Shown here in pieces: positions 1 through 60,201 of a stretch of 60,201 nt of DNA; within the stretch, counting starts at the first letter, position 1, and each line of letters starts with the position of its first letter. The stretch comes from an uncultured bacterium. Lineage in GTDB: Bacteria > JAAXHH01. The notes beneath the pieces were generated by a model that saw nothing but the letters and a program-made list of their open reading frames with translations, made no database searches and was not told where the DNA came from. Location of the stretch: contig CAJXCW010000003.1 in assembly GCA_913051705.1 (NCBI GenBank), forward strand, positions 1 to 60,201, in the 5' to 3' direction. A program made the position numbers and the translations under genes.

Positions 1-248
1 CTGCGTTCAATGACTATGTGGACCGCGCGGCCCATGAGCTTGATCCGGAGAAGCGCCTGGCCATGTACGACCAGGCGGAAGGCATCCTGTCCGAAGAAGT
101 CGGCGGCATATTTCTCTATCATCGATATGCCTTCGACTTGAGGAAGCCCTGGCTGAAAGGAATCAAACAAGATCGAATGGGCTATTATCCGTATCTTGAA
201 CATAATTCGAATGTGTGGTTCGATCTGTATATTGGTGCAACTGATTGA
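1..248 (+). CDS. 3' end of an ABC transporter substrate-binding protein, family 5 (peptide/opine/nickel type); gene starts before the window
   Basis: The C-terminal tail ...AEGILSEEVGGIFLYHRYAFDLRKPWLKGIKQDRMGYYPYLEHNSNVWFDLYIGATD aligns with the C-termini of the four complete family-5 SBPs in this window (AERILAED(V/A)GG.FL.H...RKPWV.G...D..G.YP...N..S.SDIYI). The frame is open from nt 3. Confidence 0.6.
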   Translation, partial: AFNDYVDRAAHELDPEKRLAMYDQAEGILSEEVGGIFLYHRYAFDLRKPWLKGIKQDRMGYYPYLEHNSNVWFDLYIGATD

Positions 249-639
249 AATAAATATAATTTATATTTGTGCCTGTTTGGAAAAGCTAACAATCAGCTTA
301 TCGCCTGCTGAAACGCGGGACATCGCGTTGTCATTTCAAAGGGCCGGTCTCCGGCCGCCGTAGCAGGTGATCCTTCCGGATCTTAGGGAAAGATCTGTAT
401 TCCGTTTTCCATGAAAACCTGAAAGAAGGAACTTCTTGGTAAGATCTAATCGGTTGTCACGAGCAGGCCGCATGGATTGAGGAAGGTGTTATGCAAAGAT
501 CGATAGTCGCTTATTATTATGGTAGGGCTTCCGGTGGGATGCGAATTACCAGCTATCCCATTTGATGACTGGCCCGATTTCGGAACTGGCCCGCAGAACG
601 CCTTGATTCATCTGATCTACATTTTGAGGAGACATTATC

Positions 640-801
640 TTGAAGACAATACAACTCCTCATGGTCATATTTATAGCCCTTTTTTCTTATGGTGCCGGAT
701 GGAACACCGTAATCGCCGATAAGGCCAACGGTCCTGATTTGACATGCTTGTTCGGTGCAGCTGCATTATGCACCGTTTCATGCTCCTTTGATCGTCGCTA
801 A
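640..801 (+). CDS. Possible small secreted Cys-containing peptide (46-53 aa; TTG start at 640 or ATG at 661)
   Basis: A GAGGAG SD lies at 626-631, 8 nt upstream of the TTG. The product is KTIQLLMVIFIALFSYGAGW (hydrophobic signal- or TM-like) followed by NTVIADKANGPDLTCLFGAAALCTVSCSFDRR. It is not in the 6-frame track because it is below the length cutoff, and there is no homology evidence. Confidence 0.2.
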   Translation: MKTIQLLMVIFIALFSYGAGWNTVIADKANGPDLTCLFGAAALCTVSCSFDRR

Positions 802-1123
802 ACTCTGCGATGTGCGTGGTGGCTCTAATCTGAGTACGGCCGGGTAGGCCCGTGTGCTATCCCGCCCCGGCATCACGGAGGACTTCTGCCGTGACAGGAC
901 GAAGTTATAAACAAAAAGTGCATCTCGGCATCCCGATGTTAGCTGACCGTCAGCCAACCCTTTTTGTGGTTGGATGCCACATGTACGCGCTATGCCATTT
1001 CCTGTTACGCACCATGCATGGAAATGCCTTATATTGATTTCAACTGGTTTATCACACACTATTGAACGTGTGGTTCGATATGTATAATGGCGAATGATGA
1101 GTTAGCGACAGGAGGGGGCTATA

Positions 1124-2038
1124 ATGATTTGGGGTGCCCAGAGTGAATTCGGGTTTATGAAGCAGGTGTTGATGTTCCGGCCGGGGGATGAAGTGGGCAT
1201 GGTCGATCGGTATGGTCCGGAGTCGATGGATTATCGGCAGCCGGTGTCTATTGCTAAATTTCAGGATGAGTTTGATCAACTTGCCGCTGCGTTTACTGCT
1301 GAAGGGTGCCGGATAGAGCTGGTGAATGATATCCTGAAGGATGATGCTGATGTACAACGGTATATCTCGCGCCGTCCCAATATGGTCTTTACCCGTGATC
1401 TGGCCGCAGTGACCTATGGCGGCGCCATTATCTCCCGGATGGCCCGGAAGACGCGTCGAGGGGATACGTTTGTGATTAAACGGGCGTTGGAACGGCTGGG
1501 CGTGCCGATCTTAACAGAGATCCACCTTCCCGGCACGGTGGAGGGCGGCGATTATATTTTTCTCGATGAAAAGACCCTTGCCATGGGATGGGGCACCAGG
1601 ACCAATGAGGCCGGCATTGATCAGGTACGAAATGTCCTGCTTGGTAAATATATCGACGAACTGGTCGTCGTCTCGATGAAATATGACGCGACACATCTGG
1701 ACGGTTTACTCATGATGGTGGATCATAAATTAGCTGTGGGAAATAGTCATGATCTGAATATGTATCCGACCACGGTTTATCGGGTTGGTCAGGAACCAAG
1801 GCACATTTTTATAGATGATTATTTCGAGGAAAAAGAGATTGAGTTTATGGAAGGTAAAGCCAATTTCGGGATCAAGCCCGGGGTATTATTAAATGTGAAA
1901 ATGGTCTATGAAACGACCGTTGAGCTGGAAAAGCGTGGGTATAAAGTCTATGAGATCGACGGTGAAATGCACTGGCGTGCCGGTTCCGCCCCGCATTGTC
2001 TGACCTGCCCGTTGGTGAGAGACCGGGTAGGGCAGTAG
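1124..2038 (+). CDS. Amidinotransferase-fold enzyme (DDAH / arginine deiminase-like guanidino-group-modifying superfamily)
   Basis: 304 aa with a C-terminal catalytic-Cys context (...EMHWRAGSAPHCLTCPL) and His/Asp-containing segments typical of the DDAH/ADI fold. A GGAGGGGG SD precedes the ATG. Confidence 0.55.
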   Translation: MIWGAQSEFGFMKQVLMFRPGDEVGMVDRYGPESMDYRQPVSIAKFQDEFDQLAAAFTAEGCRIELVNDILKDDADVQRYISRRPNMVFTRDLAAVTYGGAIISRMARKTRRGDTFVIKRALERLGVPILTEIHLPGTVEGGDYIFLDEKTLAMGWGTRTNEAGIDQVRNVLLGKYIDELVVVSMKYDATHLDGLLMMVDHKLAVGNSHDLNMYPTTVYRVGQEPRHIFIDDYFEEKEIEFMEGKANFGIKPGVLLNVKMVYETTVELEKRGYKVYEIDGEMHWRAGSAPHCLTCPLVRDRVGQ

Positions 2039-2095
2039 GCAGAAAGCAGTAGGCGGTTGGCGGGTCTTTCTGAAGACATAATGAGTATAAATAAT

Positions 2096-2134
2096 AAAAA
2101 CCGCACCTTCATTTTGCCACAGGTGCGGTTTTCT
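2096..2134. terminator. Bidirectional rho-independent terminator between convergent genes
   Basis: AAAAACCGCACCT-tcattttgccac-AGGTGCGGTTTT: a 9-bp perfect stem flanked by an A-run and a T-run. Confidence 0.7.
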
Positions 2135-2159
2135 ATTACCAGAGTTCGCCGGATCATCG

Positions 2160-2981
2160 CTATGGGGCTGACTGGCGCAGTGCAGCGCTCTCACTGAAAT
2201 CAAGAATGCCTTTGATATACCCTAATTCCGTATCAATAGGCGCTTTCTCCGCACGAATCTGCCGCCGGTTGAAGTAGTGGGCCAATCCACGCAGGTCTTT
2301 GTATGCTTTGTCGATCCTGACTCGGATGGTATTCTTGATAGGCATTTCGGGCATCATTTCCTGTTGGGCATACAGATCTTCTATGAGTTGATGGGCGTCT
2401 ACGAGGGACTCTTTCTCTGTCTGGCGCAGATAAAACGCCCGGGAATGACATGGTCCACAGGTATTTTCTTCGAGCGAGACCAGATCCATGTTGACTTCCT
2501 GCACCTCGTGGCTGCCGTGGCAGGTGACGCAGTTCGGTTCCCATCCTTCATCCGGAAAATCTTCCGTATGGATGTTGGCCTCATTGACAGAATAGGCCGA
2601 TTCGTGGCAGCTTGGGCCGCAGAAATTAGGGACACCCTCCGGACTTGGATCCGATTTAAAACCGTACTCTTCTCCCATGGATACAGTCAGGATGGTGCTC
2701 ATCGGATTTCCGCCATGACACGAATCACAGAAGACGCCGGCGCGAAAATGAACGCTACCGCGCCATTCGGCCACCTGCTCAGAGAGCCGTTCCCCCAGCC
2801 TTTGATGGCACATACTACACGTCTCAAAGAAAGGGCCGTCAAGTTTTTGCCAGCTCTCGGAGCCCTGAGCGTACGACGGGCCCTCCACTTCCTGAACTTC
2901 TTCCTGCGCCCGGGCTGTTCCGATGCACAAGCTCAGCGTCGCCACAACAATGGTTACATAACACCAATAGTTCATTTTCAT
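2160..2981 (-). CDS. Multiheme (penta-heme) c-type cytochrome, signal peptide
   Basis: N-terminal signal peptide. Heme motifs are CSMCH, CDSCH, CVTCH and CGPCH, plus an atypical CGPSCH (CX3CH). It is the last gene of the dehydrogenase/cytochrome operon. Confidence 0.75.
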   Translation of the reverse strand: MKMNYWCYVTIVVATLSLCIGTARAQEEVQEVEGPSYAQGSESWQKLDGPFFETCSMCHQRLGERLSEQVAEWRGSVHFRAGVFCDSCHGGNPMSTILTVSMGEEYGFKSDPSPEGVPNFCGPSCHESAYSVNEANIHTEDFPDEGWEPNCVTCHGSHEVQEVNMDLVSLEENTCGPCHSRAFYLRQTEKESLVDAHQLIEDLYAQQEMMPEMPIKNTIRVRIDKAYKDLRGLAHYFNRRQIRAEKAPIDTELGYIKGILDFSESAALRQSAP

Positions 2982-2996
2982 TCCCGAGGATTCCCC

Positions 2997-4643
2997 CTAT
3001 CCAATCGTTCCTTTTTTCATTTCCTCTATGATGTAGTCGCTTGCACGGAAAGCCAGCGCCTGAATCGTCAGCGTCGGGTTGCTCTTGCCCGATGTAACGA
3101 AACAACTTCCATCAACAACGAATAGATTCTTCACATTATGGGCTTGATTAAACTTGTTCAACACCGATGTTTCCGGATCGTCACCCATACGGCAGGTTCC
3201 CATCAGATGGGCATCGCCTCTCGGGACGCTGTTCCGACCGGACAAGACCTGCCTGGCGCCTGCCGTTTCGAGTAATTCTTTGGCACGATCTCTGAAAAAA
3301 TCACCCAGCTTATGTTCATTCGGATGGACATCGTACGTCACGCGAGGTACCGCCAACCCCCACTTGTCTTTCACATTGGGATCGAGATCGAGCACGTTTC
3401 TTTCCTGAGATAACGATTCCATACTCGTTACCACCATCATATTTTTGTTCCAGTTATCCATGATCCACTTCTTGCGTTTCGGACCCCAGCTCAAGACGCG
3501 CGGCACGTTCATTCTCGAAAAATTAATGGTGCTGCCGTCCCCACGCGGCTCCAGGACGCCACCACCGTAGAACCCGTATTTATCCGGATTCGGTTCGTAG
3601 AAGTCCTGGATAACCCTGGTGTCCATCACGCCCTGATATTCATTAAGGTCTTTATCAAAGAAGGCGCGCACCACCTGGTAATAGTTGAACATGAGATGTT
3701 TGCCGACTCTCCCGCTTCGATTGGCCAGCCCATCCGGAAACGCGGGTGACTGCGACATCTGAAGTAACCGTGGCGACATAACCCCGTTGCCGCACAGCAC
3801 GACGACACGCGATGACAGTTTCACCTCGTTGAGCTTTTCATCAAGATAAATGACCCCATTTGCAAGGCCGTTCTCATCCACCGTAATTTCTCGGACACAG
3901 GCGTTTGAGCGCAGTTCACAATTGCCGGATTTCATCGCCTTCGGCACCATGTTTACCAGGGTGCTCGATTTTGCTTCCATCGTACATCCATATCCTTCGC
4001 AGAATCCGCAGTCCATGCACTTTGCCCGGCCATCGTAGTTCTCGGTTAAGATGGCCATCGGGGTTGGATACGAGTGCCATCCGAGTTTTTTGGCCGCGTC
4101 ATCCGAAATGGCCCCCGAGGCCTTGCGGGTGACCGGCGGCATAGGATACGCTCTTCGCCTCGGCGAGTCGAACGGGTTAGCACCGGCCAGACCGGAGACG
4201 CCGATTTCGTATTCTGCTTTTTCGTAGTAGGGTTCGAGATCCCAGTAATCTAAAGGCCAGTCACGAACGTCAGCCCCTTCAACAGCGCCGAACGAGCTCC
4301 GCTCTTTAAAATCCGATTCGTGGAAACGCCAGGATATACCTGTGTAATGAATGGTCGAACCACCAACGTTGGCCTGCATGTTGATTGAATACATGGGCGC
4401 TGCATCCTCGTCCGCCATTTGCCGATAGGTGTTCGGTTGGTCGTATTTGATTAAGCCCCGCAAATGATGGCACTTTAACTCATCCTGCACGTAGTCACGC
4501 GTCTTGAGCCAGGGCCCCATCTCCAGCGCGACGACCTTCAGCCCCCGTGTGGCCAACTCTTTCATCACGACACCACCGGCGGCGCCGGTTCCGATAACGA
4601 TGACGTCCGGGTTTTCAATTCTGGGATTAGGTAAATGTGGCAT
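2997..4643 (-). CDS. GMC-family FAD-dependent oxidoreductase (dehydrogenase large subunit)
   Basis: N-terminal FAD-binding fingerprint VIVIGTGAAGGVVMKELATRGLKVVALEMG and GMC length (548 aa). GAGGG SD, ATG start. Confidence 0.85.
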   Translation of the reverse strand: MPHLPNPRIENPDVIVIGTGAAGGVVMKELATRGLKVVALEMGPWLKTRDYVQDELKCHHLRGLIKYDQPNTYRQMADEDAAPMYSINMQANVGGSTIHYTGISWRFHESDFKERSSFGAVEGADVRDWPLDYWDLEPYYEKAEYEIGVSGLAGANPFDSPRRRAYPMPPVTRKASGAISDDAAKKLGWHSYPTPMAILTENYDGRAKCMDCGFCEGYGCTMEAKSSTLVNMVPKAMKSGNCELRSNACVREITVDENGLANGVIYLDEKLNEVKLSSRVVVLCGNGVMSPRLLQMSQSPAFPDGLANRSGRVGKHLMFNYYQVVRAFFDKDLNEYQGVMDTRVIQDFYEPNPDKYGFYGGGVLEPRGDGSTINFSRMNVPRVLSWGPKRKKWIMDNWNKNMMVVTSMESLSQERNVLDLDPNVKDKWGLAVPRVTYDVHPNEHKLGDFFRDRAKELLETAGARQVLSGRNSVPRGDAHLMGTCRMGDDPETSVLNKFNQAHNVKNLFVVDGSCFVTSGKSNPTLTIQALAFRASDYIIEEMKKGTIG

Positions 4644-4694
4644 GTGTAGCCCTCATGAACTTTGATTAATCTTTAGATGATGTACGAGAAGTTG

Positions 4695-5345
4695 CTATCC
4701 GGTATAGGGCTCGAACGGAGGATATTCGATCTCAGGCATAGTGGCGTCATAGTACCCGAATGGGGCATCATATCCGAAGGCTTTCAACCCTGGGAAATTC
4801 AGTAACTTCCAGCCTATATCGTTGTAGTTACCACCGTATTGCGGATCTGTAAACATCCCCTCCATGGTATGCCCGATCACATGACGCAGCCAGGTACGGG
4901 GGGGCATATCCGCGTCGGATGGCCAATCAGCCGGCGTCCGGCGTCTGTCCATGGCCGATACAACTTTATTCTGTAGTTCCACAGTTAGTTCGACGAACGG
5001 GGCACCCTGTGCCGCGGTGGCAAACTGATCCAGCCACACCAGTCCCTTATCGTAAATTTCTTTTTCCTCGGCAAGGTGCGTTTTCAGCGACCGGTCGATA
5101 TAGGTGACCACGTGGGCATCTGTTGCGCCGGGTCCGTTTTCATCTGCGGGGAAGATGCATTCGGCCAGTGCTTCCACCGTCAGCCCCTGATGCGTCGTAA
5201 ACGATTCGAACTCACGCGTTTCCTGCGTGTCCTGGGATTTTAAACGCCCGGGCGTACCGATCATACTCAGAGAAATAATGCCACCCGTGGCTATGGCCGA
5301 TCGGGACAAAAATGTTCGGCGTGAGAGATTCGATTTTTTGCTCAT
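4695..5345 (-). CDS. Gluconate-2-dehydrogenase subunit-3-like small subunit with twin-arginine (Tat) signal
   Basis: MSKKSNLSRRTFLSRSAIATGG has the Tat motif SRRTFL. Size (~216 aa) and position, immediately upstream of the GMC flavoprotein, match three-subunit membrane-bound FAD sugar/polyol dehydrogenases. GGAGG SD. Confidence 0.7.
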   Translation of the reverse strand: MSKKSNLSRRTFLSRSAIATGGIISLSMIGTPGRLKSQDTQETREFESFTTHQGLTVEALAECIFPADENGPGATDAHVVTYIDRSLKTHLAEEKEIYDKGLVWLDQFATAAQGAPFVELTVELQNKVVSAMDRRRTPADWPSDADMPPRTWLRHVIGHTMEGMFTDPQYGGNYNDIGWKLLNFPGLKAFGYDAPFGYYDATMPEIEYPPFEPYTG

Positions 5346-5434
5346 GATAAATAACCTCCGGGATCGTAGGAACCCGATGCTTTCACAATATATTTTTGAT
5401 TCGGGGCGGAATTAATACAGGATAGCGGAAACTT

Positions 5435-5641
5435 CTACTCGTCTCTCTTTCCCCACACCAACAAAAGCACGTAATAGAGCACCCCCATGGCCAAACATCC
5501 ACCGCCGAATGTCATGTACCAGATTATCGATGTCGGGTGAGACCAGAACATGGTCAATAATTCGATGGTCAGGCCGAGCAGCACCAGCCCGCCGGCTACG
5601 CGTATACCGCGGTCGAAGGGCATAAGGAGTGAGGATATCAT
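5435..5641 (-). CDS. Small hydrophobic membrane protein (2 TM), hypothetical
   Basis: 68 aa and strongly hydrophobic. Its start overlaps the stop of the upstream cytochrome gene (ATGA-type coupling). Confidence 0.4.
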   Translation of the reverse strand: MISSLLMPFDRGIRVAGGLVLLGLTIELLTMFWSHPTSIIWYMTFGGGCLAMGVLYYVLLLVWGKRDE

Positions 5642-6294
5642 CAGTTTGTGGTCTCCTGCCAGAATTCATCCGGCTCGTAATCATCCAGTTCCTCTATATT
5701 GTGCTGTATATCGTGGCATTTACTTTCCATGCAAGAGAGGACGTTGGTATTGATTCTGGTCAGCATATCCGCTTCTTTCCTATGATGCCGGCTTTCCTCA
5801 TAGCTCCGGGCGTCCTGATGACACTGCAGACATTCGCGGTTGTTGTAGGGTTCGTACAGTTTAATATCCTTTGGCTCCGGCGTATCCCCGATATACTGAA
5901 CATACACATGTTTAAGACCACGTATCTTGGCCGTGATCCCTCCGTACCATACCTGATCGGAATGGCAAACATAACATGATCTATCCTGGGATACGAGGTA
6001 ATTCTGAAAATGATCGGCGGGAACAAACTCGTTGTCATCAACGTGGAGGCTTTTGCCCCAGTCGTCCATGATGTGGCACGACAGGCAATATTCTGTAGTC
6101 GTGGCATGATCACTCTGAATGATACCTCCCATCAGACCGACCGAGATCGGCAAGAGGAAGAGCGCACAGAAACCAACGATCTGCCCGCCTCCATCTTTGA
6201 GGATCGAGGGCTTAATCATAACGAGACAGACCATTAACATCGCCAGCACGATGGGTATGACGATGATAGCTGTTGGAAGAGATGGTTCAGGCAT
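5641..6294 (-). CDS. NapC/NirT/NrfH-like membrane-anchored tetraheme cytochrome c (quinol dehydrogenase type)
   Basis: N-terminal TM helix. Heme motifs are CLSCH, CYVCH and CLQCH, plus an atypical CMESKCH (CX4CH). I prefer the ATG at 6294, which has an AAGGA SD 8 nt upstream, over the TTG at 6333 listed in the track. Confidence 0.7.
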   Translation of the reverse strand: MPEPSLPTAIIVIPIVLAMLMVCLVMIKPSILKDGGGQIVGFCALFLLPISVGLMGGIIQSDHATTTEYCLSCHIMDDWGKSLHVDDNEFVPADHFQNYLVSQDRSCYVCHSDQVWYGGITAKIRGLKHVYVQYIGDTPEPKDIKLYEPYNNRECLQCHQDARSYEESRHHRKEADMLTRINTNVLSCMESKCHDIQHNIEELDDYEPDEFWQETTN

Positions 6295-6316
6295 ACTGGT
6301 TATCCTTAGCGATTGA

Positions 6317-6727
6317 TTACTTCTTGGTTTCAACCTCGGTCTTCATCGAGACCAGCCAGTTCGTTAAGACCTCGAACTCTTCATCCGTGCCACGGAATTT
6401 TTTCTCGTGTTTCTCGCCGTTCTGCTTGTTCTTTTTCTTCAGATACAGCTTCAGCCAATCGATCTCGTGCACTAAACCGACGGCGGACAGATCCGGCGCA
6501 TCCTCATCGATCTCATCAGGCTCCAGGTCTCCGATATCCAGGTCGATTTTCGCTATCTGGACCGAATGACATCCCTGACACTCATGTTCAGTAAAAATAG
6601 CCACCGCCGTGGCCTGATCCTGATCCTGCGCAAGCGATATATCGGTTGAAAACATGCCCACGATGATAAATCCCAACACCGCTGCGGCGCTCGTTAACAT
6701 ACCAGTAAAAGCGACCGTCTTTTTCAT
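6317..6727 (-). CDS. Monoheme cytochrome c with signal peptide
   Basis: Signal peptide, a single CQGCH motif, and an acidic/lysine-rich C-terminus. AGGAG SD 6 nt upstream of the ATG. Confidence 0.6.
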   Translation of the reverse strand: MKKTVAFTGMLTSAAAVLGFIIVGMFSTDISLAQDQDQATAVAIFTEHECQGCHSVQIAKIDLDIGDLEPDEIDEDAPDLSAVGLVHEIDWLKLYLKKKNKQNGEKHEKKFRGTDEEFEVLTNWLVSMKTEVETKK

Positions 6728-6986
6728 CGTTGCTCCTAATAATATTTTGGTTCTGTTCGCTCAGATCTGATATTTGCTTATACGCTGATTTGCGGCATTT
6801 GGTTTCACTGGAAGCTGATACACAATATAGACCGAGCGGATATGTGAGACAAGGTTTTTTTTCCCGATTCGGTGTCGTCCTGGAAAGCGTGAATCTCAAG
6901 CCACTGCAGGGCCTGAAATCAGCCTCCCAGGACAGACCCCGTTCATCGATAGGACATCCGCCCGATCCGCCTTATCCGCATAAAAA

Positions 6987-8252
6987 CTAACTCGCCTTAC
7001 CGAGAATATCTTTCAGTTCGCTGATGAAGACTTCGAGTTCATCCGGTTTGCCGATAGATACTCGGATGTGGTTATTCAGCAGGTTATGTTCCCGAGTTCT
7101 GTAACCGCCACCACTGCGGATGCTTACGCCACGTTTCCTCATTTCGGTCGACATACGCCGACTGTCCCGGCCTATATTTACGATCATAAAGTTACCATGA
7201 CTCGGCGTATATTCGAGGCCCATCTTATCGAACTCGGCTATCAGGTAATCTTTGCCGTCGTTGGTCACCTTTCTGGTCATAGCGACGAATTCATGATCAT
7301 CCAACGCCGCTGCCGCTGCATGCGTACTCAACGAGGTCAGCCCGCCACCGAAGCCCTGCTGCAACATCATGCGGTCCAGTAACGGCCTGTTGGTAATGGC
7401 GTATCCGATCCGCATACCGGCCAGACCGTAGATTTTGGAGAAGGTGCGGGTCACGACCACATTATTGCGTTCCAGCGCCAGCGAAATGGCATCCTGATAA
7501 CCCTCTTCGCGAACGAAATGGATATAGGCTTCGTCAATCAGGATGGTTACATGTTCGGGTATCGATTCCACAAACGTCTTCAAAGTGTCGTAAGGGATGA
7601 TCGTACCCGTCGGGTTATTCGGATTGGTGATGGTCATGATGGTCGTCTTCGGTGTCACGGCGGCCTTCATGGCATCGAGATCGTGGGTGAAATCCCCTGT
7701 GGTAGGCACACGGATCACCTTAACGTTCTGTCCCGACATCTGATAGCCCTGGAACGCACGGGAAATCTGACCATACCCCGGTACGGCTTCAATACATTCA
7801 CCGGTGCCGTCTCCAATAGCCATGACGCCAAGCACTTGGAGGATCGGCCCCGAACCGGCTGAGACCATAATCCGGTTTACCTCACGAAATTTCATGAAGG
7901 ATGCCATGTCTTCGAAATCTATCTTGAAATCTTCACCCATATTAATGCCATGAGCCTGATGCAGTTTTAACGGCAGGTCGAAGCTGAACGAATACCGATT
8001 GATTTCATGCAGATGTTTGGTAATCGCTTCAACAGCTCTCGGGGAGGCACCGAGGGGGTTTTCATTGGAACTGATCTGAACCCGCCCCGCCGGGACGCCG
8101 TAACCACGGATATCCGATGCCTTTTTACCGGCAGCCAGTGCCTCGGCGATGTTGAAATGGGAACTGGCCGCAACAGCCCCTGCGCCTGCCAAGGCACCTT
8201 TCATGAAACGACGACGTGAAACACCACTGTTCAGTATATTTGCAAAATCCAT
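6987..8252 (-). CDS. Class I/II (HisC/CobD-like) PLP-dependent aminotransferase with Tat signal peptide
   Basis: SRRRFMKGALAGAGAVAASS is a canonical RRxFxK Tat motif. The SNENPLG motif and TFSKIYGLAGMRIGY (PLP-Lys region) are typical of histidinol-phosphate aminotransferase-like enzymes. GGAGG SD. Confidence 0.8.
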   Translation of the reverse strand: MDFANILNSGVSRRRFMKGALAGAGAVAASSHFNIAEALAAGKKASDIRGYGVPAGRVQISSNENPLGASPRAVEAITKHLHEINRYSFSFDLPLKLHQAHGINMGEDFKIDFEDMASFMKFREVNRIMVSAGSGPILQVLGVMAIGDGTGECIEAVPGYGQISRAFQGYQMSGQNVKVIRVPTTGDFTHDLDAMKAAVTPKTTIMTITNPNNPTGTIIPYDTLKTFVESIPEHVTILIDEAYIHFVREEGYQDAISLALERNNVVVTRTFSKIYGLAGMRIGYAITNRPLLDRMMLQQGFGGGLTSLSTHAAAAALDDHEFVAMTRKVTNDGKDYLIAEFDKMGLEYTPSHGNFMIVNIGRDSRRMSTEMRKRGVSIRSGGGYRTREHNLLNNHIRVSIGKPDELEVFISELKDILGKAS

Positions 8253-8699
8253 TCTTCATCCTCCAAAAAGGGTAGTACAAAATTCAAAAAACGAACAAAT
8301 AAAAACAGGTTGCTGCATATATAACCAGTATCCTGTATCCTACATCCTCATATCACATTAAACCTGCTGTATCATGCCTTAATTAATATCCAACTAAACG
8401 GTTCATTTATCCATAGGATATGATCCGCCCAAGGGAAGGCCCATGTCTGACGTTTCAGCTTTTCCCGCTTGTTACAAACGACCGGGGTCACCGAATTGTT
8501 CCACCAGTTCTTATTTAAACTCGATAAGCATACAAATCTCTTTCAGGAACCTTCAAAATATTAATGGTTTTTGGTGCTGTCGCCGCTTAATTCGGTCCGC
8601 AAGTTTGTTATTATGAATTGACGATTAAAACAGCCCCTTCTATATTTATACCAATTGGTGAACTGCGCTATCACTCGCTGGAGCCCGTAGGGATCAACA

Positions 8700-9719
8700 A
8701 TGGTGATGGCATGTGTCCTGTGGACACGATGCAAGCTCTTCGGGGTTAAAAATTTATATTCAATGCCTCATATCAAGCCCGAAAAACTAACTTCCGGAGA
8801 TACGATCGGCGTTATTGCTCCTGCCAGCAGACCGACGCATCCCAGTTCTTTAGATAATGGTATCCGTACACTCGAGTCCCTCGGATTCCAGGTGAAAATT
8901 GCCCCCCATGCTCTGGATCGGCACGGTTTTCTTGCGGGGACGGATATGGACCGTCTGTCGGACTTACATGCGATGTTTTCGGACCCGGAGGTGGATGGTA
9001 TTATCTGTTTGCGGGGCGGCTATGGTTCCGCCCGGCTCCTGCCCTACATCGATTTTGAATTGATTCGAACCCATCCGAAAGTATTTGTCGGCTATAGCGA
9101 TATTACGGTCTTGAACAATTCGTTCTATCAGAAGACCGGTCTGATCACATTCTGGGGACCGATGATATCCTCCGAGATGAGCCCGATTTTTGAACCATAT
9201 AACCAGCATGGATTATTAAAAGCGATCACGCGATCTGAACCCATAGGCCTTATTGAACATCCATCGGGTTTACCTCCCGTCCAAATTTTACACGCGGGAA
9301 AAGCAACCGGTCGTCTTATCGGCGGAACGCTTTCACTCCTATGTGCGGTTCTCGGCACCGCGTATGATATCGATTACGATGAGACTATTCTGTTTTTCGA
9401 GGAGGTCGGCGAAGAACCGCATCGTATTGATCGCATGTTGACCCAACTCCTCCAATCCGGAAAGCTGGACCATGTAAAGGGCATCGTCATCGGTGAATGC
9501 CCCGGATGTGAAAGCGCTCCCTATCGTCCAGCTTTTCCTTATGGTAATTTCAGCATCGAGGAGATTTTCGAGGATCGCCTGATTCCGCTCGATATTCCGA
9601 TTATTTATGGATCTTGCATCGGTCATGGCAGATACAAATCCACCCTGCCGATCGGCGTACAGGCTACGCTGGACGCCGATGCGGGCGAACTGATTATCGA
9701 TGAAGCAGGGGTAAGGTAG
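8700..9719 (+). CDS. LD-carboxypeptidase (peptidase S66, LdcA/MccF family)
   Basis: S66 length, N-terminal GDTIGVIAPAS motif and the family's Ser/Glu/His regions. The start is ambiguous between 8700 (AGGGA SD) and 8763. Confidence 0.75.
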   Translation: MVMACVLWTRCKLFGVKNLYSMPHIKPEKLTSGDTIGVIAPASRPTHPSSLDNGIRTLESLGFQVKIAPHALDRHGFLAGTDMDRLSDLHAMFSDPEVDGIICLRGGYGSARLLPYIDFELIRTHPKVFVGYSDITVLNNSFYQKTGLITFWGPMISSEMSPIFEPYNQHGLLKAITRSEPIGLIEHPSGLPPVQILHAGKATGRLIGGTLSLLCAVLGTAYDIDYDETILFFEEVGEEPHRIDRMLTQLLQSGKLDHVKGIVIGECPGCESAPYRPAFPYGNFSIEEIFEDRLIPLDIPIIYGSCIGHGRYKSTLPIGVQATLDADAGELIIDEAGVR

Positions 9720-9776
9720 AGGGCGCACGGTGCGCCCGCCGTAAGCGTACGAGTGCGATTAAAAAAGGAACACGAT

Positions 9777-10718
9777 ATGCCGAATCATATTCTTGTGGAT
9801 GGCCCGTTGCCGGAATCTATCCTTGGGTTGTTTGATGAGGGTGATATTCTGTATCAGATAACAGATCTTCAGGATGAGGATGAGCGGTGGGGGGTAATAG
9901 AGGGATATTTTACGTATGGCCATCCTGCGACAGATGGGAATCTGATGGATCGTATGCCTTGTTTGAGGGTGATCAGTAATTTCGGTGTTGGTGTGGACCA
10001 TATTGATACCGAGGCTGCGAAAAAGCGGGGAATTCCCGTGGGGAACACGCCACATCTTCTGGACGGCGCGACGGCCGATATGACGTTTGCCCTGTTAATG
10101 GCGGCTGCCAGGAACCTTGTCGTGGGGGATAAATTTGCGCGGAGTCCGGAATTTATCCACTATGATCCCAGTCTCTGGTTGGGCGCAGAAATACATGGGA
10201 GCACCATCGGGATTATAGGGATGGGGAGCATAGGCAAACAGGTGGCACGCAGAGCCCTGGGCTTTGATATGTCTATTTTGTATCACAATCGAAAGCCTGA
10301 TTCGGAGGATGCGGATTTCCAGGCCGAATATGTCTCATTCCACGCCTTGCTGGAGCAATCCGATTTTGTGACGCTCAACTGCCCGCTTACCAACGAAACG
10401 CGGGGCATGATCAATGAAGATGCCCTCCGGCGTATGAAGTCCACAGCCATCCTTATCAACCTGGCGCGTGGAGGCGTTGTAGACCATGATGCGTTGGTGA
10501 CTGCCCTGGATAAGGGATGGATCGCCGGTGCTGCCCTGGATGTGACCGAACCGGAACCCTTACCACGAGACCATCCGTTGTTGACCAGAGATAACGTAAT
10601 CATCGTCCCTCATTTAGGGAGTGCGACGACAAGAACCAGACATGCCATGGCGATTAGGACCGTTGAGAACCTGAAAGCCGGACTGGCCGGAAAAAATCTC
10701 ATTACCAGCGTAGTCTGA
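9777..10718 (+). CDS. D-isomer-specific 2-hydroxyacid dehydrogenase (glyoxylate/hydroxypyruvate reductase-like)
   Basis: NAD-binding GIIGMGSIGKQVARRA, a catalytic R/E/H context, and ~313 aa. I place the ATG at 9777 (AAGGA SD) rather than the GTG at 9753. Confidence 0.85.
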   Translation: MPNHILVDGPLPESILGLFDEGDILYQITDLQDEDERWGVIEGYFTYGHPATDGNLMDRMPCLRVISNFGVGVDHIDTEAAKKRGIPVGNTPHLLDGATADMTFALLMAAARNLVVGDKFARSPEFIHYDPSLWLGAEIHGSTIGIIGMGSIGKQVARRALGFDMSILYHNRKPDSEDADFQAEYVSFHALLEQSDFVTLNCPLTNETRGMINEDALRRMKSTAILINLARGGVVDHDALVTALDKGWIAGAALDVTEPEPLPRDHPLLTRDNVIIVPHLGSATTRTRHAMAIRTVENLKAGLAGKNLITSVV

Positions 10719-10725
10719 GGCGACC

Positions 10726-12264
10726 ATGTATTCATTCGTACCACTCGACCAACGAATCGCGATTATTGATCTCGGGTCCAACACCGCCCGGTTGATGGTT
10801 GCTCAATACACGACAGGCCAGGTATTTAAAGTTACGGACGAAATCAGTCGACGTGTGCGGTTAAGTGAAGGCATGACGGAGGACAACAGGCTGCATTCAT
10901 CCGCTATTGTCCGGGCGTTTGATACCCTGCAGATGTTCAAAGCCTTTTGTGAAACACAAGGGATCAACCATATTTTGCCGGTGGCTACCGCTGCGGTTCG
11001 AGATGCTGAAAATGGACAGGATTTTTTGAAGGAAGTCCATCAATCAACCGGTCTTGACTTCCGGATTTTGAGCGGGGAAGAAGAAGCCTATTACGGCGCC
11101 GTGGGGGTGATCAACGGCCTGAATGTTCGAGACGGGCTCGTTCTGGATATCGGCGGTGGGAGCGCAGAGATATCTCTGGTACGCGGAGGCAAGTTTATCA
11201 AGGGCATTACAAAGCCATATGGCGCTATTCGGGTCACTGAAGCTTATTTCCCCAACAAAAAAGTTACCGCCGATCAGATCACCCGTTTTAATCAAGAGTT
11301 GGATATCGCATTTCAGGCCATGGATTGGGTGCACGTGACCAGATCCATGTCGATGACCGGTATAGGCGGCACGATACGGGCGCTGGCCAGAATAGATCGG
11401 ACCATGCGACGGTATCCGATCGCGCTCGTACATGGTTATGAACTGAAATTACGTCGTATCGAAAAGATGATCAATATCCTTGCTTCCACCTCTGTGTCGG
11501 AACGCATCAAATACCTGCCCGGCCTGCAAACCGATCGAGAGGATATTATTCTGGCCGGCGCGCTGGTCGTAGCCGGGGTGATGAGAAAAGCCGGGGCCAG
11601 GAAGATTCTGGTATGCGGTCAGGGTCTTCGGGAAGGATTATTTTATGAGAGCTTTGTTGAGGGTAAGGAGAATTATCGGATTGAGGCTTTACGGCGGTTC
11701 AGTATTTTAAACCTCACGCGCCTGTACGGATATGAAAACGCGCATACCGCTCACGTCGCTCATCTATCCCTATCTCTTTTCGATCAATTAAAATCCATTC
11801 ATGGCTATGATCAGATTGAGAGAGAGTATCTGTGGGCGGCCTCCATGCTGCACGACGTCGGTACGGTGATTGATTATTATGATCATCATAAACACACGGC
11901 TTATATTATTCTGAATGCCGGACTACCAGGATTTACACATCGTGAAGTTATCATTATCGCTTACCTCTGCCTGAACCACCGAAGCGGCAAACCGGATTTT
12001 TCAACCTATCAAGCCGTGTTGAGGAAGCGGGATTTTGAGATGGTCTATCGCCTGTCGGCCCTTCTGCGCCTTGCTGAATATCTGGATCGGAGCCGGACGC
12101 AAAACGTGTCGGATGTAGAAATCGCCACAAAAGGAAAGCGCGTCGTTCTGACTGTTGTACCGCGGTCACCACAGGAGGCGGCGGTAGAATTGTGGGAAGC
12201 TCAGCAAAACGCCAAATTGTTTAAACAATCATTCGGCGTGAGATTGAATATTAGAGAGAAATAG
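10726..12264 (+). CDS. Ppx/GppA-family exopolyphosphatase / guanosine pentaphosphate phosphohydrolase with C-terminal HD domain
   Basis: IAIIDLGSNTARLMV (ASKHA fold Ppx/GppA N-terminus) and a C-terminal HD-like segment (MLHDVG...). Confidence 0.8.
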   Translation: MYSFVPLDQRIAIIDLGSNTARLMVAQYTTGQVFKVTDEISRRVRLSEGMTEDNRLHSSAIVRAFDTLQMFKAFCETQGINHILPVATAAVRDAENGQDFLKEVHQSTGLDFRILSGEEEAYYGAVGVINGLNVRDGLVLDIGGGSAEISLVRGGKFIKGITKPYGAIRVTEAYFPNKKVTADQITRFNQELDIAFQAMDWVHVTRSMSMTGIGGTIRALARIDRTMRRYPIALVHGYELKLRRIEKMINILASTSVSERIKYLPGLQTDREDIILAGALVVAGVMRKAGARKILVCGQGLREGLFYESFVEGKENYRIEALRRFSILNLTRLYGYENAHTAHVAHLSLSLFDQLKSIHGYDQIEREYLWAASMLHDVGTVIDYYDHHKHTAYIILNAGLPGFTHREVIIIAYLCLNHRSGKPDFSTYQAVLRKRDFEMVYRLSALLRLAEYLDRSRTQNVSDVEIATKGKRVVLTVVPRSPQEAAVELWEAQQNAKLFKQSFGVRLNIREK

Positions 12265-12328
12265 GCAGGCGCACGGCACGCCGTGCGCCTACGGACAGAC
12301 ATTTCGTATCCGTAATGAAAGGGCTCTC

Positions 12329-13342
12329 ATGGATAAGATCGGTGTCGGATTGGTTGGGTGCGGGGTGATGGGTACGGCCCTTGCTGCTTCATGCAACAAA
12401 CTTGAGCGCGCACATATCCTGGCCGTCAGTGATGTGCGACAGGACATAGCAGATAAGGCGGCAGCAGAACTGAATGCAAGGGCATTTGCAGACTATCATG
12501 ATATGTTGGCCTTAAGCGACATTGATGCCGTTCTTGTTGCCGTGCCGGGTTTTTTGCACCGGGCGCCTGCCGTTTCGGCAGCGCAAGCAGGAAAGCATGT
12601 GTTTTGTGAAAAGCCGATGGCGGTGTCTCTCGAAGATTGTGATGCGATTATGGTGGCGTGTGATGAAGCCGACCGGAAGCTGATGATCGGACAGGTATGC
12701 CGGTTTCATGGGGTGCATGGCCGTGTGAAACAACTGGTCCTGGACGGGCATATCGGGCAGCCCACCTGCATGGTTGTCCGGCGACTGGGCGGTGGATGGA
12801 GCGGGGAATGGGTCCAGCATTGGCGAATGGAACGCGCTAAATCGGGCGGAACCCTCATGGAGGTCAATGCCCATGAAATTGATTTTATGCGATGGGTTTG
12901 CGGCGACGTGAAAAGCGTATCTGCCAGGGGCGCTCAATATATTGATAGCCAGACAGATTTTGAGGATATCATGTTGCTGAATCTTGAGTTTGTAAATGGC
13001 GCCATCGGTCATCATCAATCGTCCAATGCCTCAGCCATCGGTGAATATGGCGGGCGGTTGGACGGTACGGAAGGGTCCATTCACTTTCCGGCCATCTGGG
13101 GCGAGCGGGCCGGTATTCATTACGGCCGGTTTGGAGAGAAACCTCAATTTATCCCTGCGGCCGACATTGTAGTGGAAGAACCGGTCATAGCAGAACTCCG
13201 AGCGTTCGTAGATGCGATCATACATAACACTACGCCACCGGTTACCGGACACGATGGCCGGGCAGTGGTGGAAATTGCTCTGGCGGCTTATCGATCGGCG
13301 CAAACAGGGGAGAGTGTGGCGTTGCCGATGGGGAAGGTATAG
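12329..13342 (+). CDS. Gfo/Idh/MocA-family NAD(P)-dependent oxidoreductase
   Basis: IGVGLVGCGVMG Rossmann start, the EKP motif (FCEKPMA), and ~337 aa. Confidence 0.8.
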   Translation: MDKIGVGLVGCGVMGTALAASCNKLERAHILAVSDVRQDIADKAAAELNARAFADYHDMLALSDIDAVLVAVPGFLHRAPAVSAAQAGKHVFCEKPMAVSLEDCDAIMVACDEADRKLMIGQVCRFHGVHGRVKQLVLDGHIGQPTCMVVRRLGGGWSGEWVQHWRMERAKSGGTLMEVNAHEIDFMRWVCGDVKSVSARGAQYIDSQTDFEDIMLLNLEFVNGAIGHHQSSNASAIGEYGGRLDGTEGSIHFPAIWGERAGIHYGRFGEKPQFIPAADIVVEEPVIAELRAFVDAIIHNTTPPVTGHDGRAVVEIALAAYRSAQTGESVALPMGKV

Positions 13343-13430
13343 ATGGGCAGGTGGGCAGAAAGAAATGGGTGATTTAGTGATTTGGTGATTGAAATTGGGC
13401 AGAATGGATTAATAACTGGAGCGGGATGAT

Positions 13431-14162
13431 ATGACGGTTTCTTCTCAACAGAAGCGGTTCTTCGATGATTTCGGGTATATCTTTCTGCCGGGATTAATGA
13501 AAGAAGAAGTGGGATGGATTACAGAAGAATATGAGCGGTTATTTTCCGAGTCAGGTATCGTTCATGATGGGACTAAGCGTTCGAGCCTCGGGCATATCGT
13601 TGAAAAAAGCGAATTGTTGTGCACGTTGCTTGACCATCCGAAGGTGGATGGTTTATTGGCAGGGCTGATGGGAGATGATTATAACTATCTGGGAAGCGGT
13701 GCGGATCTGTATGTGGAAGATGGCCTGTGGCATCCTGATTGCCATGATGCGCCGGTATTGCAGGTCAAATGGGCGATGTATCTGGATCATCTTACCATAG
13801 ATGCGGGTGCTTTACGCGTCGTACCCGGTTCCCATAAACAGGGTTGGGTCGGCAATCTGGATACCGAGTCTCTGTGGGGGTTCGGTATGGAAGAGGTGCC
13901 CTGCGTGGCACCCGATAATGAACCGGGTGATGTCCTGGTCTTCAACCTGCAGACCTTACATAACTCGCTCGGGGGCGGCAAACGGCGCAGGATGTTAAAT
14001 ATGGTAGCCTGTGCCGCCTGCAGAACAGAAGAAGAAATCACCTTCTTAAAAAAGCGGATTCCCAAGACAAGAACGGAACTTCAATGGGAGATCATGCGTA
14101 ACACAGCGCCGCCGCAACGATTGAGGCGTTTGAACCAACTCTGGAAGGTGCTGGGAAGTTAG
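13431..14162 (+). CDS. Phytanoyl-CoA dioxygenase (PhyH)-like Fe(II)/2-oxoglutarate oxygenase
   Basis: PhyH-like N-terminus (FFDDFGYIFLPGL) and an HxD facial-triad candidate (WHPDCHD) with a distal His (LRVVPGSH). Confidence 0.6.
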   Translation: MTVSSQQKRFFDDFGYIFLPGLMKEEVGWITEEYERLFSESGIVHDGTKRSSLGHIVEKSELLCTLLDHPKVDGLLAGLMGDDYNYLGSGADLYVEDGLWHPDCHDAPVLQVKWAMYLDHLTIDAGALRVVPGSHKQGWVGNLDTESLWGFGMEEVPCVAPDNEPGDVLVFNLQTLHNSLGGGKRRRMLNMVACAACRTEEEITFLKKRIPKTRTELQWEIMRNTAPPQRLRRLNQLWKVLGS

Positions 14163-14191
14163 AATCTGATGTCATCCTGCATCCTGTATCC

Positions 14192-14449
14192 TCACCGACC
14201 CAGCAAACTCCGTCCCCACTGCACCGCATAATAGATACCCACGATAATCGCTGCGACGATCAGAATTTTGACGGTCAGGATGGCGACATTCGTCAACAGG
14301 ATGGCGACATACGTCAAAATGATAGAAACCAGAATAGCGCCTGAAACAGCCAGAATCAAAGGGGTGCCGGCCAAATGGTTCTTGATTCCTGCGATCAGTC
14401 CGGTTACGCCACCGACCAGGCAGGAAATGATAACAAGTGATGTGGTCAT
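14192..14449 (-). CDS. Small membrane protein (85 aa, 2-3 TM) with internal 7-aa tandem repeat
   Basis: Strong GAGGAGG SD 9 nt upstream of the ATG. Hydrophobic. A 21-nt tandem duplication encodes LT(Y/N)VAIL twice. It is the last gene of the AOR cluster. Confidence 0.45.
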   Translation of the reverse strand: MTTSLVIISCLVGGVTGLIAGIKNHLAGTPLILAVSGAILVSIILTYVAILLTNVAILTVKILIVAAIIVGIYYAVQWGRSLLGR

Positions 14450-14453
14450 AATA

Positions 14454-14496
14454 AAATTCCTCCTCTGTAGTGATAGGACAAACAGAGGAGGAATTT
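14454..14496 (-). terminator. Perfect 14-bp hairpin, an intrinsic-terminator/attenuator candidate, whose 3' arm contains the SD of the downstream small gene
   Basis: AAATTCCTCCTCTG-15 nt-CAGAGGAGGAATTT. On the minus strand the hairpin is followed by TTTTATT and then the ATG. Confidence 0.5.
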
Positions 14497-14537
14497 TGTT
14501 TCAAATAAATAAAAAATTTGCGTCATTAACCGGTCAT

Positions 14538-15911
14538 CTAAGCGCTTTTATTACTGACAAGCACCGCGTGGGCCGAACGATCTTTACCACCATCCTGGGT
14601 ATGTTGATAGGCACGGTGTGCGGCCGGTGAACCGAGGGTGGTGATCGCCAGCATTTTTTCCGCCGTTTTCGTGGCGACATACGGGCGCCGGATATCGGTC
14701 GGGTTGGTCTGTATATGACCCTTCCAGGCGCCCAGCGAGGTTTGCGCCTGAATCAGGCCCTTGATCATGCCCATATCATTCAGCATAGCCACATCATCTG
14801 CAGGACCGAGAATAATCGCGCCGGAAAGCTGGTCCCCATCCCACAAAAGCTTGCGGTAGAGAGGCCGGCTCGCATTAATAGTTTCGGTCTTCTCCCCCCC
14901 ACTGCTCCAACTGCCGAAGCTGGCGCACTGTAAGCCGCACACATCCAGAATATTCATCAGCAGACTACCGGGATATTCGACATCCTGTCCGGCCATATTG
15001 GCGCCGGCAATCCGTCCGTGATCTACAGCGGTGGTCTGGATGGCATGGATGGCCTGCTGCCCTGTGGACAAATCCGATCCTTCCGCCACATCGCCTGCTG
15101 CATAAATATTGGAAATATTGGTCTGACAACGACTGTTAATGAGGATACCCTCATTGGTGTTGACACCAGAACCATTCAGGAAATCGATATTGGTACGGAT
15201 ACCGGTTGCGACAATGACCAGATCAGCCTGCGTTGAGGAGCCATCGGAGAGTTTTAGTGTTTTCTTGCCGTCGCTGCCATGTTCAATCGCCTGTACACTG
15301 ACGCCGGTATGCGTCCTGACCCCGTGTTCATTAAGCCAGGTGTTGACTAGTGAAGCGCCCTGGGCGTCCAGCATACGCGGCAGCACCTGATTTTCCAATT
15401 CTATCACCGTGAGTCTGGCGCCTATCTTATACATGGCATTCAGGATGATAAAACCGATAAAACCAGCGCCGATGAAAGCCACTTCCGCATCGCCGTCCAT
15501 GGCGGCTACCACGTTTTTCGCGTCGTCCATCGTCCACAGATTGTGGACACCCTCCCCATCGGCGCCCGGTATGGGAAGTGGCTGAGGCGACGAACCGGTA
15601 GCGATTAGCAGATTATCATATTCTACTGTAGAGCCGTTATCGAGTGTCACGGTATTTTCTGAGGCATTAACAGAAGTTACCCGTAAACCAAATTGGGTGG
15701 TCACCCCCAGATTGCTGAAATACCCGTCATCTCCGGTCAGGACCTGATCCACGGGAATGCTCTTTGAGATGTAGTACGGCAAGGCCATACGGGCATAGGC
15801 CGGCTCATCCGAGATCAGGGTTATCGAAGCATCGGCATCATAGCCTCGAATTGTTTCTATGGCGTTTATCCCGCCCGGTCCGCCACCGATAATCACGTGT
15901 CGTGCTGCCAT
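14538..15911 (-). CDS. FAD-dependent pyridine nucleotide-disulfide oxidoreductase (class II, NAD(P)H-linked), candidate AorC-like electron-transfer subunit
   Basis: VIIGGGPGG (FAD) and a second Rossmann segment, EVAFIGAGFIGFI (NAD(P)). I place the start at MAARH with a GGAGG SD 6 nt upstream, rather than at 15944. Confidence 0.8.
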   Translation of the reverse strand: MAARHVIIGGGPGGINAIETIRGYDADASITLISDEPAYARMALPYYISKSIPVDQVLTGDDGYFSNLGVTTQFGLRVTSVNASENTVTLDNGSTVEYDNLLIATGSSPQPLPIPGADGEGVHNLWTMDDAKNVVAAMDGDAEVAFIGAGFIGFIILNAMYKIGARLTVIELENQVLPRMLDAQGASLVNTWLNEHGVRTHTGVSVQAIEHGSDGKKTLKLSDGSSTQADLVIVATGIRTNIDFLNGSGVNTNEGILINSRCQTNISNIYAAGDVAEGSDLSTGQQAIHAIQTTAVDHGRIAGANMAGQDVEYPGSLLMNILDVCGLQCASFGSWSSGGEKTETINASRPLYRKLLWDGDQLSGAIILGPADDVAMLNDMGMIKGLIQAQTSLGAWKGHIQTNPTDIRRPYVATKTAEKMLAITTLGSPAAHRAYQHTQDGGKDRSAHAVLVSNKSA

Positions 15912-15940
15912 ATGCATCCTCCAGGTACAAGTAACAAGCG

Positions 15941-15995
15941 GCAAGTGGCAAGTGGCAAGTTAATGCTTTCACTCTTCACTCTTCACTCTTCACTG
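15941..15995. repeat. Intercistronic heptamer tandem repeats (GCAAGTG)x3 and (TCACTCT)x4
   Basis: Seen directly between the AOR and FAD-oxidoreductase genes. Confidence 0.8.
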
Positions 15996-15998
15996 ATT

Positions 15999-17828
15999 TT
16001 AACCAAGGCCCAATTCCATCAATTTTTCCTGAGTCGGTTTTCCATCCGGAGTCCATCCGCGTGCGGCATAATATTCGGGCAGCATGACATCAAGATTTAC
16101 AGTGACGCCGGCGGAGGGACCTTTCTTGTGTGCTTCTTTCAACAATCGTTCCGGTAAAGAGTCATCTGCCGCCGTGAGGCCGGCTTTCAGATTCCACAGA
16201 CGTTCAATATTCCAGATCCGTTCGCCGATCTTGACAAAATCATCCATGTCATAATCCACGTCCGTTGCGGCCGACAACACGGGAAGAAGATCATCGAGCG
16301 GCGCGCCTGCCGTGGTAAACATACATATGCCGGTTGCATCGTGGGCCGTGGTTCGATTCTGTTCTTCGGCCACCCACTTTGATTTTCCATCGGTGGTATG
16401 CGGATCGTATTCTCCGGATGTTTCAATACCGGGTGTCCAGGCTCTCAAATGACAGGCGCCACGATTGCAGGTAGCAAAGGCGATGCCCATGCCCTGGAAC
16501 CCACGGGGATCATACGCCGGAAATTCCTGCCCCTTGACGCCCATGAAGTATTCAGGATGCTCGAATTTTTCGGTCATGCGTTTGGAGCCTTCGGCCAATT
16601 CGTCGCCGAACCCTTCCCGGAAGCCGGTGGCCTCGGTCATGGCTATGAGCGCTTTCCCGTCACCAAATTTGAGAGGCATGCCGATCTGATCTTCCGAAAG
16701 CAGACCACGTTCGTACATTTCCATGGCCGCGGCCAGGGTCGCCCCCATGGAGATCGGGTCCATACCGAGGTCGTTACACAGATAGTTGGCCATGACAATG
16801 GCGTCCATATCGTCTATCCCGCAGTCGGCACCAAGGGACCACAGATTTTCATACTCCGGTCCTTCGCCGGCGATCTTCCAGTTCCGTGGGTGCATGTTGA
16901 CCATGTATTTGTCGGCATTCGGCGTGACTTGCGTCACCCGACCGCAGGCGATGTTGCAGGCGAAACAGGCCTTGTTGGCAACCAACCATGTATCTTTGAT
17001 CGCATCCCCGTTAATTTTTTCCGTCCCTTCAAACTGTCCCTCCGTAAAGTTACGGGTCGGCAGGCCACCGAAGGCATTAATCAGATCAATCGTAGGTGCG
17101 GTCCCCAGTTCCGTCAAACCCTGACGACCCGGGCTTTCTGCGAGGTGCCCGTGATAGGAGCGGATAGAAGACATATAGTCTTTGGGGCGAGCGATCTGTA
17201 CCCCTTTCGTGCCTCGTACGGCGATGGCCTTCAGGTTCTTGGAGCCCATGACTGCGCCCACGCCGGAACGACCCGCAGCGCGATGCTTGTCGTTTATTAT
17301 TCCAGCAAATCGGACCAGTTTCTCGCCTGCTGGACCGATGCAGGCGACGCGTAATTTCGGCATCCCGGTTTCATCACGGATCGCATCTTCCGTTTCTGAA
17401 ACCACCTTGCCCCACACATTCCCGGCATCCCGTATCTGCACATCGTCATCATTGATCAGCAGATAACAGGGCTTCTCGGCTTTTCCTTCCACAATGACCA
17501 TGTCGTATCCGGCGAATTTCAACTCCGGTCCCCAATGACCACCTGAATTGGACGTCGTAATCGCCCCGGTGAGCGGCCCTTTGGTGACCACCATATAACG
17601 GGCGCCGCAGGACGCATTCGTACCCGTCAACGGACCGGTCGCCATAATCAGCTTGTTCTCCGGACTGAGGGCATCCACACCGGGGTCCATCTCCTCATAG
17701 AGATATTTCGCCCCCAGCCCACGCCCGCCGATATATTCCCGCGCCCATGTTTCATTCAGCGGTTCTCTGGTGATGCGTCCTTCCGTCAGATCCACACGCA
17801 GGATATATCCTGCCCAACCATAAGACAT
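15999..17828 (-). CDS. Tungsten-containing aldehyde:ferredoxin oxidoreductase (AOR family), paralog 1
   Basis: Full-length AOR architecture: N-terminal MSYGWAGYILRVDLTEG, the AOR_N domain, Cys ligands for the [4Fe-4S] cluster, and pterin-binding regions. GGAG SD. Start chosen by analogy to paralog 2. Confidence 0.9.
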   Translation of the reverse strand: MSYGWAGYILRVDLTEGRITREPLNETWAREYIGGRGLGAKYLYEEMDPGVDALSPENKLIMATGPLTGTNASCGARYMVVTKGPLTGAITTSNSGGHWGPELKFAGYDMVIVEGKAEKPCYLLINDDDVQIRDAGNVWGKVVSETEDAIRDETGMPKLRVACIGPAGEKLVRFAGIINDKHRAAGRSGVGAVMGSKNLKAIAVRGTKGVQIARPKDYMSSIRSYHGHLAESPGRQGLTELGTAPTIDLINAFGGLPTRNFTEGQFEGTEKINGDAIKDTWLVANKACFACNIACGRVTQVTPNADKYMVNMHPRNWKIAGEGPEYENLWSLGADCGIDDMDAIVMANYLCNDLGMDPISMGATLAAAMEMYERGLLSEDQIGMPLKFGDGKALIAMTEATGFREGFGDELAEGSKRMTEKFEHPEYFMGVKGQEFPAYDPRGFQGMGIAFATCNRGACHLRAWTPGIETSGEYDPHTTDGKSKWVAEEQNRTTAHDATGICMFTTAGAPLDDLLPVLSAATDVDYDMDDFVKIGERIWNIERLWNLKAGLTAADDSLPERLLKEAHKKGPSAGVTVNLDVMLPEYYAARGWTPDGKPTQEKLMELGLG

Positions 17829-17897
17829 AGCATACTCCATTGAGTGATTGGTGATTTTTTTCATTCACCATTCGCCAATCGCAATCCACCAATTTTA

Positions 17898-19742
17898 TTA
17901 CAGTCCCAACGAGTCCAGTTTTTCCCTGGTCGGTTCGCCGTCGGCGCTCCATCCGCGTAGTTCATAGTACTCCGGCAGCATTTCGCCGAGCCTGTTGACC
18001 TCGCCCTTGGTGGGGCCCGCGGGAATGGGTTCTTCGAGGAGTCGTTTAGGTAAGGTGTCGTCTTTTCCGGTGAAGCCGGCCTTTTGATTCCATATCCGCT
18101 CAATATTCCATACCCGCTCTCCCACTTCCATCAGTTTGGGCACGGAATAGGGTATGCCGGTGACCGCCGCTATCTGGGGTTGCATTTCTTCCAGGCCGAC
18201 GCCAAAGGTCAGGAAAAGACATAATCCGGTCGAGTCAACCGTAGAGGTGGCGTCCTGGAAAATCTTGGTTATTTCGGCTTTGCCTTCGGTGACCGCCGGA
18301 TCCATCTTTTCCGGTATCCCCAGGATTTCAGGCGCCACGGTATAACTTTTCAAATGGCAGGCGCCGCGGTTAGAGGTCGCGTAGCCGAGGCCCATACCCT
18401 GGATGGCTCGGGCATCGTAAGCGGGGAATTCCTGACCACGTACGCCCATGAAAAGTTCAGGATGCTCGAACTTCTCCGTCATACGCTTGGACCCCTCGGC
18501 CAGTTCGTTGCCGAACCCTTCCCGATAGGCGGTCCATTCAGCCATGGCCACGAGGGCATCGGCGTTTCCAAAATTAAAAGGCATGCCGGTCTGATCGTCG
18601 TTGAGGATGCCTTTCTCATACATTTCCATCGCTGCGGCCAGGGTTGCACCGAACGATATGGGATCCATCCCCAGTTCATTGCACAGCGCACCGGCCTTAA
18701 TCAACGCATCCAGATCGTCGATACCACAATCGGCGCCCATGGCCCAGGCATTTTCGTATTCCGGACCTTCCACCGCAATCTTCCAGTTATGTGGTCGGGT
18801 CGTGACCATAAACTTGTCCTGTGCTTCACCCGGCAACTGCGATACTCGACCACAGGCCATGGTACAACTGAAACAGGCTTTGTTTGATACCAGACGGGTA
18901 TCCGCCAGCGTCTCGCCACTGAACTTGTCCGCGGTTTCCATCTGTGCAAACTGATGGTTGTTGGCCGGCATGGCGCCGCTCTCATTGATCACATTGACAA
19001 GGACCGCTGTGCCGTAGGCGGCCAGCCCTTCACCCGTGATCGGATGTTCGGCCAGTTTGCTCTTCATCTCCCACATGGCGCCCATGAGTTTCTGCGGGTT
19101 TGCTACCGGCACGGCGCCGGTTCCGCGGACGACGATGGCTTTCAGGTTCTTGGAGCCCATGACGGTGCCGACGCCGGAACGACCTGCGGCGCGATGCCGA
19201 TCATTGACAATAGCAGCAAAACGGACCAGATTCTCGCCGGCGGGACCGATACAGGAAATGACCGCATCATGCACCCCGAATTCCTCACGGACCATATCAT
19301 CTGTTTCCCAGACGGTTTTGCCCCAGAGGTGTTCGGCGTTACGAATCTTTACCTGATCATTATATATTGATATATATGAGGGCTTCGGTGCTTTGCCTTC
19401 GAGTATCAGCATGTCGTAGCCGGCGAACTTCAACTCCGGTCCCCATGTCCCGCCCGAGTTGGACGTAGTGATGGCATTGGTCAGCGCCCCTTTGGTCACG
19501 ACCATAAACCGGGCGCTTGTAGAGACATTGGTACCGGTCATCGGGCCGGTGGCAAAGATCATCTTATTATCCGGGCTCAGTGGATCTGTGGTCGGATCCA
19601 TTTCTTCCGACAGATATTTGGCGCCGAGGCCACGCCCGCCGATAAAATCTTTGGCCCACTCCATATTGAGCGGCTCTTTCGTTATCTGGCCGGTGGTGAG
19701 ATTGATGCGTAACACCGTGCCTATCCATCCGCCTGTACTCAT
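17898..19742 (-). CDS. Tungsten-containing aldehyde:ferredoxin oxidoreductase (AOR family), paralog 2
   Basis: 614 aa, about 65% identical to paralog 1 over the N-terminal 150 aa (MSTGGWIGTVLRINLTTG...). Its start overlaps the ferredoxin stop (ATGA). Confidence 0.9.
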   Translation of the reverse strand: MSTGGWIGTVLRINLTTGQITKEPLNMEWAKDFIGGRGLGAKYLSEEMDPTTDPLSPDNKMIFATGPMTGTNVSTSARFMVVTKGALTNAITTSNSGGTWGPELKFAGYDMLILEGKAPKPSYISIYNDQVKIRNAEHLWGKTVWETDDMVREEFGVHDAVISCIGPAGENLVRFAAIVNDRHRAAGRSGVGTVMGSKNLKAIVVRGTGAVPVANPQKLMGAMWEMKSKLAEHPITGEGLAAYGTAVLVNVINESGAMPANNHQFAQMETADKFSGETLADTRLVSNKACFSCTMACGRVSQLPGEAQDKFMVTTRPHNWKIAVEGPEYENAWAMGADCGIDDLDALIKAGALCNELGMDPISFGATLAAAMEMYEKGILNDDQTGMPFNFGNADALVAMAEWTAYREGFGNELAEGSKRMTEKFEHPELFMGVRGQEFPAYDARAIQGMGLGYATSNRGACHLKSYTVAPEILGIPEKMDPAVTEGKAEITKIFQDATSTVDSTGLCLFLTFGVGLEEMQPQIAAVTGIPYSVPKLMEVGERVWNIERIWNQKAGFTGKDDTLPKRLLEEPIPAGPTKGEVNRLGEMLPEYYELRGWSADGEPTREKLDSLGL

Positions 19743-20230
19743 GCTGTGCTCCCTTCATCTATGGATGCCAGATAAGAGGCATTCACTTTTTCAGCCCAAC
19801 CACCCAGCCAATCGGCCGAGTCGCTATCGGTATATTCGATGGCTCCGGTCGGACAGGCGGTTACACAGGCTGGATCTCCATCGCAAAGATCACATTTGAA
19901 GGCTTTTTGTGTATCCGGATTATAGAATATCGTGCCGAACGGACAGGCAATGGTGCAGAGGCTGCATCCCACACAGTTGGCATCGCCGACGATCTTGGCG
20001 CCGGTATTCGAATCAATGCTGATGGCATTGACCGGACAGGCATTCATACACCAGGCTTCATCACATTGAAAGCAGGTATACGGCGCATAGCTGGCCTGTT
20101 CATCAAAGATATTGACCCTGATCAGAGATCGTGAGGGTTGGAACATACCAGTTTGTACCCAGGAGCATGCCAACTCACACTGCATGCATCCTGTGCATTT
20201 ATCGGGAATAATGCGCAGAGACTTAGCCAT
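19739..20230 (-). CDS. Polyferredoxin with four [4Fe-4S] CxxCxxCxxxCP motifs (AorA-like electron-transfer subunit)
   Basis: Four motifs: CTGCMQCELAC, CFQCDEAWCMNACP, CVGCSLCTIACP and CDLCDGDPACVTACP. AGGGGG SD. It is the first gene of the cluster. Confidence 0.85.
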   Translation of the reverse strand: MAKSLRIIPDKCTGCMQCELACSWVQTGMFQPSRSLIRVNIFDEQASYAPYTCFQCDEAWCMNACPVNAISIDSNTGAKIVGDANCVGCSLCTIACPFGTIFYNPDTQKAFKCDLCDGDPACVTACPTGAIEYTDSDSADWLGGWAEKVNASYLASIDEGSTA

Positions 20231-20681
20231 GCGACCCCCTTCGTTTTAGATTGTTGATTGTCTGATTGCAAGGCATCATGGTTCTATCATACCGTTCATG
20301 ATACGCCTGATATCAATGCATCAATAAAATGAATGGTTTTTCAGCGAATAAATGTTACGTTTCTATCATGGTGATAAAATGAAGGCCAGCACTTGGGCAT
20401 GATTAATCACGTACACAACCTTCTTATATGTGGTTAATACCCATAGTCTAATTGATTCAGAAGGCCATGTCAATAATATTATATTAAATAAATCTATATT
20501 CAATAATGGCCTGTATATTGAAGATACTAAATTTGATAATGACCGTTATTTTGTTTCCTATATGTGATATTCTAAACTTGACTTTCCAGGTGGAATTCTG
20601 AGTAATTGGTTCAGTCCCCTCAAAATCCTTAAACAGGCATCATGAGTCGATGGGTATCAATTTGTATCAAATGGGAGACCG
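20231..20681. promoter_or_regulatory. 450-bp AT-rich divergent intergenic control region (AOR operon on minus, cNMP-domain gene on plus)
   Basis: Markedly AT-rich relative to flanking DNA. No individual promoter elements could be assigned with confidence. Confidence 0.4.
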
Positions 20682-21002
20682 ATGGTTATGGCCGGGGAAC
20701 TTTCTACACATGAGAAAATTCAATTTCTGAGTGCGGTATCACTTTTTTCCGGTCTGGACTACGAACAACGAGAAAAGATCGCTTCCGTGGTTAAAAGTGA
20801 TTTTTATTCCGTAGACAGCTATATCTGCAAAGAAGGCGAAGCTGGTGATTCCATGGATCTGATTGTGGAAGGGACGGTACGTCTTGAGGTCGACGGTCTT
20901 CCTATCAGTACGCAAAGAGGCCAGGGAGAATGCATCGGAGAAATGGCGTTGATCGACATGGGACGGACGCCTATCGTTGTAATAGAAAGGCCAATGATTT
21001 GA
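20682..21002 (+). CDS. Stand-alone cyclic-nucleotide-binding (cNMP/Crp-like effector) domain protein, possibly truncated
   Basis: cNMP-binding beta-roll motifs (GEAGDSMDLIVEGTV...GECIGEMALID) but only 106 aa, with no HTH. GGGAGA SD. Confidence 0.5.
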   Translation: MVMAGELSTHEKIQFLSAVSLFSGLDYEQREKIASVVKSDFYSVDSYICKEGEAGDSMDLIVEGTVRLEVDGLPISTQRGQGECIGEMALIDMGRTPIVVIERPMI

Positions 21003-21028
21003 ACATATAGTCCTAAGGACAATTCCTA

Positions 21029-21577
21029 ATGGTAATAGTACGTTATTTTATCGGTCTGGCGCTTATTATGAACTCGATGACATCTATATCGGCTCAGGAA
21101 TTATCCTTAGGCGGTCGGCTTTTCTGGCCGGTGGTTTTGAAGATGGTCCGATCGGATTTCCCGGATGTATCTCAGATTCCAACGGATACCCTGAGCGTCT
21201 GGCTGCAAGAAGAGGAAACAGAAAACAAACCTCTGTTGCTCGATGTCAGGACCACGGAAGAGTTTGGGGTCAGTCATTTGAAAGAGGCGCATTTAACGCC
21301 CTCTGAAAAAGAAGCGGCGACTCTGTTGGCCGATGTGCCCAAAGATCGGCGTATTGTCGTATACTGTTCTGTCGGATACCGTTCCTCGGAACTGGCCGCC
21401 GGATTGATGAAACAGGGGTTTACCAATATCCACAATCTGGAAGGCTCCCTGTTTGCCTGGGCAAACGAAGGCCGTCCGGTCTACCATAACGGTCAGGCCG
21501 TCAAGGTCGTTCATCCCTACGGTGGTATATGGGGAAAGCTGCTTAAAGAGGCGTTGAGATGGAAAGAACCGGAATAA
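21029..21577 (+). CDS. Rhodanese-domain sulfurtransferase with signal peptide
   Basis: Signal peptide and active-site loop VVYCSVGYRS (CxxGxR). Confidence 0.75.
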   Translation: MVIVRYFIGLALIMNSMTSISAQELSLGGRLFWPVVLKMVRSDFPDVSQIPTDTLSVWLQEEETENKPLLLDVRTTEEFGVSHLKEAHLTPSEKEAATLLADVPKDRRIVVYCSVGYRSSELAAGLMKQGFTNIHNLEGSLFAWANEGRPVYHNGQAVKVVHPYGGIWGKLLKEALRWKEPE

Positions 21578-21667
21578 AGGCAGTGTAGAGGGAATAGATA
21601 AAAGAATGTTCCGAGTTCCGAGTTAAAAGAAAGTGAAGAGTTCAAACTTGTCACTGCTATGGAGGGT

Positions 21668-24600
21668 TTATTTTACCGGTTGGGTGATCGGCTGCCGCCG
21701 GGCTTTAATTGCGAGGAATCCCCAGCCGGCCAGCGGTAGCAGAGCAAGTATAAAGAGGACCACGCCTGATGTCTGATAGGCGACAGGTGATCGTTCCATA
21801 AAAGCCCAGGCATCGCCGGTCAGAGAGAGTAAAAAGAAGGTCATACCATAAGCCAGGATATTATCCCGCCAGAGATATCGAACCGCCAGCCATGCCATGC
21901 CCACCATAAGGCCCCCTTCTATGATACGGATGAGCGCCTGCATGGGCTCTTCGGCGTTCCCTGCACCTTGAACCAGGATAAAGGCCAGGGCGCCGGCGAT
22001 ATGAAGAGACGAAGAAAAATAATGTCGCAAGGTATAGATCACGGCGATGATGATCCCGCTCACCATCATCGCGCCCGAAAGGGATTCCAGTAAGGTTTCC
22101 AGGACAGGAGAATATGCTGCGGGGGAAGGGAGTAACCTGGCAACCCGGCCTGCACTCAGGCCGAGCATCTGCTCTCCCGCTTCCACCAGATGGTTTAAAC
22201 CGGGCAAAATGAGGCATGCCGCGTAAGAGAGGAGGATGGCCTCACGCCAGGTTAAACGAATAGCCGGGGTCTCGTATCGAATAATCTGCCGTAATCTTGT
22301 TGTTAAATCAATTTCCTCTGTTTGCATTTTTTTATACGCCGACTCCGTAAAACTGAACACAATACAGCCGACGATCATAAAGATCAGCATGCCGATGACC
22401 AGCCCCACCGCCCCGTTCATGATGAGATACAGGACCAAGCTGATGGATGTCGGGTAGCCGGCCAGTAATTCGTCGGGCGCGTTGAACATAGGAAGCGTGT
22501 TCAGGATCGTATACAATCCAGCCGCAGTCAGACTGAATCGCCAATTAATCTGTCTTGCACGAATCCAGAGGATCATGATACGCAAACCCAGTGCCAGGAA
22601 ACCGCCGATGAATAGAATGCTGAACACCCACCCGATAATGCTTGCCGTGGTGGTTTCCCTCTCCTCGCGGACCCAGGCTTCGGGCGGTTTAAAAAATGGA
22701 CGTATCCGAACCGGTTCGTTGCCCTGTACCTCTACCTGGATACGGAATGTACCATCCCCTATCTTCTGAAGGCTGTCTTCCCAGACGAACGAATGATCGA
22801 TACGCGCCTCACGGCGATTCTGATCCGACTCAACCAGCCTGTACGAGGTCAGATCCAACTCCTGATCCATCAAGGCCGTCTGCGCCAGCAGTTGTGCGGT
22901 TTCTTCCGAGAGCGTATCGCTCTGCGCCTCCTCTGCTATACGATGGTCATATTCAATCACGCGACCATCATGCGACACCCGAAGGCGGTATTCTTCTTTC
23001 TCAAGGGATTTGAAATAACGAATGCGCCAGAAAGCGGGTTCGAGACGCGCCTGATATATTTCGTTCAACTTTGATAGACCTGCCTCTTCACGGATATACT
23101 TATTACTCAATGGAGATTGAGATACAGCTGTCCTGAACGTGGCTGCTGTGATAAACGATCTGGTATCAACACCGCGTTGGGTCAGATACTCATCCGCTAC
23201 ATCGATGGCCTGCTGCCGGTCCAGGCGAACTTCCATAAAGTCCAGGAAACGTTCGACAGGCAGCAAGGTGATTGCCCCCACACTCAACAGGAGGACCAGG
23301 CCGACAAGGCTGATGATGCGCGTACTCAGGACCGAGGGCGTCCCCGCCAACGCAGGTTGAATTTCTACCGAAGGGGGTGGCTCTATAACCGTCGGCGGTT
23401 CAGCAGGCCGTTGGTTATCTATTTGTTCCGCCACGGCCGCATTCAGCATAAAGGGATGATGCTCAAGTCGTCGCCGGAAGAGCGCGATAAGCGCTGGGAT
23501 GAGTGGGATCAACAACAGGCCGACGACAATCACGCCGGAGACCTGAAAATACAACCGGGAAGACTGAAATAAAAAAAGGCTCAACAAGAGCGCATCATAG
23601 GCATAATGGGCGATAAGCGTGCTTATAATCCCGAATCGTAAAAACACATACCCGAACATAATCCCCACGAGGGTTAACTCGAAACCACGAATAAAGAAGG
23701 GTTGTTGCGGATAATTACTGTGGAGGAAACCCCAGAGAATCGCAGGAATGAGCACGGCGATAAAATTGGATTTGATAAACCGCTTCAGAAAGCAAATGGC
23801 GACCAGCCGGAAAAGAAATTCTTCGAGGATAGACGCCTGGAGCCCTATAGACAGTGGAAAGAGCCAGGGCATAGTCGTACTGGCCATATCGGTATAATCT
23901 ACCGCAGCAGGTGACCAGACCCCGAATTCATTACCAATCAGATAAAACGCGGTGATGTATCCGAGCATGACCGGAGGGATCAGATAACCGATCACACTGC
24001 CCATGAAATACTCTTTGGTTCGCAACACTGGTTTTGAAAAGATCCATTCCGGCGCTATTTTATCAGGCAGAATGGATCGATAGGATACGCTGCCCACTGC
24101 GCCGGCCATGGTAATGAACAACAGAATAAATCCGGCGCTGATGAAAGCGCTGAGCAACAGTTGAATATAAAAACTCTGGAGAGAATCCGTCGTAGCATAG
24201 GAGGTCAGGCTGAGTGGCAACAGATTGATAGACAGCGCGATAGTTGTTACCCCTATAATTACGCCGCTGATGGTGCCGAATCGCCAGGTGGAGCGGAGAA
24301 AAAGATGCTGTGAAATAGCTTTGATAAACAGGATAAGAATGACCACAATCACAGCAGCCCAGCCTATTTGCGCTACGGCCTGTGTCGCTTCATTCCGGGA
24401 TCTTATGCGCACGTAATCCCGTTTCCAGGCTTCAGGAATTTTCAAATACTCGAAATAGCCGCCGACACGATCTCCCTGTATGGTGACCATGAACCTTACG
24501 GTGGCCTCTTTTGCCTTGAAATCCTTCCGTTCCCAGGTAAATGTATGGTCCGTCCTGAAGTCGAGGACATTTGTATTGGATTCTACCAGACGGTAGTCGG

Positions 24601-25108
24601 TCAAGACCAGCGACCGGGTATCCCGAAGGAAAAGCTCCGCTGCTTCCCGGGCTTCCTGCTCGGAGAGATTGGGCCCTGGCCTTGTTTCCTCTATCTCATG
24701 ATGGAATCCGACTAACCCACCGTCCGGACTTACAGCAACGAAAAATTCTTCCTGTTCCTGGGGGCGATAAAAACGGGTATTCCACTGCCAGACGGGGACC
24801 TCGGAGGCCATCATCCGGTTGGCTGTCTCCAGCCCGAGTTCACGTTCAAGATATATTTTAGCCTGATCATCAAAACCAAAGGTGGTGACAGCCCGGTAAG
24901 TGGACGGCCGATAGCCCTGAATGGTCAAGATGTCCTTTGCTGCCTCTTCCGCCTCCGTGCGAGTAAGCTGAAAGTCGATCGAGGCGGAAGGGAAAGCGGA
25001 TTCGTGATAATTAAAGACGATCACCAGGCCAATGACTGCTGCCAGCGCCCACAGGGCGATCGTCCGTTTGTCCTTGGAGGTCAGGGAGGTGAGGGTGGGT
25101 TGGGACAT
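21668..25108 (-). CDS. Giant (1146 aa) polytopic membrane protein, an internal tandem duplication of [PepSY-like extracytoplasmic domains + CPBP/CAAX-protease-type (Abi) multi-TM domain]
   Basis: First half: EEFLFRLVAICFL...FLHSNY are CPBP motifs 1-3. Two homologous ~200-aa soluble segments (LSEQEAREAAELFLRD...YRLVESNTNVLDFRTDHTFTWE and LSEETAQLLAQTALMDQ...YRLVESDQNRREARIDHSFVWE) each precede about 8 TM helices. The second half has lost the EExxxR motif. Confidence 0.7.
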   Translation of the reverse strand: MSQPTLTSLTSKDKRTIALWALAAVIGLVIVFNYHESAFPSASIDFQLTRTEAEEAAKDILTIQGYRPSTYRAVTTFGFDDQAKIYLERELGLETANRMMASEVPVWQWNTRFYRPQEQEEFFVAVSPDGGLVGFHHEIEETRPGPNLSEQEAREAAELFLRDTRSLVLTDYRLVESNTNVLDFRTDHTFTWERKDFKAKEATVRFMVTIQGDRVGGYFEYLKIPEAWKRDYVRIRSRNEATQAVAQIGWAAVIVVILILFIKAISQHLFLRSTWRFGTISGVIIGVTTIALSINLLPLSLTSYATTDSLQSFYIQLLLSAFISAGFILLFITMAGAVGSVSYRSILPDKIAPEWIFSKPVLRTKEYFMGSVIGYLIPPVMLGYITAFYLIGNEFGVWSPAAVDYTDMASTTMPWLFPLSIGLQASILEEFLFRLVAICFLKRFIKSNFIAVLIPAILWGFLHSNYPQQPFFIRGFELTLVGIMFGYVFLRFGIISTLIAHYAYDALLLSLFLFQSSRLYFQVSGVIVVGLLLIPLIPALIALFRRRLEHHPFMLNAAVAEQIDNQRPAEPPTVIEPPPSVEIQPALAGTPSVLSTRIISLVGLVLLLSVGAITLLPVERFLDFMEVRLDRQQAIDVADEYLTQRGVDTRSFITAATFRTAVSQSPLSNKYIREEAGLSKLNEIYQARLEPAFWRIRYFKSLEKEEYRLRVSHDGRVIEYDHRIAEEAQSDTLSEETAQLLAQTALMDQELDLTSYRLVESDQNRREARIDHSFVWEDSLQKIGDGTFRIQVEVQGNEPVRIRPFFKPPEAWVREERETTTASIIGWVFSILFIGGFLALGLRIMILWIRARQINWRFSLTAAGLYTILNTLPMFNAPDELLAGYPTSISLVLYLIMNGAVGLVIGMLIFMIVGCIVFSFTESAYKKMQTEEIDLTTRLRQIIRYETPAIRLTWREAILLSYAACLILPGLNHLVEAGEQMLGLSAGRVARLLPSPAAYSPVLETLLESLSGAMMVSGIIIAVIYTLRHYFSSSLHIAGALAFILVQGAGNAEEPMQALIRIIEGGLMVGMAWLAVRYLWRDNILAYGMTFFLLSLTGDAWAFMERSPVAYQTSGVVLFILALLPLAGWGFLAIKARRQPITQPVK

Positions 25109-25136
25109 GGTGATAGTTTAAAGGATGGAATCACGC

Positions 25137-26192
25137 CTAACCAATCCGGCGAACAATGTCATCCCCAACTTCTGTGGTGGAGGATGCGCCCCCGATATCG
25201 GGGGTACGGATCTTATTTTCTCGTATATTATCGGCTACGGCCTGACGGATGAGTGCGCCTGCGTCGCTTTCACCGAGGAATTCGATCATCATTGCGGCCG
25301 CCAGAATGGTGGCCAGCGGATTGACCAGTCCTTTGCCGATTAATTCAAAAGCCGATCCGTGTACCGGTTCAAACATGGAAGGAGATTGTCGGCTGGGGTT
25401 CAGATTCGCACTGGGGGCCAGGCCCATGCTGCCGATTATTACAGCCGAAATGTCGGTCAGGATGTCTCCGAAAAGGTTGGAGGCGACCACCACATCAAAA
25501 TCTTCGGGACGTCGAACGAAATCCATGGCGGCGGCGTCGATGAGCAAAGACTCCGTTTCTATATCCGGATAATCCTTTTCCACTTCCTGGAATACCTCAT
25601 CCCAGAAAACCATACTATAGCCTTGCGCATTCGATTTGGTAATGGAGGTGACCTTGTTCTTTTTTTGACGACGGCGGGCTTCTTCAAAGGCATATCGGAT
25701 GATACGCTCTGTACCGTGCCGGGTAAATACCGCTGTTTGTACAGCGACTTCCTGATTGGTGTGTTGATAAAGCCTTCCGCCTACGTCCGCATACTCCCCT
25801 TCCGTATTTTCACGGAGGACAACCAGGTCGATATCGCCTCCGGATTTGCCGACCAGGGGTGATTGCACCCCGTCGTACAGATAGCCCGGCCGCACACAGG
25901 CATACTGGTCAAACCGGCGACGAATCGGCAGAATCAGGTTATTAAGGGTAATATGGTCCTGGATTTCCGCATCCCCCACCGCGCCAAAAAAGATGGCGTC
26001 ATAATTCGCCACTTCATCGAGTCCGCCTTCCGGAATAAACCGGCCGGTCTGCCGATAGTAGTCTGAACTCCATCCGAAATCCGTGAAGGTAAAGGTCGGG
26101 GCACTCAGGGCCTGCAGCGCCTTTTTGCCTTCATTAATTACCTCAGGACCAACACCGTCACCGCTGATGACGGCGATATTGTAGTGGGACAT
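25137..26192 (-). CDS. Isocitrate/isopropylmalate dehydrogenase-family enzyme (LeuB / tartrate dehydrogenase-like)
   Basis: IAVISGDGVGPEV N-terminus and the NLFGDILTD signature. AGGAG SD. Confidence 0.85.
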   Translation of the reverse strand: MSHYNIAVISGDGVGPEVINEGKKALQALSAPTFTFTDFGWSSDYYRQTGRFIPEGGLDEVANYDAIFFGAVGDAEIQDHITLNNLILPIRRRFDQYACVRPGYLYDGVQSPLVGKSGGDIDLVVLRENTEGEYADVGGRLYQHTNQEVAVQTAVFTRHGTERIIRYAFEEARRRQKKNKVTSITKSNAQGYSMVFWDEVFQEVEKDYPDIETESLLIDAAAMDFVRRPEDFDVVVASNLFGDILTDISAVIIGSMGLAPSANLNPSRQSPSMFEPVHGSAFELIGKGLVNPLATILAAAMMIEFLGESDAGALIRQAVADNIRENKIRTPDIGGASSTTEVGDDIVRRIG

Positions 26193-26212
26193 AGAAACTC
26201 CTTAAAAAGATA

Positions 26213-26288
26213 GTTCCGAGTTCGGAGTTTCGAGTTCGGAGTTTAAAAATGCACCCTTAAGACTCGGAACTTTCAACTCGGAACTTTT
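26213..26288. repeat. Large imperfect hairpin built from GTTCCGA/GTTCGGA heptamer tandem repeats (terminator candidate)
   Basis: GTTCCGAGTTCGGAGTTTCGAGTTCGGAGTTT ... GACTCGGAACTTTCAACTCGGAACTTTT. Confidence 0.6.
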
Positions 26289-26827
26289 CACTCGCATTTA
26301 CCACACACCCACGCCGCCCTGAGCATGCCGTCGGTTGGAATTTCGGTGTCGTAATCCGGTTTAACAAAAACGTTGGTCTCCCCGCAAAAGTCACATTTCC
26401 CGCGTTGTTTCTTTTCGGGTCGACCGGCAATTTTAATGGCCAGATCATCTTTTTCGATGACCGGTTTTGAAAACATATTGGCAAAACCAAGTACCTGTCG
26501 ATCCTTCTCCGACGCCAGGGTACGTTTCAGGATGGGTTCGAAGGCCGGATCGGACGGACAGCCGCCGTCCTCGAGGGTATGCCAGGCCTGACGTCGCACC
26601 TTTATATCCGAATCCTCCATCATACGATAGAGCGCTTCCCATACTTCTTCATTACGATGCCGAACATGGCATGGACAGAAATAGCTCGCTGCAAGGAGGC
26701 GGTCTTCCGGATCATGACTTCGAGACAGGCCAAGCAGTTCTTCGATTTCTTCTTTACCGACCCGTTCCTCTCCTCTTTTATGGGCCGCTTTCTGATGCTT
26801 ATTCATCCCCTGTGTTCGTTTACTCAT
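26288..26827 (-). CDS. HEAT/PBS-lyase-like repeat protein with C-terminal CxxC...CxxC zinc-ribbon
   Basis: HEAT-like repeats (DPEDRLLAASYF..., DIKVRRQAWHTL...) and a C-terminal CDFCGETN...CGKCE. Start re-placed at MSKRTQG, with a GGAGG SD 6 nt upstream. Confidence 0.5.
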   Translation of the reverse strand: MSKRTQGMNKHQKAAHKRGEERVGKEEIEELLGLSRSHDPEDRLLAASYFCPCHVRHRNEEVWEALYRMMEDSDIKVRRQAWHTLEDGGCPSDPAFEPILKRTLASEKDRQVLGFANMFSKPVIEKDDLAIKIAGRPEKKQRGKCDFCGETNVFVKPDYDTEIPTDGMLRAAWVCGKCE

Positions 26828-26843
26828 GATGGCCTCCTGAGTC

Positions 26844-26909
26844 GTTCCGGGTTCCGAGTTGAAAACTATTTCCTGTTTTACTCTGAACTTTCCACTCGGA
26901 ACTCGGAAC
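26844..26909. repeat. Inverted repeat of CCGAGTT-type heptamers (hairpin between FAH-family and HEAT genes)
   Basis: GTTCCGGGTTCCGAGTTGAAAAC ... GAACTTTCCACTCGGAACTCGGAAC. Confidence 0.6.
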
Positions 26910-27815
26910 TTACAGTTGCATAACCGGATTCGACAACGTACCGATTTCCGGACACGAAATGACAACGATATCGCCATCCATAAGAGATAATTCATTCGGG
27001 ACCATGATGCCGGTGCCGGTAGAAACGAGGGTGCCGGGCGGAATCGGATTATCCCGATAAAGATACTCATTTAATTCTTCAAACGTACGAGCCAGTTGTG
27101 AGGTGTTGGTCTGACCTTCAAAGATCGTTGTTTCGCCCCGAATGATCTGACAGCTGATGTCAAGATTATAGGGATCATCAATTGAATCTGCCGTCACCAA
27201 TGTCGGGCCAAAAGAACAACAGCCGAAGTAGATTTTCGACTGGTTCAAATACAGCGGATTTTCTTTTTCGAGATCCCACGCGGAAACATCGTTACAGAGC
27301 GTATACCCTATGATTTCCCCCTCCTCGCCCAACACATAGGCCAATTCCGGTTCGGTGGCGGTCAGTGTCGAATCGCTTCGGACGCCGATGGGGGCATTAG
27401 GGCCGGAGCATCGTGAGGGCGTGGCTTTGAAAAAAGCCTCCGGACGAGGTGAAGTATAGACCTGATCGTAGATGGTATTCTGCGCATCCTCATCTCGAAT
27501 CTGAGCGCTGCGTTTGTAGGTGACGCCGAATCCCCAAACTTCCGGAGCAAATATGGGCAGCGTCAAATGCGGGACCGCGATATCCGGGACGGTATCCAGG
27601 ATATCGTAGGCGTACTCCGTCACCGCTTCATCCTGGTCGTTCATCATTCTATCGACCAATTCGGATATCGACATACGGACGGTACCGGCGATCTGGATCA
27701 GATCATTAACCGTCTCTATATCCGGATTATTCTCGGACAGATCCAGGATGGTGTCCCCTTGAACAACGCCCACCCCGGTACCCTGACCGGGCTGGTAAAA
27801 TTGGACCAATTTCAT
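26910..27815 (-). CDS. Fumarylacetoacetate hydrolase (FAH)-family hydratase/decarboxylase
   Basis: C-terminal FAH signature ...PPGTLVSTGTGIMV...GDIVVISCPEIGTLSNPV. Start placed at MKLVQF, with an AGGAG SD. Confidence 0.7.
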   Translation of the reverse strand: MKLVQFYQPGQGTGVGVVQGDTILDLSENNPDIETVNDLIQIAGTVRMSISELVDRMMNDQDEAVTEYAYDILDTVPDIAVPHLTLPIFAPEVWGFGVTYKRSAQIRDEDAQNTIYDQVYTSPRPEAFFKATPSRCSGPNAPIGVRSDSTLTATEPELAYVLGEEGEIIGYTLCNDVSAWDLEKENPLYLNQSKIYFGCCSFGPTLVTADSIDDPYNLDISCQIIRGETTIFEGQTNTSQLARTFEELNEYLYRDNPIPPGTLVSTGTGIMVPNELSLMDGDIVVISCPEIGTLSNPVMQL

Positions 27816-28093
27816 AATAGCGACTCCTGGGAAACAGGCAAAAAGCAAAGCGAGCGAAGCGGGAGTATGTTCCATACTTTCGCATGAGCAGAGCAAATGC
27901 CATTACAACTTGTGAATGATGGCCTATTATTGATTTTCAACGGGGCAAATTTACTGCTCATAATTACAATCTATTAACATCAGATAGCAAGATATTTGTT
28001 CTTTAGTTCTTTGTTCCTCGAAATTGAGATCCCGTTTTTGTAAACAAAGTTACGAAAGTACAAAAAACAAAGCAACTTGATACAAATTTTCTA

Positions 28094-28122
28094 TTGACAT
28101 CACAGGCTAAACCTGATATTTA
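28094..28122 (+). promoter_or_regulatory. Candidate sigma70-type promoter for tRNA-Phe (TTGACA-17 nt-TATTTA)
   Basis: TTGACA at 28094-28099, a 17-nt spacer, and TATTTA at 28117-28122, about 26 nt before the tRNA 5' end. Confidence 0.35.
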
Positions 28123-28148
28123 TAGTCTTCTGTCAGCTTAAAAAATCT

Positions 28149-28221
28149 GCCGAGGTAGCTCAGGCGGTAGAGCAGTGGACTGAAAATCCATGTGTCGACA
28201 GTTCGACTCTGTCCCTCGGCA
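28149..28221 (+). tRNA. tRNA-Phe (anticodon GAA), 73 nt, CCA not encoded
   Basis: Cloverleaf folded by hand: 7-bp acceptor GCCGAGG/CCTCGGC, D-arm GCTC-AGGCGGTA-GAGC, anticodon arm GTGGA-CTGAAAA-TCCAT (anticodon GAA), 5-nt variable loop, and T-arm GACAG-TTCGACT-CTGTC. It is highly similar to bacterial tRNA-Phe. Confidence 0.9.
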
Positions 28222-28760
28222 TCTTTGAGTGCCCATTCATAACCTGTTAAGTAACAAACATGTGACAATCGTGTTGAGGTTTTGGATGGGCATTTTTATT
28301 TTATACTTGTTTTCATGATAATACTGAAAAGGACGGCTGGAAAAATCGATTGAACAAGACATAAAAATAGGGTGCGCATTTCTGCACACCCCATCTAACA
28401 TCAATTAGAGCACCGGGGACTCAATTTCTTTATCGGGATCATCTTTTCCAGGGACAGACCCGATGAAGAACAGCCATAGACAGGATTCAGTCTTCAGGAC
28501 TTCCCTATCCTCATGGGGAACCCCGGCTCTTTTTATTTTTAGCATCAAACGCAATTAGTATAAATAATCTTGGACCGATTGTCAATTGTTTTTTGGTCGG
28601 TCTCTTTAGCATATGATTCAGTTGGACAAGCGTATGAGGACCACAGTTCAACAAGTGCCCATAACGCCTATTGCGAACGTCCCGCTATACTGTCCTCTGG
28701 TGCTGGCCTACGTTGAGGATTTAGAGGGTAATTTTCGAGAATACCACCGTCCGAGGCGTT

Positions 28761-29502
28761 TTGCATCGGGAATACCGGCCTGTTCAGGCAGTGAACCATA
28801 TATCATTTCAGCTTGATCAGGGTGAACTGGTGGGGTATATCGGGCCCAACGGCGCCGGGAAATCTTCTACCGTGAAAATCCTGTCCGGCATTCTGGTCCC
28901 TGATTCCGGTCGGTGTGAGATCGAAGGACGTGTGCCGTGGAAAGAACGCATCGCCAACGCCGCTCGTATCGGTGTCGTATTCGGTCAACGCACCCAACTA
29001 TGGTGGGATTTAGCGGTCATTGAACCCTTTGATTTTTTTGAGAGATATATACCGGGTTCAGGAAACCGATTATATCCGCACAAAAGCGGATCTGGTCACC
29101 CTGCTGGACCTGGAACCCCTGCTGGATGTTCCCGTCCGTCAACTCAGTCTTGGTCAACGAATGCGCTGTGACCTTGCGGCCCCCCTTCTGCATGCGCCAT
29201 CGGTATTGTTCTTCGACGAACCGACCATCGGCCTGGATGCCGCATCCAAACTCGCCGTCCGAGATTTCATCAAACGCTTGAATCAGGAACGAGGGGTGAC
29301 GGTCATTCTGACCACCCACGATATGGATGACATAGAAGCGTTATGTACCCGGATGATGGTGATCGGGCACGGTCGTATCCTGTCTGATGGTAATTTAGAA
29401 GACCTGCGTGCCAGAGTGACGACAAAACGTCGCCTGATTATTGACCTGGTAGAGGAAAATCAATCCAGGGGAACGCGCCGGCTTGTGGTTCAGGGAGGGT
29501 AG
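28761..29502 (+). pseudogene. ABC transporter ATP-binding protein (ABC-2 exporter type) disrupted by a frameshift in a T7 homopolymer
   Basis: Walker A (GPNGAGKSS) is in frame 0. The signature (LSLGQRMR), Walker B (VLFFDEPTIGLD) and H-loop (TTHDM) are in frame +1. The frames switch within TTTGATTTTTTTGAGAG (29033-29039). Removing one T restores ...IEPFDFLRDIYRVQETDY.... There is a possible second lesion near 28740-28775. Confidence 0.65.
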
Positions 29503-29522
29503 GCAAATCGAGTGATTGGGTA

Positions 29523-30374
29523 GTGCGCAAGGCCTGTAGAACATCCGATTTGCAATTTGCAAATCGGAGCATGATGAACGCATTTAGACTTTACTTTCGC
29601 TACATCGATATCTCATTTCGTGGGCAGATGCAGTACCGGGCTTCGTTTGTGATGCTGACGTTCGGGCATTTCCTGGTCACCGGTATTGAGTTTATCGGGA
29701 TTCTGGTGCTGTTTGATCGATTTGGCAGTTTACAAGGGTGGACGTTGCCCGAAGTCGCCTTGTTCTACGGCCTGATTAACCTGGCTTTCTCTTTAACAGA
29801 TGCCGTATCCCGCGGGTTTGACGACATGGGGAACCGCGCCAAACAGGGAGAATTTGATCGGCTTCTCCTTCGCCCTCGAAGTACAGTGTTTTAATTGATT
29901 GGAAAAGAGCTCACGCTCAAACGCATCGGACGATTTTTCCAGGGAGCGATCGTGCTGGCCTGGGCGGTCATGAATCCGGATATCGACTGGACCTTCCTGA
30001 AGGTGCTGCTGGCCGCATTTACGGTGTTATGCGGCGCCTGCTTCTTTTTAGGACTATTCGTCATACTCGGTACGCTGACGTTCTGGATGACGGAAACGCT
30101 GGAAATCATGAGCGCCCTGACCTACGGGGGGATAGAAACGTCCAAATATCCCCTGTCCATCTATCGCGACTGGTTTAGAAAGTTCTTTGCCATGGTGGTG
30201 CCGATGGGCTGCGTAACCTATTTCCCTGTCGTGGCTATATTGGAACGAACCGATCCATTGGGTACTTCGGTCACCTTCCAGTGGTTTGCCCCGATATTCG
30301 GTCTGATCTTTTTTATTCTAACCTTACAGTTATGGCAGATCGGCGTCCGGCATTATCGGTCGGCAGGAGCCTGA
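29523..30374 (+). pseudogene. ABC-2-family transporter permease interrupted by an in-frame TAA (29892-29894)
   Basis: ...GEFDRLLLRPRSTVF*LIGKELTLKRIGRFF... Both halves are in the same frame, and multiple TM segments continue after the stop. Likely a CAA to TAA change. Confidence 0.55.
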
Positions 30375-30663
30375 GATTATTGCGGATTTCGGATTGGGGG
30401 TTCATCCAAATTAATGTATGATTGCTTGACGGTAGGGATATGGGGATGTTACATTGATAATGGCGATTGGTCTATAAACACCAATCACTAAATCATCAAC
30501 CACGAAGTGCTCGCAACGTGTCTGCAGGACACTTACCATCACCAAATCACCAAAAAGCACAGCGAGCGAAGCGCGTTCTAAATATTGCCTCGAAGAGGCG
30601 CTCCTTACTTTCGATGACGCGTAGCGGCATCAATCACCAAATCACCATTATGACGGAGCGGAC

Positions 30664-32154
30664 ATGTCAGAACAAGAGGTAATGGTAGATTCTACTAAAG
30701 CACCGCCATGTACCATTGTCATATTTGGCGCGTCGGGTGATCTGACGCGGCGTAAGCTGATTCCCGCGCTTTATAGCCTGGGGTGCGGTGACCGACTATC
30801 GAAGGCGACGCAGGTGGTCGGGGTGGCGCGGACCGATATGAGTGATGAGGCGTTTCGAGAGAATCTGCTTGCCGGCGTAGAAGCACACGGTAGACAACAA
30901 GCCTGTTTGCCCTGGGATACTTTTTCAGGTCAATTATCTTATGTATCGGGATGGTACGATGAGGCTGAAACATATGCGCGGCTAAAGCGCAAGTTAGATC
31001 AATTAGATGAAACGGCCGGTACGCAAAATAACCGATTATTCTACCTGTCTACGCCGCCTGCATTATATCCGATTATCATAGAGCAGCTCGGTCAGGCCGG
31101 ATTAAATGAAAGTGCGTCCGGCTGGACGCGTATTATTGTAGAAAAACCGTTCGGACGTGATCTGGCTTCGAGTAATCTGCTTGATGAACAGATTCATGCG
31201 GTATTTCGTGAACGGCAGGTCTATCGCATCGACCATTACCTTGGAAAAGAAACCGTCCAGAACCTGTTGACCTTTCGATTTGCCAATACCATTTTTGAAT
31301 TGATGTGGAACCGCAATTATGTTGATCACGTCCAGATTTCGATGACAGAAAGCGTGGGCGTGGAACATCGGGCCGGGTATTATGATCAAGCCGGTGTCGT
31401 GCGGGATATGTTTCAGAACCACCTGCTGCAGTTACTGACCCTGGTGGCTATGGAGCCGCCGGTGGCTTTTAATTCCAAAGAAGTGCGGGATGAAAAAGTC
31501 AAGGTGTTACAGACCATACGTCCGCCGGAACCATCGGAAGGTGTCTGGGGACAATATATTGGATACCGCCAGGAAGAGAACATCGTCAAAAATTCCGAGA
31601 CGCCCACCTACATGGCTCTGAAACTCTATATAGACAACTGGCGATGGAAAGGGGTACCGTTCTACGTTCGCACGGGTAAAAGCCTGGCAAAAAAGACCAC
31701 GGAAGTCACCCTGCAATTTAAACAAGTGCCCCATTTGTTGTTCCTGGACAATGAAGATGTCACCGCCAACCGTCTTTCGCTGTTTATTCAGCCCAATGAG
31801 GGGATGCACCTCAATTTCGAGACTAAAATTCCGGGCGTCGGCATGCGCACCAAATCCGCCAGTATGGAATTCGACTACGAAGATCTGTTTGGCACTGATG
31901 TGCTGCCGGATGCGTATGAACGGTTGTTGCTCGATGCCATTCAGGGCGACTCTTCTCTCTTTGCGCGCAGTGATGAGATCGAAAGAGCCTGGGAACTGGT
32001 TGATCCGATCCTGAGGGCCTGGGAGCAAGGCCGGGCGCCGTCTCTGGCCTTTTACTATCCAGGGACCTGGGGGCCGTCCGAAGCCGACCGTATGATCCAT
32101 GATGATCAACGATTATGGCTGACCCATTGTGAAGATCAGGGGAAGGGGGGGTGA
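30664..32154 (+). CDS. zwf: Glucose-6-phosphate 1-dehydrogenase
   Basis: IVIFGASGDLTRRKLIPALYSL, the DHYLGKE active-site motif, and 496 aa. Confidence 0.95.
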   Translation: MSEQEVMVDSTKAPPCTIVIFGASGDLTRRKLIPALYSLGCGDRLSKATQVVGVARTDMSDEAFRENLLAGVEAHGRQQACLPWDTFSGQLSYVSGWYDEAETYARLKRKLDQLDETAGTQNNRLFYLSTPPALYPIIIEQLGQAGLNESASGWTRIIVEKPFGRDLASSNLLDEQIHAVFRERQVYRIDHYLGKETVQNLLTFRFANTIFELMWNRNYVDHVQISMTESVGVEHRAGYYDQAGVVRDMFQNHLLQLLTLVAMEPPVAFNSKEVRDEKVKVLQTIRPPEPSEGVWGQYIGYRQEENIVKNSETPTYMALKLYIDNWRWKGVPFYVRTGKSLAKKTTEVTLQFKQVPHLLFLDNEDVTANRLSLFIQPNEGMHLNFETKIPGVGMRTKSASMEFDYEDLFGTDVLPDAYERLLLDAIQGDSSLFARSDEIERAWELVDPILRAWEQGRAPSLAFYYPGTWGPSEADRMIHDDQRLWLTHCEDQGKGG

Positions 32155-32237
32155 AAGGACGAAAGGATGAAAGGGCAAAAGGATGAAAGGACGAAAGGGG
32201 GATTAGATTCTTCCTCTCTTCCTTTCTTCCTTTCGAT
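32152..32237. repeat. Purine-rich octamer tandem array (GAAAGGAYG)x6 followed by its pyrimidine complement, forming a long imperfect hairpin after zwf
   Basis: GTGAAAGGACGAAAGGATGAAAGGGCAAAAGGATGAAAGGACGAAAGGGGG ... TTCCTCTCTTCCTTTCTTCCTTTCG. Confidence 0.7.
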
Positions 32238-32269
32238 TTTGATCTCCCTTCTCGCCCCTCGCCATTCCC

Positions 32270-33013
32270 ATGCTTTCAGTACACAATATATCTAAAATAT
32301 ATGATGATCGTACCGCGCTGGATGCACTAACGCTGACAGTACAGACCGCGCGAACGACGGTATTGATCGGCCCGAGCGGGTGTGGTAAATCTACGCTTAT
32401 ACGCATCATGATCGGGCTGATTCTACCTGATACGGGCCATATCCGATTTGAAAATACAGAGGTGACGCCTGAAACAGCGTTACAGTTGAGACATCGAATG
32501 GGCTACGTTATCCAGGATGGCGGTCTATTTCCTCATCTTAACGGCTATGACAACGTCGCTCTCATGGCCCGGTACCTGGGCTGGGCAGAGGACCGGCTGG
32601 CCGTTCGTATTCATGAATTGACAGAACTCACCCGATTTCCTGAAGATGGACTGGGACGCTACCCTGTTCAGCTATCGGGTGGACAACGTCAGCGCGTCGG
32701 CCTGATGCGGGCGTTGATGCTGGACCCGGATGTCCTCTTGCTCGATGAACCCCTGGGCGCCCTCGATCCAATCATCCAGGCAGATTTGCAGGATGATCTG
32801 AGAGATATTTTCCGTACCCTGGGCAAGACGGTGGTGATGGTCACCCATGACATGGGTGAAGCTGGTTTCTTTGGAGACGAGATTGTATTGATGCAGGATG
32901 GGAAGATTATTCAGCAAGGCACGCTGCATGATCTGGTCCATGATCCTGTCGATGATTTTGTGATACGCTTCATTAACGCGCATCGAGGGCCGTTGGATGT
33001 GTTGAAGGATTGA
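32270..33013 (+). CDS. ABC transporter ATP-binding protein, osmoprotectant (glycine betaine/choline/carnitine, OpuC/OpuB-type) family, no CBS domains
   Basis: Walker A GPSGCGKST, Q-loop, signature LSGGQRQR, and Walker B LLLDEPLGALD. Confidence 0.85.
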   Translation: MLSVHNISKIYDDRTALDALTLTVQTARTTVLIGPSGCGKSTLIRIMIGLILPDTGHIRFENTEVTPETALQLRHRMGYVIQDGGLFPHLNGYDNVALMARYLGWAEDRLAVRIHELTELTRFPEDGLGRYPVQLSGGQRQRVGLMRALMLDPDVLLLDEPLGALDPIIQADLQDDLRDIFRTLGKTVVMVTHDMGEAGFFGDEIVLMQDGKIIQQGTLHDLVHDPVDDFVIRFINAHRGPLDVLKD

Positions 33014-34548
33014 TTTTGAATTATACATACTCCGTACTCCGCACTCCGCACTCCGCACTTAAAGGTCTCTGCCGTTGTCTCCTGGTATGCTGTCTATGGG
33101 TAAGCCCTGTAATCGCACAATCGGTTACCATCGGTTCCAAGAATTTCACTGAGAATGTGATTCTGGGAGAAGTGTTGAGGCATCTGGCGCAGCATGCCGG
33201 GCAAGAGGCCATACATAGACAGCAATTAGGTGGGACGCAGATTCTCTGGGAAGCCCTTCTGCGAGGGGATCTAGATGCGTATGCCGAGTATACCGGCACC
33301 CTCACCCAGGAAGTGCTGGCTGACCTTAAGCTTGAAAACAACGAGGCGTTGGAAGAGGCATTAAAAAAAAGGGGTATATTGATGTCCCGCCCTTTGGGTT
33401 TCAATAATACCTATGCACTCGGAATGAAGCCGGGTCTGGCAGATTCGTTGGCCATTATCAAAATTTCAGACCTTCGAGACCATCCGGATCTGATTTTCGC
33501 TTTCGGCAATGAATTTTTGGATCGGGGAGACGGATGGCCCACCTTACGGAACCGCTATGGTTTACCCCAGACGAATGTAAGCGGCCTCGACCATGACCTG
33601 AGTTACCGTGGGTTGGAAAGCGGTGATACTCATGTCATCGATCTCTATTCCACGGATGCGGAAATTGCATATTACAAGTTGAGGGTTCTGGAAGATGATC
33701 TGAACCATTTTCCGGTGTACAATGCGATCATTGTATATCGAAAAGACTTGATGCAACGGGCCCCTCAAACAGTCGATGCTTTTTTGCAATTGGAAGGGCG
33801 CATACCTGAGCCTGATATGGTGGCGATGAATGCACGCGCCAAGATTGATAAGATCCCGGAAGTACGGATCGCTGCCAATTTTCTGGCCTCTACGCTTGAT
33901 ATCCACATCGATGTTCAGGAAGAGACCAGATGGGATCGGCTGATGAAGCATACCGGCGCCCATCTCTATCTGGTGATTATTTCACTCTCTGCGGCCATTC
34001 TGATCGCCGTACCGCTCGGCATCGTGTCCGCCTGTCTGCCTAATTTCGGCCAGGTGGTTCTCGCTGTGGTGGGTGTTATTCAAACGATCCCTTCTCTGGC
34101 GCTTCTGGTCATGATGATTCCGGTAGTCGGCATTGGCGGTCCTCCGGCGATCCTGGCGCTTTTTTTATATAGTCTGCTGCCGATTGTACGCAATACCTAT
34201 GCCGGTCTGACCGATATTCCCGGACCACTCAAGGAATCGGCACAAGCCCTGGGTTTGCCGCCTGCCGCCCGGTTGCGACTGGTGGAATTGCCTATGGCTT
34301 CTCGGACGATCATAGCTGGTATCAAAACATCGGCCGTCATCAACGTGGGGACGGCGACCCTGGGCGCAATCATTGGGGCCGGAGGGTTCGGCCAGCCGAT
34401 ATTAACCGGCATTCGTCTTGCTGATAACGGCTTGATCCTCGAAGGCGCCATACCCGCTGCCGTCCTGGCGCTGCTGGCACAGGGTGTTTTCGAAGTGATT
34501 GAGCGGCTCTTTGTTCCGAGAGGACTGAGGTTGAAAGCACAAGGGTGA
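33010..34548 (+). CDS. Fused osmoprotectant-binding (OpuAC-like SBP) domain + ABC permease (OpuBB-like)
   Basis: Signal peptide, then an SBP domain (VTIGSKNFTENVILGEVL...). The C-terminal 6-TM permease carries the EAA-like motif (ESAQALGLPPAARLRLVELPMA). TTG start overlapping the upstream stop. An (ACTCCGY)x4 heptamer repeat lies at 33029-33056 in the 5' coding region. Confidence 0.8.
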   Translation: MILNYTYSVLRTPHSALKGLCRCLLVCCLWVSPVIAQSVTIGSKNFTENVILGEVLRHLAQHAGQEAIHRQQLGGTQILWEALLRGDLDAYAEYTGTLTQEVLADLKLENNEALEEALKKRGILMSRPLGFNNTYALGMKPGLADSLAIIKISDLRDHPDLIFAFGNEFLDRGDGWPTLRNRYGLPQTNVSGLDHDLSYRGLESGDTHVIDLYSTDAEIAYYKLRVLEDDLNHFPVYNAIIVYRKDLMQRAPQTVDAFLQLEGRIPEPDMVAMNARAKIDKIPEVRIAANFLASTLDIHIDVQEETRWDRLMKHTGAHLYLVIISLSAAILIAVPLGIVSACLPNFGQVVLAVVGVIQTIPSLALLVMMIPVVGIGGPPAILALFLYSLLPIVRNTYAGLTDIPGPLKESAQALGLPPAARLRLVELPMASRTIIAGIKTSAVINVGTATLGAIIGAGGFGQPILTGIRLADNGLILEGAIPAAVLALLAQGVFEVIERLFVPRGLRLKAQG

Positions 34549-34596
34549 CTTAAACGTAATTCATCAAGGATATTATGCATATGATGAAAGGATATC

Positions 34597-35325
34597 ATGG
34601 CTGAAGACCAGGCAGTTACACCGCCTAAAAAGAAGTCAGGGGTTCTGGTGCATGGCTGTAATCTGCATACATACCAGTGGAAACGTATCGTATGGGGAAA
34701 ACCGCCGAATGAGTTAGGGCGGGTGCCGAAAGGCATTTTTATTGCTTTGCACGAAGAAGCGGATGTGATGGTCTTCGGTACCGGTGCATCGGAAAAGGAC
34801 GGCCTGCTGGAAGCGGATGCTACGGCCCGATTGATGTGGGATAAATTCGATGATCTACAAAATTTTTCTGTCTTTGAGACCCATTTCCCCGACCTTAAAG
34901 ATCAAGCCTTCAGAGATCAATGCAGAACACGTATTGAATCGATCCTGAAAATAGAAAACACCTCTCAAAATACGGTCGATGAGGTCACCAGAGCAGGGCA
35001 TATCTTTAAAGACCATGATGTAGAACAGATTATTCTGGTGTCCAGTCCGACCCATCTTCCAAGATGTCTGCGTGATGCCTGCGTCGCTTTTGATAATGAC
35101 CGGGAATTATCCCACTTTCGATACTGGTTGTCTGCCTCACCGAGTATAACAGGGTATATGGGACGCTCCGCAGCGGATGTGGCGATTTTCGAACCACCGC
35201 ATCGTCCAGATCGCCCGCCTTTCAACATCAATGATTTTCTGAAACGCGTCAACGACATCCCCGGCTCCGGTCGCCAGGATTTCCTGCGTCGCTTCGACGA
35301 ACTGCTCCAGGATTTTGATGTCTAG
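34597..35325 (+). CDS. DUF218 (YdcF/ElyC-like) domain protein
   Basis: VLVHGCNL...HEEADVMVFGTG...QIILVSSPTHLPRCLRDACVAF matches the DUF218 pattern (...SGG...ilVTs..HmpRa...f). Confidence 0.5.
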   Translation: MAEDQAVTPPKKKSGVLVHGCNLHTYQWKRIVWGKPPNELGRVPKGIFIALHEEADVMVFGTGASEKDGLLEADATARLMWDKFDDLQNFSVFETHFPDLKDQAFRDQCRTRIESILKIENTSQNTVDEVTRAGHIFKDHDVEQIILVSSPTHLPRCLRDACVAFDNDRELSHFRYWLSASPSITGYMGRSAADVAIFEPPHRPDRPPFNINDFLKRVNDIPGSGRQDFLRRFDELLQDFDV

Positions 35326-35346
35326 CGGGCAGGTGGGCAAGTTATT

Positions 35347-35367
35347 AATCACCAATCACCAATCACC
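35347..35367. repeat. (AATCACC)x3 heptamer tandem repeat immediately upstream of a start codon
   Basis: AATCACCAATCACCAATCACC then AATG. The same heptamer family also occurs at 13368-13396, 17840-17895, 30470-30545, 30629-30650 and 47669-47695. Confidence 0.85.
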
Positions 35368-35368
35368 A

Positions 35369-37636
35369 ATGAACCTAGAACCTGCATCCTCTCGATCCAA
35401 AGATTCCCGTCATTCAGCGCCCTGGCGTGGTGCGAGTGTTATGCTGATGCTGGCTCTGTTGGCATGGTCAGGCATCACGGCCTATAACCGGATTTTCTTA
35501 ACCTCACCAGGGCTGGGCGTCAGCCTGGCTGTCCTCAAGCTATTTATATATATGGCGCTGTTCGGTGGGATGGTTCTGCTGATTATCCGTCTTGCCCAAC
35601 GATTCGCCGGCGTTTACATCTGGGGCCTGGCAAGTTCGCTGGCTTATCTGCATTATCATGTGTGGCGTTCTACCACATGGGAGGGCTTTCTATGGCTCAC
35701 GGTGGGGATGATTCTTCCTGTCTCCTTAATCGGCGCCGGCCTTGGTCTTCTCTTCGGTAATATCAGGTATGGCCATACCTTACTAAAAAAATGGCCTGTG
35801 CGATTAAGTGTGATTGGGGGCGGTGTGTTATTTATCTACAGTATAAGTTGGTTTATACTGGATGGTCATGATACCCCATTCCCCATAAATGCAGCACTCA
35901 TGGCAGAAACAACGGTCCCTCATATTACCTTGCCTGATCCCTCTTTAATCGGACCCTACGAGGTCGAAAATCTGAGTTATGGCAGCGGCACTGATCGGCA
36001 TCGCCCGGCGTTCGGAGAAGACACGGCGATTGTAACAGCCTCGGTTGATGCGTCGCCTTTTATTGACGGGTGGGATAAAAACCATGGTTGGTCCAGAACG
36101 GCCTATTGGGGATTTGATCCGACCTCGTTTCCTCTACAAGCCCGAGTCTGGTATCCGGATGGGGAAGGGCCATTCCCTCTTGTTTTGATTGTCCATGGCA
36201 ATCATTCCATGGAGGAGTTTTCTGATCCGGGTTATGCCTATCTGGGTGAGTTGCTCGCCGGTAAAGGATATATTCTGGCCTCGGTAGATCAGAATTTTCT
36301 CAATAGCACCTTCTCCAGTCGATTGGATGCATATCGGGGGCGTGGATGGACAGATGAACTGGATGCCAGGGGCTGGATGCTACTTGAACATTTACGTCTC
36401 TGGCACGATTGGAATAAAACATCCGGCCACCCGTTTTACGGCAAAGTGGACACCACACGCATCGGCCTGATCGGCCACTCAAGGGGTGGTGAGGCGGTTG
36501 CGATTGCCGCTATGTTCAACCGGATGGCCCGTTATCCGGATGATGCGAACGTGACTTTCGATTACGGATTCAATATACGAGGCATTATTGCCATTGCCCC
36601 AGTGGACAGATACCAACCTGCCGGGCTATGGACAACGGTCACCGATGTGGATTATCTGGTGTTACACGGGACGCATGATGCCGACGTACAGTCTTTTCGC
36701 GGTTCACGGCAATACGAGCGGGTTATTTTTTCAGGTGAAGCGTACCATTATAAGGCAAGTATATATATATACGGCGCCAACCACGGTCAGTTCAATACGG
36801 TATGGGGACGAACGGATTCTTCTTTCCCATGGAACAATCTGCTTAATCTCAGGGATATTATGTCGCCTGAAGATCAGCGGCGTATCGGCGCGGTATATAT
36901 GTCTGCTTTTTTAGCAATCTCTTTGCGTGGACAGCGAAACTATCTGCCTTTGTTGCGTGATTTTCGTGCCGGCAGAAACTGGTTGCCGGAAACCATCTAT
37001 TTGAGCCAGTTCGCCGATACGACCTACCAGTACATCGCTGATTTCGATGAGGACATTGAGGTTCATACGACAACCAGCCCCGGTGGTCGTATTGAAGCTG
37101 AAGGATTAACGATATGGCGTGAACAGCGTGTCGCGCTCAAACAAGGGGACAAGGCAACCAACGCGGCTTATCTCGGCTGGGATCTGCAGGACGAAGAGAC
37201 GACAGCCTCTTACACCATCCATCTACCCAGGTTGGAACCGCCTTTTACTCCGGACCATATCCTTACCTTTACTCTGGCTGATGCGAAAGAAAAAAGCACC
37301 AGAGATGGAGGTGGAGAACCGGTGACAGAACCATTCGATTGGACGATGGAGGTGGCGGATACAAGCGGTCGTACGGTACGCTTGCCTTTAAGTCGTTTCG
37401 CCCTGGTACAACCTCAACTTGACGTGCAGGTAAAAAAAGCAGAGATGTTCAGTACAGGTAAAACATCCGAACCGGTATATCAGAATTTTGAATTCCCGTT
37501 GTCTCTATTTCGAGATTCCGGCGCCGATCTCGATCTCTCCGCCCTTTCTCACATTCGGTTTCTCTTCGACCGATCACCTCGCGGGGTGATTATTCTGGAT
37601 AACCTGGGTTTTAGGACCAATCTGGTCAAGCAGTAG
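35369..37636 (+). CDS. Membrane-anchored alpha/beta hydrolase (PAF-acetylhydrolase/chlorophyllase-like lipase fold) with N-terminal multi-TM domain and C-terminal domain of unknown function
   Basis: About 6 N-terminal TM helices, then LVLIVHGNHS...GYILASVDQNF and the nucleophile elbow GLIGHSRGGEAV (GxSxG). The start is uncertain: 35315, 35369 or 35441. Confidence 0.65.
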   Translation: MNLEPASSRSKDSRHSAPWRGASVMLMLALLAWSGITAYNRIFLTSPGLGVSLAVLKLFIYMALFGGMVLLIIRLAQRFAGVYIWGLASSLAYLHYHVWRSTTWEGFLWLTVGMILPVSLIGAGLGLLFGNIRYGHTLLKKWPVRLSVIGGGVLFIYSISWFILDGHDTPFPINAALMAETTVPHITLPDPSLIGPYEVENLSYGSGTDRHRPAFGEDTAIVTASVDASPFIDGWDKNHGWSRTAYWGFDPTSFPLQARVWYPDGEGPFPLVLIVHGNHSMEEFSDPGYAYLGELLAGKGYILASVDQNFLNSTFSSRLDAYRGRGWTDELDARGWMLLEHLRLWHDWNKTSGHPFYGKVDTTRIGLIGHSRGGEAVAIAAMFNRMARYPDDANVTFDYGFNIRGIIAIAPVDRYQPAGLWTTVTDVDYLVLHGTHDADVQSFRGSRQYERVIFSGEAYHYKASIYIYGANHGQFNTVWGRTDSSFPWNNLLNLRDIMSPEDQRRIGAVYMSAFLAISLRGQRNYLPLLRDFRAGRNWLPETIYLSQFADTTYQYIADFDEDIEVHTTTSPGGRIEAEGLTIWREQRVALKQGDKATNAAYLGWDLQDEETTASYTIHLPRLEPPFTPDHILTFTLADAKEKSTRDGGGEPVTEPFDWTMEVADTSGRTVRLPLSRFALVQPQLDVQVKKAEMFSTGKTSEPVYQNFEFPLSLFRDSGADLDLSALSHIRFLFDRSPRGVIILDNLGFRTNLVKQ

Positions 37637-37643
37637 GAAGTAT

Positions 37644-37673
37644 GGATCCCCGCTTAAAGCTTGCGGGGATGAC
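37644..37673. repeat. REP-like palindromic element, family B (single hairpin copy)
   Basis: GGATCCCCGCTTAAAGCTTGCGGGGATGAC. Confidence 0.8.
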
Positions 37674-37767
37674 GGCGGTATGGGCTGATTAGGCCAATTC
37701 CCAAGGGTTTACGGTAGTGAGTAGATTGATTTAAAAGATCAAGAAATGGTTAAACAAGGATCAAGAA

Positions 37768-39501
37768 ATGATTAAACGTGGGCTGGTGATAATATTAATG
37801 GCTCTGGTGTTGGGGATTGGATATGTTCTCGCTGATCAGGATGATTCGTCTCCGGGGCCCTCCGTAAATAGCCGGGGCATAATCATGCCGTCAGATGCCG
37901 CCGGGCCGGAAAAACAGGTGGTACGGAGTTTTCTGCTGGAGGGCACCTATCAGGAATGGTTCAGGACGGTATACAAGGTCATGCACGGCCAGCGCCTGAT
38001 TGCGGAGCCGTTGATCCGGGTGGATAAAAATTTCGAATTGTTGCCGGCAGCGGCTGAACGGTGGGAACCGAGTGAAGACGGGCTAACCTGGTATTTTTAT
38101 CTTCGAAAGGGGCTGGTGTTTTCAGATGGCAGGCCGCTTACGGCTCATGATTATGTCTACACGTTCCGGCGCGGCGCCGATCCGGAAAATGCCTACGATT
38201 TCGAGTGGTACTATCGTCCCATAAAAAATTGGGGTGCCGTCGTCCGCCGGGAAGTGCCCAAAGATTCTCTCGGCGTTCATGCCCTTGACGACTATACCCT
38301 GGTGGTTGAGACAGGGGAAGTATGTTCTTATCTCCCTGCATTATTAACCTATTCGTGGGCCTCGCCTCGACAAGCCGTTGAAAAATACGGCGATGTCTGG
38401 TCTACAAAACCCGAGACATCGATATCGAGCGGTCCCTTCTACCTGACAGAATGGTCAAAATCGGATCGGATGGTTTTAAAAGCCAACCCGACCTACTATG
38501 GGCCCGCCAAACCGTATCTGGAGACTTTTGTAGGGCTCCTGTTCAATCAGGCGACGCAACCGCCTGCCCTGCCGGCCTATGAAGCAGATGAAATAGACTT
38601 TACTAATATTACGAGCCAGGCGGAGCTCGGTCGTATTCAAACAGATCCGCTTCTCAAGCACGAACTGAATACGTTTACGGCATTCAACGCATTTTACCTT
38701 ACCATGAATACCTATTCAGGCATTTTTTCAGATCTACGTGTACGCCAGGCATTCAGTCATGCCATCGATCGAAATGCCATTACAAAGTCAGCGCTTCAGG
38801 GGCTTGCGACGCCGGCCTATGCCATGATGCCTATCGGGTTTCCTGCGGCCAACGCCGACCTGCATTCTGTACAGCGATTTGATCCTGTACTGGCCAGGCA
38901 AAGGCTCGCAGAAGCCGGCTATCCCGATGGTAAAGGATTTCCTTATGTAGAGATGTGGCTCAGAGGCGGTGAAGCCGGTCCGACGAAAGATGCCATGGAA
39001 GGGATTCAGGCCATGCTCAGCCAGAATCTGGGGATCGACATCGGCGTGCGTAATGTGGAACGGAAGATCTTCATGGATGCCTTAAACGGTCACACACTTG
39101 AACTGGGTCTGGTGCCCTATGGCTATGACTATGTAGATCCCAGTAATCTGCTCTCCCTCTGGATGTCGAACGGACGGCATGGCTGGCGCAACGATCTGTT
39201 CGATCGGCTGGTCGTCCAGGGCGGTACGATTGTCGGTGACCCTGATAGACGTCGAACCGTGTATCAGGAGGCCGAACGTATCCTTGTAGAGGATGTCGGC
39301 GCGGTCTTCCTGTGGCACAGTCAGAATAACCAGATCTGGAAGTCCAATATCAAAGGCGACGCCATAGAACCGAATATTTTCGGCTATCGTGCCTGGCGTT
39401 GGGATCAGGTGCAGAACCTTTCCACAACGATTTATTTTACGAATGAACCTCGTAAAGGACAAAGAGTGAGTTTTTGGGAACGGTTGTTCGGAGGGGGATG
39501 A
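37768..39501 (+). CDS. ABC transporter substrate-binding protein, family 5 (peptide/opine type), Sec signal
   Basis: Signal MIKRGLVIILMALVLGIGYVLA, SBP_bac_5-like core, 577 aa. A 23-nt tandem duplication spans the start. Confidence 0.85.
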   Translation: MIKRGLVIILMALVLGIGYVLADQDDSSPGPSVNSRGIIMPSDAAGPEKQVVRSFLLEGTYQEWFRTVYKVMHGQRLIAEPLIRVDKNFELLPAAAERWEPSEDGLTWYFYLRKGLVFSDGRPLTAHDYVYTFRRGADPENAYDFEWYYRPIKNWGAVVRREVPKDSLGVHALDDYTLVVETGEVCSYLPALLTYSWASPRQAVEKYGDVWSTKPETSISSGPFYLTEWSKSDRMVLKANPTYYGPAKPYLETFVGLLFNQATQPPALPAYEADEIDFTNITSQAELGRIQTDPLLKHELNTFTAFNAFYLTMNTYSGIFSDLRVRQAFSHAIDRNAITKSALQGLATPAYAMMPIGFPAANADLHSVQRFDPVLARQRLAEAGYPDGKGFPYVEMWLRGGEAGPTKDAMEGIQAMLSQNLGIDIGVRNVERKIFMDALNGHTLELGLVPYGYDYVDPSNLLSLWMSNGRHGWRNDLFDRLVVQGGTIVGDPDRRRTVYQEAERILVEDVGAVFLWHSQNNQIWKSNIKGDAIEPNIFGYRAWRWDQVQNLSTTIYFTNEPRKGQRVSFWERLFGGG

Positions 39502-39565
39502 AGGGCGGGGTGAGCGGATGGATGGAAGAATGAAAGGGAGAACAGGGTGGTTCAATCTGATAAGC

Positions 39566-39609
39566 GGCCCCCGATCGAAAATCTTTTTATTCGATCGGGG
39601 GCTTTTTTA
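39566..39609. terminator. Rho-independent terminator shared by convergent genes
   Basis: CCCCCGATCGAA-aatctttttat-TTCGATCGGGGG followed by CTTTTTT. It is preceded by a purine-rich GATGAAAGG-like tract. Confidence 0.75.
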
Positions 39610-40893
39610 TGCTTTTTTTGCGGCTGCGTTCAGGAAGAATTGCCGAAGCTGTTTGGCGGCCAGGACGTCTTCGCCGTCGCGCATGCATCGAGTGACGACC
39701 TTATTGCCGTCGTTGAGGCCCGATAAAGCCAGGCGGGGTTTGCCTTCTTTCAGTCTCGCCCGCATCTCTTCCCGGGACATGGGAATGACCTTCTCATCCC
39801 ATTCAAGAGCTACATGGGGGATACCACGGGCATTTATTCCGGTGGTGGCTTGAAGACCGGGAATATCCTGCAGCTGACCGGCAACATACTCCGCTCTGGC
39901 CAGCCATTCCTGTTGGACAGCATCATGGTCCAGGTTCCCATATCGATTCAGCGCGGCGATCAGGCCGATAATCTCCTCTTTACCGACTTTCATTCCCCGA
40001 CCGAGATGGGCGTTGGGCGCCGCCTGCAGGCGTGCTGCCTCGATCAGGTCGGCACGTCCGGCCAGGATGCCGGTCGATTGCGGACCTCGAAGGCCCTTAC
40101 CACCACTGATGATCACCAGATCACCGCCCATTTCGGTGTAGCGGGTCAGGTTTTCAGTCGGTGGCAGTTCAGAGGCGGCATCAATCATCACCGGCACGCC
40201 GGTTTTTCTACCAATTTCAACATGTTCTTCCGGCATCATAACGGTCGGGTCACCTGCGTGAACATGTTCTGCCATGGCCAGGCAGGCGGTCATGGCGGTG
40301 TTTTCGTTGATGGCATTGACAAACTGTTCTCTGGTTTCCACCTCAACGATCGTCATCCCAGCGGCGCGATAGGCCCCGTCGTAGAAAAAACGGTGCGGGG
40401 ACTGTATCAGACATTCCTTCTTGGACCAGGATGGGTGGGGCAGGGCTTTCATTTTATCTGTATCGGTCCCTGTGAGACAAGCGGCTGAGCCGAGGACTAA
40501 TCCTCCGAAGGCGCCGGAAGTGATCAGAGCCGCTTCTGCGTGCACGACTTCTGCCACCCGCTTGCCGGCAGCGATCGTCAGTTCGTCCATGTCCACAAAA
40601 TAATCATTCGCCTCCGCCATGGCTTGAAGCACTTCTTCAGGCATACGCGAGCCGCCGAATCGGGTGATATGGTCGTGGGTAGGTAGATGCGGCTCCACGC
40701 CGAGTAACTTGGTGTATATATTTTCGCCGGCTAATTTCTCTGCTATTTCTTCCGATGTGGCTCCGTTCACCAGGTCGGCGTTTTTTACTCCACATGCACT
40801 GGCCAATCCGGCCAATATGGAAGCGCCTATGAATTTTCGTCTGCTCCAGGTGCCGTGTGTATCATTCGAAAACAGTCTCTTGAGCGATTTCAT
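39607..40893 (-). CDS. SelA-like (L-seryl-tRNA(Sec) selenium transferase-related) PLP-dependent enzyme with Tat signal and lipobox (exported lipoprotein)
   Basis: SRRKFIGASILAGLASAC has a Tat motif plus a lipobox Cys. DLVIISGGKGLRGPQSTGILAGR matches the SelA/DgaE-family PLP-lysine motif (SGdKlLGGPQaGii.G). GGAGG SD. Confidence 0.65.
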   Translation of the reverse strand: MKSLKRLFSNDTHGTWSRRKFIGASILAGLASACGVKNADLVNGATSEEIAEKLAGENIYTKLLGVEPHLPTHDHITRFGGSRMPEEVLQAMAEANDYFVDMDELTIAAGKRVAEVVHAEAALITSGAFGGLVLGSAACLTGTDTDKMKALPHPSWSKKECLIQSPHRFFYDGAYRAAGMTIVEVETREQFVNAINENTAMTACLAMAEHVHAGDPTVMMPEEHVEIGRKTGVPVMIDAASELPPTENLTRYTEMGGDLVIISGGKGLRGPQSTGILAGRADLIEAARLQAAPNAHLGRGMKVGKEEIIGLIAALNRYGNLDHDAVQQEWLARAEYVAGQLQDIPGLQATTGINARGIPHVALEWDEKVIPMSREEMRARLKEGKPRLALSGLNDGNKVVTRCMRDGEDVLAAKQLRQFFLNAAAKKA

Positions 40894-40969
40894 GATGCCC
40901 TCCTGAGAAGGAAAGTGAAAAACCGGTTAGCCATGTGCAAAGGATTGCGTGCCCTTCAATACAGAAACG

Positions 40970-42703
40970 TTATCCCCCGTACTGGGTGGCCTGGCCGGCG
41001 ACAATGATCCAGGTAATAAATAGCGCATTGATGAAGGCGCCGATATAGATTCGACCGGTCATCTTAAAGAAGAAGGTGGATATCAGAGCGACCATAGTCA
41101 AAAGTGGAACGATCTGAAAGGCGACAATGGAAAGCAGCGGCTCAGCAAGCGGCATGATGCCGCCGGTGAGCAAGGGGATATACTGGACCAGTATAAGGAG
41201 AACAAAGCCACCCGCCAGGAGGAGTATATTAGCGACTGTTCCGCTCTTCAACTGGCCGTGGAGGGCCAAACCCAGGATCAGGAAGAAAAAGATAAAGGGT
41301 GGGAGATAGGCGAGATAAGCCAGAAAATGGTGAGGCGCCATAGGTTTGATCGCCAGCACCCAGAAACGAAAGTCAATCGTGAATGCCCAACTGGAAATGG
41401 CAAGTAGAAGATAGATGAAAGAAACAACCATGGCGGCCATGAGAAAAGACCGACCGACAACAGGGCAGACAGGCCTTTGTTGCCAGGTTAAACCATAGTG
41501 GTCGGTAGTCCCTCCTTTTTTACGATTTGAAAGGGTGTGCCACAGCATGAATAAGATCAGGGTGATCAGGCCGTTTCCCACGGCCCAGACCATGATCCCC
41601 GTCGTCACCCCCTGCGGCCAGAACATATTGACCGGTATGAGTTGGTTGCCGAGATGATTCAGCGGGAAATAAGTCAGAACGGGGATGGCGAAGGTCAATA
41701 TACAGGTGATCCGGCGTCCGAATCCTGTGATGGGCATCCCTTCCGGTACAGGTTCCATCAAGGATGCATACCAACGCGTATGCAATAAGAGGACACCGCA
41801 TGGGAATATGAACAGGATGGCGCCCAGGAGAGCCAGCAGCGTACCGATTTCCTTCCAGTACCATATCTGGTCAGATGGCGGTAAATCATGGCCGCCTTCC
41901 AGCGTGGTCTGCATCCACTCCATAGCGTTGCCGATGGCCTCTGTGGAAAGATGGTCGCCCGGATGCGTCACCTGCGGCATATAGAGTTTACGGGCGGTAC
42001 CTTCTGCAACGGAACCGTAAAGACGACCGATTTCAACTTGTTCGGTTGTACCGAATACGGTTTTAAGTTTATCCGTATCTCGGATATCCTTCGGGATATC
42101 AGCGCCCCACATAAATCGGGAGAACTCATCCCATTCACTGAAAATGATCCCTAAATTACGGGGGGAAACGGCATCACCCTCCGGCGCGCCGGCTGTACCT
42201 GTTGAAGACCCAACCAGTAGGATAGAACGATACGCATCGGGATAGACCTCCGTCGCAATCGCCACCGCCCATCCGCCCATAGAATGGCCTTCCAGGCCGA
42301 TATTATCCTTATCCACGAAATCGAGGGAGCGTAAGTAACGCAATCCATCCGGACCGCCATATCCATTGGCGAAAGCAGGTGGGTCGGAAAACCCATGACC
42401 GGTCTGATCGAGCGCAAGAACCACATAGCCGCGTCGGGCAAATTCGATGGCAAAGCCGTCCTGCGTTTCGCGGGAGTTGATGTATCCGTGGATAGCCAGG
42501 ATGCCCGGCGCCGGATCATCATGGGTCGCGCCGGCGGGTATATACAGCAGCCCGCTCATGATCATCCCATCCGTGCCGGCAAAACGGATATCACGGACAG
42601 ATACGACCCCTCCGTTCGTCTGCGTACGATGGGCCAGAAGGCTGCCGAACAGAATCAGAAGCAGGGAAGCCATCAAATAGGGGGATGGCCGTAAGGTCAG
42701 CAT
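40970..42703 (-). CDS. Alpha/beta hydrolase (N-terminal, signal-anchored) fused to a C-terminal ~9-TM membrane domain
   Basis: ILAIHGYINS...GYVVLALDQTGHGFS and the nucleophile elbow GLEGHSMGGWAV. The C-terminal 300 aa are polytopic. Confidence 0.65.
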   Translation of the reverse strand: MLTLRPSPYLMASLLLILFGSLLAHRTQTNGGVVSVRDIRFAGTDGMIMSGLLYIPAGATHDDPAPGILAIHGYINSRETQDGFAIEFARRGYVVLALDQTGHGFSDPPAFANGYGGPDGLRYLRSLDFVDKDNIGLEGHSMGGWAVAIATEVYPDAYRSILLVGSSTGTAGAPEGDAVSPRNLGIIFSEWDEFSRFMWGADIPKDIRDTDKLKTVFGTTEQVEIGRLYGSVAEGTARKLYMPQVTHPGDHLSTEAIGNAMEWMQTTLEGGHDLPPSDQIWYWKEIGTLLALLGAILFIFPCGVLLLHTRWYASLMEPVPEGMPITGFGRRITCILTFAIPVLTYFPLNHLGNQLIPVNMFWPQGVTTGIMVWAVGNGLITLILFMLWHTLSNRKKGGTTDHYGLTWQQRPVCPVVGRSFLMAAMVVSFIYLLLAISSWAFTIDFRFWVLAIKPMAPHHFLAYLAYLPPFIFFFLILGLALHGQLKSGTVANILLLAGGFVLLILVQYIPLLTGGIMPLAEPLLSIVAFQIVPLLTMVALISTFFFKMTGRIYIGAFINALFITWIIVAGQATQYGG

Positions 42704-42886
42704 AGCATATCCATTTGTATGACGCGTTGCATAAAAAATATTTATTGGAATTGATCGCAGATCAGATTATATGCCCCATCACGTCCAAAATCAAAATGGT
42801 TGATTATATACACCGGGATAGGGCATTTTTAGTACAACCTATTATGATACTAAAGTTTGGACAATATAAAACGTGAAAACTCGACT

Positions 42887-42985
42887 GTCATCACCGCAGG
42901 TTTTAAGCGGGCTTCTGCGCCGCGAACAGCGGACATCCACATAGCAGAAAGTCATGGATCCCCGCTTAAAGCCTGCGGGAATGAC
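42887..42985. repeat. REP-like element, family B, composite two-hairpin copy
   Basis: GTCATCACCGCAGGTTTTAAGCGGG-CTTCTGCGCCGCGAACAGCGGACATCC-...-GGATCCCCGCTTAAAGCCTGCGGGAATGAC. Same modules as the copy at 50008-50105, in a different arrangement. Confidence 0.8.
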
Positions 42986-43089
42986 AACCTTTTCAACTTA
43001 TATCGTGGATGTATGATATGACAACATATATTCAAAACGGAGCAAATAGCATATCATATTTTATGTTACACAGTCGGTGTATTTATCCA

Positions 43090-43170
43090 ATATTTCGCTC
43101 GCAGGAGCGAGCTCCTACCACGATATACAGGTGTTTGATGGGTAGGAGCCTACTCCTGCGGGCGAAATAT
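43090..43170. repeat. MITE-like inverted-repeat element, copy 1 (30-bp terminal inverted repeats)
   Basis: ATATTTCGCTCGCAGGAGCGAGCTCCTACC-21 nt-GGTAGGAGCCTACTCCTGCGGGCGAAATAT. Highly similar to the copy at 52059-52143. Confidence 0.75.
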
Positions 43171-43194
43171 GGTCTTGCACGTAATATGAGATCA

Positions 43195-44580
43195 TTATTC
43201 AACAATCTCTTTATACCTGTCGTCATTAAATTCCTGCCCGAGCATCAACATCTCCGTCTCTTCATCTCTTGGGCCTGAATCGAACGGATCATCTGTATCC
43301 TGGATCCATTTCTGAAGACGGGCTTCCAGTTCGTTTTGTATACGTGTATAGTGGGGATCTCCAGCCAGATTGTCCATCTCATAAGGATCACTGGCTCGAT
43401 CGAACAACAGGGGACCATATTCATTTTTATACCAGCGGGCATACCCCCAGCGGTCTGTACGGATCCCCCGCCAGTACCCGACCCAATCACCACGATGTGG
43501 CCAGCCGGGCCCCAGGATCTGTAAATAGACGGAGTCTGAGCGCGGACCTTCCTTATCGAGCAGGATATGAGATTGGTCGTGTCCTTGCATATCGTCGGCC
43601 AGATCACAGCCCGCTATTTTTAGTAAGGTCGGCATTAAATCGACGGAGCTGACCATGGCATCATTCGATGTGCCAGGTTTGATATGTCCCGGCCAACGCG
43701 CGATAAAGGGGACATGAATCGACTCTTCAAACGGCGTGGCTTTGGACGCCCTGAAAGAGGGGTGCATCCATCGGTCCATCGGTTTACCATAGCCATGGCT
43801 GCTCAAGTGATCGCCATGATCGGAGGTAAAGATAAGGAGGGTATCCTCTCGCAGGCCCATACGATCCAGTGCGTCCATAATACGTCCCATCTGTGCATCC
43901 AGGGCCGTGACATTACCATAATAATCTGCGATTTCCTGCCGGGCAAAGGAGGCAAATTGATCGGGCACGTTGGGGGGTAAATCAACTTCATCCGGGTCGT
44001 ATATATTGTATTCATCCGGATATTGATCGTATGGCCAATGGGGCGGTCCCCAGCTCATCACCATGGCGAACGGCTGATCAGGCTGGTTTTTGACATGGTC
44101 TTCCATAAATCGGATGGCCAATGAGGTTTCTTTCTCCGGCGCCCATCCGTTTATTTTTATCGGTCCATGCTCATTCTCAAAATACGAAACTTTATAGTAA
44201 TCATGATTGCAACCATAAGCGGCCATATAGTCGAAACCAAACCGGTTTTTCTCTGTGAAAGGCGGATATCCCAGATGCCATTTGCCTATAAAGGCGGTAT
44301 GATACCCCTGCTCACCCAGCGCTTGAGGCAATAAGGCTTGATCTTGCCGAAGGAGATATTCGTTGTCCATGACCCCATTTTTATGAGAATACCGCCCGGT
44401 CATCAATTGTCCCCTGTAGGGAGAGCAGATCGGACAACTTGAAAACACCTGGTCCAATACGATCCCTTCCGACGCCATCCTATCGAAATGAGGCGTTTGA
44501 ATCACCGGATTACCACTACTCCCCATGGCAGAATACCGATGCTGATCGTCAAATATAAAAAGAATATTCGGTTGGGACAT
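43195..44580 (-). CDS. Cys-type sulfatase (arylsulfatase family, formylglycine-dependent)
   Basis: ILFIFDDQHR... and the sulfatase signature C-S-P-Y-R-G-Q-L-M-T-G-R (CxPxR). Metal-binding Asp/His positions are present. Start placed at MSQPNILF. Confidence 0.85.
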   Translation of the reverse strand: MSQPNILFIFDDQHRYSAMGSSGNPVIQTPHFDRMASEGIVLDQVFSSCPICSPYRGQLMTGRYSHKNGVMDNEYLLRQDQALLPQALGEQGYHTAFIGKWHLGYPPFTEKNRFGFDYMAAYGCNHDYYKVSYFENEHGPIKINGWAPEKETSLAIRFMEDHVKNQPDQPFAMVMSWGPPHWPYDQYPDEYNIYDPDEVDLPPNVPDQFASFARQEIADYYGNVTALDAQMGRIMDALDRMGLREDTLLIFTSDHGDHLSSHGYGKPMDRWMHPSFRASKATPFEESIHVPFIARWPGHIKPGTSNDAMVSSVDLMPTLLKIAGCDLADDMQGHDQSHILLDKEGPRSDSVYLQILGPGWPHRGDWVGYWRGIRTDRWGYARWYKNEYGPLLFDRASDPYEMDNLAGDPHYTRIQNELEARLQKWIQDTDDPFDSGPRDEETEMLMLGQEFNDDRYKEIVE

Positions 44581-44668
44581 GAATTCAAACCCCAAATTAG
44601 TGATGTGTTGATTTGTTGATTGAAAAGTCAAAAAAAATGAAATAAAATGAAATCAACAATTCAACAAA

Positions 44669-44775
44669 TTGGGCTGTAGCCGGTAAGCATTTCAATCAAC
44701 CAATTGGTCAGGGCTGTAGGCAGTAAGCATTTCAATCAACCAATCAATCAATTGGGTTGTAGCCGGTAAAAGTAC
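44669..44775. repeat. Three tandem ~35-47-bp direct repeats
   Basis: ATTGGGCTGTAGCCGGTAAGCATTTCAATCAACCA / ATTGGTCAGGGCTGTAGGCAGTAAGCATTTCAATCAACCAATCAATCA / ATTGGGTTGTAGCCGGTAAAAG. Confidence 0.7.
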
Positions 44776-44789
44776 ATTTCCCCCCTGCC

Positions 44790-45572
44790 CTACATCCCTT
44801 CCAACGCCTTCTGAAACCCTTCCCCCTGTGTCTTCCAATACTGATGCAGAATACTGACGTCGGTTCCTACACAAAAATGTTTGACGCCTAAATCCAGGTA
44901 ATATTTGGCATCATCGATGCTATTCAGCTCCGCCCGTGGCTGAATGCCTGCGGCCAGGGATTTCTCTATAACCATCTTCTCGACGGGTTTAATGGCTGTC
45001 CACTGGCCAATTTTCCCGGTGCTAACCGAATAATCCGAAGGGCCCCACTGAATTATATCGATGCCTTCAATCTCCAGGATTTCGTCGAGTTGATCGACGG
45101 CGGTACCTTTCTCTATCATGACGGCCACGACGATCTCATTGAGGGCGTCGATATAATCCTGACCTCCGCCATATCCCATATAGGAAAACCGGCGGGTGGC
45201 TACCCCATAACTCCCTCCCGATCCGGGTGTATCAGGGCGGCAGATCTTCACACATTCACGAAAATCGTCCGGGGTGCGGCAGTCTGCGAACAGGACACTC
45301 TGAAATCCTGAGCCGATGGCCCGCTGTGCCAGGAATCCCCGAGGCTCCTGGTCCACTTTTATCATCATTCCCATATTGTACAGATCGGCTGCCCTGCCGA
45401 GATTATCGAGATCGTGCAGGTCATAGGGGCCATATTCGCCGACAAATTCTACATAATCATACAGACCCGTATGACCGATGACCTCTACAATCGAGGGCCA
45501 GACCGTATGGATGTGTGTCGCGATAGACGGTTTGCCGTCGTTCAAGATGTTTCTTAATCGGTTTTCCCGCAT
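44790..45572 (-). CDS. HpcH/HpaI-family aldolase (2-keto-3-deoxy-sugar-acid / 2,4-dihydroxyhept-2-enedioate aldolase-like)
   Basis: 260 aa. A TIM-barrel class II aldolase pattern with conserved Arg/Asp positions. Confidence 0.7.
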   Translation of the reverse strand: MRENRLRNILNDGKPSIATHIHTVWPSIVEVIGHTGLYDYVEFVGEYGPYDLHDLDNLGRAADLYNMGMMIKVDQEPRGFLAQRAIGSGFQSVLFADCRTPDDFRECVKICRPDTPGSGGSYGVATRRFSYMGYGGGQDYIDALNEIVVAVMIEKGTAVDQLDEILEIEGIDIIQWGPSDYSVSTGKIGQWTAIKPVEKMVIEKSLAAGIQPRAELNSIDDAKYYLDLGVKHFCVGTDVSILHQYWKTQGEGFQKALEGM

Positions 45573-45595
45573 TACCTATTATCCTATAGAAAAAA

Positions 45596-45621
45596 CTGAT
45601 GTTACGCACGCATAACATCAG
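45596..45621. terminator. REP-like palindrome, family A, acting as an intrinsic terminator for the minus-strand RraA-like gene
   Basis: CTGATGTTACGC-acgc-ATAACATCAG, preceded on the plus strand by AAAAAA (a T-run on the minus strand). A (GTACAAA/GCACAAA) heptamer array lies adjacent at 45684-45709. Confidence 0.65.
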
Positions 45622-45722
45622 TTAGAGAATTTAAGCTTTATCCGTTTTCCATAATCATTAGTTCATGGGGCGAAGCCCTCAAAGTACAAAGCACAAAGTA
45701 CAAAGCACCATTAAATTAAATT

Positions 45723-46529
45723 TTACTGCGTCCCACGCCAGTCGTCGAATTCAGCCTTCATTCCGGGGGTCCACTCACGATCTATTTCGCCGGGTGTATA
45801 GGCGCCGTTTCGCAACTGTAAATGGCCCCATTCGTCCCGCTGACGGGTATCTTCCGATTCTACGACCACCTGTTCCGCAAGATGGGCCGGGATAAAAATA
45901 ATGCCTTCGCGGGTTCCCAGGACGATGTCTCCGGGGACACAGGTCGCCTCCTTGCCGATGCGCACAGGGATATTGATACCGAGCAGCGTGACCTCTGCTA
46001 TGGCCGTAGGATCTACCCCACGTATATAAGAGGCCATAGGAATTTCATAACAACGCTGCAAATCCCGAATGCCCCCTTCGATGACCATGCCGGTCCCTGT
46101 TTTGGCGTAGATTGAATTACCCAGATTGTCCCCGGCATAGGTACCGAATTTTATTTTCCCGAATATGTCGATGACGATCACATCGTTTTGCTCAAGCGCA
46201 TCGATCACCCATGAGTTCTGACCCCCGATACAGCCCTGTGTCTTACCCTGTGCGTTAATCACAGCATCTATATCCGGTCGTGCAGGTATAAACATCCCCG
46301 TAACCGCCCTGCCGACCAGCGTTCGGTCCGGATGCAGGATCATCCATTCACCGGCAAATTGATTCCGATATCCGTGCCCGCCGATGGTGCCCCACGCTTC
46401 CTCGATCGTAACTTTTTTCATCCGGTCCAGAATATCATCCGGCACTTTAGGACGCCCGTCGTCAGACCGTTCCCCGGTCCAGTCCGATGTAATAGACCGG
46501 ATAAATTCCGGATCATTGAGTCCAATCAT
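45723..46529 (-). CDS. RraA-like / 4-hydroxy-4-methyl-2-oxoglutarate aldolase (class II aldolase, demethylmenaquinone methyltransferase-like fold)
   Basis: ...GDIVLGTREGIIFIP... is the RraA-family motif. Start re-placed at MIGLND, with a GGAG SD 7 nt upstream. Confidence 0.7.
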   Translation of the reverse strand: MIGLNDPEFIRSITSDWTGERSDDGRPKVPDDILDRMKKVTIEEAWGTIGGHGYRNQFAGEWMILHPDRTLVGRAVTGMFIPARPDIDAVINAQGKTQGCIGGQNSWVIDALEQNDVIVIDIFGKIKFGTYAGDNLGNSIYAKTGTGMVIEGGIRDLQRCYEIPMASYIRGVDPTAIAEVTLLGINIPVRIGKEATCVPGDIVLGTREGIIFIPAHLAEQVVVESEDTRQRDEWGHLQLRNGAYTPGEIDREWTPGMKAEFDDWRGTQ

Positions 46530-46832
46530 GCACCACTCCTTATGTAGTTGCTCCATTAAGTAGATCGCGACGTCCCAATAGGACTTATGAATTTGTCAGC
46601 GCCGGTGTTATCGCATCAAGCCGCATGAAAAGTCACTGGACCTATTGTACCTACGGGATACAATAGGCAGCCTTCGCCGTGGTGACGATCTTTCTTGGCG
46701 CGACATCTGCTCAGAAATAACGCTAAACACATACTACAGGACGTTGCGACCCCTTCGCCGTTTCGTAGGTGGATGACTCCCTAAGGGAGCACATCGATTG
46801 CTTCGCAATTCGTAGCTTCGTTGTTTCCCCAT

Positions 46833-47648
46833 CTATCTGGGTGCCAGCGTACCCACATCAATAAACGGCATAGCCCCACCGATCACCTGTGGGAAATGAC
46901 CATCCCATTTCTCAATGGCGCGCAACTGTAAAATCGTCGGCGTGATGGTCTGCCGCACGAGACGTTGTGCTTCTGCTTCTGCTTCGGCCGTCGCGACCCT
47001 CTGCTGCGCTTCAATCTTAATACGATCCAGATCGCGTTCCGCTTTTAATGCGGCTTGTTCTGCGGTCTGCTTGGCTTCGATGGCATTGTTGAATGTGGAG
47101 GAGAATGAAAAATCGATGATATTGAATTCATCAACCAAAACATTGAACGCAATCAGGCGGGTTGTGAGCGTTGATTTGATCTCATCTCTTACTTCCTGAC
47201 GCTTGGTAATTAACTCTTCAGCGGTAAACGCCGCGGCAACGGCCTTAACGGATTCCTGAATGGACGGATCGATGATGCGTGTTTTAAAAAATATTCCGAT
47301 TTCCTGATAAATGACATTGACCTTTTCCGGATCAATATGATAGTTCAATGCAATGGTAGACGAGACGTTCTGGAGATCTTTGGTAGACGCTGTGGTGCTT
47401 GTTTCCGTCTTTTGCGTTTTGACATCCATCATTATGATATCTTCTACAAACGGTATTTTAAACTGAATGCCCTCGTCGAGTATCCGGTCCTGGATACCGC
47501 CAAAACGGCTGAATACGACGCCTCGCTCACCGGCGCCGATGGTCGAATATGAGTTAAACAAAATAAGAAGGGCGACTATGCCGATGGCAATTTTCACTAC
47601 CGGCAGGTTGCCGATGGGTAGCTGTTCACGAATATCAAATTCTGACAT
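46833..47648 (-). CDS. SPFH/band-7 domain protein (stomatin/prohibitin/HflC-like), N-terminal membrane anchor
   Basis: SPFH domain and a coiled-coil Ala/Glu-rich C-terminus. Start at MSEFDIR, with a GGGGGA SD. Confidence 0.8.
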   Translation of the reverse strand: MSEFDIREQLPIGNLPVVKIAIGIVALLILFNSYSTIGAGERGVVFSRFGGIQDRILDEGIQFKIPFVEDIIMMDVKTQKTETSTTASTKDLQNVSSTIALNYHIDPEKVNVIYQEIGIFFKTRIIDPSIQESVKAVAAAFTAEELITKRQEVRDEIKSTLTTRLIAFNVLVDEFNIIDFSFSSTFNNAIEAKQTAEQAALKAERDLDRIKIEAQQRVATAEAEAEAQRLVRQTITPTILQLRAIEKWDGHFPQVIGGAMPFIDVGTLAPR

Positions 47649-47740
47649 GATGGTTCCCCCAGGTATTTCATTGGTGAATGGTGATTGGTGATTAACTGAT
47701 GTTACCTTTAACGAAGTACAAAACACAAAATACAAAGCAC

Positions 47741-47765
47741 GTTACGCGACCTTTGCGTAACATCA
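47741..47765. terminator. REP-like palindrome, family A, followed (on the minus strand) by T-rich (TTTGTAC)n heptamers, an intrinsic terminator candidate
   Basis: GTTACGC-gaccttt-GCGTAAC. The adjacent 47716-47740 is GTACAAAACACAAAATACAAAGCAC. Confidence 0.6.
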
Positions 47766-48791
47766 TTCATGAATGGTGATCAACGTCTTTAGTGAATCCC
47801 TGGCCGCTGCCGTCACTTGAATCCCTTTTTCCGTCTCCTCGATCGGAAAACGATGGGTGACGACCTGATCAGCCGTGATGACGCCTGATGTAATCAGATC
47901 CAGCGCCATACGGGTATCATTCGGCCCACATGAATAACTGCAAACGATGGAAATTTCATCGAAGTAAATATCGAACGGTTTAAACGAAAGGACGGCATCC
48001 TCAGGCGAAGACATGAAAAACAGGACCGTCCCGCCCTTACCGGCACAGGTCAATCCTGAATTCATCGCGGGCACACTGCCCGGCCCTACAATGACGACAT
48101 CCGCTTTAAACCCATCCGTCAACTTTTCTACAGCCTTCGTGAGATCCTCCTGTTCAACATGGACCACATGATCCATACCCAATTCCAGAGCTTTGTCAAG
48201 ACGGTAAGGAACCATGTCGGCCCCAATGATGGTTTTGGCGCCGTAATGTCGCGCGACCATCCCATTTAACTGGCCCATAAATCCCAGACCGATGATTAAG
48301 ACTACATCGCCTGGACGAATATTCACTTTTTCAATCGCTTTAACAGAACAGGCTACGGGTTCGATCAACGTGCCATCGTCAAGAGATACCGAATCAGGCA
48401 AGATCAAGGTATCATATCGAAGATTTATTTCAGGCACACGAACATATTCCGCGATGCCCCCCGGATCAAGATGTGTTTTTTTCCAGGTGGCGCACAGCGT
48501 AAAATTGCCGCGCCTGCAATGACGGCACCGATAACAGGGGGCATGGTGATGTATAAAAACCCGGTCGCCAATCGACAGGCTTCCTACTTCATCTCCGAGT
48601 GCCTCAATGATCCCGGCCGGTTCATGGCCGACGACGATCGGCGCTTTACGGCGAATATACCAGGGGGTCACGTCCCCACTGCATATCCCGCACCGATACA
48701 TTTTCACCAGCGCATCACGAGGACCGATTTCAGGAATCGGTAGATCCTCAATTCTTATATCGTCCATATCATAAATCTTCGCTGCTTTCAT
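47763..48791 (-). CDS. Zinc-dependent medium-chain alcohol/polyol dehydrogenase (MDR family; sorbitol/threonine-DH-like)
   Basis: Catalytic Zn Cys/His (CGICSGD), structural Zn CxxCxxCxxxxxxxC (CYRCRHCRRGNFTLC), and the GLGFMGQ Rossmann motif. Confidence 0.85.
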   Translation of the reverse strand: MKAAKIYDMDDIRIEDLPIPEIGPRDALVKMYRCGICSGDVTPWYIRRKAPIVVGHEPAGIIEALGDEVGSLSIGDRVFIHHHAPCYRCRHCRRGNFTLCATWKKTHLDPGGIAEYVRVPEINLRYDTLILPDSVSLDDGTLIEPVACSVKAIEKVNIRPGDVVLIIGLGFMGQLNGMVARHYGAKTIIGADMVPYRLDKALELGMDHVVHVEQEDLTKAVEKLTDGFKADVVIVGPGSVPAMNSGLTCAGKGGTVLFFMSSPEDAVLSFKPFDIYFDEISIVCSYSCGPNDTRMALDLITSGVITADQVVTHRFPIEETEKGIQVTAAARDSLKTLITIHE

Positions 48792-48803
48792 ATCAACCTT
48801 TCA

Positions 48804-49838
48804 TTACGCCGATTCAGGCAGGATGGCATATTTTATACAATCCTGGGTCATCAAATCCTGAAAAACAGCGGATATATCTTTTAATCTGCGATCCGCAGTA
48901 ATCAACGGCGACACATCAAGATGTTTTTCTACAAGCAGATTATATGCCTGTTTCACAGCCGAAGGCGTAAAATGGAATACGCCTTTTAATGTAATTTGAT
49001 CATAATGTAACCTGTCGGCATCATAGGTGACTTTTGATCCGCCGGGACACCCCCCGAATAAGATGACATGTCCCCCTCTGCTGACCATCTCTACCGATTC
49101 TTCCCAAACAGATGGTTGGCCCGTACACTCGAAAACAAGCGGGGCGCCGAGTCCGTCTGTTGCATCCTTGATCACTTCGACAGCATCGGTGGCTGCACTA
49201 TTGACGACCAAATCCGCGCCGATCTGTTCAGCCAGCTTCAACCGGTAGTCCCGATGCCCTGAAACGATAACCCGTTTAATACCCAAGGATTTAAGGACGA
49301 GAACATGTAACAGCCCGATGGCGCCGGCGCCGATCACAACGGCTGTATCCACGGACTTCACACGAATCTGATTTATGCCATAGACCACACAGGCAAGGGG
49401 TTCCAGCATCGCAGCCTCACGAAAAGACAGGTTTGCCGGTTTAGGAAACATATTGGTTTTGACGATGACAGCCGGGATTAGGATATATTCTGCATACGCA
49501 CCGAGAATTTTCGAGTCCATCATGTGCGGACATAGATTTTCCAACCGCCGCCGGCAATAGACACACTTCCCGCAGGGCGCGGTATGGACAGACATCACAG
49601 CCGCCCCCGGATAAAAAAGGTCTACCTTGTCCCCTTTTTCCACGATCTCCCCGGCAAACTCATGACCGAACACGGTCGGCATCGGCATTAATCTATGGCC
49701 TTGGCGAAAGGCTTTCAAATCCGTGCCGCAGGTCAAAGCGGATTTTATTTTTATGACCACCTCATCTGGACCTGGATGTGGGAGGTCGATTTCCTGTAAT
49801 TCAAGAACCCCGGGTTTGACAAGAATACTCGCCAGCAT
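48804..49838 (-). CDS. Zinc-dependent medium-chain alcohol dehydrogenase (MDR family), second paralog
   Basis: CGTDLKAF..., structural Zn CGKCVYCRRRLENLC, and the GAGAIGLL Rossmann motif. Confidence 0.85.
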   Translation of the reverse strand: MLASILVKPGVLELQEIDLPHPGPDEVVIKIKSALTCGTDLKAFRQGHRLMPMPTVFGHEFAGEIVEKGDKVDLFYPGAAVMSVHTAPCGKCVYCRRRLENLCPHMMDSKILGAYAEYILIPAVIVKTNMFPKPANLSFREAAMLEPLACVVYGINQIRVKSVDTAVVIGAGAIGLLHVLVLKSLGIKRVIVSGHRDYRLKLAEQIGADLVVNSAATDAVEVIKDATDGLGAPLVFECTGQPSVWEESVEMVSRGGHVILFGGCPGGSKVTYDADRLHYDQITLKGVFHFTPSAVKQAYNLLVEKHLDVSPLITADRRLKDISAVFQDLMTQDCIKYAILPESA

Positions 49839-50007
49839 ATGATATCAATTTATGAATTATGAATTAAATTAAAACCAAATTCATTGGTCATACCAGGTTG
49901 CCTGCATTCAATACATTGTAATCTGATGACAATGATAGGTTTGGCTAAGTACTCCGTATCGCAAATAAAGTGCCATATCATAGTACCCAACAAAAGTTGA
50001 AAAGACG

Positions 50008-50105
50008 GTCATCCCCGCAGGCTTTAAGCGGGGATCCATAGCTTGGAAAGGCTGGATGTCCGCCGTTCGCGGCGCAGAAGCCCGCTTAAAGCCTGCGGGA
50101 ATGAC
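50008..50105. repeat. REP-like element, family B, composite two-hairpin copy
   Basis: GTCATCCCCGCAGGCTTTAAGCGGGGATCC...GGATGTCCGCCGTTCGCGGCGCAGAAG-CCCGCTTAAAGCCTGCGGGAATGAC. Confidence 0.8.
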
Positions 50106-50331
50106 GATTCTATTTACTCTGTTGTACCTCGATGATACGTCACATTAATTGTGAAATGGGGTACTAAGTCCTTTAGCGCTGCCTACTATAGCCCCTGTAA
50201 TCTATGTGAGGATCATGACCTTAGCAACTTTTTTTACATGGAACAGGATATTTTAGAAATCCGTTGCCCTATGTGGATAGATCAATGTATTTTATAGCAC
50301 TTCCAGTTACCCATATTTCAAGGGGATTTCC

Positions 50332-52032
50332 ATGATACGTTCTGGTTTGATAGGCCTCAGCTTTTTGCTGATGACAGGTTTTAATCTGTCATCAGCTCCT
50401 TTGAAAAATACGGTAGGACGGATGTTGCCTGATGATGCCGCGCCACTGGACAAGCAGGTTTACAGGTATTTAAGTTTTGAACCGGCCTCGTTGGATATCG
50501 GCCTATCCCTGTATCAATCCAGTGAGAGCGAGTTTTTATTTGAACGGCTGTGTATGCTGGATTATAACAACGATCTGATTCCGGGCGCCGCAGATCGGTG
50601 GGATGTTTCTGATGATGGGCTGACCTGGACATTTTATTTGCGCAAGAATGCGCGATGGAGTGATGGCCGTCCTGTTACGGCGCATGATTTTGAATACAGC
50701 TTTAAACGGTTCCTTCATCCCGATAACGGGAATGTATATGCCGCTTTTTATTTTGATATAAAAGGCGCGCAGGCACATATAAATCGGCAGAATATGGATC
50801 CGACCTCTGTGGGTGTATCTGCTGTAGATGATTATACCTTGAAAATTGATACGGAAGCACCATGTGCTTATCTGCCTTACATCCTGGCCTATCCGACTTC
50901 TTCCCCTGCCCCGCGCTGGCAAATAGAAAAATACGGGTTGAAATGGACCGAACCGGGGCGCTGCGTCAGTAACGCAAGTTACCAGCTGGAATCATGGGAT
51001 ATAGGTCAAAGCATGTCGTTTAGCCTGAATCCTTATTACAATGGGCACATTAAGGGCTACCTGGAGCGCATTGTACGAGGATTTACAGAAGGGGGAAGAA
51101 GCACGGGAGACATCGGGCTCCTGGCGTATGAAAACGATGAAATTGATATGGCCCAGGTGTATCCGATGGATTTAGGCCGCATAGAAGCCCATCCGGCGAT
51201 GAGAAATGAGCTGGCCATCTTTCCAAGATATATGACAACCTACCTTTTCTTTAAAACTCAGACCCCACCGTTTAATGACATTCGGGTAAGACAGGCGCTC
51301 AGTCATGCCATCGACAGAGAGCGTCTGACCAGAACCGTACTCCGCCGAATCGCCGTACCGGCCTATACGATGATGCCGCCCGGGTTTCCTGGTTACGTCG
51401 GCGATAAACATCAGGATATTCAGCGGTACGATCCCGTGCGGGCAAAAGCTTTACTTGCTGAAGCCGGATATCCGGGAGGACGAGGATTTCCGAAATTGGA
51501 TCTGTGGTCGGTCAACACCCGCAGGATTCCTGCTAATACGGTGTCCCAGGCGATCCAGGGTATGATACAGGAGTCCCTCGGCATCAATTTCAATATACGA
51601 ATCGGCGAAAGTCGGTCGTACCGCGAGGCCATGTATAACTGGTCGTTACCGATCAGTATCGGCACGTTCGATTACGATTTTCCCGATCCGCATAGTTTGC
51701 TGGGCATGGTGTGGCGCTCGAAGCCAAAGGGCATCGGGCGGCAGGACTGGACGAATCCATCCTTCGACAAATTGATCGATCAGGCCAGCAGAACGCTGGA
51801 AGCGAAAGCCCGGTTTACGATGTATGATGAAGCCGAACGAATCCTTGCTGAAGATGTAGGCGGCGCCTTCCTGTTTCATAGTAATGCCGTCCATGTCAGG
51901 AAACCATGGGTAGGGGGCTATCCGGAAGACCGACTGGGCTATCGACCGTTCTATCATAATAATTCTTCCTGGTCTGACATTTATATCAATAATAAAGTGT
52001 CCACTCGTCGTGGCTTCGGACTGAACAATTAG
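50332..52032 (+). CDS. ABC transporter substrate-binding protein, family 5, Sec signal
   Basis: Signal peptide, SBP_bac_5 core, 566 aa. AAGGGGA SD. Confidence 0.85.
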   Translation: MIRSGLIGLSFLLMTGFNLSSAPLKNTVGRMLPDDAAPLDKQVYRYLSFEPASLDIGLSLYQSSESEFLFERLCMLDYNNDLIPGAADRWDVSDDGLTWTFYLRKNARWSDGRPVTAHDFEYSFKRFLHPDNGNVYAAFYFDIKGAQAHINRQNMDPTSVGVSAVDDYTLKIDTEAPCAYLPYILAYPTSSPAPRWQIEKYGLKWTEPGRCVSNASYQLESWDIGQSMSFSLNPYYNGHIKGYLERIVRGFTEGGRSTGDIGLLAYENDEIDMAQVYPMDLGRIEAHPAMRNELAIFPRYMTTYLFFKTQTPPFNDIRVRQALSHAIDRERLTRTVLRRIAVPAYTMMPPGFPGYVGDKHQDIQRYDPVRAKALLAEAGYPGGRGFPKLDLWSVNTRRIPANTVSQAIQGMIQESLGINFNIRIGESRSYREAMYNWSLPISIGTFDYDFPDPHSLLGMVWRSKPKGIGRQDWTNPSFDKLIDQASRTLEAKARFTMYDEAERILAEDVGGAFLFHSNAVHVRKPWVGGYPEDRLGYRPFYHNNSSWSDIYINNKVSTRRGFGLNN

Positions 52033-52040
52033 GCCAAAAA

Positions 52041-52171
52041 CTGATGTTACGCGCAAGACCTTATATAGCCCGCAGGAGCGAGCTCCTACCCATCAAACGC
52101 CCGCCTATCGTGGCAGGAGCTCGCTCCTGCGAGCGATATAAGGCATAAATACATTGACTGCGTATCATCAG
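52041..52171. repeat. Composite element: REP-A arms (CTGATGTTACGC / GCGTATCATCAG) enclosing MITE-like inverted-repeat copy 2
   Basis: Outer arms at 52041-52052 and 52160-52171. Inner 32-bp inverted repeats CCTTATATAGCCCGCAGGAGCGAGCTCCTACC / GGCAGGAGCTCGCTCCTGCGAGCGATATAAGG. The central segment is the reverse complement of the central segment of the 43090-43170 copy. Confidence 0.75.
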
Positions 52172-52192
52172 TTAATAAAAGGACTATCATTT

Positions 52193-53875
52193 ATGAACAT
52201 CCATTTAAACCTGTGCGTACTCTATATACTGGCCATGAGTGTGAATTGTTCGTCGGAAGGCCCCATCGAAGAAGTTGAGACGGGCAGAGTAAACACCGTC
52301 GGACGATTACTACCGGAGGATGCCGCCCCATTGAGCCGTCAGGTATTTCGGTATATGTTCCGAGAGCCGTCTACCCTGGATATCAGCGTGGCGGCCTATG
52401 ATGCGGATGGGACATATTTTGCATTTGAAAGACTCTTACTATTAGACGAAAATAATGAGCTGTCGCCCGCCGCGGCAGACCGATGGGAATCGTCGGATGA
52501 TGGCACGGTCTGGACCTTCCACATGCGCCATGGGGCGAAATGGAGCGATGGAAGACCCGTTACGGCCCTCGACTTTGAGTATTCCTTTCGACGCATGCTC
52601 GATCCGGCAAGCGGAAATATATACGCCTTTTTATATTATGTGATAAAAAACGGCAGGGCCTATAACCAGGGCGAAATCAAAGACATCGAGCAGGTGGGGA
52701 TACGAGCTATTGATGAGGAAACCTTTCAGATCGAGACGGAAGGCCCCTGTCCCTATTTACCCTATATTGTCTCGTTTATTACCTCCTCGCCGGTACCCCG
52801 ATGGCAGGTTGAAAAATTTGATCGCAAGTGGACGGAACCGGAAAATTGTGTCAGCAATTTCACCTATAAGCTGGCGGAATGGCGAGTGGGGCTGGATATG
52901 ACCTTCGCCCTGGATCCTTATTATAATGGTCCGCATAAAGCCCTGCTGGAAAAAATCGTCGTTAAATTTATCAGCAGCCAACGACCGGGTACATTGCCCT
53001 ATGAAAATGGCGAAGTCGATGCCTATGATCTCGATCCGCTGGACTATGCGAGGGTAAAGAAAGAGGACGCCCTGAATGCCCAGATCTTTCGCATGCAGGA
53101 GTTTACGACCTGGTATATCTTCTTCAAAACGGAGCAGGCGCCTTTCAACGACCTGCGGGTTCGGCAGGCCATCGCTCATGCGATTGACCGGGAGGCCTTG
53201 TGCGCGACGGTGTTGAACGAGCTGGCTGTGCCGGCATACTCCATGCTGCCGCCCGGTTTTCCAGGGTATACGGGCGATCAGCTGAAAGATTTGCAGGCGT
53301 ATAATCCGGCGCAGGCCAGGCAACTGCTCGCTGAGGCAGGATATCCGGGCGGAAGAGGTTTTCCCAGAACCGATCTGTGGCTCAGAGTCGCTGATACGAG
53401 TATAAACAAGGTGGCGGGGGAAGCGCTGCAAGCCATGCTCAAAGAAACGCTGGGCATAGAGATTAACATTTTATATCAGCAAAGAAAGATTTATAACGAC
53501 AACCTCTTTCAATGGCAGATCCCTATGGGCATGCTGGTATTCGCCTACGATTATCCTGATCCCTCAAATATGCTCGGCCTGTTGTGGCGTTCTCAACCCA
53601 AAGGCTATGCCCGGCATGATTGGAATAATACAACCTTTAATGATCTGCTTGACCGGGCAAACACGGAGATGGGTGACGAACGCTATCCCTTATATGCCCA
53701 GGCGGAACGCATTCTCGCCGAAGAAGCGGCTGCCGTATTCCTCTTTCATCCCATCGTGACCGAATTGAGGAAACCGTATATACGCGGCATAAAGCGGGAT
53801 AGAAATGGTCGGTACGTCCCCCTGGTATCCATTCAAACGGTCAATTTTACGGATCTATATATCGCGGATAACTGA
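52193..53875 (+). CDS. ABC transporter substrate-binding protein, family 5 (lipoprotein-like signal)
   Basis: SBP_bac_5 core. Start placed at MNIHLN (52193), downstream of the repeat element, rather than at 52154 inside it. Confidence 0.85.
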   Translation: MNIHLNLCVLYILAMSVNCSSEGPIEEVETGRVNTVGRLLPEDAAPLSRQVFRYMFREPSTLDISVAAYDADGTYFAFERLLLLDENNELSPAAADRWESSDDGTVWTFHMRHGAKWSDGRPVTALDFEYSFRRMLDPASGNIYAFLYYVIKNGRAYNQGEIKDIEQVGIRAIDEETFQIETEGPCPYLPYIVSFITSSPVPRWQVEKFDRKWTEPENCVSNFTYKLAEWRVGLDMTFALDPYYNGPHKALLEKIVVKFISSQRPGTLPYENGEVDAYDLDPLDYARVKKEDALNAQIFRMQEFTTWYIFFKTEQAPFNDLRVRQAIAHAIDREALCATVLNELAVPAYSMLPPGFPGYTGDQLKDLQAYNPAQARQLLAEAGYPGGRGFPRTDLWLRVADTSINKVAGEALQAMLKETLGIEINILYQQRKIYNDNLFQWQIPMGMLVFAYDYPDPSNMLGLLWRSQPKGYARHDWNNTTFNDLLDRANTEMGDERYPLYAQAERILAEEAAAVFLFHPIVTELRKPYIRGIKRDRNGRYVPLVSIQTVNFTDLYIADN

Positions 53876-53882
53876 AATGCTT

Positions 53883-53909
53883 GATGTTACGCAGTCATGG
53901 CGTAACATC
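53883..53909. repeat. REP-like palindrome, family A (perfect 10-bp stem)
   Basis: GATGTTACGC-agtcatg-GCGTAACATC, between the SBP stop and the DadA-like start. Confidence 0.8.
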
Positions 53910-53924
53910 AAGCCTGGAGACCCC

Positions 53925-55181
53925 ATGCAAGAAACGGATGTCTTGGTCGTCGGGGGTGGTTCCGTCGGTGTATCGTCGGCGTACTATTTACATAAAGCAG
54001 GATTAGGCGTTACCCTGGTTGAGCAGGGGGAAATCTGTGCGGGAAGTTCCCATGGGAATGCCGGACTGATCGTACCCAGCCACAGTATTCCGCTTGCAAC
54101 GCCGGGGGCGGTGAAAAACGGGCTCAAGTGGATGTTTGATCCGGAAAGTCCTTTTTATATCAAACCTCAACTTGATTGGACCTTTATCAAATGGTTGTGG
54201 CAATTCCGGGCGGCGAGTAAAGCGCATAAAATGCATCGGGCCATTCCGCTCATCAGAGATTTAAGTCTGCAAAGTTTATCTCTATTTGAAGAAATAAATC
54301 AGATGGGCAGGCTGGATTTTGATTACCAGCAAAAGGGCCTTCTGCTGCTGTATCATGACCAGCACGGTCTCGAAGAAGGTTGTGAAGAAGCACAATTGCT
54401 CAACAAGTATGGGTTAGAAACAGCGATCTATACGCCGGATGAGGTTGCCGACTTATTGCCGGGGATAACTTTTTCTGTGGTCGGCGGCATTCATTTTATT
54501 CAGGATGCCCATATCTCTCCAGGCAAATACGTCAGAAACTTAAGTGATTATATCGCCCATGAGGGTGTTGACGTTCGCCCGCATACCGAAGTGCTGGGAT
54601 TCGACCGGTCGAATGGTCGTATTAATGTGGTGCACACAACCAGGGGACCATTCAAGGCAAAAGAAATCGTTCTGGCTGCCGGCTCCTGGTCGCCTGTATT
54701 AAGTCGGATGCTGGACGTCACTTTACCCATTCAGCCGGGCAAAGGGTACAGTATCACCGTGAATCGGCCCTCTGATTGGCCTGAAATACCGATGGTATTA
54801 TCTGAAGCGAAGGTGGGCGTGACTCCTATGGGCGACACCCTGCGTTTCGCCGGTACGCTCGAATTGGCAGGTTTTGATTTGAGTGTCAACATGCGGCGTG
54901 TCGATGCCATCATGAAAGCCATCCCCCGTTATCTGCCTGATATTCAGATCAATGATCAGGATATCCTTGAGATCTGGCGGGGCTTGCGTCCCTGCTCCCC
55001 GGACGGCCTGCCTTTCCTCGGACGTTCATCCGGATATCAAAATCTGGTCGTTGCGGCCGGTCATGCGATGATCGGCGTATCTCTTGGACCGGTTACCGGC
55101 AAAATAGTGGCCGACCTGATTACCGGGCAATCCCTGGATATCGATATTTCCGCCCTGGCCGTTGGCCGGTTTGGTTCATAG
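53925..55181 (+). CDS. FAD-dependent oxidoreductase, D-amino-acid dehydrogenase (DadA)-like
   Basis: VLVVGGGSVGVSSAYYL...GSSHGNAG and the C-terminal GLRPCSPDGLPFLG, typical of DadA. GGAGA SD, start at MQETDV. Confidence 0.8.
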   Translation: MQETDVLVVGGGSVGVSSAYYLHKAGLGVTLVEQGEICAGSSHGNAGLIVPSHSIPLATPGAVKNGLKWMFDPESPFYIKPQLDWTFIKWLWQFRAASKAHKMHRAIPLIRDLSLQSLSLFEEINQMGRLDFDYQQKGLLLLYHDQHGLEEGCEEAQLLNKYGLETAIYTPDEVADLLPGITFSVVGGIHFIQDAHISPGKYVRNLSDYIAHEGVDVRPHTEVLGFDRSNGRINVVHTTRGPFKAKEIVLAAGSWSPVLSRMLDVTLPIQPGKGYSITVNRPSDWPEIPMVLSEAKVGVTPMGDTLRFAGTLELAGFDLSVNMRRVDAIMKAIPRYLPDIQINDQDILEIWRGLRPCSPDGLPFLGRSSGYQNLVVAAGHAMIGVSLGPVTGKIVADLITGQSLDIDISALAVGRFGS

Positions 55182-55289
55182 GGGATCCCCAACCTGAGCA
55201 ACGCTATTTTCTCCCACGCCGATCATCCATTTCTCCGTTCTCCCCATAAGACCCTGGTCTCATTATCCTTTCCTGTTCTGGTTTCCTAC

Positions 55290-56546
55290 ATGGCCGAACC
55301 GCTGACAGGCTTCGTGGATACTGCCTTCATCAACCGGCTCGGGGCTGAATCTCTAGCTGCTTTGGGTGTCGGAACGGTAGCCCTGTCCAGCCTGTTCTGG
55401 ATATTCAATTTTCTGGGTATCAGCACACAGACCGAAGTCGCTCAGGCTCATGGGAATGATAACCGGGTCAGAGCGATGGAAATCACCAGTTTAGGCATCA
55501 TACTGAGTGGTGTTTTCGGACTGATTATCATCTCTGTCGGCCTACCGTTCACCTCGCCTATCGCCTCTGTCCTGGGGGCTGATGGCCCTATTCAAACGGC
55601 CGCAGAAGAATATATGAGCATACGATGGTGGGGAGCCCCTGCGATTATGGTTACGATGACCGGTTTCGGTGCCTTGCGAGGGTTGCAGGACATGCGTTCT
55701 GCCTTGTGGATTTCCCTCGGGATAAATGCTATAAATATACTCTTGGACGCCGTGTTGATCTTCGGTGCCGGTCCGATTCCTGCTTTGGGTATCGGTGGGG
55801 CGGCGATCGCCAGTGTGATCGCTCAATGGATCGGCGCGGTCTGGGTTCTGTTCAGGGTTAAAAAGATACTGGGATGGACTTTTCATATTGATCTGAGCGA
55901 GGTCCGCAAGCTGATGATCGTAGGTAGCGACCTGTTCGTCCGAACGGGTGTATTAAATTTATTTTCTCTCCTGGCCATGCGAAAAGCCACCCAGCTTGGC
56001 GCAGACAGCGGCGCAGCCAATCAGGCGATTCGGCAGGTCTGGATGTTCGGCACCCTGGTTCTTGATTCCTATGCCGTCGCTGGACAGAGTCTTGTGGCCT
56101 ATTTTTTTGGGGCAGGCCGTATCCGCGATGCCAGAAAAGTTGGGGAGATTGTTTGCTTCTGGGGCCTTGTATCCGGGGTGGCTTTGGCCGGGATCATGTG
56201 GATCGGAGGAGGACTGGTTATAGACCTGCTTGTCCCACCCAGTGCCGTGTCGCTGTTCAATTCCGCCTGGTTGATCGTCGTGATGGTTCAGCCCGTAAAT
56301 GCATTGGCCTTCGCAACAGACGGAATCCACTGGGGAACAGGCGATTACAGATATCTCAGAAACGCCGTCCTGTTGGCCACATGCATTGGCGCGCTAGGAT
56401 TATTTCTTGTACCGCATTCCCTCAACTGGGTGTGGATCATGACCGATATCTGGATAGGCGTCCGGGCGACCATGGGCATGGTACGCATATGGCCGGGCAT
56501 GGGGAAGAGTCCGTTGAGATTTGAAAGTCAAAAAACCGGGTTATAA
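55290..56546 (+). CDS. MATE-family multidrug/oligosaccharidyl-lipid efflux transporter
   Basis: 12-TM profile and MATE N-terminal consensus (...VDTAFINRLGAESLAALGVG...). No in-frame upstream start is available, so the N-terminus is short. Confidence 0.8.
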   Translation: MAEPLTGFVDTAFINRLGAESLAALGVGTVALSSLFWIFNFLGISTQTEVAQAHGNDNRVRAMEITSLGIILSGVFGLIIISVGLPFTSPIASVLGADGPIQTAAEEYMSIRWWGAPAIMVTMTGFGALRGLQDMRSALWISLGINAINILLDAVLIFGAGPIPALGIGGAAIASVIAQWIGAVWVLFRVKKILGWTFHIDLSEVRKLMIVGSDLFVRTGVLNLFSLLAMRKATQLGADSGAANQAIRQVWMFGTLVLDSYAVAGQSLVAYFFGAGRIRDARKVGEIVCFWGLVSGVALAGIMWIGGGLVIDLLVPPSAVSLFNSAWLIVVMVQPVNALAFATDGIHWGTGDYRYLRNAVLLATCIGALGLFLVPHSLNWVWIMTDIWIGVRATMGMVRIWPGMGKSPLRFESQKTGL

Positions 56547-57154
56547 TACACGACAAACCAAACAGTTCAGGGTGCCGAATTATAGACAAAACCTTATAGA
56601 TTAAACAGCGATCATCACGTCTTGTCTGACTGCCACAGGCTGCAACAGTGTCTTCAATGTGAGTAAAGTACTCATCTACGAGCATATGTGAATATCTTTC
56701 AGAAGTTCAAGTTCGGATTGAAGGCGCTGGAGCATCCTTATTTCACCAAGGCATGCTATGATATCCAGTTGACTGGCTTTATAACCATAAGTTAGTATAA
56801 CGTAAGATAAGCCCTCGTCCTGTTTAATTCAAAATAAAAACGGCAGAGTCCCCATATAGGCCGGTTTTGTTTATCTGTTGCCACCATGCCCCTAAAGGGG
56901 ATCTTCGCCCTGACAGATCGGCTGATCATGAACGATTGCTCCTGGTTTGGCGTCACCACCCCGGAACAGGCGGATAGGATTATATGGAAAGGGGACAGGG
57001 TTCCCGAACGGGCGAAAGCTCTGGCGCGGGCGACGTGCATTGATACGAGACGACGCATTCGAAATGGACTGAAATAAAGATATTTTGGATTACGGATTCT
57101 GGGTTACGGATTATTGATTTGACATTCATACAATGATAGGGGTATTGTATCATT

Positions 57155-58099
57155 ATGTTCATTCAAGATCAATTAACCGCAGACCGGGTCAATGACGATA
57201 ACCTTCAGTTTTATAAGGCCATCGGCGTCGATTATCTGACGATATATCCGCCGCCTGAGTTTGATTCAGGTGAGGAGTATACGACTTATTATGCCCGTAT
57301 GAGAAAGCTGGCGGAAAGCCATGGCCTGAAACTGCAGAACATTGCGATCAAAGGGGCGGATGAAATTACGCTGGCCCTTCCCGAAAGGGATCGCGAAATC
57401 GAACGATTGAAGCAAATGCTCCGGGCCATGGGCAAAGTGGGTATTCCGACTCTTGGATACAACTTTAAACCCGTGGGCAATTTTCGTACAGAGGCCACCT
57501 ATGGTCGGGGCGGGACCGTCTACAGTACATTTAACTATGATGCATTGATGCAGGATCCTCCACATTATCCGGATAAGATCATTGATGAAACTGCCATGTG
57601 GGAGAATATAGACTACTTCCTGCATGAAATCATTCCGGTGGCAGAAGAGAACCAGGTGCGGATGGCCCTACATCCGGATGATCCCCCTATTCCTGAACCC
57701 CTCGGTGGCGCTGCGCGTATCGTATCCACCCTTGATCAGTATAAACGCATCTTCAACCTGGTTCCCAGCCGGAGCAATGCCATGTTGTTCTGTCAGGGAT
57801 GTGTTACGGAAATGGGGGTGGATGTCTATGAGGCCATACGAGATATCGGCACCCTGGGAAAGATCGTGTATGTTCATTTTCGAAACGTAAAAGGCGCCCC
57901 GAAAGATTTCCAGGAAGTTTTCCTCGATGAGGGGGATGTGGACATGGTCAAAGCGATGAAGGTCTATAAAGACGTAGGATTCAACGGCCCCTTCATGATG
58001 GACCATACGCCAGGGATCCCAGGTGACCGGGAGGGCCGGGAAGGCCATGCGTTCGCCGCGGGGTATATCAGGGCGTTGATTCAATCCGTGTATCAATAA
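57155..58099 (+). CDS. Mannonate dehydratase (UxuA)-family sugar-acid dehydratase, short form, possibly leaderless
   Basis: GIPTLGYNFKPV, IIPVAEENQVRMALHPDDPP, VHFRNVKG and DHTPGIPGD align with UxuA conserved blocks. In-frame stops immediately upstream. TTGACA ... TATTGT lies 6 nt before the ATG. Confidence 0.65.
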   Translation: MFIQDQLTADRVNDDNLQFYKAIGVDYLTIYPPPEFDSGEEYTTYYARMRKLAESHGLKLQNIAIKGADEITLALPERDREIERLKQMLRAMGKVGIPTLGYNFKPVGNFRTEATYGRGGTVYSTFNYDALMQDPPHYPDKIIDETAMWENIDYFLHEIIPVAEENQVRMALHPDDPPIPEPLGGAARIVSTLDQYKRIFNLVPSRSNAMLFCQGCVTEMGVDVYEAIRDIGTLGKIVYVHFRNVKGAPKDFQEVFLDEGDVDMVKAMKVYKDVGFNGPFMMDHTPGIPGDREGREGHAFAAGYIRALIQSVYQ

Positions 58100-58225
58100 C
58101 TGATGTTTTGCAAAACCCGCACAGATCGTCACCACGGCGGATGCCGGGGACCAGAGACTTTCCTAATGGTATAATGTAACAACTCCAGCATTGTCAAAAG
58201 ACGCTGGTTCCCAGCTTTCGCAGGG

Positions 58226-59983
58226 ATGACAAACCGGGTAATTAAACTTATGCAACAAACTTATTTCAAACATTTTCTCAATACTATCATCTCATGTCTC
58301 TCGGTCTTAGCCTGTAACCAGGATAACACAACGGATATGCCAGCCGGTATGGATCAATATGTCGATATCGCCCGGCCTTTGCCCGAAGATGCCGCCCCGC
58401 CTGAAAATCAAATCTTTCGCTATCTGGCCTACGAACCGGCACACATGGATGTGTCTATCGATATCTATCATTCCGGCCATAGCGAATACCTCTATGAGCG
58501 CTTGTGCATGCTTGATTACAATAATCAATTAATACCCGGCGCCGCAGAACGGTGGGAGGTGTCGGAAGACGGCAAAACATGGACCTTTTATATGTGGCCG
58601 GAGGCGAGGTGGAGTGACGGGAATCCGGTCACCGCGCATGACTTCGAATATGCGTTTAAACGCCTGCTTGATCCGGAAGAGGCCTCTGTTTACGCATTTT
58701 TCTATTATGACATCAAAGGGGCCAGATCCTTCAATCAGGGAACAACGAATGATCCTGAGACCGTGGGTGTGAAGGCTATAGATGATAGAACTCTGGAGAT
58801 TGAGACGGAACAACCGTGTGCAATTCTGCCTTACATCCTGTCTTATCCTACCTCAGCACCCGTTCCTCGATGGCAGGTTGAAAAATATGGAAAGACATGG
58901 ACCGTAGCCGGTCATGGGATCAGTAATTCAGCGTTTCATCTCGAATCATGGATAGTAGGCGAATCCATGACCTTCGGGCTGAACCCCTACTACAATGGAC
59001 CGAACCCAGCCCGTCTGCGAAAAGTGGTCCGTGTATTTGACCAGACGGAAACAGGAGCGATTTCAACCCGGGTCGGCTTATTCCCCTATGAGAATGATGA
59101 GACGGACGTTGTCAGGGTCCAGTCGATGGAAATCGAACGCATCCAAAAAGATCCGGTGCTCAGCAAGCAACTATGGAGCTGGGATCGCCTGGCCACAGTG
59201 TACTTGTATTTTAGAACGCACCGTCCGCCATTTGATGATGTGAGGGTCCGTAGAGCGTTCGCCCATGCCATCGATCAGGAGGCGATCGCGAATGTGGTTT
59301 TACGTGGCATGATGCTACCTGCCTATACCATGTTGCCGTTACATTATCCCGGTTATGTGGGAGAGAAATACAAGGATATTCAGGCGTACAATCCGGATGA
59401 AGCTCGCCGGTTACTTGCTGACGCCGGTTATCCGGGAGGACGTGGGTTCCCGACATTGGAACTCTGGTTAAAGCGGCAACCCTCAACATCTCCTGAAGGT
59501 CAGGCCGCCCAGGCGATTCAACAGATGCTCGATGAAACCCTCGACGTAAAAATCAATATTCGGAATGCCGACCGGACAACCTACGAAGTGAATATGAAAG
59601 ACTGGGAAATCCCGTTGAGCACCATCATGTTCACCTACGACTTCCCTGATCCGCATAATCTTTTAAGCCTCGTATGGCACGCCCAACCCAAAGGCTATGG
59701 CCGACATGATTGGAAGAATAGTCGTTTCGACGATCTGGTAGACCAGGCGGTAAGGGAGATGAATACGCCGGAACGTATGAAATTATATGATGAAGCCGAA
59801 CGAATCCTCGCGGAAGATGCCGGCGGCGTATTTCTATGGCACGTCCTCGACTATGAACTCAGGAAACCATGGGTCAAAGGGTTCCCGCAGGACAAATGGG
59901 GCAACTATCCCTCATACAATAACAACACTTCATTCAGTGACATTTACATTGGCAAGGAGATCTTGGATAAGGAAAGGGAATGA
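58226..59983 (+). CDS. ABC transporter substrate-binding protein, family 5, lipoprotein (lipobox LSVLAC)
   Basis: Lipoprotein signal, SBP_bac_5 core, 585 aa. Confidence 0.85.
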   Translation: MTNRVIKLMQQTYFKHFLNTIISCLSVLACNQDNTTDMPAGMDQYVDIARPLPEDAAPPENQIFRYLAYEPAHMDVSIDIYHSGHSEYLYERLCMLDYNNQLIPGAAERWEVSEDGKTWTFYMWPEARWSDGNPVTAHDFEYAFKRLLDPEEASVYAFFYYDIKGARSFNQGTTNDPETVGVKAIDDRTLEIETEQPCAILPYILSYPTSAPVPRWQVEKYGKTWTVAGHGISNSAFHLESWIVGESMTFGLNPYYNGPNPARLRKVVRVFDQTETGAISTRVGLFPYENDETDVVRVQSMEIERIQKDPVLSKQLWSWDRLATVYLYFRTHRPPFDDVRVRRAFAHAIDQEAIANVVLRGMMLPAYTMLPLHYPGYVGEKYKDIQAYNPDEARRLLADAGYPGGRGFPTLELWLKRQPSTSPEGQAAQAIQQMLDETLDVKINIRNADRTTYEVNMKDWEIPLSTIMFTYDFPDPHNLLSLVWHAQPKGYGRHDWKNSRFDDLVDQAVREMNTPERMKLYDEAERILAEDAGGVFLWHVLDYELRKPWVKGFPQDKWGNYPSYNNNTSFSDIYIGKEILDKERE

Positions 59984-60042
59984 ATTATGAAATATGATTT
60001 ATAAATCATGATTTTAAAAGTACCCGACAATAATCAAAAGTT

Positions 60043-60073
60043 GTCATCCCCGCAGGCTTTAAGCGGGGATCCA
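60043..60073. repeat. REP-like palindromic element, family B (single hairpin copy)
   Basis: GTCATCCCCGCAGGCTTTAAGCGGGGATCCA, preceded by AGTACCCGACAA...AAAAGTTG as in the 49981-50007 flank. Confidence 0.8.
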
Positions 60074-60201
60074 CCGCTTAGAGATGCTTGATGGAAGGTT
60101 TCCTATGTGAACACCCTCCCATCCCTCTTTCACGCACTAACCATCCCTTCCCTCTCAACCCGCTCAAACATCTCAGCAAACTCACCCGAACCATCCTCTT
60201 C

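Follow-up and report, generated by a model that had tools for sequence, protein, structure and literature searches.

Fructose dehydrogenase (FDH; 7W2J), FAD-dependent glucose dehydrogenase (FAD-GDH; 6A2U), gluconate 2-dehydrogenase and sorbitol dehydrogenase each combine a GMC-family flavoprotein lacking a signal peptide with a PF13618 small subunit bearing a Tat signal, an arrangement shared by the locus described here. These enzymes, among them FDH of Gluconobacter and FAD-GDH of Burkholderia cepacia, also resemble it in the clustered Cys residues at the Fe-S site, the (here predicted) periplasmic location and the use of a c-type cytochrome as acceptor, and enzymes of this class pass electrons to quinone through their cytochrome subunit. 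However, their triheme subunit gives way here to three cytochromes (pentaheme, monoheme and NapC-like tetraheme) and a 68-aa membrane protein, identity is only ~30%, the phylum is Latescibacterota, the Cys spacing differs, and an aminotransferase predicted to be exported is found as a genetic partner. An analogous chain is that of hydroxylamine oxidoreductase, c554 and cM552 in ammonia oxidizers, in which electrons likewise pass from a periplasmic dehydrogenase to a soluble multiheme cytochrome, a NapC-type tetraheme and quinone, although the proteins are unrelated. In aminoglycoside biosynthesis, the two-step amination by NeoQ and NeoB offers a parallel to the proposed pairing of a GMC enzyme, which converts an alcohol to a carbonyl, with a PLP aminotransferase that yields the amine. 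NeoQ is an oxidase, though, cytochrome linkage is absent, and the aminotransferase is of another class; we know of no periplasmic location for this pathway. A weak PDB match of the present GMC subunit is 6'''-hydroxyparomomycin C oxidase (7DVE, E=2.2e-6).

The NapC/NirT/NrfH/CymA family, to which Nitrosomonas cM552 and Sideroxydans ImoA belong, provides counterparts for the membrane end of the system; like these, the NapC-like protein here is predicted to be a membrane tetraheme that links periplasmic cytochromes with quinone, and it shares the first motif, CXXCHxM, of NrfH. It differs from NapC, NirT and NrfH, which have one transmembrane (TM) helix, in having two, as well as in its CX4CH fourth site and its ~67-aa two-TM partner. 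Since ImoA is 64% identical to NirT (PMC9600427), it represents a branch different from the NapC-like protein here. The aminotransferase has its likeness in PtaA (periplasmic transaminase A) of Pseudomonas, a HisC-like PLP transaminase of class I/II that bears a twin-arginine signal and is Tat-exported folded, with PLP bound (PMC6206403). PtaA acts on the pyoverdine side chain, converting Glu to alpha-ketoglutarate, whereas the protein described here scores 171 bits against a cut-off of 500 with the PtaA model (NCBIfam NF051461; residues 11 to 410, E=2.7e-50), lacks a pyoverdine context, and has a GMC dehydrogenase as partner.

The locus lies in a 60,201-nt stretch of DNA (hereafter, the window) from an uncultured member of Candidatus Latescibacterota. 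Its features are as follows.

8414..8483, minus strand: fossil of a deleted GMC gene of Type A, 3' end only (nhmmer)
6987..8252, minus strand: HisC-like (class I/II) PLP aminotransferase, predicted Tat-exported, 421 aa (Pfam Aminotran_1_2, PF00155)
6728..6986, minus strand: 259-nt spacer between aminotransferase and cytochrome module, the apparent mosaic junction
6317..6727, minus strand: monoheme c-type cytochrome, 136 aa, with Sec-type signal or anchor (Cytochrom_C, PF00034)
5641..6294, minus strand: divergent NapC/NirT/NrfH-type tetraheme cytochrome, 217 aa, with two N-terminal TM helices (PF03264)
5435..5641, minus strand: 68-aa two-TM membrane protein, partner of the NapC-like cytochrome (conservation and hydropathy)
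4695..5345, minus strand: Tat-signal small subunit of the Gluconate_2-dh3 family, putative hitch-hiker carrier (PF13618)
2997..4643, minus strand: GMC-family FAD dehydrogenase catalytic subunit, 548 aa, without signal peptide (GMC_oxred_N/C)
2160..2981, minus strand: pentaheme c-type cytochrome, 273 aa, soluble and periplasmic, with a C-terminal three-helix domain (five heme motifs)

The six genes of the original prediction were all present on the minus strand, and, except for the start of the NapC-like gene, their coordinates were correct; the TTG at 6333 was rejected for the ATG at 6294 (MPEPS..., with AAGGA upstream), the equivalent of which begins all homologues. The seventh gene, encoding the 68-aa protein at 5435-5641, had been overlooked. 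Seven independent assemblies, built from separate samples, all show this gene order with its 259-nt gap, and misassembly is thus excluded. The 1-, 4- and 5-heme proteins are encoded by the sole c-type cytochrome genes in the window. No triheme subunit gene occurs in its 60 kb, which agrees with the proposal that other cytochromes have replaced this subunit, and no oxidase or reductase gene was found in the module or elsewhere in the window. By hydropathy, the Sec-type signals of the cytochromes are strongly hydrophobic, while the h-regions of the two RR proteins are weak. We consider it probable, if well short of certain, that these genes encode a periplasmic, respiration-linked dehydrogenase system with the aminotransferase as partner.

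The catalytic core is of the FDH/GDH type by Pfam and PDB homology and, as originally proposed, consists of a GMC enzyme predicted to hitch-hike on a Tat small subunit. In phmmer searches of the PDB, the best solved relative of the GMC subunit was the FDH large subunit (7w2j, E=1.4e-48), followed by FAD-GDH (6a2u, E=6.7e-47). The subunit also matches the Pfam families GMC_oxred_N and GMC_oxred_C, its N-terminus is the Rossmann GxGxxG motif with no signal peptide, and conservation extends to the region around the catalytic His. Three invariant Cys residues (CGFCE[GS]Y[GV]C) align to the Fe-S Cys segment of the FDH/GDH relatives, with a spacing of CX2CX4C vs CCX4CX3C in FDH, and may ligate a putative 3Fe-4S cluster. 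The small subunit matches PF13618 (E=1.4e-27) and carries the motif SRRTFLS, the SRRxF[LI] form of which was found in 25/25 loci.

The aminotransferase matches PF00155 (E=5.9e-45), with its PLP Lys within an FSK motif. Its scores with NCBIfam PRK09105 (225.6 bits vs a cut-off of 444) and hisC TIGR01141 (222 vs 276.55) were, as with PtaA, below cut-off, and therefore it belongs to none of the three at equivalog level; identity as HisC was rejected on this score, the Tat signal and the absence of a his-gene context. At its N-terminus, the sequence SRRRFMKG precedes an h-region of low hydrophobicity and ALA-AG. Pfam TAT_signal scored 16.7 bits, under its cut-off of 22.7, while S/T-RR-x-F-[MLV]-K was present in all 21 of 21 loci and the RR motif in 116 of 120 homologues, a degree of retention that bears out the predicted Tat export. 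The original prediction also stressed that PLP enzymes are rarely exported. The protein sits in a large exported family, however, with PtaA as a characterized member; its export alone is thus unremarkable.

A link between aminotransferase and GMC enzyme had been proposed, and the two are indeed neighbors: the aminotransferase adjoins the small subunit-GMC pair in at least 17 Latescibacterota species of ~4 lineages. Its supposed place at the head of a conserved operon was not borne out, as at least 16 species place it after the small subunit and GMC genes with cytochromes not nearby, and wherever another lineage has the cytochrome module (four cases), a gene for a globin with a signal peptide occupies its position. 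Nor is the order aminotransferase-cytochrome-GMC conserved in relatives. Synteny comparison revealed two separate layouts, namely small subunit-GMC-aminotransferase without cytochromes (at least 16 species) and globin-cytochromes-small subunit-GMC-pentaheme without aminotransferase (four other lineages, within the available sequence), with the combined order present only in this lineage. Four further lineages retain the complete six-gene module cytochrome c-NapC-68 aa-small subunit-GMC-pentaheme, with identities of 56-82%.

It is conceivable, though we rate it as rather doubtful, that the aminotransferase is just a neighbor, i.e., a transcription unit of its own with an unrelated periplasmic role such as the tailoring of an exported metabolite or peptide, as by PtaA. 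The existence of the cytochrome module without aminotransferase in four lineages is consistent with this, as is the genomic company of distant aminotransferase homologues, which adjoin peptidases or another aminotransferase rather than GMC genes. Furthermore, most of the aminotransferase-linked loci belong to a single, rather compact clade in which synteny extends over long distances, so conservation of the pairing is partly phylogenetic inertia, and the long syntenic block common to Type A loci means that the order may be inherited. Nevertheless, the small subunit-GMC-aminotransferase trio is kept in one locus where the S66 flank is missing (L011), and aminotransferase and dehydrogenase are predicted to share one compartment.

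The 259-nt gap between aminotransferase and module also bears on this question, because a strong terminator and promoter at 6728-6986 had been named as marks of a separate transcription unit. Of these, the terminator was absent, with no canonical match to an intrinsic terminator in the spacer, and a weak sigma-70-like site (TTGTCT-17-TATATT) was present at 6852-6824, which would be compatible with a separate unit. The spacer is 99% conserved across 7 assemblies and has a stable predicted RNA fold (z=-3.6); an Rfam search of it returned no match, and a globin relic was looked for at 6728..6986 and not found.

On the other side of the aminotransferase, 162 nt upstream of its start, lies a 70-nt GMC fossil. 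An nhmmer search of the whole window, using an HMM built from the final 150 nt of 18 Type A GMC genes, detected the fossil at E=1.6e-5 and ranked it second, after the intact GMC gene alone. Its translation contains SFVTSGKS (8/8 identical), a 10-nt deletion with a frameshift, and AFxxADxIL. For the aminotransferase and the flanking genes, the nearest relative is another locus, L001 (71-88%), but for the GMC (80-82%) and small subunit (65-66%) it is the cytochrome type. Together with the fossil, this split in closest relatives indicates a mosaic origin, and the layout in the window is, as far as sequence comparison can tell, a lineage-specific mosaic of the aminotransferase-type and cytochrome-type layouts. 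An ancestral, cytochrome-less small subunit-GMC pair upstream of the aminotransferase would have been deleted in this lineage, and a paralogous, cytochrome-bearing module would now lie downstream of it. That the aminotransferase again adjoins a GMC module after loss of the ancestral pair argues against mere neighborhood; thus, fossil and mosaic support a functional pairing of aminotransferase and GMC enzyme, but not co-transcription. An amino-alcohol or amino-sugar pathway, as originally suggested, is a guess.

Turning to the electron carriers, all five heme motifs of the pentaheme cytochrome (CSMCH, CDSCH, CGPSCH, CVTCH and CGPCH) are conserved, the third as CX3CH in its own clade and as CXXCH in distant members; H78, H158 and H235 are invariant and H138 nearly so. 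The protein weakly matches the DmsE family (23.9 bits, positions 3-127, in the N-terminal half of this DmsE/MtrA decaheme profile) and an NrfB-like Pfam family (E=0.0028). The family proper is tiny, but 141 representatives reach E<=1e-10. In AF2 models, pLDDT was below 50 in the heme domains and below 55 in the pentaheme heme core, and Foldseek returned nothing at E<=0.001 for the pentaheme model. The monoheme cytochrome has the motif CQGCH (PF00034, 22.2 bits vs a cut-off of 21.3), is conserved at 56-65% in Type B loci, and offers the His in EKHEKKF as its sole invariant candidate distal ligand. The NapC-like protein (PF03264, 31.2 bits vs a cut-off of 24.1) has three CXXCH motifs (CLSCH, as CLSCHxM, CYVCH and CLQCH) and one CX4CH (CMESKCH), all conserved, with the CX4CH fourth site invariant across the subfamily. 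This conservation across homologues supports the prediction that the unusual CX3CH and CX4CH motifs are real heme sites. Hydropathy and AF2 (pLDDT 82-87) agree on two TM helices, and scores far below every NCBIfam equivalog led to rejection of the named ones (NrfH, 27 bits vs 134; NapC, 20.5 vs 349; napC_nirT, 19 vs 311).

The monoheme gene directly precedes the NapC-like gene in every case. Directly downstream of the latter, homologues of the 68-aa protein (66-73 aa) are encoded in the loci L006, L009, L010 and L037-L040 and in the P0140 contig. The same is true of ~50 of 80 metagenome loci; many of the others end too early for a partner to be visible. Although Pfam and NCBIfam gave no match, the 68-aa protein thus appears to be an obligate partner of the NapC-like cytochrome. 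NapC-like protein, ~67-aa partner and preceding monoheme form a cassette, the usual company of which is MtrA-like decaheme clusters in soil metagenomes: it follows MtrA/DmsE-type decahemes in L037, L038 and L040 (TIGR03508, 264 bits vs a cut-off of 192), and an MtrA-like gene lies upstream in ~35 of the 80 metagenome loci, most others being too short to show the upstream region, with a GMC-type context in 2 of 80. The three genes may therefore be a portable membrane unit that MtrA-type decaheme clusters use elsewhere.

Electrons might instead bypass the quinone pool, passing from pentaheme and monoheme directly to a terminal cytochrome c oxidase or other periplasmic acceptor, with the NapC-like complex as a second, quinol-oxidizing input to the same cytochrome pool. 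The MtrA-type clusters that the cassette accompanies are able to run outward, and oxidases usually receive their electrons from a monoheme cytochrome c, which would suit such a route. Moreover, NapC/NirT/CymA proteins classically act as quinol dehydrogenases. ImoA, which had long been taken for a quinone reductase, was found in vivo to oxidize quinol (PMC9600427). We nonetheless think this route unlikely: oxidase and reductase genes are absent from module and window alike, in five lineages the cassette and the dehydrogenase go together by gene order, and the FDH/GDH class is established as delivering electrons to quinone via a cytochrome subunit. A reductive system, with quinol electrons passing through the NapC-like protein, cytochrome c and pentaheme to the flavoprotein for reduction of a periplasmic carbonyl or other acceptor, is highly improbable, as the characterized relatives of the catalytic subunit are all oxidizing dehydrogenases and GMC enzymes are not known to serve as respiratory reductases. 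Only the direction in which NapC-type proteins usually run speaks for such a system (PMC9600427; PMC6295460), and these proteins are themselves taken to run in either direction (PMC6295460; PMC9600427).

The seven-gene cluster is real and encodes a hitherto undescribed version of a known type of enzyme. By homology to FDH and FAD-GDH, the GMC subunit would fold with FAD in the cytoplasm, be carried out by the Tat signal of the small subunit, and in the periplasm act on a sugar, a polyol or a sugar acid, oxidizing a hydroxyl to a carbonyl. Electrons would flow from FAD through the putative Cys-ligated Fe-S cluster to the soluble pentaheme and then the monoheme, and on to a membrane complex of NapC-like tetraheme and 68-aa partner that exchanges them with the quinone pool; we infer both the carrier order and the direction of flow. 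The aminotransferase, as the conserved genetic partner of the GMC family, would most likely transaminate the carbonyl product or take it as a periplasmic amino acceptor. Most likely, then, this Latescibacterium oxidizes an alcohol in its periplasm, feeding the quinone pool, and the carbonyl product is transaminated.

Results showed seven genes on the minus strand of the window between 2160 and 8252, and the redox module described in the original prediction was thereby confirmed, its interpretation finding partial support overall. Six of the genes had been recognized there; the seventh, encoding a 68-aa protein, had been missed, and the start of the NapC-like gene had been misplaced. The genes are as follows:

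6987-8252, minus strand: class I/II aminotransferase (PF00155, E=5.9e-45), N-terminus ...GVSRRRFMKGALAGAGAVAASS...ALA-AG
6317-6727, minus strand: monoheme cytochrome c, with a CQGCH motif
start at ATG 6294, minus strand: NapC/NirT-like tetraheme cytochrome, with CLSCH, CYVCH, CLQCH and CMESKCH motifs
5435-5641, minus strand: 68-aa protein with two hydrophobic helices
4695-5345, minus strand: Gluconate_2-dh3 small subunit, with an SRRTFLS motif
2997-4643, minus strand: GMC flavoprotein, no signal peptide
2160-2981, minus strand: pentaheme cytochrome, with CSMCH, CDSCH, CGPSCH, CVTCH and CGPCH motifs

The start of the NapC-like gene, ATG 6294, is preceded by AAGGA and is common to all homologues; TTG 6333 was rejected as a start. 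Gene order and the 259-nt gap behind the aminotransferase gene were identical in seven independent assemblies (ENA, Logan and JGI samples), and the arrangement is therefore real. Named homologues place the source of the window in Candidatus Latescibacterota. There was no Rfam match in or around the operon. An arginine-deiminase/DDAH-superfamily gene accompanies the module on the opposite strand (1124-2038, plus strand), converging on the pentaheme gene, as it also does in loci of the Type-B layout described below (L006, L007 and L048). Elsewhere in the window, two tungsten-type aldehyde:ferredoxin oxidoreductase genes, a poly-4Fe-4S protein and a pyridine-nucleotide-disulfide oxidoreductase (14538-20230, minus strand) resemble AOR-type aldehyde oxidoreductase operons.

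Enzymes of the fructose dehydrogenase/glucose dehydrogenase (FDH/GDH) class leave the cytoplasm as hitch-hikers on a small subunit that bears the Tat signal, and their FAD hands its electrons via a 3Fe-4S cluster to a cytochrome subunit. The resemblance of the GMC and small subunits to such a core was upheld. The best solved relatives of the GMC protein were the FDH large subunit (7w2j, E=1.4e-48) and the FAD-GDH catalytic subunit (6a2u, E=6.7e-47); looking up the exact protein sequence gave no match. Across the window protein and 25 relatives, the three Cys of CGFCE[GS]Y[GV]C, which align to the Cys-rich segment of FDH, are invariant and the catalytic His region is conserved, while SRRxF[LI] of the small subunit was kept in 25 of 25 loci. 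A sequence search found no significant relative of the small subunit among solved structures. Of the four features of the class, the GMC-type catalytic subunit and the Tat-signal small subunit are thus present, the Cys-ligated cluster is putative, its Cys being spaced differently from those of FDH (CX2CX4C vs. CCX4CX3C), and the fourth, the triheme subunit, is absent: a scan of all reading frames of the 60-kb window revealed no additional c-type cytochrome gene, in agreement with the earlier claim that other cytochromes take its place. Since this defining subunit is absent, the module is not a strict member of the FDH/FAD-GDH/gluconate 2-dehydrogenase complexes, although by analogy it would work as they do.

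All five heme sites of the pentaheme cytochrome are conserved among its relatives. Within the Latescibacteria clade its unusual CX3CH site reads CGP[SE]CH, and members further away have an ordinary CXXCH there (CGRCH), which is how a genuine heme site that had gained one residue should look; the site flagged in the original prediction as CGPSCH is therefore kept, and heme attachment is predicted there. H78, H158 and H235, the last in the C-terminal helical domain, are invariant, and H138 nearly so. The family proper is tiny, with 11 matches among 5.8 billion clustered proteins and two representatives below 1e-30. An exhaustive HMMER search at E<=1e-10 gave 141 representatives; most are uncharacterized pentahemes 260-290 aa long, and a C-terminal anchor is frequent among them. 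By sequence, no solved structure was significantly related to the pentaheme. Foldseek with the AlphaFold model, which is confident only in the C-terminal helical bundle, returned no match at E<=0.001, a result that says little about the fold.

The NapC-like protein passed the Pfam threshold (31.2 vs. 24.1 bits) and scored far under every NCBIfam equivalog. Its subfamily has two N-terminal TM helices by hydropathy and AlphaFold (the model is confident in these helices only), a first heme motif, CLSCHxM, like that of NrfH, and a last heme site that is invariantly CX4CH (CMESKCH in the window, C[LI]SSGCH in other members), so that this second unusual motif also held up as a predicted heme site. 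Sequence search found no significant relative among solved structures. In the loci examined, the gene is always preceded by a monoheme cytochrome gene and followed by one for a protein of 66-73 aa with two helices. Scanning metagenomes recovered at least 589 loci with this cassette. Among the best 80 of these, only the two closest, 76-80% identical, had a GMC-type context, and about 35 had an MtrA-like decaheme upstream, in most cases accompanied by a protein of 600-820 aa; the remaining loci lie mostly on contigs too short to include upstream genes. The latter cluster, mostly from soil, combines an MtrA/DmsE-like decaheme, the 600-820-aa protein (no Pfam domain), a monoheme, the CX4CH tetraheme and the ~67-aa protein (L037 4097-8833, L040 766-8845, L060 4043-12304 and ~35 of L052-L129). 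It is widespread and apparently undescribed. The L037 decaheme scored 264 bits with TIGR03508 (cut-off 192), and in L040 the cluster is joined to Rieske and cytochrome b genes. The monohemes of the MtrA-type clusters are c6/c551-like, and that of the window is of another type. Occurrence beside both GMC modules and MtrA-like decahemes suggests that the cassette is a portable link from periplasmic cytochromes to the membrane.

The MtoD/ImoA (CymA-ES1) pair of Sideroxydans was rejected as the identity of the monoheme and NapC-like proteins, since the NapC-like protein barely matches NapC/NirT models whereas ImoA is 64% identical to NirT (PMC9600427), and since the window monoheme matched MtoD (4xxl) at only E=0.46, through signal peptide and heme motif. 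The NapC-like protein is a distinct subfamily with an additional subunit. The module's membrane end would work by analogy with NapC/NirT/NrfH proteins, from which it differs by the ~67-aa partner. NapC-type proteins are treated as working in either electron direction (PMC6295460, PMC9600427); since the oxidizing flavoprotein is the module's only enzyme, the simplest reading is that electrons flow toward the quinone pool. The cassette does not obviously fall in any of three named families of electron-transfer quinol oxidases/quinone reductases (PMC6295460).

The aminotransferase is HisC-like and reaches no equivalog (PRK09105, 226 vs. 444 bits; hisC, 222 vs. 276.55; PtaA, 171 vs. 500), and its alignments to the PRK09105 and PtaA models start at residues 9-11 and so take in the signal region. 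A twin-arginine signal had been proposed for it. Its h-region is weakly hydrophobic (1.4 in a 12-residue Kyte-Doolittle window, vs. ~2.6 for the Sec signals of the cytochromes). Although Pfam TAT_signal scored below threshold (16.7 vs. 22.7), [ST]RRxF occurs in all 21 locus-derived sequences and within the first 45 residues of 116 of the 120 best homologues (38-98% identity); of the homologues that lack it, one reads PRRGF, one has a Sec-type signal, and the others are truncated gene calls. This conservation is strong evidence, at the level of sequence, for the predicted export. PtaA, which is Tat-exported with PLP bound, is a characterized precedent, and, since it is also present in non-pyoverdine species, those who discovered it proposed further pathways in the periplasm (PMC6206403). 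The window enzyme may work in a similar way, yet it is not PtaA.

To place the module, one genome per species (GTDB) was scanned with the GMC protein, and look-ups by protein were added, yielding 20 close loci and several metagenome contigs in three layouts:

Type A: S66 peptidase gene divergent from small subunit-GMC-aminotransferase, no cytochromes (L001, L002, L011-L026; also L027 and L028, whose sequence ends before the aminotransferase)
Type B: signal-peptide truncated globin, cytochrome c, NapC-like, 67-aa protein, small subunit, GMC, pentaheme, converging on an arginine-deiminase-like gene, no aminotransferase (L006, L009, L010 and contig P0140; partial in L005, L050, L051)
Window: aminotransferase in the Type-B globin position, flanked on one side as in Type A (S66, 2-hydroxyacid dehydrogenase, Ppx) and on the other as in Type B (arginine-deiminase-like)

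L011 retains the Type-A trio without the S66 flank. The Type-B globin is a truncated hemoglobin (Bac_globin) with a clear signal peptide (L006 164-682, L009 7375-7899, L010 1926-2420); to our knowledge, an exported globin is unusual in itself.

The aminotransferase and its flanking genes were 71-88% identical to those of L001, 6-18 points above the main Type-A clade. In contrast, the window GMC and small subunits were closest to Type B (80-82% and 65-66%) and about equally distant from L001 (70% and 50%) and the main Type-A clade (67% and 47-51%). The layout is thus, from its sequences, a mosaic of Types A and B. A fossil of the 3' end of a Type-A GMC gene lies at 8414-8483 (minus strand), 162 nt upstream of the aminotransferase start. 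It was detected by an nhmmer search of the whole window (E=1.6e-5) with a model of the 3'-terminal 150 nt from 18 Type-A GMC genes, which also matched the intact GMC gene; it carries a 10-nt deletion and translates as SFVTSGKS (8/8 identical), a stop and frameshift, then AFxxADxIL. No relic of a Type-A small subunit was found upstream of the aminotransferase. The fossil indicates that an ancestral small-GMC pair before the aminotransferase was deleted in the window lineage, and the aminotransferase now precedes a paralogous, cytochrome-equipped GMC module. A 41-nt block at 8608-8648 matches the spacer between the S66 and small-subunit genes in L001 at 90% identity; within it lies a promoter-like TTGACG-17-TATATT belonging to the divergent gene for the S66 LD-carboxypeptidase. 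At 6-245 (plus strand) lies the C-terminus of an SBP_bac_5 protein 81% identical to that of L001 (18337-20004), where the gene is 7 kb downstream of the aminotransferase; the block between the two genes has been exchanged between the window and L001 lineages.

Retention of the aminotransferase-GMC pairing through gene displacement is the strongest argument for a joint role of the two enzymes. It falls short of proof, since most Type-A species belong to one tight clade in which synteny is long-range, no aminotransferase lies near Type-B modules, homologues at 40-45% identity occur in unrelated contexts, and the 259-nt gap has features of its own. The earlier note had envisaged a separate transcription unit should this gap hold a strong terminator and promoter; the spacer (6728-6986, minus strand) has neither a terminator nor a terminator-like T run, but does have a weak promoter-like site. 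Its predicted fold (-89 kcal/mol, z=-3.6) is far more stable than shuffled controls, and searches of it found no Rfam match, no globin relic and no resemblance at the DNA level to the equivalent stretches in relatives. The expected aminotransferase-cytochrome-GMC synteny holds in part: at least 17 species keep the aminotransferase gene linked to that of a periplasmic dehydrogenase, but Type A lacks the cytochromes and Type B the aminotransferase.

Our comparisons establish which families the genes belong to, that motifs, signals and gene order are conserved, and that the layout arose as a mosaic; since the organisms are uncultured, everything said of the module's function is what we infer. As in the FDH/GDH class, the FAD enzyme would be exported in folded form by hitch-hiking and, once in the periplasm, would oxidize a hydroxyl on a sugar-type substrate. 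Gene order and the other contexts of the cassette suggest that electrons would then pass from the putative Fe-S cluster via the pentaheme and monoheme to the NapC-like/68-aa membrane complex and quinone. Considering the conserved pairing and the chemistry of both families, the aminotransferase may act on the carbonyl product or take it as its periplasmic amino acceptor. Neighboring genes hint, without specificity, at sugar acids as substrate: in Type A an IlvD-type aldonate dehydratase, PfkB kinase, HpcH aldolase, UxuA-like gene and BNR proteins, and in the window a GhrB-like 2-hydroxyacid dehydrogenase and a Gfo/Idh/MocA gene. Speculatively, an alpha-keto acid such as a 2-keto-aldonate, the product type of gluconate 2-dehydrogenase, would suit a class I/II aminotransferase.

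In L008, a related locus syntenic with the window (25137-35325 vs. L008 6195-20039), an orphan pentaheme paralogue (40% identical, in a cluster of 141 sequences) lies with MacB-like and HEAT proteins between FAA-hydrolase and ABC_tran genes; these intervening genes are absent from the window. Such an orphan could be the electron acceptor of the cytochrome-less Type-A dehydrogenases. The ABC_tran gene of the window (28755-29466, plus strand) is probably frameshifted, as a pseudogene or by sequencing error, since its L008 homologue matched in two overlapping pieces in different frames.

Taken jointly, and only as a tentative reading with the odds against it, Latescibacteria may oxidize and then transaminate a substrate wholly outside the cytoplasm. 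The Tat-exported GMC dehydrogenase would make a periplasmic keto compound, most specifically a 2-keto-aldonate, which the Tat-exported PLP aminotransferase would convert to an amino sugar acid or use to recycle its own pyridoxamine form. A dedicated chain of the pentaheme, monoheme and NapC-like cytochromes would conserve the electrons, and this chain would be a hitherto unrecognized, portable quinone-coupling cassette also present in MtrA-type extracellular electron-transfer clusters.

FDH/GDH-type flavoprotein dehydrogenases are well studied and important for biosensors and direct electron transfer. The literature searched yielded no paper on the module, the cassette or the GMC-aminotransferase trio. 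The module indicates that the triheme subunit of these dehydrogenases is exchangeable for a modular, multi-protein cytochrome chain, of which the cassette is an undescribed component present in at least 589 metagenome loci. Finally, the tie of a Tat-exported aminotransferase to the dehydrogenase, together with the in situ gene displacement that left the pairing intact, points to periplasmic PLP chemistry beyond pyoverdine tailoring, and may answer where such enzymes find a keto/amino co-substrate outside the cell.

Follow-up and report, generated by a model that had tools for sequence, protein, structure and literature searches.

Gene organization and operon boundaries

The window (the whole stretch of 60,201 nt that was analyzed) contains at positions 14192–20230 a polyferredoxin gene, two genes of the AOR family (AOR2 and AOR1), a gene for an FAD/NAD-binding oxidoreductase, and a small hydrophobic ORF. 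All five ORFs were confirmed on the minus strand, in the order that the sequence-only reading of this DNA had given. The features are listed below in the direction of transcription.

20445–20473, minus strand: promoter-like site TTGACA-17-TAGACT; weak; about 215 nt upstream of aorA
19739–20230, minus strand: aorA-like polyferredoxin gene; 163 aa, 16 Cys, Fer4 families (Pfam)
17898–19742, minus strand: AOR2, canonical-type aorB; 614 aa, AFOR_N and AFOR_C
17829–17897, minus strand: AOR2/AOR1 spacer; 69 nt, heptamer arrays
15999–17828, minus strand: AOR1, second aorB, Planctomycetota-like type; 609 aa, AFOR_N and AFOR_C
15912–15998, minus strand: AOR1/aorC spacer; 87 nt, heptamer arrays
14538–15911, minus strand: aorC-like gene for the FAD/NAD-binding subunit; 457 aa, Pyr_redox_2
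14453–14497, minus strand: stem-loop followed by a U-run, probable operon terminator (fold prediction)
14192–14449, minus strand: 85-aa hydrophobic ORF; adjoins the operon, not a conserved part of it

The AFOR_N and AFOR_C families were each found twice (E values from 1e-84 to 1e-144), and Pyr_redox_2 was found with an E value of 6e-55. The likely starts of two genes lie inside longer ORFs. The AOR1 ORF spans 15999–17864, and its likely start is M13 at 17828, which has GGAG upstream and gives the length of 609 aa; gene callers assigned 609 or 610 aa on near-identical contigs. The ORF of the FAD protein spans 14538–15944, with a likely ATG start at 15911 preceded by GGAGG.

We infer that aorA, aorB (AOR2), aorB' (AOR1), and aorC form one co-transcribed four-gene operon. 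Its boundaries were drawn from the ATGA stop/start overlap of the ferredoxin and AOR2 genes, the short spacers, the number of terminator-like sites inside the operon (not above the shuffled-sequence count), and the strong hairpin and U-run that follow aorC. This hairpin has a lower stem of 16 bp plus two further pairs followed by UUUUAUU, and its predicted folding energy is −28.5 kcal/mol (z −4.8); none of 200 shuffled sequences folded as well, and it is probably the operon terminator. The same gene order recurs on 22 or more independent metagenome contigs of marine and deep-sea origin. The starts had earlier been described as translationally coupled. The ATGA overlap is real, but it is the only one in the locus, the other spacers being 69 and 87 nt long.

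The iron-sulfur and flavin subunits

All three subunit types matched the AorABC structure of Aromatoleum aromaticum EbN1 (8C0Z; PMC6365974, PMC10413684) as the best or near-best solved relative. The A. aromaticum enzyme is made of these three subunit types too, encoded in the order seen here, with sequence identities of 62% (A), 57% and 54% (AOR2 and AOR1, respectively), and 38% (C), and the AorABC-like composition proposed from the sequence alone is borne out by both scores and residues. The A. aromaticum operon has one aorB, whereas the present locus has two divergent ones.

The 16 cysteines of the polyferredoxin are arranged in four CxxCx(2-5)CxxxC motifs, that is, four [4Fe-4S] motifs. Its best PDB match is 8c0z_C (1.4e-56), aligned through residue 151, and it also matches WorS (5e-32). 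The match to the NCBIfam model of PadI (103 bits against a cut-off of 700) is confined to the N-terminal ferredoxin part of PadI. W141, W145, F42, and W60 are invariant, and P9 and A95 are at least 90% conserved, among 29 AorA homologs. The C-terminal extension (DW..GWAEKVN) is present and aligns to 8c0z_C beyond Asp137. Deletion of this extension abolishes the filaments of the A. aromaticum enzyme (PMC10413684), and the non-filamentous Moorella type is without it. Judged by sequence, the present polyferredoxin carries the extension needed for filament formation and may form filaments as well. An AlphaFold model of AorA placed a helix at 140–160, but its low confidence (pLDDT 41.6) makes it too poor to serve as a structural basis.

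The best solved relative of the FAD protein is 8c0z_E (1e-76), and the next one scores 3e-44. Compared with A. aromaticum AorC, the protein has about 40 extra C-terminal residues. Arg41, Met42, Arg179, and a glutamine (residue 292 here, 294 in AorC) are conserved, and all four are invariant across 16 homologs of the FAD protein. The second Rossmann strand terminates in an acidic residue, Glu171, a feature that in Rossmann folds generally suggests the use of NAD rather than NADP.

Three other identities of the FAD protein were considered and rejected. Its best NCBIfam model is PadH, but the score (280 bits) lies under the cut-off of 475; as the PadI score of the polyferredoxin is likewise below its equivalog cut-off, an NADH-dependent phenylglyoxylate dehydrogenase was dismissed. 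The CoA-disulfide reductase group (TIGR03385) was matched with 177 bits, below its cut-off of 579. The redox-active cysteine of the CoA-disulfide reductase, NADH oxidase, and peroxidase group lies near residue 42–43; the local sequence here is YARMALPY, and Met42 fills that site. The score for NirB (TIGR02374) is 215 bits against 578 and covers only profile positions 2–381 of 794, and Pfam and NCBIfam found only flavin/NAD domains in the 457-aa protein, with no sign of a sirohaem or Fe-S domain.

These results bear on a further reading, in which one protein stands outside the complex, either the FAD oxidoreductase, as an unrelated enzyme of the disulfide or nitrite reductase type, or an AOR, as a decaying or non-catalytic copy. 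It is true that the FAD protein reaches none of the NCBIfam equivalog cut-offs and that the JGI annotation calls it 'nitrite reductase large subunit'. We nevertheless regard this reading as very improbable: AorC outscores every other solved relative by more than 30 orders of magnitude, its signature residues are invariant, methionine occupies the redox-cysteine site, the NirB match is limited to the N-terminal flavin/NAD-binding part of the model, the synteny of the ferredoxin, AOR, and FAD genes spans phyla, and both AORs keep all catalytic residues under strong purifying selection. A grouping with unrelated CoA-disulfide or nitrite reductases, named earlier as the finding that would overturn the AorC assignment, is contradicted by the scores, the Arg41-Met42 pair, and the synteny (67 of 80 surveyed loci).

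Two divergent catalytic subunits

AOR2 matches 9mqx_D (778 bits) and 8c0z_A (740 bits), and AOR1 matches 8c0z_A (667 bits). The two paralogs are 59% identical to each other and thus differ at 41% of positions. Both keep R75, N92, G94, R181, A182, C295, C298, C302, E331, D361, Y443, H464, D504, C509, and F511 (numbering of AorB from PMC10413684). The four cysteines of the [4Fe-4S] cluster FS0, the W-bis-MPT/Mg contacts, and the catalytic residues Glu331, His464, and Tyr443 are identical in AOR1, AOR2, and all 88 type-N AorBs compared; every W-cofactor contact is identical between the two paralogs.

The differences cluster at the substrate clamp. The pocket of AOR2 has the aromatic clamp Y468/F511/F514, whereas that of AOR1 has W468/F511/A514 and a three-residue deletion after about position 475; A. 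aromaticum AorB has Y468 and F514. All 25 AOR2-clade sequences have Y468 and F514. In the AOR1/Planctomycetota group, all 41 sequences have W468, and residue 514 is small. AOR1 has 19 subtype-signature positions. The dN/dS values were 0.04–0.16 for AOR2 and 0.04–0.10 for AOR1; both paralogs are maintained under strong purifying selection. The pocket differences suggest that AOR1 and AOR2 differ in their substrates, and they support the earlier idea of an expanded substrate range.

Pro287, which contacts the AorC tail in 8C0Z, lies in an AorB insertion that is absent from all AorBs compared here, including the two present ones, and the present AorC has a longer, different C-terminus. The details of nucleation may therefore differ from those in 8C0Z.

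The two AorBs might be condition-specific alternatives of which one works at a time (W versus Mo, oxygen tolerance, or direction, that is, acid reduction/H2 oxidation versus aldehyde oxidation). In favor of this reading, tungstate is scarce in oxic sea water. Differentially expressed Mo/W paralog pairs are found in other metallopterin families (review PMC12096430), and the A. aromaticum AOR also oxidizes H2 and reduces acids. We consider such an alternation improbable, since the AOR family is almost exclusively tungsten-dependent, the paralogs differ at the substrate clamp and at none of the W-cofactor contacts, and the genes apparently belong to one operon, for which no regulatory element was found.

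Distribution and origin of the second AorB

The survey covered, at the species level, the best 80 of 198 loci. The ferredoxin, AOR, and FAD genes were syntenic in 67 of the 80, in several phyla. One aorB was present in 46 loci, and both aorBs were present in 21, all of which belong to this Latescibacterota/Gemmatimonadota-labelled lineage; the arrangement of two catalytic paralogs on one electron-transfer module is indeed unusual, as had been suspected. Some close relatives (L025 and L031–L033) have AOR2 alone, so AOR1 is dispensable. AOR1 seemed to be missing from the gene tables of two loci (L005 and L007), but a tblastn search found an intact, 99%-identical ORF in both, and a pseudogene was thus rejected.

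All trees were built by neighbor joining. AOR1 and the Planctomycetota AorBs formed a clade in 96 of 100 bootstraps, and AOR1 and AOR2 in none of the 100, which excludes a recent tandem duplication; the earlier description of the catalytic subunit as duplicated was misleading in this respect. A database search gave Planctomycetes/Gemmataceae proteins as the next named relatives of AOR1, at 70–72% identity. AOR2 tracks the phylogenetic pattern of AorA and AorC, and the ferredoxin and FAD trees put the lineage outside Planctomycetota. We also considered a chimeric fusion of an aorA-AOR2 part with an AOR1-aorC part, but the AorC tree, like the AorA tree, places the lineage with non-Planctomycetota relatives. 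On the evidence of these trees, AOR1 is a different AorB sublineage, of the Planctomycetota type, and not a local tandem copy.

The single-aorB operons of Planctomycetota (e.g., L038 and L075) have, between AorA and AorC, an AorB that is sister to AOR1 and has the same W468/small-514 pocket. Unlike the present locus, they have one AorB, and the present AorA and AorC have closer relatives elsewhere. The combination of W468 and a small residue 514 was found in all 19 Planctomycetota-type AorBs compared, mostly from MAGs labelled Planctomycetota, which points to the AOR1/Planctomycetota AorBs as an uncharacterised AorB subtype. Several of these MAGs were obtained from marine samples, and the names of some isolates hint at sponge or coral hosts.

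Proposed assembly of the complex

What is known in this locus is the NAD-linked AorABC-type tungsten enzyme, and what is unusual is the presence of two different catalytic subunits on one iron-sulfur and one flavin subunit; the tungsten content and the NAD use of the encoded enzyme are predicted by homology. With moderate confidence, we propose that the locus encodes a cytoplasmic, NAD-linked tungsten aldehyde oxidoreductase of the AorABC type ('type N', clade 87), in which AorA-AOR1 and AorA-AOR2 units probably share AorC in mixed filaments. By homology, each AorB would oxidize aldehydes to acids at its W-bis-pyranopterin site, and the electrons would pass from FS0 of AorB through the four AorA clusters to the FAD of AorC and on to NAD+. 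AOR2, with its canonical aromatic clamp, would be the resident subunit, and AOR1, an AorB of the Planctomycetota type with an altered pocket (Y468W, F514A), would have come to lie between aorB and aorC by insertion in an ancestor of the lineage.

The model enzyme polymerizes through AorA-AorA contacts (PMC10413684). Because only one AorA is encoded here, AorA-AOR1 and AorA-AOR2 protomers would be expected to form one stack of mixed order, capped by a single AorC, and the two AorB types are thus probably mixed within one filament. The outcome would be a nanowire bearing both kinds of catalytic subunit and accepting a wider range of aldehydes and acids. The full form of this proposal, in which one AorA wire bears tungsten subunits with Y/F/F and W/F/A pockets and ends in one NAD-reducing AorC, is put forward as a tentative possibility.

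Alternatively, each AorB might assemble only with its own kind, giving the separate homotypic complexes Aor(A-AOR1)nC and Aor(A-AOR2)nC, co-expressed isoenzymes drawing on common pools of AorA and AorC. In 8C0Z, AorC and the neighboring protomers also touch AorB, so that the identity of the AorB could bias assembly; moreover, the paralogs differ at a large fraction of positions, and the intergenic heptamer hairpins (see below) could uncouple their expression. [quoted passage not shown] Ordinary co-expressed isoenzymes would be a modest addition to a known family.

AorABC-type enzymes are of interest as oxygen-tolerant, NAD-using enzymes able to reduce carboxylic acids, and the AorABC filament is a rare protein nanowire decorated with enzymes. 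Two distinct catalytic subunits per backbone would allow a direct test of whether such wires carry mixed catalytic modules. If the mixed wire exists, electrons from two substrate classes would pool on it; alternatively, electrons from the oxidation of an aldehyde or H2 by one AorB might be transferred directly to the active site of the other kind and reduce an acid there, with no free NAD(H) or ferredoxin involved. In nature, a mixed wire with direct transfer would correspond to the subunit swapping that has been raised as an engineering idea (PMC10413684).

Type-N WORs are bacterial only and constitute 26% of 444 clade-87 WORs (Feng et al. 2025, PMC12318220); their description makes no mention of two WorL genes with one WorS and one FAD subunit. 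Our search of the literature turned up no relevant report of an operon with two aorB genes or of AORs from Latescibacteria or Planctomycetes. The WorL of Acetomicrobium mobile WorABCSL (9MQX) is the best solved relative of AOR2, and its WorSL units form a nanowire. The A. mobile enzyme uses a bifurcating BfuABC module, whereas the present locus has an AorC-type flavoprotein, and no BfuABC-type genes were found in the window.

The hydrogen-dependent CO2 reductase (HDCR) also forms a filament. Its enzymatic subunits are of two kinds, hydrogenase and formate dehydrogenase. They are borne in active form on a nanowire of polyferredoxin, in which C-terminal helices bring about filamentation (PMC10413684). 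Its backbone, HycB3/HycB4, is not orthologous to AorA, and its catalytic modules are unrelated enzymes, not paralogs of one family.

Flanking sequences and intergenic repeats

The sequence-only reading had counted the 85-aa membrane protein as part of the unit. The ORF lies behind the terminator-like hairpin, whose 3' arm contains its ribosome-binding site (GGAGGA), and is absent from relatives: among the surveyed best 80 of 198 loci, it was found only in the near-identical contigs L001–L008, and in L011 a convergent gene follows aorC in its place. No Pfam or NCBIfam family was found in it. It gave nine weak-to-moderate matches, seven of them small proteins (67–89 aa), and one homolog lies downstream of a rhodanese gene instead of aorC. 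For these reasons, a role as the membrane anchor of the complex is not supported. Too few substitutions are available to judge the selection on this ORF.

Upstream of aorA is an AT-rich intergenic region of 451 nt. The promoter-like site has 10 of 12 matches; such sites are no commoner in the region than in shuffled sequence. The upstream cNMP-binding gene was dismissed as a conserved regulator, since it does not adjoin the operon in L011. An Rfam search of 13900–21100 for a riboswitch or known RNA upstream of aorA gave no match at E ≤ 1, and Rfam matched nothing in the window but a tRNA at 28149.

The A. aromaticum operon has the accessory MoaD-like maturation genes aorD/aorE, whereas no such genes follow aorC here or in L011 and L035, and the ThiS/MoaD family is absent from every Pfam table for the window. 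It had been suggested that tungstate-uptake and pterin genes be sought elsewhere on the contig; none for tungstate uptake, MoaD/MoeB-like proteins, or pterin synthesis was found in the 60-kb window (33 large ORFs scanned, plus precomputed tables).

Both intergenic spacers are short and consist of heptamer arrays, as described before. In the AOR2/AOR1 spacer, an A-run separates an ATTGGTG-like array from a CACCAAT array of inverse orientation; the hairpin predicted for this spacer (−16.9 kcal/mol, z −1.5) is not significant alone. Near-identical contigs carry one to three CACCAAT copies, and the gene-start offset is accordingly 70, 77, or 84 nt. The AOR1/aorC spacer has four AGTGAAG units, then two to three CTTGCCA units with degenerate ones, and then the GGAGG ribosome-binding site, and a periodic hairpin was predicted for it (−28.5 kcal/mol, z −2.5); the CTTGCCA copy number varies between strains. 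The arrays are not specific to this locus, because similar 7–8-nt arrays occur at many other sites throughout the window.

Gene arrangement of the aor locus

An ORF scan of the window found five ORFs in succession on the minus strand at 14192-20230:

19739-20230, minus strand: polyferredoxin (AorA-like), 163 aa, 16 Cys, four CxxCx(2-5)CxxxC motifs
17898-19742, minus strand: AOR2, AorB-type catalytic paralog, 614 aa; its start overlaps the ferredoxin stop (ATGA)
15999-17828, minus strand: AOR1, the second AorB-type paralog, 609 aa; likely start 17828, GGAG 5' of it
14538-15911, minus strand: FAD protein (AorC-like), 457 aa; likely start 15911, GGAGG 5' of it
14192-14449, minus strand: small hydrophobic ORF, 85 aa

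The Pfam domains (Fer4 families, AFOR_N and AFOR_C twice, and Pyr_redox_2) agreed with this arrangement, which the sequence-only reading had described together with the ATGA overlap; only the starts of AOR1 and the FAD protein were adjusted. The longest ORFs of these two genes extend to 17864 and 15944, and the gene calls on near-identical metagenome contigs (609/610 and 457 aa) match the shorter starts. The precomputed gene tables of two retrieved contigs, L005 and L007, omit AOR1. A pseudogene was ruled out there by an intact, 99%-identical ORF, and the absence is a gap in the gene tables.

Assignment to the AorABC type

Comparison of the window proteins with solved structures gave 8C0Z, the AorABC of Aromatoleum aromaticum, as the best or near-best match for every subunit type. 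The ferredoxin matched 8c0z_C at 1.4e-56 (62% identity; another match, 9mqx_E from the WorABCSL of Acetomicrobium mobile, 5e-32), and the FAD protein matched 8c0z_E at 1e-76 (38% identity), with the next relative only at 3e-44. AOR1 scored best with 8c0z_A (667 bits, 54% identity; 655 bits with 9mqx_D), and AOR2 reached 740 bits with 8c0z_A (57% identity), its best match being 9mqx_D (778 bits). The AorABC class has already been described as "type N" and accounts for 26% of the clade-87 WORs (PMC12318220). We used the printed alignment to reconstruct AorB, and every residue number given in PMC10413684 then matched the stated amino acid. R75, N92, G94, R181, A182, C295, C298, C302, E331, D361, Y443, H464, D504, C509, and F511 of AorB are kept in both paralogs and in all 88 type-N AorBs compared. 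Also kept are Arg41, Met42, Arg179, and the FAD-contacting Gln of AorC in the FAD protein, and P9, F42, W60, and A95 of AorA in the ferredoxin, together with the C-terminal extension of AorA, in which W141 and W145 are invariant (29 homologs). Filament formation in the model enzyme requires this extension; the Moorella-type enzyme lacks it and is thought not to polymerise (PMC10413684). The AlphaFold model of the window AorA was of too low confidence to be used (pLDDT 41.6).

The FAD protein scored below the NCBIfam cut-offs for all three alternative identities, PadH, NirB, and CoA-disulfide reductase. In addition, Met occupies the redox-active Cys position, the protein showed no sirohaem or Fe-S domain, and the NirB model matched only in its N-terminal flavin/NAD part. 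A grouping with unrelated enzymes is thus not supported. Because Pfam and the gene tables of the window revealed no BfuABC genes nearby, the locus is not of the bifurcating WorABCSL type. The structural matches and conserved residues support the predicted AorABC-like identity of the ferredoxin, both AORs, and the FAD protein, and the earlier interpretation as a whole is supported with three corrections.

Distribution and origin of the two catalytic genes

AOR1 and AOR2 share 59% identity. We surveyed 80 species-level loci retrieved through AorC homologs (the best 80 of 198), mapping all subunits by tblastn. Among these best 80 of 198, the order Fd-AOR2-AOR1-FAD occurred at 21 loci, all from MAGs that bear the label Latescibacterota, Gemmatimonadota, Zixibacteria, or just "bacterium"; at 46, a single AOR lay between the Fd and FAD genes (Planctomycetota, Methylomirabilota, Binatia, Rokubacteria, and others), including six relatives of the window lineage with the AOR2 type alone; and no AOR was detected within the retrieved stretch at 13. 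Some isolate names of the two-AOR loci suggest sponge or coral hosts.

In neighbour-joining trees, which are distance-based only, AOR1 was sister to Planctomycetota AorB in 96/100 bootstraps, and a clade of AOR1 and AOR2 appeared in 0/100. The second copy, first read as a duplicated catalytic subunit, is therefore better explained otherwise: the phylogeny points to separate origins of AOR1 and AOR2. The AorA and AorC trees group the lineage with non-Planctomycetota relatives, and the next named relatives of AOR1 in a search of 5.8 billion proteins are from Planctomycetes and Gemmataceae (70-72% identity). These trees and database neighbours therefore indicate a common history of AOR2, AorA, and AorC, to which AOR1 was added in the position between the aorB and aorC genes, whether through transfer or as an ancient paralog. 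Strong purifying selection acts on both catalytic genes (dN/dS 0.04-0.16). In our incomplete coverage of the literature, no account of an aorABC operon carrying two aorB genes came up.

Substrate pocket and proposed assembly

The two pockets differ at the aromatic clamp, which holds benzoate in 8C0Z (PMC10413684). Y468/F511/F514 is found in 25/25 AOR2-clade sequences, and W468 in 41/41 sequences of the AOR1 clade and the Planctomycetota type, in which position 514 is Ala, Thr, Ser, or Val. The AOR1/Planctomycetota type also has a 3-residue deletion and 19 subtype-specific positions, clustered at 233-277 and 447-503.

By homology, aldehyde would be oxidized at the W-bis-MPT of either AorB, and electrons would pass via FS0 (the AorB [4Fe-4S] cluster) and then the clusters of AorA to AorC, whose FAD would hand them to NAD+. 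Stacking of AorAB protomers on a single AorC occurs through AorA contacts in the model enzyme (PMC10413684). Since the locus has one AorA gene for two AorB genes, mixed filaments bearing both catalytic types would be the simplest expectation; the main rival is a set of separate homotypic complexes, each with one AorB type. A polyferredoxin wire that bears active enzymes has a precedent in HDCR (PMC10413684). Unlike in 8C0Z, the window AorBs lack the Pro287 insertion and the window AorC ends in a different, longer tail, and both features could change the start of assembly.

Limits of the predicted operon

The internal spacers are 69 and 87 nt, and neither contains a terminator-like site above the shuffled-sequence count. 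A strong stem-loop (14453-14497; -28.5 kcal/mol, z -4.8) followed by UUUUAUU lies after the aorC stop. This terminator-like hairpin also contains the ribosome-binding site for the 85-aa ORF. Among the surveyed loci (best 80 of 198), only near-identical contigs gave a match to this ORF; it is absent after aorC in two loci, L011 and L035. It matched no Pfam or NCBIfam family. Seven of its nine matches are small relatives (67-89 aa, metagenomes), one of which sits after a rhodanese gene, not aorC. The hairpin, the restricted occurrence, and the rhodanese-linked relative argue that this ORF, previously counted with the unit, is a neighbour and not a subunit. A 21-nt tandem duplication within it (14276-14317) encodes a repeated heptapeptide.

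Upstream genes are not conserved next to the operon, and no riboswitch or other Rfam family was found near the locus. The sequence-only reading had suggested a check for tungstate-uptake and pterin genes elsewhere on the contig; Pfam and the gene tables gave no tungstate-transport, pterin-synthesis, or MoaD-like genes in the 60 kb. The Aromatoleum operon, in contrast to the window without MoaD-like genes, is aorABCDE.

Other loci and neighbouring features

AorC homologs of 51-56% identity have an AorA-like gene directly upstream with no AOR between, or neither AorA nor AOR in the stretch retrieved (L046, L054, L065, L068, L084, L090; L044, L059, L067, L077, L079, L085, L088). Possible explanations are that AorA and AorC work as a module with different partners at these loci, or that the AOR gene is located elsewhere. 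In three Binatia genomes, a second, distant AOR-family gene (28-29% identity) lies roughly 4 kb upstream of the type-N operon (L056, 3038-5575; L066, 3024-5552; L071, 3029-5557); as each AOR has its own ferredoxin, this differs from the shared-AorA arrangement. In operons of Gemmatales and of some other Planctomycetota, aorB and aorC are separated by 0.6-2.2 kb. At L038 the gap (8942-9961) contains a 130-aa and a 208-aa ORF, neither clearly related to AOR, and similar gaps occur at L040, L045, L051, L075, and L086.

In the window, a minus-strand cluster at 2160-6727 (multihaem c7/c3-like cytochrome c, GMC oxidoreductase, gluconate 2-dehydrogenase subunit-3-like protein, and NapC/NirT-type cytochrome) looks like a membrane-linked dehydrogenase system. 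The products of two adjoining zinc-type alcohol dehydrogenase genes (47763-49838) could make or use aldehydes, but these genes are 28 kb away from the aor operon.

The short intergenic regions had been described as filled with heptamer repeats. Arrays are indeed present in both aor spacers (15912-15998 and 17829-17897), but they are not locus-specific: 7-8-nt tandem arrays are scattered across the window, many in inter-ORF spacers (also at 14173, 20249, 21608, 26212, 26894, 27995, 32153-32234, 33029, 35347, 45680, 47670, 47718, and 49850). In both aor spacers the left and right arrays are partly reverse-complementary and are predicted to fold into periodic hairpins. The copy number varies by whole heptamers among near-identical marine contigs, and the window has 7 CACCAAT dimers where 0.75 would be expected.
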